From Auanema rhodensis (Eukaryota > Animalia > Nematoda): a stretch of DNA of 64,000 bases. The notes beneath the pieces were generated by a model, which was not told the DNA's origin, did not search any database, and saw nothing but the letters and a program-made list of their open reading frames with translations. Of the stretch, positions 1 to 64,000 are shown in pieces. Numbering within the stretch: the first letter of the stretch is position 1; each line of letters opens with the position of its first letter. The DNA lies in NCBI GenBank assembly GCA_964057225.1, contig OZ059895.1, positions 6,758,001-6,822,000 on the forward strand. The letters are read 5' to 3'. A program made the translations under genes and the position numbers.

Positions 1-3000
1 TTCCATCTTTCTGAAGATTCTGAAGCTTGTCTATCTCTTGACCGGAAATGTTTATTGTTCAGACAATCTCAGTCTAGAGTTTTGAATGTTTTTCTGAAGA
101 AGAATACGGTGCACGTGCCATTTGCCTTGGGGTATTCAACTTCATTTTTGGTTTAATTACCCAAGTTTGAGGTACTTTGATGATTCAACAACGGTTACAC
201 CTGATGTTGAACTAAATTTTGGAAAGCTCACTATATGTGAGCAACATTGATATTCCATCTTTCTGAAGATTCTGAAGCTTGTCTATCTCTTGAATGGAAA
301 CGTTTATTGTTCAGACAATCTCAGCCTAGAGTTTTGAATGTTTTTCTGAAGAAGAATACGGTGCACGTGCCATTTGCCTTGAGGTATTCATCTTCATCTT
401 TGGTTTAATTACCCAAGTTTGAGGTACTTTGATGATTCAACAAGGGTTACACCTGATGTTGAACTAAATTTTGGAAAGCTCACTATATGTGAGCAACATT
501 GATATTTCATCTTTCTGAAGATTCTGAAGCTTGTCTATCTCTTGACCGGAAATGTTTATTGTTCAGACAATCTCAGTCTAGAGTTTTGAATGTTTTTCTG
601 AAGAAGAATACGGTGCACGTGCCATTTGCCTTGGGGTATTCAACTTCATTTTTGGTTTAATTACCCAAGTTTGAGGTACTTTGATGATTCAACAAGGGTT
701 ACACCTGATGTTGAACTAAATTTTGGAAAGCTCACTATATGTGAGCAACATTTATATTTCATCTTTCTGAAGATTCTGAAGCTTGTCTATCTCTTGAGCG
801 GAAATGTTTATTGTTCAGACAATCTCAGTCTAGAGTTTTGAATGTTTTTCTGAAGAAGAATACGGTGCACGTGCCATTTGCCCTGGAGTATTCATCTTCA
901 TCTTTGGTTTAATTACCCAAGTTTGAGGTACTTTGATAATTCAACAACAGTTACACCTGATGTTGAACTAAATTTTCGAAAGCTCACTATATGTGAGCAA
1001 CATTGATATTTCATCTTTCTGAAGATTCTGAAGCTTGTCTATCTCTTGACCGGAAATGTTTATTGTTCAGACAATCTCAGTCTAGAGTTTTGAATGTTTT
1101 TCTGAAGAAGAATACGGTGCACGTGCCATTTGCCCTGGAGTATTCATCTTCATCTTTGGTTTAATTACCCAAGTTTGAGGTACTTTGATAATTCAACAAC
1201 AGTTACACCTGATGTTGAACTAAATTTTCGAAAGCTCACTATATGTGAGCAACATTGATATTTCATCTTTCTGAAGATTCTGAAGCTTGTCTATCTCTTG
1301 AATGGAAACGTTTATTGTTCGGAAATCTCAACCTAGAGTTTTGAATGTTTTTCTGAAGAAGAATACGGTGCACGTGCCATTTGCCTTGGGGTATTCATCT
1401 TCATCTTTGGTTTAATTACCCAAGTTTGAGGTACTTTGATAATTCAACAACGGTTACACCTGATGTTGAACTAAATTTTGGAAAGCTCACTATATGTGAG
1501 CAACATTGATATTTCTTCTCTCTGAACATTCGGAAGCTTGTCTATCTCTTGAATGGAAACGTTTATTGTTCAGACAATCTCAGCCTAGAGTTTTGAATGT
1601 TTTTCTGAAGAAGAATACGGTGCACGTGCCATTTGCCTTGGGGTGTTCATCTTCATCTTTGGTTTAATTACCCAAGTTTGAGGTACTTTGATAATTCAAC
1701 AACGGTTACACCTGATGTTGAACTAAATTTTCGAAAGCTCACTATATGTGAGCAACATTGATATTTCATCTTTCTGAAGATTCTGAAGCTTGTCTATCTC
1801 TTGAATGGAAACGTTTATTGTTCGGAAATCTCAACCTAGAGTTTTGAATGTTTTTCTGAAGAAGAATACGGTGCACGTGCCATTTGCCTTGGGGTATTCA
1901 TCTTCATCTTTGGTTTAATTACCCAAGTTTGAGGTACTTTGATGATTCAACAAGGGTTACACCTGATGTTGAACTAAATTTTGGAAAGCTCACTATATGT
2001 GAGCAACATTGATATTTCATCTTTCTGAAGATTCTGAAGCTTGTCTATCTCTTGAATGGAAACGTTTATTGTTCAGACAATCTCAGCCTAGAGTTTTGAA
2101 TGTTTTTCTGAAGAAGAATACGGTGCACGTGCCATTTGCCTTGAGGTATTCATCTTCATCTTTGGTTTAATTACCCAAGTTTGAGGTACTTTGATGATTC
2201 AACAAGGGTTACACCTGATGTTGAACTAAATTTTGGAAAGCTCACTATATGTGAGCAACATTGATATTTCATCTTTCTGAAGATTCTGAAGCTTGTCTAT
2301 CTCTTGACCGGAAATGTTTATTGTTCAGACAATCTCAGTCTAGAGTTTTGAATGTTTTTCTGAAGAAGAATACGGTGCACGTGCCATTTGCCTTGAGGTA
2401 TTCATCTTCATCTTTGGTTTAATTACCCAAGTTTGAGGTACTTTGATAATTCAACAACGGTTACACCTGATGTTGAACTAAATTTTGGAAAGCTCACTAT
2501 ATGTGAGCAACATTGATATTTCATCTTTCTGAAGATTCTGAAGCTTGTCTATCTCTTGATCGGAAATGTTTATTGTTCAGACAATCTCAGTCTAGAGTTT
2601 TGAATGTTTTTCTGAAGAAGAATACGGTGCACGTGCCATTTGCCTTGAGGTATTCATCTTCATCTTTGGTTTAATTACCCAAGTTTGAGGTATTTTGATA
2701 ATTCAACAACGGTTACACCTGATGTTGAACTAAATTTTGGAAAGCTCACTATATGTGAGCAACATTGATATTTCATCTTTCTGAAGATTCTGAAGCTTGT
2801 CTATCTCTTGATCGGAAATGTTTATTGTTCAGACAATCTCAGTCTAGAGTTTTGAATGTTTTTCTGAAGAAGAATACGGTGCACGTGCCATTTGCCTTGA
2901 GGTATTCATCTTCATTTTTGGTTTAATTACCCAAGTTTGAGGTACTTTGATGATTCAACAAGGGTTACACCTGATGTTGAACTAAATTTTGGAAAGCTCA

Positions 3001-6000
3001 CTATATGTGAGCAACATTGATATTCCATCTTTCTGAAGATTCTGAAGCTTGTCTATCTCTTTATCGGAAATGTTTATTGTTCAGACAATCTCAGCCTAGA
3101 GTTTTGAATGTTTTTCTGAAGAAGAATACGGTGCACGTGCCATTTGCCTTGAGGTATTCATCTTCATCTTTGGTTTAATTACCCAAGTTTGAGGTACTTT
3201 GATGATTCAACAAGGGTTACACCTGATGTTGAACTAAGTTTTGGAAAGCTCACTATATGTGAGCAACATTGATATTCCATCTTTCTGAAGATTCTGAAGC
3301 TTGTCTATCTCTTGATCGGAAATGTTTATTGTTCAGACAATCTCAGCCTAGAGTTTTGAATGTTTTTCTGAAGAAGAATACGGTGCACGTGCCATTTGCC
3401 TTGAGGTATTCATCTTCATCTTTGGTTTAATTACCCAAGTTTGAGGTACTTTGATAATTCAACAACGGTTACACCTGATGTTGAACTAAGTTTTGGAAAG
3501 CTCACTATATGTGAGCAACATTGATATTCCATCTTTCTGAAGATTCTGAAGCTTGTCTATCTCTTGATCGGAAATGTTTATTGTTCAGACAATCTCAGCC
3601 TAGAGTTTTGAATGTTTTTCTGAAGAAGAATACGGTGCACGTGCCATTTGCCTTGAGGTATTCATCTTCATCTTTGGTTTAATTACCCAAGTTTGAGGTA
3701 TTTTGATAATTCAACAACGGTTACACCTGATGTTGAACTAAATTTTGGAAAGCTCACTATATGTGAGCAACATTGATATTCCATCTTTCTGAAGATTCTG
3801 AAGCTTGTCTATCTCTTGATCGGAAATGTTTATTGTTCAGACAATCTCAGCCTAGAGTTTTGAATGTTTTTCTGAAGAAGAATACGGTGCACGTGCCATT
3901 TGCCTTGAGGTATTCATCTTCATCTTTGGTTTAATTACCCAAGTTTGAGGTATTTTGATAATTCAACAACGGTTACACCTGATGTTGAACTAAATTTTGG
4001 AAAGCTCACTATATGTGAGCAACATTGATATTCCATCTTTCTGAAGATTCTGAAGCTTGTCTATCTCTTGATCGGAAATGTTTATTGTTCAGACAATCTC
4101 AGCCTAGAGTTTTGAATGTTTTTCTGAAGAAGAATACGGTGCACGTGCCATTTGCCTTGAGGTATTCATCTTCATCTTTGGTTTAATTACCCAAGTTTGA
4201 GGTACTTTGATAATTCAACAACGGTTACACCTGATGTTGAACTAAGTTTTGGAAAGCTCACTATATGTGAGCAACATTGATATTCCATCTTTCTGAAGAT
4301 TCTGCAGCTTGTCTATCTCTTGATCGGAAATGTTTATTGTTCAGACAATCTCAGCCTAGAGTTTTGAATGTTTTTCTGAAGAAGAATACGGTGCACGTGC
4401 CATTTGCCTTGAGGTATTCATCTTCATCTTTGGTTTAATTACCCAAGTTTGAGGTACTTTGATAATTCAACAACGGTTACACCTGATGTTGAACTAAGTT
4501 TTGGAAAGCTCACTATATGTGAGCAACATTGATATTCCATCTTTCTGAAGATTCTGAAGCTTGTCTATCTCTTGATCGGAAATGTTTATTGTTCAGACAA
4601 TCTCAGCCTAGAGTTTTGAATGTTTTTCTGAAGAAGAATACGGTGCACGTGCCATTTGCCTTGAGGTATTCATCTTCATCTTTGGTTTAATTACCCAAGT
4701 TTGAGGTACTTTGATAATTCAACAACGGTTACACCTGATGTTGAACTAAATTTTGGAAAGCTCACTATATGTGAGCAACATTGATATTCCATCTTTCTGA
4801 AGATTCTGAAGCTTGTCTATCTCTTGATCGGAAATGTTTATTGTTCAGACAATCTCAGCCTAGAGTTTTGAATGTTTTTCTGAAGAAGAATACGGTGCAC
4901 GTGCCATTTGCCTTGAGGTATTCATCTTCATCTTTGGTTTAATTACCCAAGTTTGAGGTACTTTGATAATTCAACAACGGTTACACCTGATGTTGAACTA
5001 AGTTTTGGAAAGCTCACTATATGTGAGCAACATTGATATTCCATCTTTCTGAAGATTCTGAAGCTTGTCTATCTCTTGATCGGAAATGTTTATTGTTCAG
5101 ACAATCTCAGCCTAGAGTTTTGAATGTTTTTCTGAAGAAGAATACGGTGCACGTGCCATTTGCCTTGAGGTATTCATCTTCATCTTTGGTTTAATTACCC
5201 AAGTTTGAGGTATTTTGATAATTCAACAACGGTTACACCTGATGTTGAACTAAATTTTGGAAAGCTCACTATATGTGAGCAACATTGATATTCCATCTTT
5301 CTGAAGATTCTGAAGCTTGTCTATCTCTTGATCGGAAATGTTTATTGTTCAGACAATCTCAGCCTAGAGTTTTGAATGTTTTTCTGAAGAAGAATACGGT
5401 GCACGTGCCATTTGCCTTGAGGTATTCATCTTCATCTTTGGTTTAATTACCCAAGTTTGAGGTATTTTGATAATTCAACAACGGTTACACCTGATGTTGA
5501 ACTAAATTTTGGAAAGCTCACTATATGTGAGCAACATTGATATTCCATCTTTCTGAAGATTCTGAAGCTTGTCTATCTCTTGATCGGAAATGTTTATTGT
5601 TCAGACAATCTCAGCCTAGAGTTTTGAATGTTTTTCTGAAGAAGAATACGGTGCACGTGCCATTTGCCCTGGAGTATTCATCTTCATCTTTGGTTTAATT
5701 ACCCAAGTTTGAGGTACTTTGATGATTCAACAACGGTTACACCTGATGTTGAACTAAATTTTGGAAAGCTCACTATATGTGAGCAACATTAATATTCCAT
5801 CTTTCTGAAGATTCTGAAGCTTGTCTATCTCTTGATCGGAAATGTTTATTGTTCAGACAATCTCAGCCTAGAGTTTTGAATGTTTTTCTGAAGAAGAATA
5901 CGGTGCACGTGCCATTTGCCTTGAGGTATTCATCTTCATCTTTGGTTTAATTACCCAAGTTTGAGGTATTTTGATAATTCAACAACGGTTACACCTGATG

Positions 6001-9000
6001 TTGAACTAAATTTTGGAAAGCTCACTATATGTGAGCAACATTGATATTCCATCTTTCTGAAGATTCTGAAGCTTGTCTATCTCTTGATCGGAAATGTTTA
6101 TTGTTCAGACAATCTCAGCCTAGAGTTTTGAATGTTTTTCTGAAGAAGAATACGGTGCACGTGCCATTTGCCCTGGAGTATTCATCTTCATCTTTGGTTT
6201 AATTACCCAAGTTTGAGGTACTTTGATAATTCAACAACGGTTACACCTGATGTTGAACTAAATTTTGGAAAGCTCACTATATGTGAGCAACATTAATATT
6301 CCATCTTTCTGAAGATTCTGAAGCTTGTCTATCTCTTGATCGGAAATGTTTATTGTTCAGACAATCTCAGCCTAGAGTTTTGAATGTTTTTCTGAAGAAG
6401 AATACGGTGCACGTGCCATTTGCCTTGAGGTATTCATCTTCATCTTTGGTTTAATTACCCAAGTTTGAGGTATTTTGATAATTCAACAACGGTTACACCT
6501 GATGTTGAACTAAATTTTGGAAAGCTCACTATATGTGAGCAACATTGATATTCCATCTTTCTGAAGATTCTGAAGCTTGTCTATCTCTTGATCGGAAATG
6601 TTTATTGTTCAGACAATCTCAGCCTAGAGTTTTGAATGTTTTTCTGAAGAAGAATACGGTGCACGTGCCATTTGCCTTGAGGTATTCATCTTCATCTTTG
6701 GTTTAATTACCCAAGTTTGAGGTACTTTGATAATTCAACAACGGTTACACCTGATGTTGAACTAAATTTTGGAAAGCTCACTATATGTGAGCAACATTGA
6801 TATTCCATCTTTCTGAAGATTCTGAAGCTTGTCTATCTCTTGATCGGAAATGTTTATTGTTCAGACAATCTCAGCCTAGAGTTTTGAATGTTTTTCTGAA
6901 GAAGAATACGGTGCACGTGCCATTTGCCTTGAGGTATTCATCTTCATCTTTGGTTTAATTACCCAAGTTTGAGGTATTTTGATAAATCAACAACGGTTAC
7001 ACCTGATGTTGAACTAAATTTTGGAAAGCTCACTATATGTGAGCAACATTGATATTTCATCTTTCTGAAGATTCTGAAGCTTGTCTATCTCTTGATCGGA
7101 AATGTTTATTGTTCAGACAATCTCAGCCTAGAGTTTTGAATGTTTTTCTGAAGAAGAATACGGTGCACGTGCCATTTGCCTTGAGGTATTCATCTTCATC
7201 TTTGGTTTAATTACCCAAGTTTGAGGTACTTTGATGATTCAACAAGGGTTACACCTGATGCTGAACTAAATTTTGGAAAGCTCACTATATGTGAGCAACA
7301 TTGATATTCCATCTTTCTGAAGATTCTGAAGCTTGTCTATCTCTTGATCGGAAATGTTTATTGTTCAGACAATCTCAGTCTAGAGTTTTGAATGTTTTTC
7401 TGAAGAAGAATACGGTGCACGTGCCATTTGCCCTGGAGTATTCATCTTCATCTTTGGTTTAATTACCCAAGTTTGAGGTACTTTGATAATTCAACAACGG
7501 TTACACCTGATGTTGAACTAAATTTTGGAAAGCTCACTATATGTGAGCAACATTAATATTCCATCTTTCTGAAGATTCTGAAGCTTGTCTATCTCTTGAT
7601 CGGAAATGTTTATTGTTCAGACAATCTCAGCCTAGAGTTTTGAATGTTTTTCTGAAGAAGAATACGGTGCACGTGCCATTTGCCTTGAGGTATTCATCTT
7701 CATCTTTGGTTTAATTACCCAAGTTTGAGGTATTTTGATAATTCAACAACGGTTACACCTGATGTTGAACTAAATTTTGGAAAGCTCACTATATGTGAGC
7801 AACATTGATATTCCATCTTTCTGAAGATTCTGAAGCTTGTCTATCTCTTGATCGGAAATGTTTATTGTTCAGACAATCTCAGCCTAGAGTTTTGAATGTT
7901 TTTCTGAAGAAGAATACGGTGCACGTGCCATTTGCCTTGAGGTATTCATCTTCATCTTTGGTTTAATTACCCAAGTTTGAGGTATTTTGATAAATCAACA
8001 ACGGTTACACCTGATGTTGAACTAAATTTTGGAAAGCTCACTATATGTGAGCAACATTGATATTTCATCTTTCTGAAGATTCTGAAGCTTGTCTATCTCT
8101 TGATCGGAAATGTTTATTGTTCAGACAATCTCAGCCTAGAGTTTTGAATGTTTTTCTGAAGAAGAATACGGTGCACGTGCCATTTGCCTTGAGGTATTCA
8201 TCTTCATCTTTGGTTTAATTACCCAAGTTTGAGGTACTTTGATGATTCAACAAGGGTTACACCTGATGCTGAACTAAATTTTGGAAAGCTCACTATATGT
8301 GAGCAACATTGATATTCCATCTTTCTGAAGATTCTGAAGCTTGTCTATCTCTTTATCGGAAATGTTTATTGTTCAGACAATCTCAGCCTAGAGTTTTGAA
8401 TGTTTTTCTGAAGAAGAATACGGTGCACGTGCCATTTGCCTTGAGGTATTCATCTTCATCTTTGGTTTAATTACCCAAGTTTGAGGTACTTTGATGATTC
8501 AACAAGGGTTACACCTGATGCTGAACTAAATTTTGGAAAGCTCACTATATGTGAGCAACATTGATATTCCATCTTTCTGAAGATTCTGAAGCTTGTCTAT
8601 CTCTTTATCGGAAATGTTTATTGTTCAGACAATCTCAGCCTAGAGTTTTGAATGTTTTTCTGAAGAAGAATACGGTGCACGTGCCATTTGCCTTGAGGTA
8701 TTCATCTTCATCTTTGGTTTAATTACCCAAGTTTGAGGTATTTTGATAAATCAACAACGGTTACACCTGATGTTGAACTAAATTTTGGAAAGCTCACTAT
8801 ATGTGAGCAACATTGATATTTCATCTTTCTGAAGATTCTGAAGCTTGTCTATCTCTTGATCGGAAATGTTTATTGTTCAGACAATCTCAGTCTAGAGTTT
8901 TGAATGTTTTTCTGAAGAAGAATACGGTGCACGTGCCATTTGCCTTGAGGTATTCATCTTCATCTTTGGTTTAATTACCCAAGTTTGAGGTACTTTGATA

Positions 9001-12000
9001 ATTCAACAACGGTTACACCTGATGTTGAACTAAGTTTTGGAAAGCTCACTATATGTGAGCAACATTGATATTCCATCTTTCTGAAGATTCTGAAGCTTGT
9101 CTATCTCTTGAATGGAAACGTTTATTGTTCAGACAATCTCAGCCTAGAGTTTTGAATGTTTTTCTGAAGAAGAATACGGTGCACGTGCCATTTGCCTTGA
9201 GGTATTCATCTTCATCTTTGGTTTAATCACCCAAGTTTGAGGTATTTTGATAATTCAACAACGGTTACACCTGATGTTGAACTAAATTTTGGAAAGCTCA
9301 CTATATGTGAGCAACATTGATATTCCATCTTTCTGAAGATTCTGAAGCTTGTCTATCTCTTTATCGGAAATGTTTATTGTTCAGACAATCTCAGTCTAGA
9401 GTTTTGAATGTTTTTCTGAAGAAGAATACGGTGCACGTGCCATTTGCCTTGAGGTATTCATCTTCATCTTTGGTTTAATTACCCAAGTTTGAGGTACTTT
9501 GATGATTCAACAAGGGTTACACCTGATGTTGAACTAAATTTTGGAAAGCTCACTATATGTGAGCAACATTGATATTCCATCTTTCTGAAGATTCTGAAGC
9601 TTGTCTATCTCTTTATCGGAAATGTTTATTGTTCAGACAATCTCAGCCTAGAGTTTTGAATGTTTTTCTGAAGAAGAATACGGTGCACGTGCCATTTGCC
9701 TTGAGGTATTCATCTTCATCTTTGGTTTAATTACCCAAGTTTGAGGTACTTTGATGATTCAACAAGGGTTACACCTGATGTTGAACTAAATTTTGGAAAG
9801 CTCACTATATGTGAGCAACATTGATATTCCATCTTTCTGAAGATTCTGAAGCTTGTCTATCTCTTGATCGGAAATGTTTATTGTTCAGACAATCTCAGTC
9901 TAGAGTTTTGAATGTTTTTCTGAAGAAGAATACGGTGCACGTGCCATTTGCCTTGAGGTATTCATCTTCATCTTTGGTTTAATTACCCAAGTTTGAGGTA
10001 CTTTGATGATTCAACAAGGGTTACACCTGATGTTGAACTAAATTTTGGAAAGCTCACTATATGTGAGCAACATTGATATTCCATCTTTCTGAAGATTCTG
10101 AAGCTTGTCTATCTCTTTATCGGAAATGTTTATTGTTCAGACAATCTCAGCCTAGAGTTTTGAATGTTTTTCTGAAGAAGAATACGGTGCACGTGCCATT
10201 TGCCTTGAGGTATTCATCTTCATCTTTGGTTTAATTACCCAAGTTTGAGGTACTTTGATAATTCAACAACGGTTACACCTGATGTTGAACTAAATTTTGG
10301 AAAGCTCACTATATGTGAGCAACATTGATATTCCATCTTTCTGAAGATTCTGAAGCTTGTCTATCTCTTGATCGGAAATGTTTATTGTTCAGACAATCTC
10401 AGCCTAGAGTTTTGAATGTTTTTCTGAAGAAGAATACGGTGCACGTGCCATTTGCCTTGAGGTATTCATCTTCATCTTTGGTTTAATTACCCAAGTTTGA
10501 GGTACTTTGATAATTCAACAACGGTTACACCTGATGTTGAACTAAGTTTTGGAAAGCTCACTATATGTGAGCAACATTGATATTCCATCTTTCTGAAGAT
10601 TCTGAAGCTTGTCTATCTCTTGAATGGAAACGTTTATTGTTCAGACAATCTCAGCCTAGAGTTTTGAATGTTTTTCTGAAGAAGAATACGGTGCACGTGC
10701 CATTTGCCTTGAGGTATTCATCTTCATCTTTGGTTTAATTACCCAAGTTTGAGGTACTTTGATGATTCAACAAGGGTTACACCTGATGTTGAACTAAATT
10801 TTGGAAAGCTCACTATATGTGAACAACATTGATATTCCATCTTTCTGAAGATTCTGAAGCTTGTCTATCTCTTTATCGGAAATGTTTATTGTTCAGACAA
10901 TCTCAGCCTAGAGTTTTGAATGTTTTTCTGAAGAAGAATACGGTGCACGTGCCATTTGCCTTGAGGTATTCATCTTCATCTTTGGTTTAATTACCCAAGT
11001 TTGAGGTACTTTGATAATTCAACAACGGTTACACCTGATGTTGAACTAAATTTTGGAAAGCTCACTATATGTGAGCAACATTGATATTCCATCTTTCTGA
11101 AGATTCTGAAGCTTGTCTATCTCTTGATCGGAAATGTTTATTGTTCAGACAATCTCAGCCTAGAGTTTTGAATGTTTTTCTGAAGAAGAATACGGTGCAC
11201 GTGCCATTTGCCTTGAGGTATTCATCTTCATCTTTGGTTTAATTACCCAAGTTTGAGGTATTTTGATAATTCAACAACGGTTACACCTGATGTTGAACTA
11301 AATTTTGGAAAGCTCACTATATGTGAGCAACATTGATATTCCATCTTTCTGAAGATTCTGAAGCTTGTCTATCTCTTGAATGGAAACGTTTATTGTTCAG
11401 ACAATCTCAGCCTAGAGTTTTGAATGTTTTTCTGAAGAAGAATACGGTGCACGTGCCATTTGCCTTGAGGTATTCATCTTCATCTTTGGTTTAATTACCC
11501 AAGTTTGAGGTATTTTGATAATTCAACAACGGTTACACCTGATGTTGAACTAAATTTTGGAAAGCTCACTATATGTGAGCAACATTGATATTCCATCTTT
11601 CTGAAGATTCTGAAGCTTGTCTATCTCTTTATCGGAAATGTTTATTGTTCAGACAATCTCAGCCTAGAGTTTTGAATGTTTTTCTGAAGAAGAATACGGT
11701 GCACGTGCCATTTGCCTTGAGGTATTCATCTTCATCTTTGGTTTAATTACCCAAGTTTGAGGTACTTTGATAAATCAACAACGGTTACACCTGATGTTGA
11801 ACTAAGTTTTGGAAAGCTCACTATATGTGAGCAACATTGATATTCCATCTTTCTGAAGATTCTGAAGCTTGTCTATCTCTTGATCGGAAATGTTTATTGT
11901 TCAGACAATCTCAGCCTAGAGTTTTGAATGTTTTTCCGAAGAAGAATACGGTGCACGTGCCATTTGACTTGAGGTATTCATCTTCATCTTTGGTTTAATT

Positions 12001-15000
12001 ACCCAAGTTTGAGGTATTTTGATAATTCAACAACTGTTACACCTGATGTTGAACTAAATTTTGGAAAGCTCACTATATGTGAGCAACATTGATATTTCAT
12101 CTTTCTGAAGATTCTGAAGCTTGTCTATCTCTTGATCGGAAATGTTTATTGTTCAGACAATCTCAGCCTAGAGTTTTGAATGTTTTTCTGAAGAAGAATA
12201 CGGTGCACGTGCCATTTGCCTTGAGGTATTCATCTTCATCTTTGGTTTAATTACCCAAGTTTGAGGTACTTTGATGATTCAACAAGGGTTACACCTGATG
12301 TTGAACTAAATTTTGGAAAGCTCACTATATGTGAGCAACATTGATATTCCTTCTTTCTGAAGATTCTGAAGCTTGTCTATCTCTTGATCGGAAATGTTTA
12401 TTGTTCAGACAATCTCAGTCTAGAGTTTTGAATGTTTTTCTGAAGAAGAATACGGTGCACCTGCCATTTGCCTTGAGGTATTCATCTTCATCTTTGGTTT
12501 AATTACCCAAGTTTGAGGTATTTTGATAATTCAACAACGGTTACACCTGATGTTGAACTAAATTTTGGAAAGCTCACTATATGTGAGCAACATTGATATT
12601 CCATCTTTCTGAAGATTCTGAAGCTTGTCTATCTCTTGAATGGAAACGTTTATTGTTCAGACAATCTCAGCCTAGAGTTTTGAATGTTTTTCTGAAGAAG
12701 AATACGGTGCACGTGCCATTTGCCTTGAGGTATTCATCTTCATCTTTGGTTTAATTACCCAAGTTTGAGGTATTTTGATAATTCAACAACGGTTACACCT
12801 GATGTTGAACTAAATTTTGGAAAGCTCACTTTATGTGAGCAACATTGATATTCCATCTTTCTGAAGATTCTGAAGCTTGTCTATCTCTTGAATGGAAACG
12901 TTTATTGTTCAGACAATCTCAGCCTAGAGTTTTGAATGTTTTTCTGAAGAAGAATACGGTGCACGTGCCATTTGCCTTGAGGTATTCATCTTCATCTTTG
13001 GTTTAATTACCCAAGTTTGAGGTACTTTGATAATTCAACAACGGTTACACCTGATGTTGAACTAAGTTTTGGAAAGCTCACTATATGTGAGCAACATTGA
13101 TATTCCATCTTTCTGAAGATTCTGAAGCTTGTCTATCTATTGAATGAAAACGTTTATTGTTCAGACAATCTCAGCCTAGAGTTTTGAATGTTTTTCTGAA
13201 GAAGAATACGGTGCACGTGCCATTTGCCTTGAGGTATTCATCTTCATCTTTGGTTTAATTACCCAAGTTTGAGGTATTTTGATAATTCAACAACGGTTAC
13301 ACCTGATGTTGAACTAAATTTTGGAAAGCTCACTTTATGTGAGCAACATTGATATTCCATCTTTCTGAAGATTCTGAAGCTTGTCTATCTCTTGATCGGA
13401 AATGTTTATTGTTCAGACAATCTCAGTCTAGAGTTTTGAATGTTTTTCTGAAGAAGAATACGGTGCACGTGCCATTTGCCTTGAGGTATTCATCTTCATC
13501 TTTGGTTGAATTACCCAAGTTTGAGGTACTTTGATAATTCAACAACGGTTACACCTGATGTTGAACTAAGTTTTGGAAAGCTCACTATATGTGAGCAACA
13601 TTGATATTCCATCTTTCTGAAGATTCTGAAGCTTGTCTATCTCTTGAATGGAAACGTTTATTGTTCAGACAATCTCAGTCTAGAGTTTTGAATGTTTTTC
13701 TGAAGAAGAATACGGTGCACGTGCCATTTGCCTTGAGGTATTCATCTTCATCTTTGGTTGAATTACCCAAGTTTGAGGTACTTTGATAATTCAACAACGG
13801 TTACACCTGATGTTGAACTAAGTTTTGGAAAGCTCACTATATGTGAGCAACATTGATATTCCATCTTTCTGAAGATTCTGAAGCTTGTCTATCTCTTGAA
13901 TGGAAACGTTTATTCTTCAGACAATCTCAGTCTAGAGTTTTGAATGTTTTTCTGAAGAAGAATACGGTGCACGTGCCATTTGCCTTGAGGTATTCATCTT
14001 CATCTTTGGTTTAATTACCCAAGTTTGAGGTACTTTGATAATTCAACAACGGTTACACCTGATGTTGAACTAAGTTTTGGAAAGCTCACTATATGTGAGC
14101 AACATTGATATTCCATCTTTCTGAAGATTCTGAAGCTTGTCTATCTCTTTATCGGAAATGTTTATTGTTCAGACAATCTCAGCCTAGAGTTTTGAATGTT
14201 TTTCTGAAGAAGAATACGGTGCACGTGCCATTTGCCTTGAGGTATTCATCTTCATCTTTGGTTTAATTACCCAAGTTTGAGGTACTTTGATAATTCAACA
14301 ACGGTTACACCTGATGTTGAACTAAGTTTTGGAAAGCTCACTATATGTGAGCAACATTGATATTCCATCTTTCTGAAGATTCTGAAGCTTGTCTATCTAT
14401 TGAATGAAAACGTTTATTGTTCAGACAATCTCAGCCTAGAGTTTTGAATGTTTTTCTGAAGAAGAATACGGTGCACGTGCCATTTGCCTTGAGGTATTCA
14501 TCTTCATCTTTGGTTTAATTACCCAAGTTTGAGGTATTTTGATAATTCAACAACGGTTACACCTGATGTTGAACTAAGTTTTGGAAAGCTCACTATATGT
14601 GAGCAACATTGATATTCCATCTTTCTGAAGATTCTGAAGCTTGTCTATCTCTTGAATGGAAACGTTTATTGTTCAGACAATCTCAGCCTAGAGTTTTGAA
14701 TGTTTTTCTGAAGAAGAATACGGTGCACGTGCCATTTGCCTTGAGGTATTCATCTTCATCTTTGGTTTAATTACCCAAGTTTGAGGTATTTTGATAATTC
14801 AACAACGGTTACACCTGATGTTGAACTAAATTTTGGAAAGCTCACTTTATGTGAGCAACATTGATATTCCATCTTTCTGAAGATTCTGAAGCTTGTCTAT
14901 CTCTTGATCGGAAATGTTTATTGTTCAGACAATCTCAGTCTAGAGTTTTGAATGTTTTTCTGAAGAAGAATACGGTGCACGTGCCATTTGCCTTGAGGTA

Positions 15001-18000
15001 TTCATCTTCATCTTTGGTTTAATTACCCAAGTTTGAGGTACTTTGATAATTCAACAACGGTTACACCTGATGTTGAACTAAGTTTTGGAAAGCTCACTAT
15101 ATGTGAGCAACATTGATATTCCATCTTTCTGAAGATTCTGAAGCTTGTCTATCTCTTGAATGGAAACGTTTATTGTTCAGACAATCTCAGCCTAGAGTTT
15201 TGAATGTTTTTCTGAAGAAGAATACGGTGCACGTGCCATTTGCCTTGAGGTATTCATCTTCATCTTTGGTTTAATTACCCAAGTTTGAGGTATTTTGATA
15301 ATTCAACAACGGTTACACCTGATGTTGAACTAAATTTTGGAAAGCTCACTATATGTGAGCAACATTGATATTTCATCTTTCTGAAGATTCTGAAGCTTGT
15401 CTATCTCTTGATCGGAAATGTTTATTGTTCAGACAATCTCAGTCTAGAGTTTTGAATGTTTTTCTGAAGAAGAATACGGTGCACGTGCCATTTGCCTTGA
15501 GGTATTCATCTTCATCTTTGGTTGAATTACCCAAGTTTGAGGTACTTTGATAATTCAACAACGGTTACACCTGATGTTGAACTAAGTTTTGGAAAGCTCA
15601 CTATATGTGAGCAACATTGATATTCCATCTTTCTGAAGATTCTGAAGCTTGTCTATCTCTTGAATGGAAACGTTTATTGTTCAGACAATCTCAGTCTAGA
15701 GTTTTGAATGTTTTTCTGAAGAAGAATACGGTGCACGTGCCATTTGCCTTGAGGTATTCATCTTCATCTTTGGTTGAATTACCCAAGTTTGAGGTACTTT
15801 GATAATTCAACAACGGTTACACCTGATGTTGAACTAAGTTTTGGAAAGCTCACTATATGTGAGCAACATTGATATTCCATCTTTCTGAAGATTCTGAAGC
15901 TTGTCTATCTCTTGAATGGAAACGTTTATTGTTCAGACAATCTCAGTCTAGAGTTTTGAATGTTTTTCTGAAGAAGAATACGGTGCACGTGCCATTTGCC
16001 TTGAGGTATTCATCTTCATCTTTGGTTTAATTACCCAAGTTTGAGGTACTTTGATAATTCAACAACGGTTACACCTGATGTTGAACTAAGTTTTGGAAAG
16101 CTCACTATATGTGAGCAACATTGATATTCCATCTTTCTGAAGATTCTGAAGCTTGTCTATCTCTTTATCGGAAATGTTTATTGTTCAGACAATCTCAGCC
16201 TAGAGTTTTGAATGTTTTTCTGAAGAAGAATACGGTGCACGTGCCATTTGCCTTGAGGTATTCATCTTCATCTTTGGTTTAATTACCCAAGTTTGAGGTA
16301 CTTTGATAATTCAACAACGGTTACACCTGATGTTGAACTAAGTTTTGGAAAGCTCACTATATGTGAGCAACATTGATATTCCATCTTTCTGAAGATTCTG
16401 AAGCTTGTCTATCTCTTGAATGGAAACGTTTATTGTTCAGACAATCTCAGCCTAGAGTTTTGAATGTTTTTCTGAAGAAGAATACGGTGCACGTGCCATT
16501 TGCCTTGAGGTATTCATCTTCATCTTTGGTTTAATTACCCAAGTTTGAGGTATTTTGATAATTCAACAACGGTTACACCTGATGTTGAACTAAATTTTGG
16601 AAAGCTCACTATATGTGAGCAACATTGATATTTCATCTTTCTGAAGATTCTGAAGCTTGTCTATCTCTTGATCGGAAATGTTTATTGTTCAGACAATCTC
16701 AGTCTAGAGTTTTGAATGTTTTTCTGAAGAAGAATACGGTGCACGTGCCATTTGCCTTGAGGTATTCATCTTCATCTTTGGTTTAATTACCCAAGTTTGA
16801 GGTACTTTGATGATTCAACAAGGGTTACACCTGATGTTGAACTAAATTTTGGAAAGCTCACTATATGTGAGCAACATTGATATTCCATCTTTCTGAAGAT
16901 TCTGAAGCTTGTCTCTCTCTTGATCGGAAATGTTTATTGTTCAGACAATCTCAGTCTAGAGTTTTGAATGTTTTTCTGAAGAAGAATACGGTGCACGTGC
17001 CATTTGCCTTGAGGTATTCATCTTCATCTTTGGTTTAATTACCCAAGTTTGAGGTACTTTGATGATTCAACAAGGGTTACACCTGATGTTGAACTAAATT
17101 TTGGAAAGCTCACTATATGTGAGCAACATTGATATTCCATCTTTCTGAAGATTCTGAAGCTTGTCTATCTCTTGATCGGAAATGTTTATTGTTCAGACAA
17201 TCTCAGCCTAGAGTTTTGAATGTTTTTCTGAAGAAGAATACGGTGCACGTGCCATTTGCCTTGAGGTATTCATCTTCATCTTTGGTTTAATTACCCAAGT
17301 TTGAGGTATTTTGATAATTCAACAAGGGTTACACCTGATGTTGAACTAAATTTTGGAAAGCTCACTATATGTGAGCAACATTGATATTCCATCTTTCTGA
17401 AGATTCTGAAGCTTGTCTATCTCTTGATCGGAAATGTTTATTGTTCAGACAATCTCAGCCTAGAGTTTTGAATGTTTTTCTGAAGAAGAATACGGTGCAC
17501 GTGCCATTTGCCTTGAGGTATTCATCTTCATCTTTGGTTTAATTACCCAAGTTTGAGGTACTTTGATGATTCAACAAGGGTTACACCTGATGTTGAACTA
17601 AATTTTGGAAAGCTCACTATATGTGAGCAACATTGATATTCCATCTTTCTGAAGATTCTGAAGCTTGTCTATCTCTTGATCGGAAATGTTTATTGTTCAG
17701 ACAATCTGAGTCTAGAGTTTTGAATGTTTTTTCTGAAGAAGAATACGGTGCACGTGCCATTTGCCTTGAGGTATTCATCTTCATCTTTGGTTTAATTACC
17801 CAAGTTTGAGGTATTTTGATAATTCAACAAGGGTTACACCTGATGTTGAACTAAATTTTGGAAAGCTCACTATATGTGAGCAACATTGATATTCCATCTT
17901 TCTGAAGATTCTGAAGCTTGTCTCTCTCTTGATCGGAAATGTTTATTGTTCAGACAATCTCAGCCTAGAGTTTTGAATGTTTTTCTGAAGAAGAATACGG

Positions 18001-19287
18001 TGCACGTGCCATTTGCCTTGAGGTATTCATCTTCATCTTTGGTTTAATTACCCAAGTTTGAGGTACTTTGATGATTCAACAAGGGTTACACCTGATGTTG
18101 AACTAAGTTTTGGAAAGCTCACTATATGTGAGCAACATTGATATTCCATCTTTCTGAAGATTCTGAAGCTTGTCTATCTCTTGATCGGAAATGTTTATTG
18201 TTCAGACAATCTCAGTCTAGAGTTTTGAATGTTTTTCTGAAGAAGAATACGGTGCACGTGCCATTTGCCTTGAGGTATTCATCTTCATCTTTGGTTTAAT
18301 TACCCAAGTTTGAGGTACTTTGATGATTCAACAAGGGTTACACCTGATGTTGAACTAAATTTTGGAAAGCTCACTATATGTGAGCAACATTGATATTCCA
18401 TCTTTCTGAAGATTCTGAAGCTTGTCTATCTCTTGATCGGAAATGTTTATTGTTCAGACAATCTCAGCCTAGAGTTTTGAATGTTTTTCTGAAGAAGAAT
18501 ACGGTGCACGTGCCATTTGCCTTGAGGTATTCATCTTCATCTTTGGTTTAATTACCCAAGTTTGAGGTACTTTGATGATTCAACAACGGTTACACCTGAT
18601 GTTGAACTAAATTTTGGAAAGCTCACTATATGTGAGCAACATTGATATTCCATCTTTCTGAAGATTCTGAAGCTTGTCTATCTCTTGATCGGAAATGTTT
18701 ATTGTTCAGACAATCTCAGCCTAGAGTTTTGAATGTTTTTCTGAAGAAGAATACGGTGCACGTGCCATTTGCCTTGAGGTATTCATCTTCATCTTTGGTT
18801 TAATTACCCAAGTTTGAGGTACTTTGATGATTCAACAACGGTTACACCTGATGTTGAACTAAATTTTGGAAAGCTCACTATATGTGAGCAACATTGATAT
18901 TCCATCTTTCTGAAGATTCTGAAGCTTGTCTATCTCTTGATCGGAAATGTTTATTGTTCAGACAATCTCAGCCTAGAGTTTTGAATGTTTTTCTGAAGAA
19001 GAATACGGTGCACGTGCCATTTGCCTTGAGGTATTCATCTTCATCTTTGGTTTAATTACCCAAGTTTGAGGTACTTTGATGATTCAACAAGGGTTACACC
19101 TGATGTTGAACTAAATTTTGGAAAGCTCACTGTATGTGAGCAACATTGATATTCCATCTTTCTGAAGATTCTGAAGCTTGTCTCTCTCTTGATCGGAAAT
19201 GTTTATTGTTCAGACAATCTCAGCCTAGAGTTTTGAATGTTTTTCTGAAGAAGAATACGGTGCACGTGCCATTTGCCTTGAGGTATT
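1..19287 (+). repeat. 252-bp tandem satellite array, left block (about 76 monomers)
   Basis: Monomer TTCCATCTTTCTGAAGATTC...GCAACATTGATA recurs at 1, 253, 505 and so on. Copies differ by only a few SNPs and rare 1-bp indels. Stops occur in the frames I translated. Confidence 0.99.
19282..19287 (+). other. Left target-site duplication GGTATT
   Basis: Satellite reads ...CCTTGA-GGTATT-[element]-GGTATT-CATCTTC. A 6-bp TSD is typical of Polinton integrases. Confidence 0.96.
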
Positions 19288-19932
19288 AGTAGAGAGCCAT
19301 GCCGAATTTACTAACCACGCCCCCAAACAGTTGCTAAAAACATACTTTTGAGGGCGTCAGCTGCTAAAATCATACTTTTGGGGGCGTCAGCTGTCAAAAT
19401 CATATTTTCGGCGTCAGCTGTCAAAAATATACTTTTTCTCCCGATGCAGGCTCTCGAGCCTGCGCATGGATCAAAATGCATGATTTTTTTTTTTTTAAAT
19501 CATTTTTAAAATTATTTTTTAATCTATTTTTATTATTTATATATTTGTTAATTGTATTTGTAAATATTTTTAAACTTATTTCTTTTTAAATGTATTTTTA
19601 ATATTTATATATATTTCAAATTGTATTTGTAAATATTATTATTTAATTGTTTCTTTTTAAATGTATTTTTAATATTTATATATATTTTAAATTGTATTTG
19701 TAACTATAATTATTTAATTGTTTCTTTTTAAATATATTTTTAATAATATTTCTTTTTAAATGTATTTTAATATTTATATATTTTTTAATTGTATCTTTAA
19801 AACTGAATAAATTATTTCTCATATATATTGTTTTTTATTTATTTAAATATTTTTAAAAGCTAATCAATATGTTCACCGTACTTCTTATGGGTTAATCAAT
19901 GGAACTCATATCGAAGGTTAATTCGATAAGAA
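19288..19932 (+). repeat. Left terminal inverted repeat (about 645 bp)
   Basis: Reverse complement of 35769-36343. The outer ~148 bp are identical; the inner AT-rich part has substitutions and is about 70 bp longer on the left. Confidence 0.93.
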
Positions 19933-20836
19933 GTAATAAATATTTAAACTGAATTTAATGAAACACATATCGAAGGTTAATTCGATAAGATTGTTAAAAC
20001 AGGTGCACTACACATGTACCACATGGCAAAAGTTGTGTTCATAAAAATATGATAAATAGCTGTACACCACATGTACCCATAACGCTAAAGAATACTTACT
20101 ATGCCAAGGGGTCATGAGTATATACGAATATTTTCAAACTTTTTAGCATCAAAAATGTTACTTTAAAGTAATTGTTGTTGTAGCCCTAATAGTTTATAAA
20201 TGTTCTGATAGCTAATGTATTTCATAACTATGTTCAAGAATAGAATAAATGTTTCGTAATATATTTATTGAACAATAAATTTTCATTTAAAATTAGAACA
20301 TGTGTTAACATTTTGTAAGAGTTTCTTTTTTACAAAGTGTCTGGAAATGTTGTACTTGTAATCGGATGTGTACAAGTCTGTTTTTCGCAACAATCCTGCG
20401 TTTCCTCAGAAGGATCCAACATTTTGAATTAGTGTTTCCTAAACTATAAAAATAAGAGTGTACCACAGCTGTTATAATAAGAATATGAATACAATATTAA
20501 ACGATCCTATTGTAATATTCCACAATTTTGGCTGACAGTTGTTATTGTATAAGGACTTGTCACAAATGAGTTGAATTATTGTTAAATATTTGGATTTACG
20601 AAATCGAATGCTGTAACAAGTAATTAATAAGCGGATAGTTTACAGGTTGTTAATCCGGCAACTGTTGGCGCAATCGGTGTATTTTAGCGCATTTGGCAGC
20701 TGTTTGCGCAACAAACTGCTAATTAATGTATAAATGCATATATTTGTTGTAATATATAACAAATAGAAAAGCCGCATACAGCAGTCAACTGTTTTGTGAA
20801 AGAGGCGGAGTGGGTAGAGCTTTACAACAAAGTTTG

Positions 20837-20848
20837 TATAAAAGGGGG
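20837..20848 (+). promoter_or_regulatory. TATA box (TATAAAAGGGGG) upstream of the left-arm gene
   Basis: Perfect TATAWAAR consensus about 260 bp upstream of ATG 21100. Confidence 0.5.
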
Positions 20849-20877
20849 CAAAATTTTTTAGACCGAAATTTGCATTT

Positions 20878-21007
20878 CAGCTCCGCCAACAAGTCGACTC
20901 TACGATCCAGCTCTGTCAACAAGTCTACTCTCCGATCCAGCTCCGCCACCAAGTCTTCTCGCCGATCCACCTCTGCCAACAAGCCGACGATCTGATCCAA
21001 CGTCAAC
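20878..21007 (+). repeat. 30-bp minisatellite, about 4.3 copies (CAGCTCCGCCAACAAGTC...GATC)
   Basis: Units start at 20878, 20908, 20938 and 20968, with a partial unit at 20998. Confidence 0.85.
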
Positions 21008-21099
21008 AGACTGCTGCTAGGACTTTCCTCTACTCTACTTGGACCCTAGACGTAAAAGTTCGTTGTTGTTTAGGAAAAGCCTCCAATTGGGCTACAAAC

Positions 21100-21693
21100 A
21101 TGAAGCGTTCCGCTCTTGTTGATGTAGAGAATATTGTACCTTCGACACCGGAACCGGATGTTCCAAGACCACCCACACCAGGACCCAACTTTGCTGCCAC
21201 ATTCTTTGGTAAGGTTTTATTTTTGTTATTAATTATTTTTTGTTTAGACACACCAAAAAAGCAGGTACAAATCTCAAAGGATAGCTCTCCACAACAGCCT
21301 GTAGTTATGAGACCAATATGTCTCTGCAAAACTTGTAGGGATACATTGCAAGTCGTAGACGAGTACCACTGTTTCAGCCTCTGTGTCAAGTGTAGAGCGA
21401 GGAATGATGCCTTAGGGCTTTTAAAAGTTTTCCGTCATTATAAACCTGAAAATTCAACAATCAATGTGAGATTATAAAATTATTAATTCTAATTATTATT
21501 TTTTCTTTTACAGATGCGTTCCTATTCTAGCATGTCATCAAAACAATTGTTGAATAATATGGGTTACATTGCCATTTATACTGATGAGTCAACTGTCAAG
21601 TCTTTTGGTTATAAGCAGAATGTGTTCTACTTTAAATTAAGTCAACAGGCGCTCAACTTGAATATGCTTATCCGTTTTGATCCATCGTTTTGA
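21100..21693 (+). CDS. Spliced accessory gene, Cys/His-rich hypothetical protein (about 168 aa; 3' structure uncertain)
   Basis: ATG 21100; GT-AG introns 21209-21247 and 21466-21513 keep the frame to TGA 21691-21693. Contains CLCKTC...HCFSLCVKC. Further intron-like segments up to ~21885 could extend or alter the 3' end. Confidence 0.55.
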
Positions 21694-21989
21694 CTACAAC
21701 AAGCACAAACTGTTTAATGGACAGTTGGTTGATTTTGTTATGTTATATTTAAATTTTCTTAGCCGTAACATTTTTTTTTCCAGCTTTCGAAGTTTGAAAT
21801 TATCCATCAACAGCCGACTCTCTAACCAACTGGTAAGCATTAAAAATTTAAATATTAATCAGTTTATAATTATAGGTTATATCATTGTCTTGGCTTTTAT
21901 GTTTTGCTGGTTTTTATTGTTACAATATGAACGATTGATCAAATAAATCATTTATTATTAATACAATTGTTTACAACAACAGTGAAAAA

Positions 21990-23057
21990 TTATACATTTA
22001 AATTTTCTGCATCTATCCATTCATTAAAGTTGTCGGGATAGCCACTCCATTTTACAAATACTTGGCGTTTACCATTTCGTGTACGCTCTTTCAAAACTTT
22101 CTCAATATAGTACTGGTTGCTTTTATTAGTAGCCAACACAAGTTCAGGCTCATAGAATATTCCCTTTATACGTTCACCATTATAATCTACAAGTTTATAC
22201 ACGGTTGGGTTCCCGGCTACAATCTCATCAATTGTGAATAGTTCCATTGTATATCCAGACTCGTAACTTTTTTCAAAAGTACGCCTGTTCTTGCTTATGC
22301 GAACATTATCACCAATTTTGAATCGGTTGCGAACAGCTGGTGCATATTCTTCAACGAATATATTTGCTGTAACATCTACGGGGCGCATTTTAATCGACCG
22401 ATTATAAGATTTGTTTATTCCTTCGACCAAGTCATCTAGTATATCAATCCATCGATGATTATTCTTGTAATAGAGATATTTCATCATGCGCGTTTTTAAA
22501 GTTCTATTTGCTCGCTCCACCATTGCCGCCTTTTGTGGTGAACTTGTTGATCCATGCAGTATGGCAAATTTTTTGAATAGTTTTTCACAATGACTATTAT
22601 AAAACTCTGCACCGTTATCCGTTATTAGTTGGATTGGTATAAAATCCTTGAATACATTTTCAAATGCAGTAGCAACCTCTAAACCACCTTTAGTTTTCAA
22701 AGGCCTAACATATAACATGCGTGTATAAACATCAATCATGGTCAACATGTAAGCATAGCCGTCATTTGATTTTTTATATTTTTGCATATCAACCAAATCT
22801 GCTTGCATTGTTAGGAATCGACCACAGCCTCTAGTCTTTTTAGTCTGCATATGCAGTCTCGTTGGTTTATGACGTGTAAAAGTTTCAGAGTCTTGCAAAA
22901 AACTTTCAACTTGTGCTTTTGCGATGCCATGCTTTCGCGCTTCCAATAATAGATTTTTGGCAGACGTATAAGAAGCTGGATGCTTAATATTATAATAAAT
23001 GTTCTCCAAAACATTACTTCCATAATCTAATGTAGAATCGTTTACGGCCTTTGCCAT
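21990..23057 (-). CDS. Retroviral-like DDE integrase with C-terminal chromodomain
   Basis: QADLVDM / TDNGAEF / VERANRTLK triad. C-terminal YYIEKVL...VFVKWSGYPDNFNEWI chromodomain. First ATG at 23057 (the ORF track starts at GTG 23096). No introns. Confidence 0.96.
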   Translation of the reverse strand: MAKAVNDSTLDYGSNVLENIYYNIKHPASYTSAKNLLLEARKHGIAKAQVESFLQDSETFTRHKPTRLHMQTKKTRGCGRFLTMQADLVDMQKYKKSNDGYAYMLTMIDVYTRMLYVRPLKTKGGLEVATAFENVFKDFIPIQLITDNGAEFYNSHCEKLFKKFAILHGSTSSPQKAAMVERANRTLKTRMMKYLYYKNNHRWIDILDDLVEGINKSYNRSIKMRPVDVTANIFVEEYAPAVRNRFKIGDNVRISKNRRTFEKSYESGYTMELFTIDEIVAGNPTVYKLVDYNGERIKGIFYEPELVLATNKSNQYYIEKVLKERTRNGKRQVFVKWSGYPDNFNEWIDAENLNV

Positions 23058-23751
23058 TCTGTGTTTCTCCCGCCTGAGGTGTGTAATATGATTCACCAGT
23101 GTCAGCGGGTTTTGCCTTTTTATTTATAGCTTTGGATTTGAATGTACGACGCGGAGAGGGTGAATATCGAATAACAGCCTTACGATGACGTGGTGTTCTA
23201 GGTAATATATTAATAGTAGCATCCAAGTCTGTGACAGCCGATGTGGATGTAGGCACGGGATCAACTGAATCCTTGTTACTGACGGCAGGCTCTACATTTT
23301 TTGCCTTCTTGTTAGGGCTAGAGACCCCATTACTGGCTAAGAATTTGGCTAATACTGAGAATCCATTGGGTTCCGTCTTTGTTTTATCCAGTACAAAATC
23401 CAAAATTTTTGTAATATTTGTGTTTGGTACGGGCTCATTATTAATCACAAGTTGGTTATTTTTGTTTGTACGCACCTCTGGAAATCTTTCCCACAGATCG
23501 TTATACTTTCGTGGCAGCTTGTATTCTGGCAATAATGGTGGATCAGCATTTTCCACTTGTACTGATATAGGCGCATCTATGCTTTCTCTATAGTTTTTGA
23601 GACGGGTAATCAAGTCTTCGTATAGTTCAGCCTTTTTATAATCGGGTATAGATTTATTCTCTCGTAAGAGCTTCAATTCAGCATCAAACTTGTCTATATT
23701 CAGCGTTTCATCATCAACAGGGATTAGACGATATTTATGATTGAGTTTCAT
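23014..23751 (-). CDS. Polinton hypothetical protein (245 aa) with basic C-terminus; possible virion core protein
   Basis: Intact ORF, ATGA overlap with the upstream gene, C-terminal QNGKG motif followed by RKRFYIRLWK. Confidence 0.8.
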   Translation of the reverse strand: MKLNHKYRLIPVDDETLNIDKFDAELKLLRENKSIPDYKKAELYEDLITRLKNYRESIDAPISVQVENADPPLLPEYKLPRKYNDLWERFPEVRTNKNNQLVINNEPVPNTNITKILDFVLDKTKTEPNGFSVLAKFLASNGVSSPNKKAKNVEPAVSNKDSVDPVPTSTSAVTDLDATINILPRTPRHRKAVIRYSPSPRRTFKSKAINKKAKPADTGESYYTPQAGETQNGKGRKRFYIRLWK

Positions 23752-24056
23752 CTTTTAAAACCAAAATAAGCAATTCCGCATGAAACTATTGTTTTCAATT
23801 GTTTGTGTGAAATCGTTGCCAATAAAGTTTTAGCCTTTTCGGGTGTGCGTATCAAAGCTATTTGACGTAATAATGAGGATATGGGCAAAAGGGTTTTATA
23901 TTCCTTGTTAGTTAAGAGAAAATTATTATTTTTCACAATATTAAATACAATTTCAACAATAATTTCAATTTGTGAAAAAGAAAATGAGGAAACAGAACAA
24001 GGGGTTTTGGCACAAGAAGATAAAAAGTTGTAATTTGACAAAATACGACCACTCAT
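23748..24056 (-). CDS. Small Polinton hypothetical protein (102 aa)
   Basis: Intact ORF packed between the ATPase and the 245-aa gene. EIVFNIVKNN resembles a motif in small conserved Polinton ORFs (recognised by eye only). Confidence 0.7.
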   Translation of the reverse strand: MSGRILSNYNFLSSCAKTPCSVSSFSFSQIEIIVEIVFNIVKNNNFLLTNKEYKTLLPISSLLRQIALIRTPEKAKTLLATISHKQLKTIVSCGIAYFGFKR

Positions 24057-24068
24057 TGAACATGCACA

Positions 24069-24749
24069 TTAAACACTGAATATATTTCTGGCTACATAAA
24101 CAATAGGGTGCTCCGCTGTTATATCTGATAGTATACGCTGTTTCTCATTTGTTAAAGGATGGTTGTCAATCAGTAAATGACTATAGGGTGTAGACATTGC
24201 ATCATCATATGCTTCTAGAGCATTTTTAAAGCGGGGGCCAAATAATTGTTGCAGACAATTACGTATTTGTAATATATCCGAATGACTTTTCATCAGTATT
24301 ATATATGTACTATTAATTCGACTGGTCCTGTCTAGCTGAAATGCAGCTTGCACAAGATTAAACACTGCCAAATTCCAGTGATGTGCCCACACTGTAAAAA
24401 TGTTGTTGAGTAATTCTTTAGCCGCTTTATTCGATGAGAAAAAATTCATCAAATCATCCAGCACTAGTATGGTGTTTACTCCCTTTTGCTCTTTTATTAT
24501 ATCCGGATCAGGTGGTCCTTGAATAACTATTAAACGCTCATCATTTAATGGAACACCTGACGATGTTCCACATTGACTGAACCAGAATATTCTATCAATG
24601 GGGACGTTGAAAAACTTTTCAGTATTTTCACATATACGTTTTATAAGGGTAGTTTTACCACATTGCGTTGCCCCTATTACAGTTGTCTGACTGGGTAGTT
24701 TGAAGCTGAAAACCATAATCAACCACTCGTAAATGTACCTATAATGCAA
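24069..24749 (-). CDS. A32/FtsK-like genome-packaging ATPase
   Basis: Walker A GATQCGKT, Walker B ILVLDD, downstream HHWNL...Q and R motifs. The true start may be ATG 24716. Confidence 0.93.
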   Translation of the reverse strand: MHYRYIYEWLIMVFSFKLPSQTTVIGATQCGKTTLIKRICENTEKFFNVPIDRIFWFSQCGTSSGVPLNDERLIVIQGPPDPDIIKEQKGVNTILVLDDLMNFFSSNKAAKELLNNIFTVWAHHWNLAVFNLVQAAFQLDRTSRINSTYIILMKSHSDILQIRNCLQQLFGPRFKNALEAYDDAMSTPYSHLLIDNHPLTNEKQRILSDITAEHPIVYVARNIFSV

Positions 24750-24795
24750 ATGATTTCATTTATACTAGTGTGCACGCATCAGGTGGTGGTCTCTG

Positions 24796-25653
24796 ATGGA
24801 TGACTTTTACATTACTTTGCCGTCATCAGTTGACTCTGAAAAAAGTAATACCTCATCAGTGTTTCTTACCAGGTTACCTGAAACATTAAGGCTACGCAAT
24901 AACAGATATTGCATTGGGCTGACAGACATAATTTTTCCGTGTTCGATATTAAATGTACAAGAAAATCTTTCTTATACACTACGTTTTTCCAACAGAAAGT
25001 TTATTCTGCACTTGCCCAAAGGTAACTATGCAAATGGTGATGAAATAATACGCGGAATCAATGCTGGAAAAGAACAATTTATTGCTAGCAGCACTAAACC
25101 TCTTGGAGCTGAGGAAGAAGCACGTATAAAGGGTTTGATAGATAAAGATGAAGATGTGAAAAAGTGGTATAATAATCGACAAGCTGAGGCTAAACTTGTC
25201 AAGGAAATGCTGGCAGACGCCACGTTTCGATTTAACAAAACACTACAACGCATAGAGTTTGTAACAAGTAAGCGGCTATTATTGAATGCAACACTCGGTG
25301 ATGCTCTCGCATATTTTCTTGGCTTTGAGAATAAAATTATCAACGACACGTTAATAGCCAGGCGCCCCATTGATTTTTCAAATAACATTAATACAATGTA
25401 TATATATTGTGATATTGTAGAATATTCCATTCTCGGTAATGTGAAAGCTAATTTACTTGCATGTTTACCTGTACCACCTCCCACTGAATTTGGTAAAATG
25501 ATTGCCAAAACATTTAATCCTATTCGTTATGTACCAATCACTAAGCAAACACTCGATACTATACGTATTGAAATTTTAGATGAATTTGGCCGCCCTATGC
25601 AATTTAATTATGGTTCTACAGTTGTTACATTACATGTTAAAAATGTGAAATAA
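24796..25653 (+). CDS. Minor capsid (penton-like) protein
   Basis: FYITLPS N-terminus, YIYCDIVEYSILG and IRIEILDEFGRPMQF motifs typical of Polinton minor capsid proteins; divergent from the ATPase. Confidence 0.88.
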   Translation: MDDFYITLPSSVDSEKSNTSSVFLTRLPETLRLRNNRYCIGLTDIIFPCSILNVQENLSYTLRFSNRKFILHLPKGNYANGDEIIRGINAGKEQFIASSTKPLGAEEEARIKGLIDKDEDVKKWYNNRQAEAKLVKEMLADATFRFNKTLQRIEFVTSKRLLLNATLGDALAYFLGFENKIINDTLIARRPIDFSNNINTMYIYCDIVEYSILGNVKANLLACLPVPPPTEFGKMIAKTFNPIRYVPITKQTLDTIRIEILDEFGRPMQFNYGSTVVTLHVKNVK

Positions 25654-25658
25654 ATGTT

Positions 25659-26123
25659 TTATTCAACAGTTATACAAGACCACATTACGATTTTCGAAGG
25701 TTTAAAAGGTAGTTCAGCGCCGTTTTGTTCGATGCGCGGCTCGTGTTGTGAATATTCTCGGTTACTATTGCAGCGGCATCGTTTTGGTTCGGTTGACTGT
25801 ACAAACTCCTCAGTTTTTTCAGAGGGTTCGCTGGTATCATTTCCATCACCATCTTTACCATTCGTTCCATTACTATTATGAAGACGCCGAATATGACGCT
25901 GACAATTGAATCTTGTTCCAAAAGTTTCACTACAATAAGGGCACAAACGTCTACGAACACCATCCAAATGTCCATATTTTTGAATAAAGTCAGCATTGCT
26001 GATATAACTGTTACATACGGGTTGAATCCCGTCATGTCTTTTTAATACGTGATCACTAAAATGCTTGGCTGATGAAAATATTTCCTTGCACGTAACACAA
26101 TACTTGTTACATAAAAGTTCCAT
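25659..26123 (-). CDS. Two-finger C2H2 zinc-finger protein (about 154 aa)
   Basis: CVTCKEIFSSAKHFSDHVLKRH and CPYCSETFGTRFNCQRHIRRLH. ATG at 26123, with TATATAAAAG about 40 bp upstream on the minus strand. Confidence 0.8.
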   Translation of the reverse strand: MELLCNKYCVTCKEIFSSAKHFSDHVLKRHDGIQPVCNSYISNADFIQKYGHLDGVRRRLCPYCSETFGTRFNCQRHIRRLHNSNGTNGKDGDGNDTSEPSEKTEEFVQSTEPKRCRCNSNREYSQHEPRIEQNGAELPFKPSKIVMWSCITVE

Positions 26124-26381
26124 TAGAGGAAAATAAAAAACAACCACACACAGTCAACTCACTTTTATATAATGAGTGGAATAATGACTAGTGTTGTACA
26201 AAAACCTAGTCCCAGAGATATTCCTTTAATGAATGGCACTGAAATACGTTTCAAAATCTTTTTGTACAGGGGTGTTGGCACAGATTGTTCCAACGTGTAT
26301 CTTATACATAATTCACAGTGACAGGGAATATTCATAACTGACCACCTAATGTAGCAGGTGACGTTTTAATGGCGAGGTTGA

Positions 26382-26837
26382 TCATATGCTAGATAATTTA
26401 TAGTCGAATACTTTATGCATAAACGCTTTAATAAAGACATCATCGTTTTGTAATAGTTTAAAAAATGAACAAATGCTTTCAAATGTATTACCAGCTGACA
26501 ACATTAGTATTACAAATATTGCATAACCACCACAAGTGTATTCAATTATGCGTTGTGGTTTGCAAGTATTAACTTTTACATTTTTATATTTGGCCAGATA
26601 ATGACGAATGTACTTGTTCATTTTATAACCCAAGCTACAGAAAAAGTAGGCTTGATCATTACGTACAAAGATGACTTGCCAATGTGTGCCCGGTCTATCG
26701 TGTGTGTCAGTATTTACAACAAGTGCAAAGTTCTTTCGACGTGTTTTGGGTAGAGTATCCGCGCTAAATACACCGAGGAATAGTTTTCGAGTGATGCGGA
26801 CAGATCGCAATAGTGACGCTATTTCAGACGAATACAT
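26382..26837 (-). CDS. Adenain-like cysteine maturation protease
   Basis: FLGVFSAD, VVNTD...PGTHW (His) and Q...TCGGY (Gln, Cys). The usual FDS acid position reads FCS. Confidence 0.92.
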   Translation of the reverse strand: MYSSEIASLLRSVRITRKLFLGVFSADTLPKTRRKNFALVVNTDTHDRPGTHWQVIFVRNDQAYFFCSLGYKMNKYIRHYLAKYKNVKVNTCKPQRIIEYTCGGYAIFVILMLSAGNTFESICSFFKLLQNDDVFIKAFMHKVFDYKLSSI

Positions 26838-26887
26838 TTAGTAAAATGATCTAGTGTAACTTTTGTATTGCGCACGTGCGGTTCAAT

Positions 26888-27340
26888 ATGCCACACCTCC
26901 TTCTAGACTTGAACTCAATTCAATGGACAACACTTTTGAATCAACAAATGGGTGGGGCGCCATTTAGTGGAATGATGTTTCAACGTGGTATGCAGAGAGG
27001 TCATGGCCTGGGTGGTATACTGGCAACATTGGCATCGTTTTTACCACGCATTATTCAATCACCTATAGCCCAAAATCTCATCAATGCTGGAAGGAATGCA
27101 TTATCCAGTGCTGTAAGCAATAGTCCAGTTGTAAATTCACCTCTTGGCGGCCAGTTGCTAAAAACTAGCAATGAAATTGTTGATGGGGTGCTCAAGGGCG
27201 ATAATATCAAGCAAACTCTTAAAACAGCCGGCCGGCAGGCTATACGAGATCTTACCGGTTTGGGCAAGCGGCGACGACGCAAAACCACAAAACCTCATAA
27301 GCGTCTGTGCATAACTCGTGAGCGGTCGTATCGTATTTAA
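26888..27340 (+). CDS. Gly-rich precursor core/membrane-lytic protein (adenovirus pVI-like organisation)
   Basis: QMGG, QRGHG and LTGLG cleavage-like motifs, an amphipathic segment and a basic tail. Its TAA abuts the major capsid ATG. Confidence 0.75.
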   Translation: MPHLLLDLNSIQWTTLLNQQMGGAPFSGMMFQRGMQRGHGLGGILATLASFLPRIIQSPIAQNLINAGRNALSSAVSNSPVVNSPLGGQLLKTSNEIVDGVLKGDNIKQTLKTAGRQAIRDLTGLGKRRRRKTTKPHKRLCITRERSYRI

Positions 27341-28675
27341 ATGGCTAAATTGATAGATTCAAAATCAGCACAAGCACTTTTACCTAATATTAATTATAGT
27401 GACATACCGGCGTCGGCATTAGGTGTTGAATCCACTCGTACTGTACAAGTTCCTTTAAAAAATACTTTTCTTCCTCAAGGACCATGGGAATTTGTTATAG
27501 CCCAAAATTCCAAATCATTTCTTAATCTGAGAAGGTGTTGGTTGAATGTAAAATTCAAAATTGTAACCACAAACGGTGATCCAGTACCAGACAACCTTGT
27601 TTTTGCACCATGCCAACAATTTGCAGCCAGTTTGATACACTCGTATCATTTAAAAATTGGTGATGTTAGCGTGTATGACTCTACCGTAAATCATGCCTAC
27701 AAAACATATATTGAGAATATTCTAATGTATAGCAACGATGTTAAAGAGAGCAAACTTGCCATATCAGGCTATTATGCGGATAGATATATAGATAATGCAG
27801 CCAGTCCTGGCTTTAGAGCGCGACAAGGGCTTGTTAAAAATGGCATATTGTGTGAGATGGCTGCTCCCATCAGTATCGACTTATTCAATCAGGAACGACT
27901 GTTTGTAAACTATTCAAAAATGGAGCTAACTGCATATCCAAACCGTGATAATTTCTTAATTGACACACTTGGATGGAATAATGAAAGCAAGGATGCTGCA
28001 ATGAAGGAGGAGTTTCCAAACCTGAAAATAGATATCAACGATGTGCACTTGCTTATTCAAGAGTTTGATCTAAACGCTGGATTAGCTATGGCTATAGAAG
28101 ATAAACTTGTAAAGGAACGAATACACTACCCCATGACGTCAGTGAAAATGCGCTCTTATTTCATAGAAGGAGGTCGTTTGGATTCACCCAATAACATATT
28201 ATTCACGTCGCATACACCGAAACGTGTTGTAGTAGGTCTTGTCGGCGCACACGCCTATAATGGTACTTTTAAACATTCGCCATTCAACTTTAAACCGTTT
28301 GAATTGAAAAATATATACTTGACGCTCAACAATCGGGTAATACCTACCCGCCCTTATAATTTAGAATGGCGTTCTTCCTATGCCACAGCATATATTGACA
28401 TGTTGGAGGGTTTGGGTCTTGGTCGTACAGATTCATCCAATGGTATTACACCAGCAATGTATAAAACCGGCTTCACATTTTTTGTATTTGATATTTCACC
28501 GACTGTACACTCGTCCGAGTTATTTGATGTTATACGACAAGGTAATGTGGCCCTGAAATTGGAATTTGGTCAACAAACGCCGCAAGAGGGTTTATATGCT
28601 ATTGTTTATGCAGAATATGACTCTATTCTTTCAATTGACAACAATCGTGCTCCATATATTGATACCAGTTTGTAA
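27341..28675 (+). CDS. Major capsid protein (double jelly-roll, hexon-like)
   Basis: 444-aa beta-rich ORF with PKRVVVGLV, AYNGTFKHSPFNFKPF and FFVFDISP motifs of Polinton major capsid proteins. No introns. Confidence 0.92.
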   Translation: MAKLIDSKSAQALLPNINYSDIPASALGVESTRTVQVPLKNTFLPQGPWEFVIAQNSKSFLNLRRCWLNVKFKIVTTNGDPVPDNLVFAPCQQFAASLIHSYHLKIGDVSVYDSTVNHAYKTYIENILMYSNDVKESKLAISGYYADRYIDNAASPGFRARQGLVKNGILCEMAAPISIDLFNQERLFVNYSKMELTAYPNRDNFLIDTLGWNNESKDAAMKEEFPNLKIDINDVHLLIQEFDLNAGLAMAIEDKLVKERIHYPMTSVKMRSYFIEGGRLDSPNNILFTSHTPKRVVVGLVGAHAYNGTFKHSPFNFKPFELKNIYLTLNNRVIPTRPYNLEWRSSYATAYIDMLEGLGLGRTDSSNGITPAMYKTGFTFFVFDISPTVHSSELFDVIRQGNVALKLEFGQQTPQEGLYAIVYAEYDSILSIDNNRAPYIDTSL

Positions 28676-28813
28676 TGTATGTAATAAACTCTTTAAAACA
28701 TTTGATGAGAAGAATAAAATTTATTAATACAACTATACATAAAAATCTATAAATACAACCATATACAAATATACACGCGATAATAAAATTTATAAATTCA
28801 AATATATTAAAAA

Positions 28814-31800
28814 TTATTCACAATAACCATAGGGTAAAGTACTAAAATCGTCTAGATAACAAAGTTTATCCATTACGACCTTGGTACTCTTTGTCATGTC
28901 CATCGTGGATATGGCACCAAGCTGCCTCTTTAATAACGTTGTTTTGGTTTTTAAAACCAATTTTTCTCCATCCATCACGAGTCCTCGAACCAATCGCTCC
29001 ATACTTTGATAGTTTACCACGGTGGCTGCCGTGTGGTCCAGCGTCTGTAATTTTAAAAAGTTTCTCAATAATATATTTTTATACTTACCACTCCCTTTGC
29101 CTTGGTGATATACTTGACCTGACCAGCTGCATTTACTAGCTCATAACTATAAACTTTTGCAGCTGGTGAAACAAATTTGGTCATTGACCAACCATCGGGT
29201 ATTTCTGAGGTTAGTTTACCTAACCATTCACCCTTCATATCCTCAATTGGATCAGGCTGATCGAGGCATTTTAAATAAATTAGAGAATCGGTGTCTAAAT
29301 GATGTACGTTTAAATTGTATACAAAGTATAAAATTACCTGTATACACCAAGTTCTTTCCAATTTTTTCCATTGCCTTATACAATAGTAGCCTTGCATGAG
29401 CGGTTGTATAAGCCGCTATGGCTACATTTGTAAACGGCGCTGGTGCCAGGTGTGAGTCTTCTGGCACTGTTGTACAGTACGCCACATCGTCCACAATTTT
29501 GAAGCCCGTGAGTTCCCTTGCAGGATCAGTTATGATCCTACCAATTTCAGGATCCTCAACACCAATAATCTTGGTTTGGGCTTTATCCGGTCTTTGACCC
29601 ATTTTACCCCATACACTATAAACAAATTTGTAAATTTTTATTTTTAAAAGTTTACATACCTATTCAGCTGTAGTTTGGCAATGCTACGCATGGCCGCATT
29701 CTTTTCAATTTTGTTGCTCTCCAGAGCAACACCAGTGTTCTCCTCGTGCTCTTGGAGATATTTTAGCTGTAAAATTCTATTTAATGCCATACTTTTCATG
29801 ACACATACCTTTTCAGCCTCTGTCATATTTGGCTTAGGCCAGCCCGATGCCTCTTGCTTAATTTTTATGTACTTTTGTACAAAATCCTTGAATAGGCCGC
29901 CTTGCTGCCATTCATCCCAGTGCCAAACCTCATAAACATGAAGCACTTTGTAGCCACGCTGTATGGCACATTCGAGCTCTACATGCGTTACAGTCAGATG
30001 CAGCTTTCGAGCGTCTTCATCATCTTGGTGCGGGCATGTTACATTTTTGCCTCTGTTTGCACATGTGCGGCAGTTTGTAAAAATTAATTTACCGCCTATG
30101 CGTGTTCCTAATACAGGATACAACAAATTTGTGGGTGCAAGCACGTCACATTTCACAAGGCCCTTGTATGGGCAGCATGCCTCAAAACTTTCAAAGCCCT
30201 CAGTAATCACTTTAGGATTACCCACAGGGTAATAGGCATCAAATGCCGTTACATATGGATAAAGTGAACAAAAGTCCACATACTCTAGAGAGTATCTATC
30301 CGAAGCTTGGGCCAAAAGCTTATATGTTTGAGTTCGGCCGCCGGTGAAGGCATCTCGAGGTGCCAATCGAGTTACAACCTCAGTGTCCTTCATAAAATTT
30401 GCCATTTGCTCATTTGATGACATTTGAGCAGTAATTTCGTGTTCCCACACAGTGGTTACACTAATGCCCTGGCTTTGAATAGCTTCAAGACTTTTCATGG
30501 TTTTTTCATAAACCTAAATGTTTCAGGTTAAAATGATTAAAAAAAAGTATTGGTTACCTCTTCCATTGTTTCACCATTTCTGCCTGGTGCAATAGCAGTC
30601 TTGTTGGTGCACTGGGGGCAACCATGATAGATACAGCCATTAAACTACAAAATTTTTTCATTTTTTACATTTATTACAAATTACTCACCTCATAGCCGTG
30701 ATTAGCCACACTGTCATAAGCGTCAAGTAGATAGCGTTGGCCATCTACTCTCACAACAAATTCACCACCATTAAGCTTATGCATTAATGGGCGGCCTAAT
30801 CCGAGTTCTAGCCATTTAATGTATTTTATGGCAATTATACTCTGCTTCTGGCCGGCATAATAACCAGTCTCAGGCAGAATACCCACTTGGTTCTCTTTAA
30901 TGTGGTTCATTTTCAACTGTAATATACTAGTTTTGAAAATGCTTGTATTTTAAAAAACTTGCCTGGAATAAAGAGAAACTGGCAAATGTCATACATTGTA
31001 TGACAGGATTCCAGCCAGTGGTGGCGGTGGCCAACTTCATGTACACTTTCATACAGTTGGTTAAAATACGGACATCTGTCCTACAATATTCCAGAAGCTC
31101 CTCATCAAAATCAAACACACTTTGATTACGCTCCTCATACCAAATATTGAATGAAGCTAGGTCTTCTGCTTTCATTCTAGCAGTACAATAGTAATGCTTT
31201 GGTGGCAAGGATGGTAGCACTTTGCCATAATTTATTGGGTGGTTAAAGAGGTATGGGAATTGTCCTTTACTCATATCAGGTACACCAAATGCCTTGGGTA
31301 ACGCTGATAAGGGTAAAGGCACTAGTAAATAACTATCTTTAAAACATAAATGGTTAATGTTTTGACCTCTTAATGGCTTGACAACCATGCTAATAATCTT
31401 GGTCCCATTTAAAATGGGGTCAGGATATATTCCACGGTTTATCAGCCTAGACACCAAGAAATGTATGTCAAAGCGCGACCCGTTGTGCGCAATCAAAATT
31501 GCATTATCATTCTCAGAAAAGTTGAGTAACCAATCAAGGAAACGATCTGTTACAGACCATTCACTATCACCTTGTTGGTACCCAAAATGACCCTCCTTGG
31601 TTGTGCATTTCTCACAGGAATTGGCATCTATACAACTTTCACAAAATTTGTTATACACAACCATATTGGGCCATTGTTCATCTGCATATTCATGAACATT
31701 TGTGCCGTTTTTTAACACAACTGTTTCAAAGTCATAAAATATAATCTTAAACAAGTAAGCATTACACTTGTAAAGATGTTAAATACAAACCTTGTATTTT

Positions 31801-34745
31801 TCTTGCTTCTTTTTTAGCTGAGCCTTCTTCTTGTCGTTAGGTGGAACCCAACAACAAGAGTGCTCTTCAGGCTTTGTCTGACCGCACTTTTTGCAGAATT
31901 TTTCATTGCAATTGTGCGGTCTATCAGCACGGACCATGTGATAGTGATCACACGCCACACATGTCTGAATTTAAGCTTGTTATGTACAACTTTAAATTTT
32001 CACAAAATACCTTGAATTTTCGGCAGGCTTTTCGCAAATGCCTATCGAAGCATTGTTGAGTTTTAAACAAAACTCTACAACTATCACACCTCACGCTACT
32101 CTCAACCACATTCCCCATCGCATTACAATTATAGGTGTGGCATTTTTTACATTTGGCTTTACATCTATGCAACACTGTATTGTAAGATAACTTACAGTGT
32201 TGACATATAATACCATCAAAAATTTTCGAACGACTACCAGCTGTAATACAATCATAGTGATTATTTCGGTAACCTAGTGTTACCAATTTGCTAGCCGCTT
32301 CATTAAATATTTTCTGGATAGTGTACATACGCTGTCCAGGCGGTCTAGCATATACTACAAACTTATAGTTTGTATTACAGCTGGCAATAATGTTTAAATG
32401 AATTAAATTATAATTTGGTAAATCTACAGAAATACCACACCTATTTAATAAATTGATATGGTGTGGCTGATTTGGCAATAAGATGTAATTGCGACGAAGG
32501 TTTTGCAGCCTTCGCTTCTCATCGCCATCTTCAGTAGCCAACTCGTCAGCTTTCCACATTCCCACAACTGCTGATCTAGCCAGACAATGTGAGTCAGTGT
32601 TGGCAATGGTTCCAGGTATTTTGAGTTCGGGGTCAAAATAAAACCCGACTCTACCTTCACCAGGCATCAGGCTTGGCTGCGCTGGCCTTTCATCAAACAC
32701 ATACATCTCAATATTCATTGCCTGGCTGATCACAGCCTCTCGTTTTGATTGCTGCACCTTGCTGATGGCATTCATAATGGCTACGCCATCCAGATGCTCC
32801 CTTCTACGAAAGTCCATAAATATGGAGCCCTTTTCAAAGGAAGGGTGCTCAATTGATAAACAAAATAAGGCTTTTTGCTTATCAGGCACACCGCTTTCAG
32901 CAAGACAACGATCAAGGAATTCGTTGAATAACCGCGGCATGATAACATGCATTGGTTCATCAACATTTTCCAAGTGTGGGAACGTGAGCGATCGAACGAC
33001 CACGTTGGTAAAACGACCGGTGCGTTTTATGCGCCGGTGTGACCACTATAATAAACAACATTTATAACAGTTTACATGCTTTTTTATTTTTTTTTAAAGT
33101 TTAAATAAAAATAGTTTTAAGAATATATATGAATTGTTTCATCTTTTGCTTAAAATTATTATGTCTCTTTGTTTGTTATAGTCGTTATTTTTTTTTTATT
33201 TAATTGAAATGTTTTCAAATATATGCTTAGTTTGTTTCAAAACGATTAGAAAAATACAAAATATTTAAATGTTTCAGTTTTTGAGCATCAAGTTTTTTTT
33301 TTTTAATGTTTAAAAATTTAATAAATAAAAATTAAATAATAGTAGAATTATAAAATTGTTTAAAATATATAGAAATAAAAGAGATGAAGTGAAATGGTTT
33401 AGAAAATACAAAATATTTAAATGTTTCAGTTTTTGAGCATCACAATATTGAAATTTAAATGTTTTTTAGTGATTAAAAATTTAATAAATAAAAATTAAAT
33501 AATAGTAGAATTATAAAATTGTTTAAAATATATAGAAATAAAAGAGATGAAGTGAAATGGTTTAGAAAATACAAAATATTTAAATGTTTCAGTTTTTGAG
33601 CATCACAATATTGAAATTTAAATGTTTTTTAGTGATTAAAAATTTAATAAACGAAATTATGAAAAAGTGATAGAAATTTAAATTTGTTCAAGATATGTGA
33701 TTAAATAAAAGAGATGAAGTGAAATGGCTTAGAAAATATAAATCAATTACATGTTTCAGTTTTTGAGCATCACAATATTGAAATTTAAATGTTTTTTTAA
33801 TGATTAAAAATTTAAAAAATGAAATTATGAAATAGTGGTAGAAATATAAAATTGTTTAATATAGATGGAGTGAAATGGTTTAGAAAAAAAAAAAAAAAAA
33901 CAAAATATTTAAATGTTTCTGTTTTTGCGCATCAAAATATTTAAATTTAAGTGTAATTTAATGATTAAAAAGTTTAATAAATAAAAATTATAAAGTAGTG
34001 GTAAAAATTTAAAATTGTTTAAAATATGAAATTAAATAAAGAGATGGAGTGAAATGATTTGAAAAATACAAAATATTTAAATGTGTCAGTTTTTGAGCAT
34101 CAAAATATTTAAATTTAAGTGTATTTTAATGAATAAAAATTTAATAAATGATATTATGGCATGGATTTGGGATCAGATTTTATTTTATTTTTCAAAAAGC
34201 CACCAAATGTATGATGATTTGTTTAAAAATAGATGGCAGAATTCAAAATTGCTCAAGATATGTAATCAAATAAAAGATATAGAGTGAAAAGAATTGTAAC
34301 ATGAAAAAAAAAAAGGTTAAAAGCTCGTACCTTTATTTGACAAACATCGTTGAAGGATGAACCGCCTCCTAATTGTTCTCCACTAGTTGATGGCATCTCG
34401 GGATTCCATTCTCTGAAAAAAAATGTCATGCTTTTTCATTATATGATAGCTTACTCATTATCGCTGTCATCCAAGGTGATAACTTCAATAACCCTTGATG
34501 ACGAGGGACCACTATTGGAAGTGGTTATTGCGGGGTCACACAGCTCAACACCACCACTCTCGGTAAGTTTTATGCGCTTACTAAAAAAAAAGATGTATAT
34601 TTTAAAAATATTGTTAAATTACCTGAGTTGATAAATTTCCTCATAATCGAACCCCAACTCTTCACATACACGCTTATAACTGAAAATAAATATTTTAATT
34701 AAAAAAAAAAAAAGATAGGAAAAAACACAACCTGTTAGCAGCCAT
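28814..34745 (-). CDS. Protein-primed DNA polymerase B, 14 exons, 1370 aa
   Basis: Exons: 34732-34745, 34623-34679, 34455-34580, 34331-34412, 32011-33045, 31791-31964, 30963-31745, 30689-30916, 30558-30644, 29809-30513, 29660-29766, 29338-29615, 29089-29294, 28814-29044 (4113 nt, all phases compatible). Splicing restores KIIFYDFET, EFNGCIYHGC, KLQLNSVWGK, YTDTDS and KAKGVTL; HNGSRFD and DFCSLYP lie within exons. The first four exons are less certain. Confidence 0.9.
33240..34140. repeat. AT-rich ~150-170-bp tandem repeat (about 6 copies) inside pPolB intron 4
   Basis: The AAATGTTTCAGTTTTTGAGCATCA-like core ends at about 33290, 33442, 33605, 33772, 33934 and 34102. Confidence 0.85.
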
Positions 34746-35658
34746 TGTATCTTGTTAGAATAAAATTATGCAAACTCTGAGAGGTAGTTATCCATATTTC
34801 ATTTTACACATTTATATTACACTTCATTGCAAGAACAGTCAGTTGTTTTATTGTCACGTAACAATGTTGCCAACACTCAACATTGTATCATATTACAGCT
34901 GTCAACAGTGGCAGTTGCCAATCCGCTGTTAATAAATACGCATGTATTGTTGTGGTCAGCGCAACTGTTTCAACAATCTTATCGAATTAATCATCGATAT
35001 GTGTTCTTTGAGTTAGGGTATTAGAATATTAGTAATATACACACTAAAACTTTTTCTATATACTCTTCTTTCCAAGTAATTTGAGAATATTAGAAATCTT
35101 GATGCATATGCTATACAGCTATTTGTTATACTTTAATGAACAAGTGCTTTGCCATTTGGTTCATTGTAGGTCAACGTATCTGTTTCACCAATCTTATCGA
35201 ATTGATATTCGATATGTGTTCCATTAACATTTTTGATACTAAAAACTATATACCCATGACCCCTTGGCATAGTAAGTATTCTTTAGCGTTATGGGTACTT
35301 GTGCTGTACAGCTATTTATCATATTTTTATGAACAAAACTTTTGCCATGTGGTACATGTGTGGGGCAGCGCACCTGTTTTAACGATCTTATCGAATTAAT
35401 CTTCGATATGTGTTCCATTGGAAACAACACAATTGTTTGTGAATCCTATCGAATTAACCTTCGATATGTGTTTTATTGAGTTAGTATATTAGAATATACT
35501 AATATAAAATTTTAAAAAAGGTTCTTTAAACTATTCTTTCATGTAATTTGAAAATATTAGACAACTTGGTACATGTGGTGTACAGCTATTTATCATATTT
35601 TTATGAACAAAACGTTTGCCATGTGGTTCTTGTGTGGGTCAGTGCACCTGTTTTAACG

Positions 35659-35803
35659 ATCTTATCGAATTAACCTTCGATATGTGTTCCATTAACTTTT
35701 GTATTTCATATCGTTCTTATCGAATTAACTTTCGATATGTGTTCCATTAACTTTTGTATTTCATATCGTTCTTATCGAATTAACCTTCGATATGAGTTCC
35801 ATT
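35659..35803. repeat. 55-bp tandem repeat (about 2.6 copies) carrying TATCGAA-N6-TTCGATA
   Basis: Motif starts at 35663, 35718 and 35773. Confidence 0.85.
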
Positions 35804-36343
35804 GATTAACCCATAAGAGGTACGCTGAACATATTGATTACCTTTTAAAAATATTTAAATAAATAAAAAACAATATATATGAGAAATAATTTATTCAGTT
35901 TTAAACATACAATTAAAAAATATATAAATATTAAAATACATTTAAAAAGAACTATTATTAAAAACACATTTAAAAAGAAACAATTAAATAATAATATTTA
36001 CAAATACAATTTAAAATATATATAAATATTAAAAATACATTTAAAAAGAAATAAGTTTAAAAATATTTACAAATACAATTAACAAATATATAAATAATAA
36101 AAATTCATTTAAAATAATACATTAAAAAATAATTTAAAAAAAAAAAATCATGCATTTTGATCCATGCGCAGGCTCGAGAGCCTGCCTCGGGAGGAAAAGT
36201 ATATTTTTGACAGCTGACGCCGAAAATATGATTTTGACAGCTGACGCCCCCAAAAGTATGATTTTAGCAGCTGACGCCCTCAAAAGTATGTTTTTAGCAA
36301 CTGTTTGGGGGCGTGGTTAGTAAATTCGGCATGGCTCTCTACT
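35769..36343 (-). repeat. Right terminal inverted repeat (about 575 bp)
   Basis: Reverse complement of 19288-19932. Confidence 0.93.
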
Positions 36344-36349
36344 GGTATT
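36344..36349 (+). other. Right target-site duplication GGTATT
   Basis: Immediately follows ...CTCTCTACT, and the satellite resumes in register. Confidence 0.96.
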
Positions 36350-39300
36350 CATCTTCAACTTTGGTTTAATTACCCAAGTTTGAGGTACTTTGATGATTCA
36401 ACAAGGGTTACACCTGATGTTGAACTAAATTTTGGAAAGCTCACTATATGTGAGCAACATTGATATTCCATCTTTCTGAAGATTCTGAAGCTTGTCTCTC
36501 TCTTGATCGGAAATGTTTATTGTTCAGACAATCTCAGCCTAGAGTTTTGAATGTTTTTCTGAAGAAGAATACGGTGCACGTGCCATTTGCCTTGAGGTAT
36601 TCATCTTCAACTTTGGTTTAATTACCCAAGTTTGAGGTACTTTGATGATTCAACAAGGGTTACACCTGATGTTGAACTAAATTTTGGAAAGCTCACTGTA
36701 TGTGAGCAACATTGATATTCCATCTTTCTGAAGATTCGGAAGCTTGTCTATCTCTTGAATGGAAACGTTTATTGTTCAGACAATCTCAGTCTAGAGTTTT
36801 GAATGTTTTTCTGAAGAAGAATACGGTGCACGTGCCATTTGCCTTGAGGTATTCATCTTCATCTTTGGTTTAATTACCCAAGTTTGAGGTATTTTGATAA
36901 TTCAACAACGGTTACACCTGATGTTGAACTAAATTTTGGAAAGCTCACTATATGTGAGCAACATTGATATTCCATCTTTCTGAAGATTCTGAAGCTTGTC
37001 TATCTCTTGATCGGAAATGTTTATTGTTCAGACAATCTCAGCCTAGAGTTTTGAATGTTTTTCTGAAGAAGAATACGGTGCACGTGCCATTTGCCTTGAG
37101 GTATTCATCTTCATCTTTGGTTTAATTACCCAAGTTTGAGGTACTTTGATGATTCAACAACGGTTACACCTGATGTTGAACTAAATTTTGGAAAGCTCAC
37201 TATATGTGAGCAACATTGATATTCCATCTTTCTGAAGATTCTGAAGCTTGTCTATCTCTTGATCGGAAATGTTTATTGTTCAGACAATCTCAGTCTAGAG
37301 TTTTGAATGTTTTTCTGAAGAAGAATACGGTGCACGTGCCATTTGCCTTGAGGTATTCATCTTCATCTTTGGTTTAATTACCCAAGTTTGAGGTATTTTG
37401 ATAATTCAACAACGGTTACACCTGATGTTGAACTAAATTTTGGAAAGCTCACTATATGTGAGCAACATTGATATTCCATCTTTCTGAAGATTCTGAAGCT
37501 TGTCTATCTCTTGATCGGAAATGTTTATTGTTCAGACAATCTCAGCCTAGAGTTTTGAATGTTTTTCTGAAGAAGAATACGGTGCACGTGCCATTTGCCT
37601 TGAGGTATTCATCTTCAACTTTGGTTTATTTACCCAAGTTTGAGGTACTTTGATGATTCAACAAGGGTTACACCTGATGTTGAACTAAATTTTGGAAAGC
37701 TCACTATATGTGAGCAACATTGATATTCCATCTTTCTGAAGATTCTGAAGCTTGTCTATCTCTTGATCGGAAATGTTTATTGTTCAGACAATCTCAGCCT
37801 AGAGTTTTGAATGTTTTTCTGAAGAAGAATACGGTGCACGTGCCATTTGCCTTGAGGTATTCATCTTCATCTTTGGTTTAATTACCCAAGTTTGAGGTAC
37901 TTTGATGATTCAACAAGGGTTACACCTGATGTTGAACTAAATTTTGGAAAGCTCACTATATGTGAGCAACATTGATATTCCATCTTTCTGAAGATTCTGA
38001 AGCTTGTCTATCTCTTGATCGGAAATGTTTATTGTTCAGACAATCTCAGTCTAGAGTTTTGAATGTTTTTCTGAAGAAGAATACGGTGCACGTGCTATTT
38101 ACCCTGAGGTATTCATCTTCATCTTTGGTTTAATTACCCAAGTTTGAGGTATTTTGATAATTCAACAACGGTTACACCTGATGTTGAACTAAATTTTGGA
38201 AAGCTCACTATATGTGAGCAACATTGATATTCCATCTTTCTGAAGATTCTGAAGCTTGTCTATCTCTTGATCGGAAATGTTTATTGTTCAGACAATCTCA
38301 GTCTAGAGTTTTGAATGTTTTTCTGAAGAAGAATACGGTGCACGTGCCATTTGCCTTGAGGTATTCATCTTCATCTTTGGTTTAATTACCCAAGTTTGAG
38401 GTATTTTGATAATTCAACAACGGTTACACCTGATGTTGAACTAAATTTTGGAAAGCTCACTATATGTGAGCAACATTGATATTCCATCTTTCTGAAGATT
38501 CTGAAGCTTGTCTATCTCTTGATCGGAAATGTTTATTGTTCAGACAATCTCAGCCTAGAGTTTTGAATGTTTTTCTGAAGAAGAATACGGTGCACGTGCC
38601 ATTTGCCTTGAGGTATTCATCTTCATCTTTGTTTTAATTACCCAAGTTTGAGGTACTTTGATGATTCAACAAGGGTTACACCTGATGTTGAACTAAATTT
38701 TGGAAAGCTCACTATATGTGAGCAACATTGATATTCCATCTTTCTGAAGATTCTGAAGCTTGTCTATCTCTTGAATGGAAACGTTTATTGTTCAGACAAT
38801 CTCAGTCTAGAGTTTTGAATGTTTTTCTGAAGAAGAATACGGTGCACGTGCCATTTGCCTTGAGGTATTCATCTTCATCTTTGGTTTAATCACCCAAGTT
38901 TGAGGTATTTTGATAATTCAACAACGGTTACACCTGATGTTGAACTAAATTTTGGAAAGCTCACTATATGTGAGCAACATTGATATTCCATCTTTCTGAA
39001 GATTCTGAAGCTTGTCTATCTCTTGATCGGAAATGTTTATTGTTCAGACAATCTCAGCCTAGAGTTTTGAATGTTTTTCTGAAGAAGAATACGGTGCACG
39101 TGCCATTTGCCTTGAGGTATTCATCTTCATCTTTGTTTTAATTACCCAAGTTTGAGGTACTTTGATGATTCAACAAGGGTTACACCTGATGTTGAACTAA
39201 ATTTTGGAAAGCTCACTATATGTGAGCAACATTGATATTCCATCTTTCTGAAGATTCTGAAGCTTGTCTCTCTCTTGATCGGAAATGTTTATTGTTCAGA

Positions 39301-42300
39301 CAATCTCAGCCTAGAGTTTTGAATGTTTTTCTGAAGAAGAATACGGTGCACGTGCCATTTGCCTTGAGGTATTCATCTTCATCTTTGGTTTAATTACCCA
39401 AGTTTGAGGTACTTTGATAATTCAACAAGGGTTACACCTGATGTTGAACTAAATTTTGGAAAGCTCACTATATGTGAGCAACATTGATATTCCATCTTTC
39501 TGAAGATTCTGAAGCTTGTCTATCTCTTGATCGGAAATGTTTATTGTTCAGACAATCTCAGCCTAGAGTTTTGAATGTTTTTCTGAAGAAGAATACGGTG
39601 CACGTGTCATTTGCCTTGAGGTATTCATCTTCAACTTTGGTTTAATTACCCAAGTTTGAGGTACTTTGATGATTCAACAAGGGTTACACCTGATGTTGAA
39701 CTAAATTTTGGAAAGCTCACTATATGTGAGCAACATTGATATTCCATCTTTCTGAAGATTCGGAAGCTTGTCTATCTCTTGAATGGAAACGTTTATTGTT
39801 CAGACAATCTCAGTCTAGAGTTTTGAATGTTTTTCTGAAGAAGAATACGGTGCACGTGCCATTTGCCTTGAGGTATTCATCTTCATCTTTGGTTTAATTA
39901 CCCAAGTTTGAGGTATTTTGATAATTCAACAACGGTTACACCTGATGTTGAACTAAATTTTGGAAAGCTCACTATATGTGAGCAACATTGATATTCCATC
40001 TTTCTGAAGATTCTGAAGCTTGTCTATCTCTTGATCGGAAATGTTTATTGTTCAGACAATCTCAGCCTAGAGTTTTGAATGTTTTTCTGAAGAAGAATAC
40101 GGTGCACGTGCCATTTGCCTTGAGGTATTCATCTTCAACTTTGGTTTAATTACCCAAGTTTGAGGTACTTTGATGATTCAACAAGGGTTACACCTGATGT
40201 TGAACTAAATTTTGGAAAGCTCACTATATGTGAGCAACATTGATATTCCATCTTTCTGAAGATTCTGAAGCTTGTCTATCTCTTGATCGGAAATGTTTAT
40301 TGTTCAGACAATCTCAGCCTAGAGTTTTGAATGTTTTTCTGAAGAATAATACGGTGCACGTGCCATTTGCCTTGAGGTATTCATCTTCATCTTTGGTTTA
40401 ATTACCCAAGTTTGAGGTACTTTGATGATTCAACAAGGGTTACACCTGATGTTGAACTAAATTTTGGAAAGCTCACTATATGTGAGCAACATTGATATTC
40501 CATCTTTCTGAAGATTCTGAAGCTTGTCTCTCTCTTGATCGGAAATGTTTATTGTTCAGACAATCTCAGCCTAGAGTTTTGAATGTTTTTCTGAAGAAGA
40601 ATACGGTGCACGTGCCATTTGCCTTGAGGTATTCATCTTCATCTTTGGTTTAATTACCCAAGTTTGAGGTACTTTGATGATTCAACAAGGGTTACACCTG
40701 ATGTTGAACTAAATTTTGGAAAGCTCACTATATGTGAGCAACATTGATATTCCATCTTTCTGAAGATTCTGAAGCTTGTCTCTCTCTTGATCGGAAATGT
40801 TTATTGTTCAGACAATCTCAGCCTAGAGTTTTGAATGTTTTTCTGAAGAAGAATACGGTGCACGTGCCATTTGCCTTGAGGTATTCATCTTCATCTTTGG
40901 TTTAATTACCCAAGTTTGAGGTATTTTGATAATTCAACAACGGTTACACCTGATGTTGAACTAAATTTTGGAAAGCTCACTATATGTGAGCAACATTGAT
41001 ATTCCATCTTTCTGAAGATTCTGAAGCTTGTCTATCTCTTGATCGGAAATGTTTATTGTTCAGACAATCTCAGCCTAGAGTTTTGAATGTTTTTCTGAAG
41101 AAGAATACGGTGCACGTGCCATTTGCCTTGAGGTATTCATCTTCATCTTTGGTTTAATTACCCAAGTTTGAGGTATTTTGATGATTCAACAAGGGTTACA
41201 CCTGATGTTGAACTAAATTTTGGAAAGCTCACTATATGTGAGCAACATTGATATTCCATCTTTCTGAAGATTCTGAAGCTTGTCTATCTCTTGATCGGAA
41301 ATGTTTATTGTTCAGACAATCTCAGTCTAGAGTTTTGAATGTTTTTCTGAAGAAGAATACGGTGCACGTGCCATTTGCCTTGAGGTATTCATCTTCATCT
41401 TTGGTTTAATTACCCAAGTTTGAGGTATTTTGATAATTCAACAACGGTTACACCTGATGTTGAACTAAATTTTGGAAAGCTCACTATATGTGAGCAACAT
41501 TGATATTCCATCTTTCTGAAGATTCTGAAGCTTGTCTATCTCTTGACCGGAAATGTTTATTGTTCAGACAATCTCAGTCTAGAGTTTTGAATGTTTTTCT
41601 GAAGAAGAATACGGTGCACGTGCCATTTGCCTTGAGGTATTCATCTTCATCTTTGGTTTAATTACCCTTGTTTGAGGTATTTTGATAATTCAACAAGGGT
41701 TACACCTGATGTTGAACTAAATTTTGGAAAGCTCACTATATGTGAGCAACATTGATATTCCATCTTTCTGAAGATTCTGAAGCTTGTCTATCTCTTGATC
41801 GGAAATGTTTATTGTTCAGACAATCTCAGTCTAGAGTTTTGAATGTTTTTCTGAAGAAGAATACGGTGCACGTGCCATTTGCCTTGAGGTATTCATCTTC
41901 ATCTTTGGTTTAATTACCCAAGTTTGAGGTATTTTGATAATTCAACAACGGTTACACCTGATGTTGAACTAAATTTTGGAAAGCTCACTATATGTGAGCA
42001 ACATTGATATTCCATCTTTCTGAAGATTCGGAAGCTTGTCTATCTCTTGAATGGAAACGTTTATTGTTCAGACAATCTCAGTCTAGAGTTTTGAATGTTT
42101 TTCTGAAGAAGAATACGGTGCACGTGCCATTTGCCTTGAGGTATTCATCTTCATCTTTGGTTTAATTACCCAAGTTTGAGGTACTTTGATGATTCAACAA
42201 GGGTTACACCTGATGTTGAACTAAATTTTGGAAAGCTCACTATATGTGAGCAACATTGATATTCCATCTTTCTGAAGATTCTGAAGCTTGTCTATCTCTT

Positions 42301-45300
42301 GATCGGAAATGTTTATTGTTCAGACAATCTCAGTCTAGAGTTTTGAATGTTTTTCTGAAGAAGAATACGGTGCACGTGCCATTTGCCTTGAGGTATTCAT
42401 CTTCATCTTTGGTTTAATTACCCAAGTTTGAGGTACTTTGATGATTCAACAAGGGTTACACCTGATGTTGAACTAAATTTTGGAAAGCTCACTATATGTG
42501 AGCAACATTGATATTCCATCTTTCTGAAGATTCTGAAGCTTGTCTCTCTCTTGATCGGAAATGTTTATTGTTCAGACAATCTCAGCCTAGAGTTTTGAAT
42601 GTTTTTCTGAAGAAGAATACGGTGCACGTGCCATTTGCCTTGAGGTATTCATCTTCATCTTTGGTTTAATTACCCAAGTTTGAGGTATTTTGATAATTCA
42701 ACAACGGTTACACCTGATGTTGAACTAAATTTTGGAAAGCTCACTATATGTGAGCAACATTGATATTCCATCTTTCTGAAGATTCTGAAGCTTGTCTATC
42801 TCTTGATCGGAAATGTTTATTGTTCAGACAATCTCAGCCTAGAGTTTTGAATGTTTTTCTGAAGAAGAATACGGTGCACGTGCCATTTGCCTTGAGGTAT
42901 TCATCTTCATCTTTGGTTTAATTACCCAAGTTTGAGGTATTTTGATAATTCAACAACGGTTACACCTGATGTTGAACTAAATTTTGGAAAGCTCACTATA
43001 TGTGAGCAACATTGATATTCCATCTTTCTGAAGTTTCTGAAGCTTGTCTATCTCTTGATCGGAAATGTTTATTGTTCAGACAATCTCAGCCTAGAGTTTT
43101 GAATGTTTTTCTGAAGAAGAATACGGTGCACGTGCCATTTGCCTTGAGGTATTCATCTTCATCTTTGGTTTAATTACCCAAGTTTGAGGTATTTTGATAA
43201 TTCAACAACGGTTACACCTGATGTTGAACTAAATTTTGGAAAGCTCACTATATGTGAGCAACATTGATATTCCATCTTTCTGAAGATTCTGAAGCTTGTC
43301 TATCTCTTGATCGGAAATGTTTATTGTTCAGACAATCTCAGCCTAGAGTTTTGAATGTTTTTCTGAAAAAGAATACGGTGCACGTGCCATTTGCCTTGAG
43401 GTATTCATCTTCATCTTTGGTTTAATTACCCAAGTTTGAGGTATTTTGATAATTCAACAACGGTTACACCTGATGTTGAACTAAATTTTGGAAAGCTCAC
43501 TATATGTGAGCAACATTGATATTCCATCTTTCTGAAGATTCTGAAGCTTGTCTATCTCTTGATCGGAAATGTTTATTGTTCAGACAATCTCAGCCTAGAG
43601 TTTTGAATGTTTTTCTGAAGAAGAATACGGTGCACGTGCCATTTGCCTTGAGGTATTCATCTTCATCTTTGGTTTAATTACCCAAGTTTGAGGTACTTTG
43701 ATGATTCAACAAGGGTTACACCTGATGTTGAACTAAATTTTGGAAAGCTCACTATATGTGAGCAACATTGATATTCCATCTTTCTGAAGATTCTGAAGCT
43801 TGTCTATCTCTTGATCGGAAATGTTTATTGTTCAGACAATCTCAGTCTAGAGTTTTGAATGTTTTTCTGAAGAAGAATACGGTGCACGTGCCATTTGCCT
43901 TGAGGTATTCATCTTCATCTTTGGTTTAATTACCCAAGTTTGAGGTATTTTGATAATTCAACAACGGTTACACCTGATGTTGAACTAAATTTTGGAAAGC
44001 TCACTATATGTGAGCAACATTGATATTCCATCTTTCTGAAGATTCTGAAGCTTGTCTATCTCTTGATCGGAAATGTTTATTGTTCAGACAATCTCAGCCT
44101 AGAGTTTTGAATGTTTTTCTGAAGAAGAATACGGTGCACGTGCCATTTGCCTTGAGGTATTCATCTTCAACTTTGGTTTAATTACCCAAGTTTGAGGTAC
44201 TTTGATGATTCAACAAGGGTTACACCTGATGTTGAACTAAATTTTGGAAAGCTCACTATATGTGAGCAACATTGATATTCCATCTTTCTGAAGATTCTGA
44301 AGCTTGTCTATCTCTTGATCGGAAATGTTTATTGTTCAGACAATCTCAGCCTAGAGTTTTGAATGTTTTTCTGAAGAAGAATACGGTGCACGTGCCATTT
44401 GCCTTGAGGTATTCATCTTCATCTTTGGTTTAATTACCCAAGTTTGAGGTACTTTGATGATTCAACAAGGGTTACACCTGATGTTGAACTAAATTTTGGA
44501 AAGCTCACTATATGTGAGCAACATTGATATTCCATCTTTCTGAAGATTCTGAAGCTTGTCTCTCTCTTGATCGGAAATGTTTATTGTTCAGACAATCTCA
44601 GCCTAGAGTTTTGAATGTTTTTCTGAAGAAGAATACGGTGCACGTGCCATTTGCCTTGAGGTATTCATCTTCAACTTTGGTTTAATTACCCAAGTTTGAG
44701 GTACTTTGATGATTCAACAAGGGTTACACCTGATGTTGAACTAAATTTTGGAAAGCTCACTATATGTGAGCAACATTGATATTCCATCTTTCTGAAGATT
44801 CTGAAGCTTGTCTATCTCTTGATCGGAAATGTTTATTGTTCAGACAATCTCAGCCTAGAGTTTTGAATGTTTTTCTGAAGAAGAATACGGTGCACGTGCC
44901 ATTTGCCTTGAGGTATTCATCTTCATCTTTGGTTTAATTACCCAAGTTTGAGGTACTTTGATGATTCAACAAGGGTTACACCTGATGTTGAACTAAATTT
45001 TGGAAAGCTCACTATATGTGAGCAACATTAATATTCCATCTTTCTGAAGATTCGGAAGCTTGTCTATCTCTTGATCGGAAATGTTTATTGTTCAGACAAT
45101 CTCAGCCTAGAGTTTTGAATGTTTTTCTGAAGAAGAATACGGTGCACGTGCCATTTGCCTTGAGGTATTCATCTTCATCTTTGGTTTAATTACCCAAGTT
45201 TGAGGTACTTTGATGATTCAACAAGGGTTACACCTGATGTTGAACTAAATTTTGGAAAGCTCACTATATGTGAGCAACATTGATATTTCATCTTTCTGAA

Positions 45301-48300
45301 GATTATGAAGCTTGTCTATCTCTTGACCGAAAATGTTCATTGTTCAGACAATCTCAGTCTAGAATTTTGAATGTTCTTCTGAACAGGAATACGGTGCACG
45401 TGCCATTTGCCTTGAGGTATTCATCTTCATCTTTGGTTTAATTACCCAAGTTTGAGGTACTTTGATGATTCAACAAGGGTTACACCTGATGTTGAACTAA
45501 ATTTTGGAAAGCTCACTATATGTGAGCAACATTGATATTCCATCTTTCTGAAGATTCTGAAGCTTGTCTATCTCTTGATCGGAAATGTTTATTGTTCAGA
45601 CAATCTCAGTCTAGAGTTTTGAATGTTTTTCTGAAGAAGAATACGGTGCACGTGCCATTTGCCTTGAGGTATTCATCTTCATCTTTGGTTTAATTACCCA
45701 AGTTTGAGGTACTTTGATGATTCAACAAGGGTTACACCTGATGTTGAACTAAATTTTGGAAAGCTCACTATATGTGAGCAACATTGATATTTCATCTTTC
45801 TGAAGATTCTGAAGCTTGTCTCTCTCTTGATCGGAAATGTTTATTGTTCAGACAATCTCAGCCTAGAGTTTTGAATGTTTTTCTGAAGAAGAATACGGTG
45901 CACGTGCCATTTGCCTTGAGGTATTCATCTTCATCTTTGGTTTAATTACCCAAGTTTGAGGTATTTTGATAATTCAACAACGGTTACACCTGATGTTGAA
46001 CTAAATTTTGGAAAGCTCACTATATGTGAGCAACATTGATATTCCATCTTTCTGAAGATTCTGAAGCTTGTCTATCTCTTGATCGGAAATGTTTATTGTT
46101 CAGACAATCTCAGTCTAGAGTTTTGAATGTTTTTCTGAAGAAGAATACGGTGCACGTGCCATTTACCTTGAGGTATTCATCTTCATCTTTGGTTTAATTA
46201 CCCAAGTTTGAGGTATTTTGATAATTCAACAACGGTTACACCTGATGTTGAACTAAATTTTGGAAAGCTCACTATATGTGAGCAACATTGATATTCCATC
46301 TTTCTGAAGATTCTGAAGCTTGTCTATCTCTTGATCGGAAATGTTTATTGTTCAGACAATCTCAGCCTAGAGTTTTGAATGTTTTTCTGAAGAAGAATAC
46401 GGTGCACGTGCCATTTGCCTTGAGGTATTCATCTTCATCTTTGGTTTAATTACCCAAGTTTGAGGTACTTTGATGATTCAACAAGGGTTACACCTGATGT
46501 TGAACTAAATTTTGGAAAGCTCACTATATGTGAGCAACATTGATATTCCATCTTTCTGAAGATTCTGAAGCTTGTCTATCTCTTGATCGGAAATGTTTAT
46601 TGTTCAGACAATCTCAGCCTAGAGTTTTGAATGTTTTTCTGAAGAAGAATACGGTGCACGTGCCATTTGCCTTGAGGTATTCATCTTCAACTTTGGTTTA
46701 ATTACCCAAGTTTGAGGTACTTTGATGATTCAACAAGGGTTACACCTGATGTTGAACTAAATTTTGGAAAGCTCACTATATGTGAGCAACATTGATATTC
46801 CATCTTTCTGAAGATTCTGAAGCTTGTCTCTCTCTTGATCGGAAATGTTTATTGTTCAGACAATCTCAGCCTAGAGTTTTGAATGTTTTTCTGAAGAAGA
46901 ATACGGTGCACGTGCCATTTGCCTTGAGGTATTCATCTTCATCTTTGGTTTAATTACCCAAGTTTGAGGTACTTTGATGATTCAACAAGGGTTACACCTG
47001 ATGTTGAACTAAATTTTGGAAAGCTCACTATATGTGAGCAACATTGATATTCCATCTTTCTGAAGATTCTGAAGCTTGTCTCTCTCTTGATCGGAAATGT
47101 TTATTGTTCAGACAATCTCAGCCTAGAGTTTTGAATGTTTTTCTGAAGAAGAATACGGTGCACGTGCCATTTGCCTTGAGGTATTCATCTTCATCTTTGG
47201 TTTAATTACCCAAGTTTGAGGTACTTTGATGATTCAACAAGGGTTACACCTGATGTTGAACTAAATTTTGGAAAGCTCACTATATGTGAGCAACATTGAT
47301 ATTCCATCTTTCTGAAGATTCTGAAGCTTGTCTCTCTCTTGATCGGAAATGTTTATTGTTCAGACAATCTCAGCCTAGAGTTTTGAATGTTTTTCTGAAG
47401 AAGAATACGGTGCACGTGCCATTTGCCTTGAGGTATTCATCTTCATCTTTGGTTTAATTACCCAAGTTTGAGGTACTTTGATGATTCAACAAGGGTTACA
47501 CCTGATGTTGAACTAAATTTTGGAAAGCTCACTATATGTGAGCAACATTGATATTCCATCTTTCTGAAGATTCTGAAGCTTGTCTCTCTCTTGATCGGAA
47601 ATGTTTATTGTTCAGACAATCTCAGCCTAGAGTTTTGAATGTTTTTCTGAAGAAGAATACGGTGCACGTGCCATTTGCCTTGAGGTATTCATCTTCAACT
47701 TTGGTTTAATTACCCAAGTTTGAGGTACTTTGATGATTCAACAAGGGTTACACCTGATGTTGAACTAAATTTTGGAAAGCTCACTATATGTGAGCAACAT
47801 TGATATTCCATCTTTCTGAAGATTCTGAAGCTTGTCTATCTCTTGATCGGAAATGTTTATTGTTCAGACAATCTCAGCCTAGAGTTTTGAATGTTTTTCT
47901 GAAGAAGAATACGGTGCACGTGTCATTTGCCTTGAGGTATTCATCTTCAACTTTGGTTTAATTACCCAAGTTTGAGGTACTTTGATGATTCAACAAGGGT
48001 TACACCTGATGTTGAACTAAATTTTGGAAAGCTCACTATATGTGAGCAACATTGATATTCCATCTTTCTGAAGATTCGGAAGCTTGTCTATCTCTTGAAT
48101 GGAAACGTTTATTGTTCAGACAATCTCAGTCTAGAGTTTTGAATGTTTTTCTGAAGAAGAATACGGTGCACGTGCCATTTGCCTTGAGGTATTCATCTTC
48201 ATCTTTGGTTTAATTACCCAAGTTTGAGGTACTTTGATAATTCAACAACGGTTACACCTGATGTTGAACTAAATTTTGGAAAGCTCACTATATGTGAGCA

Positions 48301-51300
48301 ACATTGATATTTCATCTTTCTGAAGATTCTGAAGCTTGTCTATCTCTTGATCGGAAATGTTTATTGTTCAGACAATCTCAGCCTAGAGTTTTGAATGTTT
48401 TTCTGAAGAAGAATACGGTGCACGTGCCATTTGCCTTGAGGTATTCATCTTCATCTTTGGTTTAATTACCCAAGTTTGAGGTACTTTGATGATTCAACAA
48501 GGGTTACACCTGATGTTGAACTAAATTTTGGAAAGCTCACTATATGTGAGCAACATTGATATTCCATCTTTCTGAAGATTCTGAAGCTTGTCTCTCTCTT
48601 GATCGGAAATGTTTATTGTTCAGACAATCTCAGCCTAGAGTTTTGAATGTTTTTCTGAAGAAGAATACGGTGCACGTGCCATTTGCCTTGAGGTATTCAT
48701 CTTCATCTTTGGTTTAATTACCCAAGTTTGAGGTATTTTGATAATTCAACAACGGTTACACCTGATGTTGAACTAAATTTTGGAAAGCTCACTATATGTG
48801 AGCAACATTGATATTCCATCTTTCTGAAGATTCTGAAGCTTGTCTCTCTCTTGATCGGAAATGTTTATTGTTCAGACAATCTCAGCCTAGAGTTTTGAAT
48901 GTTTTTCTGAAGAAGAATACGGTGCACGTGCCATTTGCCTTGAGGTATTCATCTTCATCTTTGGTTTAATTACCCAAGTTTGAGGTATTTTGATGATTCA
49001 ACAAGGGTTACACCTGATGTTGAACTAAATTTTGGAAAGCTCACTATATGTGAGCAACATTGATATTCCATCTTTCTGAAGATTCTGAAGCTTGTCTATC
49101 TCTTGATCGGAAATGTTTATTGTTCAGACAATCTCAGTCTAGAGTTTTGAATGTTTTTCTGAAGAAGAATACGGTGCACGTGCCATTTACCTTGAGGTAT
49201 TCATCTTCATCTTTGGTTTAATTACCCAAGTTTGAGGTATTTTGATAATTCAACAACGGTTACACCTGATGTTGAACTAAATTTTGGAAAGCTCACTATA
49301 TGTGAGCAACATTGATATTCCATCTTTCTGAAGAATCTGAAGCTTGTCTATCTCTTGATCGGAAATGTTTATTGTTCAGACAATCTCAGTCTAGAGTTTT
49401 GAATGTTTTTCTGAAGAAGAATACGGTGCACGTGCCATTTGCCTTGAGGTATTCATCTTCATCTTTGGTTTAATTACCCAAGTTTGAGGTACTTTGATGA
49501 TTCAACAAGGGTTACACCTGATGTTGAACTAAATTTTGGAAAGCTCACTATATGTGAGCAACATTGATATTCCATCTTTCTGAAGATTCTGAAGCTTGTC
49601 TATCTCTTGATCGGAAATGTTTATTGTTCAGACAATCTCAGCCTAGAGTTTTGAATGTTTTTCTGAAGAAGAATACGGTGCACGTGCCATTTGCCTTGAG
49701 GTATTCATCTTCATCTTTGGTTTAATTACCCAAGTTTGAGGTATTTTGATAATTCAACAACGGTTACACCTGATGTTGAACTAAATTTTGGAAAGCTCAC
49801 TATATGTGAGCAACATTGATATTCCATCTTTCTGAAGATTCTGAAGCTTGTCTATCTCTTGATCGGAAATGTTTATTGTTCAGACAATCTCAGCCTAGAG
49901 TTTTGAATGTTTTTCTGAAGAAGAATACGGTGCACGTGCCATTTGCCTTGAGGTTTACATCTTCATCTTTGGTTTAATTACCCAAGTTTGAGGTACTTTG
50001 ATGATTCAACAAGGGTTACACCTGATGTTGAACTAAATTTTGGAAAGCTCACTATATGTGAGCAACATTGATATTCCATCTTTCTGAAGATTCTGAAGCT
50101 TGTCTATCTCTTGATCGGAAATGTTTATTGTTCAGACAATCTCAGTCTAGAGTTTTGAATGTTTTTCTGAAGAAGAATACGGTGCACGTGCCATTTGCCT
50201 TGAGGTATTCATCTTCATCTTTGGTTTAATTACCCAAGTTTGAGGTATTTTGATAATTCAACAACGGTTACACCTGATGTTGAACTAAATTTTGGAAAGC
50301 TCACTATATGTGAGCAACATTGATATTCCATCTTTCTGAAGAATCTGAAGCTTGTCTATCTCTTGATCGGAAATGTTTATTGTTCAGACAATCTCAGTCT
50401 AGAGTTTTGAATGTTTTTCTGAAGAAGAATACGGTGCACGTGCCATTTGCCTTGAGGTATTCATCTTCATCTTTGGTTTAATTACCCAAGTTTGAGGTAC
50501 TTTGATGATTCAACAAGGGTTACACCTGATGTTGAACTAAATTTTGGAAAGCTCACTATATGTGAGCAACATTGATATTCCATCTTTCTGAAGATTCTGA
50601 AGCTTGTCTATCTCTTGATCGGAAATGTTTATTGTTCAGACAATCTCAGCCTAGAGTTTTGAATGTTTTTCTGAAGAAGAATACGGTGCACGTGCCATTT
50701 GCCTTGAGGTATTCATCTTCATCTTTGGTTTAATTACCCAAGTTTGAGGTATTTTGATAATTCAACAACGGTTACACCTGATGTTGAACTAAATTTTGGA
50801 AAGCTCACTATATGTGAGCAACATTGATATTCCATCTTTCTGAAGATTCTGAAGCTTGTCTATCTCTTGATCGGAAATGTTTATTGTTCAGACAATCTCA
50901 GCCTAGAGTTTTGAATGTTTTTCTGAAGAAGAATACGGTGCACGTGCCATTTGCCTTGAGGTATTCATCTTCATCTTTGGTTTAATTACCCAAGTTTGAG
51001 GTACTTTGATGATTCAACAAGGGTTACACCTGATGTTGAACTAAATTTTGGAAAGCTCACTATATGTGAGCAACATTGATATTCCATCTTTCTGAAGATT
51101 CTGAAGCTTGTCTATCTCTTGATCGGAAATGTTTATTGTTCAGACAATCTCAGTCTAGAGTTTTGAATGTTTTTCTGAAGAAGAATACGGTGCACGTGCC
51201 ATTTGCCTTGAGGTATTCATCTTCATCTTTGGTTTAATTACCCAAGTTTGAGGTATTTTGATAATTCAACAACGGTTACACCTGATGTTGAACTAAATTT

Positions 51301-54300
51301 TGGAAAGCTCACTATATGTGAGCAACATTGATATTCCATCTTTCTGAAGATTCTGAAGCTTGTCTATCTCTTGATCGGAAATGTTTATTGTTCAGACAAT
51401 CTCAGTCTAGAGTTTTGAATGTTTTTCTGAAGAAGAATACGGTGCACGTGCCATTTGCCTTGAGGTATTCATCTTCATCTTTGGTTTAATTACCCTTGTT
51501 TGAGGTATTTTGATAATTCAACAAGGGTTACACCTGATGTTGAACTAAATTTTGGAAAGCTCACTATATGTGAGCAACATTGATATTCCATCTTTCTGAA
51601 GATTCGGAAGCTTGTCTATCTCTTGAATGGAAACGTTTATTGTTCAGACAATCTCAGTCTAGAGTTTTGAATGTTTTTCTGAAGAAGAATACGGTGCACG
51701 TGCCATTTGCCTTGAGGTATTCATCTTCAACTTTGGTTTAATTACCCAAGTTTGAGGTACTTTGATGATTCAACAAGGGTTACACCTGATGTTGAACTAA
51801 ATTTTGGAAAGCTCACTATATGTGAGCAACATTGATATTCCATCTTTCTGAAGATTCTGAAGCTTGTCTATCTCTTGATCGGAAATGTTTATTGTTCAGA
51901 CTATCTCAGCCTAGAGTTTTGAATGTTTTTCTGAAGAAGAATACGGTGCACGTGCCATTTGCCTTGAGGTATTCATCTTCATCTTTGGTTTAATTACCCA
52001 AGTTTGAGGTATTTTGATAATTCAACAACGGTTACACCTGATGTTGAACTAAATTTTGGAAAGCTCACTATATGTGAGCAACATTGATATTCCATCTTTC
52101 TGAAGATTCTGAAGCTTGTCTATCTCTTGATCGGAAATGTTTATTGTTCAGACAATCTCAGCCTAGAGTTTTGAATGTTTTTCTGAAGAAGAATACGGTG
52201 CACGTGCCATTTGCCTTGAGGTATTCATCTTCATCTTTGGTTTAATTACCCAAGTTTGAGGTACTTTGATGATTCAACAAGGGTTACACCTGATGTTGAA
52301 CTAAATTTTGGAAAGCTCACTATATGTGAGCAACATTGATATTCCATCTTTCTGAAGATTCTGAAGCTTGTCTATCTCTTGATCGGAAATGTTTATTGTT
52401 CAGACAATCTCAGCCTAGAGTTTTGAATGTTTTTCTGAAGAAGAATACGGTGCACGTGCCATTTGCCTTGAGGTATTCATCTTCATCTTTGGTTTAATTA
52501 CCCAAGTTTGAGGTATTTTGATAATTCAACAACGGTTACACCTGATGTTGAACTAAATTTTGGAAAGCTCACTATATGTGAGCAACATTGATATTCCATC
52601 TTTCTGAAGATTCTGAAGCTTGTCTATCTCTTGATCGGAAATGTTTATTGTTCAGACAATCTCAGCCTAGAGTTTTGAATGTTTTTCTGAAGAAGAATAC
52701 GGTGCACGTGCCATTTGCCTTGAGGTATTCATCTTCATCTTTGGTTTAATTACCCAAGTTTGAGGTACTTTGATGATTCAACAAGGGTTACACCTGATGT
52801 TGAACTAAATTTTGGAAAGCTCACTATATGTGAGCAACATTGATATTCCATCTTTCTGAAGATTCTGAAGCTTGTCTATCTCTTGATCGGAAATGTTTAT
52901 TGTTCAGACAATCTCAGTCTAGAGTTTTGAATGTTTTTCTGAAGAAGAATACGGTGCACGTGCCATTTGCCTTGAGGTATTCATCTTCATCTTTGGTTTA
53001 ATTACCCAAGTTTGAGGTATTTTGATAATTCAACAACGGTTACACCTGATGTTGAACTAAATTTTGGAAAGCTCACTATATGTGAGCAACATTGATATTC
53101 CATCTTTCTGAAGATTCTGAAGCTTGTCTATCTCTTGATCGGAAATGTTTATTGTTCAGACAATCTCAGTCTAGAGTTTTGAATGTTTTTCTGAAGAAGA
53201 ATACGGTGCACGTGCCATTTGCCTTGAGGTATTCATCTTCATCTTTGGTTTAATTACCCAAGTTTGAGGTATTTTGATAATTCAACAACGGTTACACCTG
53301 ATGTTGAACTAAATTTTGGAAAGCTCACTATATGTGAGCAACATTGATATTCCATCTTTCTGAAGATTCGGAAGCTTGTCTATCTCTTGAATGGAAACGT
53401 TTATTGTTCAGACAATCTCAGTCTAGAGTTTTGAATGTTTTTCTGAAGAAGAATACGGTGCACGTGCCATTTGCCTTGAGGTATTCATCTTCAACTTTGG
53501 TTTAATTACCCAAGTTTGAGGTACTTTGATGATTCAACAAGGGTTACACCTGATGTTGAACTAAATTTTGGAAAGCTCACTATATGTGAGCAACATTGAT
53601 ATTCCATCTTTCTGAAGATTCTGAAGCTTGTCTATCTCTTGATCGGAAATGTTTATTGTTCAGACAATCTCAGTCTAGAGTTTTGAATGTTTTTCTGAAG
53701 AAGAATACGGTGCACGTGCCATTTACCTTGAGGTATTCATCTTCATCTTTGGTTTAATTACCCAAGTTTGAGGTATTTTGATAATTCAACAACGGTTACA
53801 CCTGATGTTGAACTAAATTTTGGAAAGCTCACTATATGTGAGCAACATTGATATTCCATCTTTCTGAAGATTCGGAAGCTTGTCTATCTCTTGAATGGAA
53901 ACGTTTATTGTTCAGACAATCTCAGTCTAGAGTTTTGAATGTTTTTCTGAAGAAGAATACGGTGCACGTGCCATTTGCCTTGAGGTATTCATCTTCAACT
54001 TTGGTTTAATTACCCAAGTTTGAGGTACTTTGATGATTCAACAAGGGTTACACCTGATGTTGAACTAAATTTTGGAAAGCTCACTATATGTGAGCAACAT
54101 TGATATTCCATCTTTCTGAAGATTCTGAAGCTTGTCTATCTCTTGATCGGAAATGTTTATTGTTCAGACAATCTCAGCCTAGAGTTTTGAATGTTTTTCT
54201 GAAGAAGAATACGGTGCACGTGCCATTTACCTTGAGGTATTCATCTTCATCTTTGGTTTAATTACCCAAGTTTGAGGTATTTTGATAATTCAACAACGGT

Positions 54301-54722
54301 TACACCTGATGTTGAACTAAATTTTGGAAAGCTCACTATATGTGAGCAACATTGATATTCCATCTTTCTGAAGATTCTGAAGCTTGTCTATCTCTTGATC
54401 GGAAATGTTTATTGTTCAGACAATCTCAGCCTAGAGTTTTGAATGTTTTTCTGAAGAAGAATACGGTGCACGTGCCATTTGCCTTGAGGTATTCATCTTC
54501 ATCTTTGGTTTAATTACCCAAGTTTGAGGTATTTTGATAATTCAACAACGGTTACACCTGATGTTGAACTAAATTTTGGAAAGCTCACTATATGTGAGCA
54601 ACATTGATATTCCATCTTTCTGAAGATTCTGAAGCTTGTCTCTCTCTTGATCGGAAATGTTTATTGTTCAGACAATCTCAGCCTAGAGTTTTGAATGTTT
54701 TTCTGAAGAAGAATACGGTGCA
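36344..54722 (+). repeat. 252-bp satellite array, right block (about 73 monomers)
   Basis: Same monomer, orientation and register as the left block. Confidence 0.99.
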
Positions 54723-57700
54723 GAAAGATGGAATATCAATGTTGCTCACATATAGTGAGCTTTCCAAAACTTAGTTCAACATCAGGTGTAACCGTTGTTG
54801 AATTATCAAAGTACCTCAAACTTGGGTAATTAACCCAAAGATGAAGATGAATACCTCAAGGCAAATGGCACGTGCATCGTATTCTTCTTCAGAAAAACAT
54901 TCAAAACTCTAGGCTGAGATTGTCTGAACAATAAACATTTCCGATCAAGAGAGAGACAAGCTTCAGAATCTTCAGAAAGATGGAATATCAATGTTGCTCA
55001 CATATAGTGAGCTTTCCAAAATTTAGTTCAACATCAGGTGTAACCGTTGTTGAATTATCAAAATACCTCAAACTTGGGTAATTAAACCAAAGATGAAGAT
55101 GAATACCTCAAGGCAAATGGCACGTGCACCGTATTCTTCTTCAGAAAAACATTCAAAACTCTAGGCTGAGATTGTCTGAACAATAAACATTTCCGATCAA
55201 GAGATAGACAAGCTTCAGAATCTTCAGAAAGATGGAATATCAATGTTGCTCACATATGGTGAGCTTTCCAAAATTTAGTTCAACATCAGGTGTAACCGTT
55301 GTTGAATTATCAAAATACCTCAAACTTGGGTAATTAAACCAAAGATGAAGATGAATACCTCAAGGCAAATGGCACGTGCACCGTATTCTTCTTCAGAAAA
55401 AACATTCAAAACTCTAGACTGAGATTGTCTGAACAATAAACATTTCCGATCAAGAGATAGACAAGCTTCAGAATCTTCAGAAAGATGGAATATCAATGTT
55501 GCTCACATATAGTGAGCTTTCCAAAATTTAGTTCAACATCAGGTGTAACCCTTGTTGAATCATCAAAGTACCTCAAACTTGGGTAATTAAACCAAAGATG
55601 AAGATGAATACCTCAAGGCAAATGGCACGTGCACCGTATTCTTCTTCAGAAAAACATTCAAAACTCTAGGCTGAGATTGTCTGAACAATAAACATTTCCG
55701 ATCAAGAGATAGACAAGCTTCAGAATCTTCAGAAAGATGGAATATCAATGTTGCTCACATATAGTGAGCTTTCCAAAATTTAGTTCAACATCAGGTGTAA
55801 CCGTTGTTGAATTATCAAAATACCTCAAACTTGGGTAATTAAACCAAAGATGAAGATGAATACCTCAAGGCAAATGGCACGTGCACCGTATTCTTCTTCA
55901 GAAAAACATTCAAAACTCTAGACTGAGATTGTCTGAACAATAAACATTTCCGATCAAGAGATAGACAAGCTTCAGAATCTTCAGAAAGATGGAATATCAA
56001 TGTTGCTCACATATAGTGAGCTTTCCAAAATTTAGTTCAACATCAGGTGTAACCCTTGTTGAATCATCAAAGTACCTCAAACTTGGGTAATTAAACCAAA
56101 GTTGAAGATGAATACCTCAAGGCAAATGGCACGTGCACCGTATTCTTCTTCAGAAAAACATTCAAAACTCTAGGCTGAGATTGTCTGAACAATAAACATT
56201 TCCGATCAAGAGATAGACAAGCTTCAGAATCTTCAGAAAGATGGAATATCAATGTTGCTCACATATAGTGAGCTTTCCAAAATTTAGTTCAACATCAGGT
56301 GTAACCGTTGTTGAATTATCAAAATACCTCAAACTTGGGTAATTAAACCAAAGATGAAGATGAATACCTCAAGGCAAATGGCACGTGCACCGTATTCTTC
56401 TTCAGAAAAACATTCAAAACTCTAGACTGAGATTGTCTGAACAATAAACGTTTCCATTCAAGAGATAGACAAGCTTCCGAATCTTCAGAAAGATGGAATA
56501 TCAATGTTGCTCACATATAGTGAGCTTTCCAAAATTTAGTTCAACATCAGGTGTAACCCTTGTTGAATTATCAAAATACCTCAAACAAGGGTAATTAAAC
56601 CAAAGATGAAGATGAATACCTCAAGGCAAATGGCACGTGCACCGTATTCTTCTTCAGAAAAACATTCAAAACTCTAGACTGAGATTGTCTGAACAATAAA
56701 CATTTCCGATCAAGAGATAGACAAGCTTCAGAATCTTCAGAAAGATGGAATATCAATGTTGCTCACATATAGTGAGCTTTCCAAAATTTAGTTCAACATC
56801 AGGTGTAACCGTTGTTGAATTATCAAAATACCTCAAACTTGGGTAATTAAACCAAAGATGAAGATGAATACCTCAAGGCAAATGGCACGTGCACCGTATT
56901 CTTCTTCAGAAAAACATTCAAAACTCTAGACTGAGATTGTCTGAACAATAAACATTTCCGATCAAGAGATAGACAAGCTTCAGAATCTTCAGAAAGATGG
57001 AATATCAATGTTGCTCACATATAGTGAGCTTTCCAAAATTTAGTTCAACATCAGGTGTAACCGTTGTTGAATTATCAAAATACCTCAAACTTGGGTAATT
57101 AAACCAAAGATGAAGATGAATACCTCAAGGCAAATGGCACGTGCACCGTATTCTTCTTCAGAAAAACATTCAAAACTCTAGGCTGAGATTGTCTGAACAA
57201 TAAACATTTCCGATCAAGAGATAGACAAGCTTCAGAATCTTCAGAAAGATGGAATATCAATGTTGCTCACATATAGTGAGCTTTCCAAAATTTAGTTCAA
57301 CATCAGGTGTAACCGTTGTTGAATTATCAAAATACCTCAAACTTGGGTAATTAAACCAAAGATGAAGATGAATACCTCAAGGCAAATGGCACGTGCACCG
57401 TATTCTTCTTCAGAAAAAACATTCAAAACTCTAGACTGAGATTGTCTGAACAATAAACATTTCCGATCAAGAGATAGACAAGCTTCAGAATCTTCAGAAA
57501 GATGGAATATCAATGTTGCTCACATATAGTGAGCTTTCCAAAATTTAGTTCAACATCAGGTGTAACCCTTGTTGAATCATCAAAGTACCTCAAACTTGGG
57601 TAATTAAACCAAAGATGAAGATGAATACCTCAAGGCAAATGGCACGTGCACCGTATTCTTCTTCAGAAAAACATTCAAAACTCTAGGCTGAGATTGTCTG

Positions 57701-57949
57701 AACAATAAACATTTCCGATCAAGAGATAGACAAGCTTCAGAATCTTCAGAAAGATGGAATATCAATGTTGCTCACATATAGTGAGCTTTCCAAAATTTAG
57801 TTCAACATCAGGTGTAACCCTTGTTGAATCATCAAAGTACCTCAAACTTGGGTAATTAAACCAAAGATGAAGATGAATACCTCAAGGCAAATGGCACGTG
57901 CACCGTATTCTTCTTCAGAAAAACATTCAAAACTCTAGGCTGAGATTGT
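54721..57949 (-). repeat. Inverted satellite block 1 (about 12.8 monomers)
   Basis: Sequence switches to the reverse-complement monomer CAGAAAGATGGAATATC... at 54721. Confidence 0.97.
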
Positions 57950-57958
57950 TTTTGTTTT

Positions 57959-59699
57959 TCGGAAATGTTTATTGTTCAGACAATCAGTTTGAGGTACTTT
58001 GATGATTCAACAAGGATTACACCTGATGTTGAACTAAATTTTGGAAAGCTCACTATATGTGAGCAACATTGATATTCCATTTTTCTGCAGATTCTGAAGC
58101 TTGTCTATCTCTTGATCGGAAATGTTTATTGTTCAGACAATCTCAACCTAGAGTTTTGAATGTTTTTCTGAAGAAGAATACGGTGCACGTGCCATTTGCC
58201 TTCAGGTATTCATCTTCATCTTTGGTTTAATTACCCAAGTTTGAGGTACTTTGATGATTCAACAAGGGTTACACCTGATGTTGAACTAAATTTTGGAAAG
58301 CTCACTATATGTGAGCAACATTGATATTTCATCTTTCTGAAGATTCTGAAGCTTGTCTATCTCTTGATCGGAAATGTTTATTGTCCAGACAATCTCAGCC
58401 TAGAGTTTTGAATGTTTTTCTGAAGAAGAATACGGTGCACGTGCCATTTGCCTTGAGGTATTCATCTTCATCTTTGGTTTAATTACCCAAGTTTGAGGTA
58501 TTTTGATAATTCAACAACGGTTACACCTGATGTTGAACTAAATTTTGGAAAGCTCACTATATGTGAGCAACATTGATATTCCATCTTTCTGAAGATTCTG
58601 AAGCTTGTCTATCTCTTGATCGGAAATGTTTATTGTTCAGACAATCTCAGTCTAGAGTTTTGAATGTTTTTCTGAAGAAGAATACGGTGCACGTGCCATT
58701 TACCTTGAGGTATTCATCTTCATCTTTGGTTTAATTACCCAAGTTTGAGGTATTTTGATAATTCAACAACGGTTACACCTGATGTTGAACTAAATTTTGG
58801 AAAGCTCACTATATGTGAGCAACATTGATATTCCATCTTTCTGAAGATTCGGAAGCTTGTCTATCTCTTGAATGGAAACGTTTATTGTTCAGACAATCTC
58901 AGTCTAGAGTTTTGAATGTTTTTCTGAAGAAGAATACGGTGCACGTGCCATTTGCCTTGAGGTATTCATCTTCAACTTTGGTTTAATTACCCAAGTTTGA
59001 GGTACTTTGATGATTCAACAAGGGTTACACCTGATGTTGAACTAAATTTTGGAAAGCTCACTATATGTGAGCAACATTGATATTCCATCTTTCTGAAGAT
59101 TCTGAAGCTTGTCTATCTCTTGATCGGAAATGTTTATTGTTCAGACAATCTCAGCCTAGAGTTTTGAATGTTTTTCTGAAGAAGAATACGGTGCACGTGC
59201 CATTTACCTTGAGGTATTCATCTTCATCTTTGGTTTAATTACCCAAGTTTGAGGTATTTTGATAATTCAACAACGGTTACACCTGATGTTGAACTAAATT
59301 TTGGAAAGCTCACTATATGTGAGCAACATTGATATTCCATCTTTCTGAAGATTCTGAAGCTTGTCTATCTCTTGATCGGAAATGTTTATTGTTCAGACAA
59401 TCTCAGCCTAGAGTTTTGAATGTTTTTCTGAAGAAGAATACGGTGCACGTGCCATTTGCCTTGAGGTATTCATCTTCATCTTTGGTTTAATTACCCAAGT
59501 TTGAGGTATTTTGATAATTCAACAACGGTTACACCTGATGTTGAACTAAATTTTGGAAAGCTCACTATATGTGAGCAACATTGATATTCCATCTTTCTGA
59601 AGATTCTGAAGCTTGTCTCTCTCTTGATCGGAAATGTTTATTGTTCAGACAATCTCAGCCTAGAGTTTTGAATGTTTTTCTGAAGAAGAATACGGTGCA
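57959..59699 (+). repeat. Forward satellite block between the inversions
   Basis: Forward monomers resume after a T-rich filler and a monomer with a ~95-bp deletion. Confidence 0.95.
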
Positions 59700-62600
59700 G
59701 AAAGATGGAATATCAATGTTGCTCACATATAGTGAGCTTTCCAAAACTTAGTTCAACATCAGGTGTAACCGTTGTTGAATTATCAAAGTACCTCAAACTT
59801 GGGTAATTAACCCAAAGATGAAGATGAATACCTCAAGGCAAATGGCACGTGCATCGTATTCTTCTTCAGAAAAACATTCAAAACTCTAGGCTGAGATTGT
59901 CTGAACAATAAACATTTCCGATCAAGAGAGAGACAAGCTTCAGAATCTTCAGAAAGATGGAATATCAATGTTGCTCACATATAGTGAGCTTTCCAAAATT
60001 TAGTTCAACATCAGGTGTAACCGTTGTTGAATTATCAAAATACCTCAAACTTGGGTAATTAAACCAAAGATGAAGATGAATACCTCAAGGCAAATGGCAC
60101 GTGCACCGTATTCTTCTTCAGAAAAACATTCAAAACTCTAGGCTGAGATTGTCTGAACAATAAACATTTCCGATCAAGAGATAGACAAGCTTCAGAATCT
60201 TCAGAAAGATGGAATATCAATGTTGCTCACATATGGTGAGCTTTCCAAAATTTAGTTCAACATCAGGTGTAACCGTTGTTGAATTATCAAAATACCTCAA
60301 ACTTGGGTAATTAAACCAAAGATGAAGATGAATACCTCAAGGCAAATGGCACGTGCACCGTATTCTTCTTCAGAAAAAACATTCAAAACTCTAGACTGAG
60401 ATTGTCTGAACAATAAACATTTCCGATCAAGAGATAGACAAGCTTCAGAATCTTCAGAAAGATGGAATATCAATGTTGCTCACATATAGTGAGCTTTCCA
60501 AAATTTAGTTCAACATCAGGTGTAACCCTTGTTGAATCATCAAAGTACCTCAAACTTGGGTAATTAAACCAAAGATGAAGATGAATACCTCAAGGCAAAT
60601 GGCACGTGCACCGTATTCTTCTTCAGAAAAACATTCAAAACTCTAGGCTGAGATTGTCTGAACAATAAACATTTCCGATCAAGAGATAGACAAGCTTCAG
60701 AATCTTCAGAAAGATGGAATATCAATGTTGCTCACATATAGTGAGCTTTCCAAAATTTAGTTCAACATCAGGTGTAACCGTTGTTGAATTATCAAAATAC
60801 CTCAAACTTGGGTAATTAAACCAAAGATGAAGATGAATACCTCAAGGCAAATGGCACGTGCACCGTATTCTTCTTCAGAAAAACATTCAAAACTCTAGAC
60901 TGAGATTGTCTGAACAATAAACATTTCCGATCAAGAGATAGACAAGCTTCAGAATCTTCAGAAAGATGGAATATCAATGTTGCTCACATATAGTGAGCTT
61001 TCCAAAATTTAGTTCAACATCAGGTGTAACCCTTGTTGAATCATCAAAGTACCTCAAACTTGGGTAATTAAACCAAAGTTGAAGATGAATACCTCAAGGC
61101 AAATGGCACGTGCACCGTATTCTTCTTCAGAAAAACATTCAAAACTCTAGGCTGAGATTGTCTGAACAATAAACATTTCCGATCAAGAGATAGACAAGCT
61201 TCAGAATCTTCAGAAAGATGGAATATCAATGTTGCTCACATATAGTGAGCTTTCCAAAATTTAGTTCAACATCAGGTGTAACCGTTGTTGAATTATCAAA
61301 ATACCTCAAACTTGGGTAATTAAACCAAAGATGAAGATGAATACCTCAAGGCAAATGGCACGTGCACCGTATTCTTCTTCAGAAAAACATTCAAAACTCT
61401 AGACTGAGATTGTCTGAACAATAAACGTTTCCATTCAAGAGATAGACAAGCTTCCGAATCTTCAGAAAGATGGAATATCAATGTTGCTCACATATAGTGA
61501 GCTTTCCAAAATTTAGTTCAACATCAGGTGTAACCCTTGTTGAATTATCAAAATACCTCAAACAAGGGTAATTAAACCAAAGATGAAGATGAATACCTCA
61601 AGGCAAATGGCACGTGCACCGTATTCTTCTTCAGAAAAACATTCAAAACTCTAGACTGAGATTGTCTGAACAATAAACATTTCCGATCAAGAGATAGACA
61701 AGCTTCAGAATCTTCAGAAAGATGGAATATCAATGTTGCTCACATATAGTGAGCTTTCCAAAATTTAGTTCAACATCAGGTGTAACCGTTGTTGAATTAT
61801 CAAAATACCTCAAACTTGGGTAATTAAACCAAAGATGAAGATGAATACCTCAAGGCAAATGGCACGTGCACCGTATTCTTCTTCAGAAAAACATTCAAAA
61901 CTCTAGACTGAGATTGTCTGAACAATAAACATTTCCGATCAAGAGATAGACAAGCTTCAGAATCTTCAGAAAGATGGAATATCAATGTTGCTCACATATA
62001 GTGAGCTTTCCAAAATTTAGTTCAACATCAGGTGTAACCGTTGTTGAATTATCAAAATACCTCAAACTTGGGTAATTAAACCAAAGATGAAGATGAATAC
62101 CTCAAGGCAAATGGCACGTGCACCGTATTCTTCTTCAGAAAAACATTCAAAACTCTAGGCTGAGATTGTCTGAACAATAAACATTTCCGATCAAGAGATA
62201 GACAAGCTTCAGAATCTTCAGAAAGATGGAATATCAATGTTGCTCACATATAGTGAGCTTTCCAAAATTTAGTTCAACATCAGGTGTAACCGTTGTTGAA
62301 TTATCAAAATACCTCAAACTTGGGTAATTAAACCAAAGATGAAGATGAATACCTCAAGGCAAATGGCACGTGCACCGTATTCTTCTTCAGAAAAAACATT
62401 CAAAACTCTAGACTGAGATTGTCTGAACAATAAACATTTCCGATCAAGAGATAGACAAGCTTCAGAATCTTCAGAAAGATGGAATATCAATGTTGCTCAC
62501 ATATAGTGAGCTTTCCAAAATTTAGTTCAACATCAGGTGTAACCCTTGTTGAATCATCAAAGTACCTCAAACTTGGGTAATTAAACCAAAGATGAAGATG

Positions 62601-62926
62601 AATACCTCAAGGCAAATGGCACGTGCACCGTATTCTTCTTCAGAAAAACATTCAAAACTCTAGGCTGAGATTGTCTGAACAATAAACATTTCCGATCAAG
62701 AGATAGACAAGCTTCAGAATCTTCAGAAAGATGGAATATCAATGTTGCTCACATATAGTGAGCTTTCCAAAATTTAGTTCAACATCAGGTGTAACCCTTG
62801 TTGAATCATCAAAGTACCTCAAACTTGGGTAATTAAACCAAAGATGAAGATGAATACCTCAAGGCAAATGGCACGTGCACCGTATTCTTCTTCAGAAAAA
62901 CATTCAAAACTCTAGGCTGAGATTGT
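59698..62926 (-). repeat. Inverted satellite block 2 (copy of block 1)
   Basis: Same junctions and private SNPs as 54721-57949, offset by 4977 bp. Confidence 0.97.
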
Positions 62927-62935
62927 TTTTGTTTT

Positions 62936-64000
62936 TCGGAAATGTTTATTGTTCAGACAATCAGTTTGAGGTACTTTGATGATTCAACAAGGATTACACC
63001 TGATGTTGAACTAAATTTTGGAAAGCTCACTATATGTGAGCAACATTGATATTCCATTTTTCTGCAGATTCTGAAGCTTGTCTATCTCTTGATCGGAAAT
63101 GTTTATTGTTCAGACAATCTCAACCTAGAGTTTTGAATGTTTTTCTGAAGAAGAATACGGTGCACGTGCCATTTGCCTTCAGGTATTCATCTTCATCTTT
63201 GGTTTAATTACCCAAGTTTGAGGTACTTTGATGATTCAACAAGGGTTACACCTGATGTTGAACTAAATTTTGGAAAGCTCACTATATGTGAGCAACATTG
63301 ATATTTCATCTTTCTGAAGATTCTGAAGCTTGTCTATCTCTTGATCGGAAATGTTTATTGTCCAGACAATCTCAGCCTAGAGTTTTGAATGTTTTTCTGA
63401 AGAAGAATACGGTGCACGTGCCATTTGCCTTGAGGTATTCATCTTCATCTTTGGTTTAATTACCCAAGTTTGAGGTACTTTGATGATTCAACAAGGGTTA
63501 CACCTGATGTTGAACTAAATTTTGGAAAGCTCACTATATGTGAGCAACATTGATATTCCATCTTTCTGAAGATTCTGAAGCTTGTCTATCTCTTGATCGG
63601 AAATGTTTATTGTTCAGACAATCTCAGCCTAGAGTTTTGAATGTTTTTCTGAAGAAGAATACGGTGCACGTGCCATTTGCCTTGAGGTATTCATCTTCAT
63701 CTTTGGTTTAATTACCCAAGTTTGAGGTACTTTGATGATTCAACAACGGTTACACCTGATGTTGAACTAAATTTTGGAAAGCTCACTATATGTGAGCAAC
63801 ATTGATATTCCATTTTTCTGCAGATTCTGAAGCTTGTCTATCTCTTGATCGGAAATGTTTATTGTTCAGACAATCTCAACCTAGAGTTTTGAATGTTTTT
63901 CTGAAGAAGAATACGGTGCACGTGCCATTTGCCTTGAGGTATTCATCTTCATCTTTGGTTTAATTACCCAAGTTTGAGGTACTTTGATGATTCAACAAGG
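62936..64000 (+). repeat. Forward satellite, runs off the window
   Basis: Forward monomers continue to the window end. Confidence 0.96.

Follow-up and report, generated by a model that had tools for sequence, protein, structure and literature searches.

An apparently intact protein-primed DNA polymerase gene split by 13 introns in a complete Maverick of the nematode Auanema rhodensis

The window, which is the whole 64,000-nt stretch of Auanema rhodensis DNA that was analysed, contained a complete Maverick/Polinton inserted in a 252-bp satellite array (Table 1). The characters by which such elements are recognised were found together: inverted repeats of several hundred bases in an element of 15-20 kb, a 6-bp target-site duplication that was identical on both sides (19282-19287 and 36344-36349), a protein-primed family B polymerase (PF03175) with terminal-protein and vOTU domains, and an integrase that matched PF00665 above the cut-off (E 2.9e-9) as well as PF00385 (E 2.5e-8). 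The putative double jelly-roll (DJR) major capsid protein was counted among these characters on a lead-level match, in which Atlas clusters scored 0.96-0.98 and 15-29% of their members carried DJR or Sputnik capsid families; a PDB sequence search with the capsid profile gave no useful match. The ATPase, protease and minor capsid ORFs fitted the Maverick set in size and place, with Pfam matches that were below the cut-off or, for the minor capsid protein, with none. A weak Pardaxin match, also below the cut-off, was seen at 26876-27337.

Table 1. Features of the Maverick and of its polymerase gene, with exons and introns numbered in transcript order.
Feature	Position	Strand	Remarks
Maverick/Polinton, complete, 17,056 nt	19288..36343	.	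terminal inverted repeats, target duplication, gene set
Left terminal inverted repeat, about 0.7 kb	19288..20009	.	segments 94-97% complementary to right arm
Right terminal inverted repeat	35641..36343	.	
Accessory gene, family unassigned	21100..21693	+	introns 21209-21247 (39 nt), 21466-21513 (48 nt)
rve integrase with C-terminal chromodomain	21990..23123 (stop to stop)	-	one ORF
Packaging ATPase, likely	24069..24755	-	one ORF; weak P-loop matches below cut-off
Minor capsid protein, likely, 294 aa	24769..25653	+	inferred from size and position; no family match
C2H2 zinc-finger ORF	25659..26153	-	E 7.6e-5, below cut-off
Adenovirus-type cysteine protease, likely	26382..26837	-	one ORF; PF00770 E 0.0018, below cut-off
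Major capsid protein, putative, 444 aa	27341..28675	+	one ORF, convergent with polymerase
Protein-primed DNA polymerase, 13 introns	28814..34745	-	
Exons 1-4	34732-34745, 34623-34679, 34455-34580, 34331-34412	-	least certain part of gene
Introns 1-3 (52, 42, 42 nt)	34680-34731, 34581-34622, 34413-34454	-	
Intron 4, 1285 nt	33046..34330	-	18% GC
Exon 5, 345 codons	32011..33045	-	longest exon; terminal-protein-like and vOTU domains
Intron 5, 46 nt, phase 0	31965..32010	-	in Cys-rich linker
Intron 6, 45 nt, phase 0	31746..31790	-	directly ahead of Exo I motif
Intron 7, 46 nt, phase 0	30917..30962	-	GC-AG; at start of Vsr-like insertion
Intron 8, 44 nt, phase 0	30645..30688	-	within E-x-x-G-C-x-x-H-G-C motif of Vsr-like domain
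Intron 9, 44 nt, phase 0	30514..30557	-	indels between copies; kept in one run X14 contig
Intron 10, 42 nt, phase 0	29767..29808	-	in frame, stop-free; its 14 residues absent from homologues
Intron 11, 44 nt, phase 2	29616..29659	-	in Ser codon of Pol B motif; skipped exactly in run X13
Intron 12, 43 nt, phase 1	29295..29337	-	in first Asp codon of Pol C motif
Intron 13, 44 nt, phase 0	29045..29088	-	skipped exactly in run X13

Only two genes, the polymerase and an accessory gene, had introns; the integrase and the virion genes needed none. The accessory gene also carried an optional 43-nt GT-AG segment (21335-21377) within its coding frame. The nearest named proteins came from Auanema sp. JU1783, Caenorhabditis angaria and C. 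brenneri. No close genomic relatives were found when viral contigs were searched with the exon 10 and capsid alignments and metagenomes with the capsid alignment, and 13 viral-contig loci at 26-39% identity were set aside as too distant.

The first-pass annotation had placed 13 introns, eleven of them 42-46 nt long, in a polymerase with a stop-free spliced frame of 1370 residues, and this model was confirmed on the minus strand at every coordinate. The exons summed to 4113 nt (1370 codons plus TAA), with zero in-frame stops in exons or junction codons. Twelve introns had GT-AG ends and intron 7 GC-AG ends, which the first-pass annotation had left unmentioned. GC content was 12-29% in the introns against 37-50% in the exons, and 11 of the 13 lay directly after an exonic AG. 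When the three introns of the accessory gene were counted along with the 13, the acceptor had T at -5 in 16/16 and the donor G at +5 in 11/16. These ends, with their donor and acceptor consensus, are those of U2-type introns. Each short intron offered 11-46 alternative GT/GC..AG pairs; an open frame survived with 0-21 of them, and just 0-3 of those combined GT with T at -5. Retention of a single intron would give a frameshift or a stop in 12 of the 13 cases, and only intron 10 could be read through. Intron 4 contained a 163-bp tandem repeat in 5.2 copies (33299-34149).

Alignment to pPolB homologues, which had been proposed as a check, showed that homologues run continuously across junctions 7-13. 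The exon ends were joined within one residue by 78/80, 71/79 and 52/62 usable proteins at junctions 7, 8 and 9, and by 161/172, 138/138, 100/107 and 21/24 at junctions 10, 11, 12 and 13; upstream, the counts were 9/21 at junction 5 and 7/12 at junction 6. The conversion of coding sequence into introns was ruled out for introns 7-13, because the homologues have no residues there, and by this comparison the introns are insertions relative to the homologues. The ORFs of two relatives, at 54-57% protein identity, ended by reading into the intron 10 site. A homologue search with exons 1-4 (93 codons) found none detectable, so introns 1-4 were placed by splice signals, GC contrast and frame. Exon 5 starts directly after a stop codon, and its homology begins at residue 8, ahead of its first Met at residue 32; therefore some upstream exon is needed.

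The domain content was that of a Maverick polymerase. In exon 5, residues 13-121 formed a terminal-protein-like domain with the fold of the Pol IV little finger (4ir1; Z 6.8, rmsd 3.0, 96 aligned), and residues 136-273 a vOTU protease domain, in which Cys154 was invariant in 47 sequences and which compared best with OTU proteases (Z 10.3, rmsd 3.6, 129 aligned). The Vsr-like domain of the studied gene spans three exons, and the fold examined was that of its nearest named relative, P0040, which is 59-68% identical to exons 8-9. The matching region of P0040 compared with Vsr (1cw0) at Z 9.3, rmsd 5.4 and 113 aligned, tied with a mitoribosomal protein chain at Z 9.8, and its fold neighbours included both Vsr and the homing endonuclease I-Bth0305I; a PDB sequence search with exon 7 gave no useful match. 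By the fold of P0040, then, the insertion between the exonuclease and polymerase domains appears Vsr-like, as in the Vsr-type pPolB (pPolB2) of Jeong et al.

Transcript evidence across the junctions, also proposed as a check, was obtained in part. Runs X13 and X14 were guessed to be RNA and gave contigs of depth 2-6 from one study, and runs X1 and X8 were DNA. Contigs of run X13 contained the joints 29615/29660 (intron 11) and 29044/29089 (intron 13), each an exact skip of 44 nt; these were the only 2 of the 13 junctions called by the tool, and the spliced contigs came from sister copies about 88-95% identical, not from the studied copy. No such joints were among those listed for the DNA runs X8 and X1. 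Run X15 gave no contigs that aligned, a result that speaks neither for nor against splicing. In run X14, one 800-nt contig skipped three GT-AG segments of the accessory gene (21209-21247, 21466-21513 and 21335-21377), one contig retained intron 9, and one contig match to the polymerase stopped at the intron 8 acceptor. The read-contig comparison took in the gene outside 33101-34745 (intron 4 and exons 1-4). From run X1, 682 contigs aligned to the gene, from 99% down to under 90% alike. Among the best-supported differences between copies, all ten of the listed indel places within the gene were intronic, where introns made up 398 of 4232 nt, and 25 of the 36 listed exonic substitutions fell at third codon positions. 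Introns 8, 9, 11 and 13 were present at the same places in sister copies, as diverged sequence or as the same joints.

These findings suggested, with a probability of roughly 0.87, that this polymerase gene is intact, that it belongs to a nematode Maverick which is itself complete and multi-copy, and that removal of 13 introns from its transcript likely yields a protein-primed polymerase, predicted at 1370 residues. The earlier proposals that the gene is intact rather than a pseudogene, and that it depends on a host spliceosome, were upheld by the same observations: the frame, the continuity of homologues, the exact skipping of introns 11 and 13, and the confinement of indels to introns. Host Pol II would transcribe the element in the nucleus, and the host spliceosome would likely remove the 13 introns. 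The vOTU would release the terminal protein, which would prime replication from the inverted repeats, following the model given in the accessible text of Krupovic et al. (PMC11161782), and the integrase would insert copies, making the 6-bp duplication. The introns were likely gained singly while the lineage was resident in nematodes, and would be inherited with the element. An origin from one introner family was rejected, since the introns are unlike each other: the best intron pair scored below the shuffle mean, and 95% of shuffles reached the best observed score. Most of the introns are probably tolerated because the host removes them, and may be favoured through a damping effect of splicing on small-RNA silencing. 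The polymerase and the accessory gene, which bear the introns, are likely early genes.

Introns had been noted beforehand as known in some nematode Mavericks, a remark that needs correcting. In the available text of Widen et al. (bioRxiv 10.1101/2022.07.12.499685), complete Caenorhabditis Mavericks have introns in an accessory or cargo region that lies, like the spliced accessory gene here, between the left repeat and the integrase; the genes for polymerase, integrase, ATPase, protease and capsid are said there to lack introns. The polymerase with 13 introns departs from that published picture of intron-free core genes, a common description rather than a formal criterion; the other core genes here are single ORFs. 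Otherwise the element resembles known systems, as far as the accessible parts of these accounts describe them. Vertebrate Mavericks (Barreat and Katzourakis, PMC8097293) have the same repeats and 6-bp duplication, and a core gene set to which the ORFs here correspond, some of them putatively. The pPolB of Polintons, with its TP-vOTU-EXO-PALM order (Krupovic et al.), and the PolB of Alpha adintoviruses (Starrett et al., PMC8502044) share the order of a terminal protein with the Pol IV little-finger fold, a vOTU with a conserved Cys and a PF03175 polymerase; in the text available, the word “intron” is absent from the former paper and occurs once in the latter, for group II maturases. A literature search of titles and the starts of abstracts found no report of spliceosomal introns in an animal Maverick polymerase, and Kapitonov and Jurka 2006, Pritham 2007, a 2024 Koonin review, Repbase and supplements may record them.

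A close likeness was to the Vsr-type Polintons of Jeong et al. (bioRxiv 10.1101/2023.08.22.554363), which, in the portion of that preprint available, are alike in inverted repeats, 6-bp duplication, integrase, capsid and, putatively, ATPase and protease, and whose pPolB has the Vsr-like insertion at the same position. There the Vsr domain was reported only in one marine nematode and molluscs. The eukaryote-wide search of that survey set thresholds of 650 aa for the tBLASTn match and 900 aa for the ORF, a filter that the studied gene cannot pass with its longest exon. Inventories that define intact Mavericks by long intronless ORFs would therefore score such a lineage as decayed or miss it outright, biasing counts of animals with potentially active Mavericks and the range of Vsr-type polymerases among nematodes. 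With thirteen introns in an essential replication gene, the element would also depend on host splicing and on transcription in the nucleus, which would speak against a helper-dependent life cycle in the cytoplasm for this Maverick lineage.

The introns may instead be kept as a control device, as the first-pass annotation had suggested, with splicing efficiency gating polymerase output or limiting the element to hosts able to splice introns of 42-46 nt. The restriction of introns to these two genes, the contig that retained intron 9, the single GC-AG intron and two optional GT-AG segments of 43-45 nt within coding sequence are consistent with such a role, and in Caenorhabditis, according to the part of the source available (PMC9683057), 22G-RNAs are more readily overproduced from transcripts that have fewer introns. 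However, any RNA set of low depth should show some incomplete splicing, and 12 of the 13 introns have ordinary strong signals, making a control function a minority possibility.

Several of the introns had been said to cut catalytic motifs; Pol B, Pol C and a Vsr-like motif were indeed split, including the first Asp codon of YT(D)TDS by intron 12 as described, but Pol A and Exo I-III were intact. The implied targeting of catalytic motifs lacked significance within the gene, as enrichment at conserved sites (p 0.06-0.10), and 6 of the 8 scored introns (6-10 and 13) lay outside the top tenth of conserved sites. It was supported across relatives for the Pol B motif, where 18 of 55 protein ends fell within 8 profile positions (1.8 expected), implying at least 6 offsets in separate clades, a pattern drawn mostly from database protein ends and seen in DNA at one offset in one lineage. 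A single clade for the 8 rows with the studied gene's offset was rejected (p-AU 1.6e-7; 6 changes, 3 forced by strong branches). Two loci, L024 and L033, carried an 87-90-nt intron in the Pol B motif two bases further along, and their sister L047 had none. A simple cryptic-donor artefact was rejected as the cause of the pile-up, as the ready-made donor word GGTAA was uncommon at the G-K codons of intron-free loci (5 of 50 distinct contexts); an AGY Ser codon, which offers an AG| site, occurred in 13 of 50. The Pol B motif is thus likely an apparent intron hot spot with repeated independent gain, judged from sequence comparisons, although a single old intron, lost many times and shifted by sliding, could give a similar pattern. 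Intron gain is seldom observed as it happens, and a mostly intron-free family that appears to gain introns repeatedly, no further than about twelve bases from one catalytic motif, would allow proto-splice sites, sliding and break repair to be tested.

One source of such a hot spot might be a nuclease, possibly the Vsr-like domain of rival polymerases, that cuts conserved stretches; repair would add DNA, and only spliceable insertions would leave a working, uncuttable gene. The clustering of protein ends at Pol B, the multiple offsets, the rejection of a one-clade origin, the intron present in two loci and absent from their sister, and the modelled fold neighbours Vsr and I-Bth0305I would fit this proposal. 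Against it stand the unsplit Pol A and Exo motifs and the lack of significant enrichment in the gene overall, and conserved codons that give AG|G sites, or the old intron with loss and sliding, could look alike. We regard the proposal as doubtful; if it is true, introns would have been gained naturally and repeatedly through the repair of double-strand breaks, with selection acting on the outcome.

It is very improbable that the introns entered this copy after integration, as introner-type insertions or host debris in a dead or domesticated element. Dinoflagellate Polinton-like viruses offer the precedent, and the copy sits in satellite DNA. In the accessible text of Gozashti et al. (PMC12166617), full-length eupolintoviral elements likewise carry intron-type insertions, but these introners are repeated transposon families that arrived mostly after integration and mostly outside coding regions, whereas the introns here are mutually unrelated, lie in an essential gene and are common to sister copies. 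The relatives that end at the intron 10 site, the closely complementary repeats and the perfect target duplication also argue against late entry. Finally, a decayed pseudogene, in which AT-rich insertions are bounded by GT..AG by chance, would explain why naive translation meets stops and frameshifts, and decay is common among the Maverick copies of the metagenome set, though these are broken without extra DNA; this reading was effectively refuted by 13 insertions that all preserve one frame, the invariant acceptor T, exact skipping in likely RNA, indels found only in introns among the places listed, and remaining core ORFs that are all open.

All 13 introns placed in the polymerase gene by the first-pass annotation were confirmed in the sequence, eleven of them at 42-46 nt, and the joined exons yielded 1370 codons plus a stop without internal stops, as had been claimed. 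Twelve introns had GT-AG ends and intron 7 had GC-AG; an exonic AG preceded 11 of the 13, and few alternative splice pairs kept both the frame and the acceptor pattern. When the exons were blasted one by one against 217 homologous sequences, junctions 7-13 were continuous in most of the cases that could be used, by a wide margin, which bore out the proposed splicing, and homologue support was weaker at junctions 5 and 6, in the Cys-rich linker. Intron 10 can be read through, yet its flanks were joined within one residue in 161 of 172 usable homologues. These findings supported an intact spliced gene. No homologues of exons 2-4 were found in the same comparison, for which exon 1 lacked sufficient length; the 5' structure was therefore the soft part of the gene model. 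Exon 5 alone is unable to begin translation early enough. A 163-bp AT-rich unit is repeated 5.2 times in intron 4, with 84% matches; this intron may have started out short and expanded later.

The polymerase gene was present as DNA in 11 sequencing runs from 3 studies, with no run recorded as RNA, and three added runs (X13, X14 and X15) are only guessed to be RNA. Introns 11 and 13 were skipped exactly by two X13 contigs, and intron 9 was kept by one X14 contig whose match ended at the intron 8 acceptor. No X15 contig aligned. The two spliced contigs differed from the window at 7/136 and 26/208 letters and were therefore from sister copies. The DNA runs X8 and X1 showed no intron-skipping joints. 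Another X13 contig lost its match just before intron 10; by eye, the loose ends at introns 8 and 10 resembled the next exon, which would add both introns, although these joints were not called. The family is multicopy, with 682 contigs of run X1 aligning to the gene. Among the best-supported rows, all 10 of 10 indel places inside the gene fell in introns, which make up 9% of the stretch, and 25 of 36 exonic substitutions were at third codon positions, indicating that the frame was kept while the introns drifted. Exon 8 contains a 45-nt in-frame GT..AG segment, conserved in sequence among homologues, beside whose donor one X14 contig stopped matching and through which another read; the loose end resembled, by eye, the sequence past the segment. 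This segment is possibly a cryptic intron of a size favoured by the host.

In the accessory gene, an 800-nt X14 contig (2 differences and 1 gap relative to the window) skipped three GT-AG introns of 39-48 nt. Within this gene's coding frame, a GT-AG segment of 43 nt (47% GC) encodes some of a Cys-rich, zinc-finger-like stretch. This segment was skipped in X14, and an X13 contig lost its match at the same donor. Skipping leaves a product of 77 codons instead of 168 and represents either alternative splicing or mis-splicing.

Features of the window, with single polymerase introns of metagenome loci in locus coordinates
Feature	Position	Strand	Basis or remark
252-bp satellite array	1-19287 and 36344-64000		repeat analysis; one 17,056-nt insert in array
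~34-nt motif	19896-20009; 34958-35803
Accessory gene	21100-21693	+	three introns skipped in X14 contig
Segment in accessory frame	21335-21377	+
Intronless ORF	23014-23754	-	Pfam search; no family above cut-off
Intronless ORF	23748-24068	-	Pfam search; no family above cut-off
Intronless ORF	26855-27340	+	Pfam search; no family above cut-off
Polymerase gene	28814-34745	-
Segment in polymerase exon 8	30796-30840	-
163-bp unit in intron 4	33299-34149
Inverted satellite blocks	54721-57949; 59698-62926
Metagenome Maverick polymerase introns	L024:3551-3640; L033:3451-3537; L032:2037-2146		single GT-AG introns of 87-110 nt

Motifs Exo I-III and Pol A-C, named as listed by Jeong et al. (preprint, in its accessible part), were readable in the exons, and PF03175 matched exons 7 and 10. 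The stretch between these two exons corresponded to a Vsr-like PD-(D/E)XK fold, obtained on P0040, the nearest named relative. In the predicted model of exon 5 (pLDDT 82), residues 13-121 matched the Pol IV little-finger fold and residues 136-273 matched OTU proteases, which is the polinton terminal-protein-vOTU arrangement described, with the same reference structure (4IR1), in the available text of PMC11161782.

Across 157 sequences, introns 11, in the Pol B motif, and 12, in the Pol C motif, ranked with the 2% most conserved sites, 8 and 13 were near the top fifth and the remaining introns were below the median; mean conservation at intron sites in this set was not significantly above background (p 0.06-0.10). 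Of 177 proteins, 96 reached the C-terminal region, and 55 ended at profile positions 985-1229 with a tail of at most 10 residues; 18 of these 55 ends lay in an 8-position stretch at the Pol B motif, where 1.8 would be expected. In seven proteins N-R replaced N-S, followed by a stop or divergence, a pattern that would mark translation running on into an intron placed at the base where intron 11 lies. Judged from the protein sequences, the ends would imply at least five further intron offsets at this motif. One offset was seen in DNA: in five loci of one lineage a GT-AG intron of 87-90 nt interrupts the Trp codon, and the sister locus L047 lacks it; the single introns of the metagenome loci lay in the Pol B motif (these five loci) or shortly before Pol C. 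A single clade for the eight rows that share the offset of the window was rejected (p-AU 1.6e-7) in a tree of 50 rows chosen from 202 with a midpoint root only. Repeated intron gain at the Pol B motif is the simpler reading, and loss and sliding of one old intron may also account for the pattern. Nuclease attack might drive such gain. The proposed role of the introns in control or host range is unproven.

Auanema sp. JU1783, Caenorhabditis angaria and C. brenneri supplied the nearest named polymerases, the first at 64% across half of exon 10; together with the window these formed a well-supported group of 7 rows (SH-aLRT 98). The nematode acceptor consensus is UUUUCAG. Because the nearest polymerases were from nematodes and acceptor position -5 was T in 16/16 introns, the host is likely a nematode. 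The introns were additions relative to homologues; a single introner family was rejected as their source, as the introns were unlike each other. Other near relatives were mostly short ORF fragments, two of which ended reading into the intron 10 site, and the database protein P0102, whose source could be DNA or transcript, was unbroken through junctions 5-9. Out of 386 metagenome loci, the 80 best included 39 with the matched polymerase in one ORF and 6 with a clear GT-AG intron, and none had more than two candidate introns. This count is biased low, because selection of the loci demanded an exon-10-like stretch free of breaks and only 6/13 window introns were recovered by the same scan. The near relatives pointed to a nematode clade that is rich in introns and shows turnover. 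Family members among named gene models were P0040, P0001, P0045, P0010 and P0024, from Auanema, C. angaria, C. brenneri, Aphelenchoides and Heterodera. A Vsr-like motif was visible in P0040 and P0001, both of which appeared mis-spliced by gene finders. It is suggested that Vsr-type polymerases are more widespread in terrestrial nematodes than the accessible part of the published survey reports.

In the accessible parts of the published accounts, introns were absent from intact vertebrate Mavericks (PMC8097293), Caenorhabditis Mavericks carried introns in their cargo and none in the core genes (Widen preprint), a pPolB survey across eukaryotes made an ORF of 900 aa a requirement (Jeong preprint), dinoflagellate Polinton-like viruses had introners mostly outside coding regions (PMC12166617), and only self-splicing introns appeared in PMC12220804, PMC11296320 and bioRxiv 10.64898/2026.10.13.758929. 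No report of an intron-split Maverick polymerase was found in the literature searched, which did not cover key older papers, Repbase or supplements. The window combines a complete element with 13 introns and likely support from RNA.

The insert is a complete Maverick/Polinton, with terminal inverted repeats of ~0.7 kb (segments 94-97% complementary) and the same 6-bp duplication at either flank. Its integrase, likely ATPase, protease, zinc-finger protein and a 444-aa protein were single ORFs. The rve integrase with chromodomain matched above the Pfam cut-off, the likely packaging ATPase, adenoviral-type protease and zinc-finger protein had weak Pfam matches, and Atlas look-alikes of the 444-aa protein have double jelly-roll capsid families. 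The satellite units were ~98% identical, and the insertion point lay inside one unit. Two inverted satellite blocks of equal length (12.8 units each) suggested a duplicated inversion. A ~34-nt motif, a candidate origin or promoter element, occurred twice in the left repeat and ~8 times from the right repeat into the sequence that lies upstream of where the polymerase starts.
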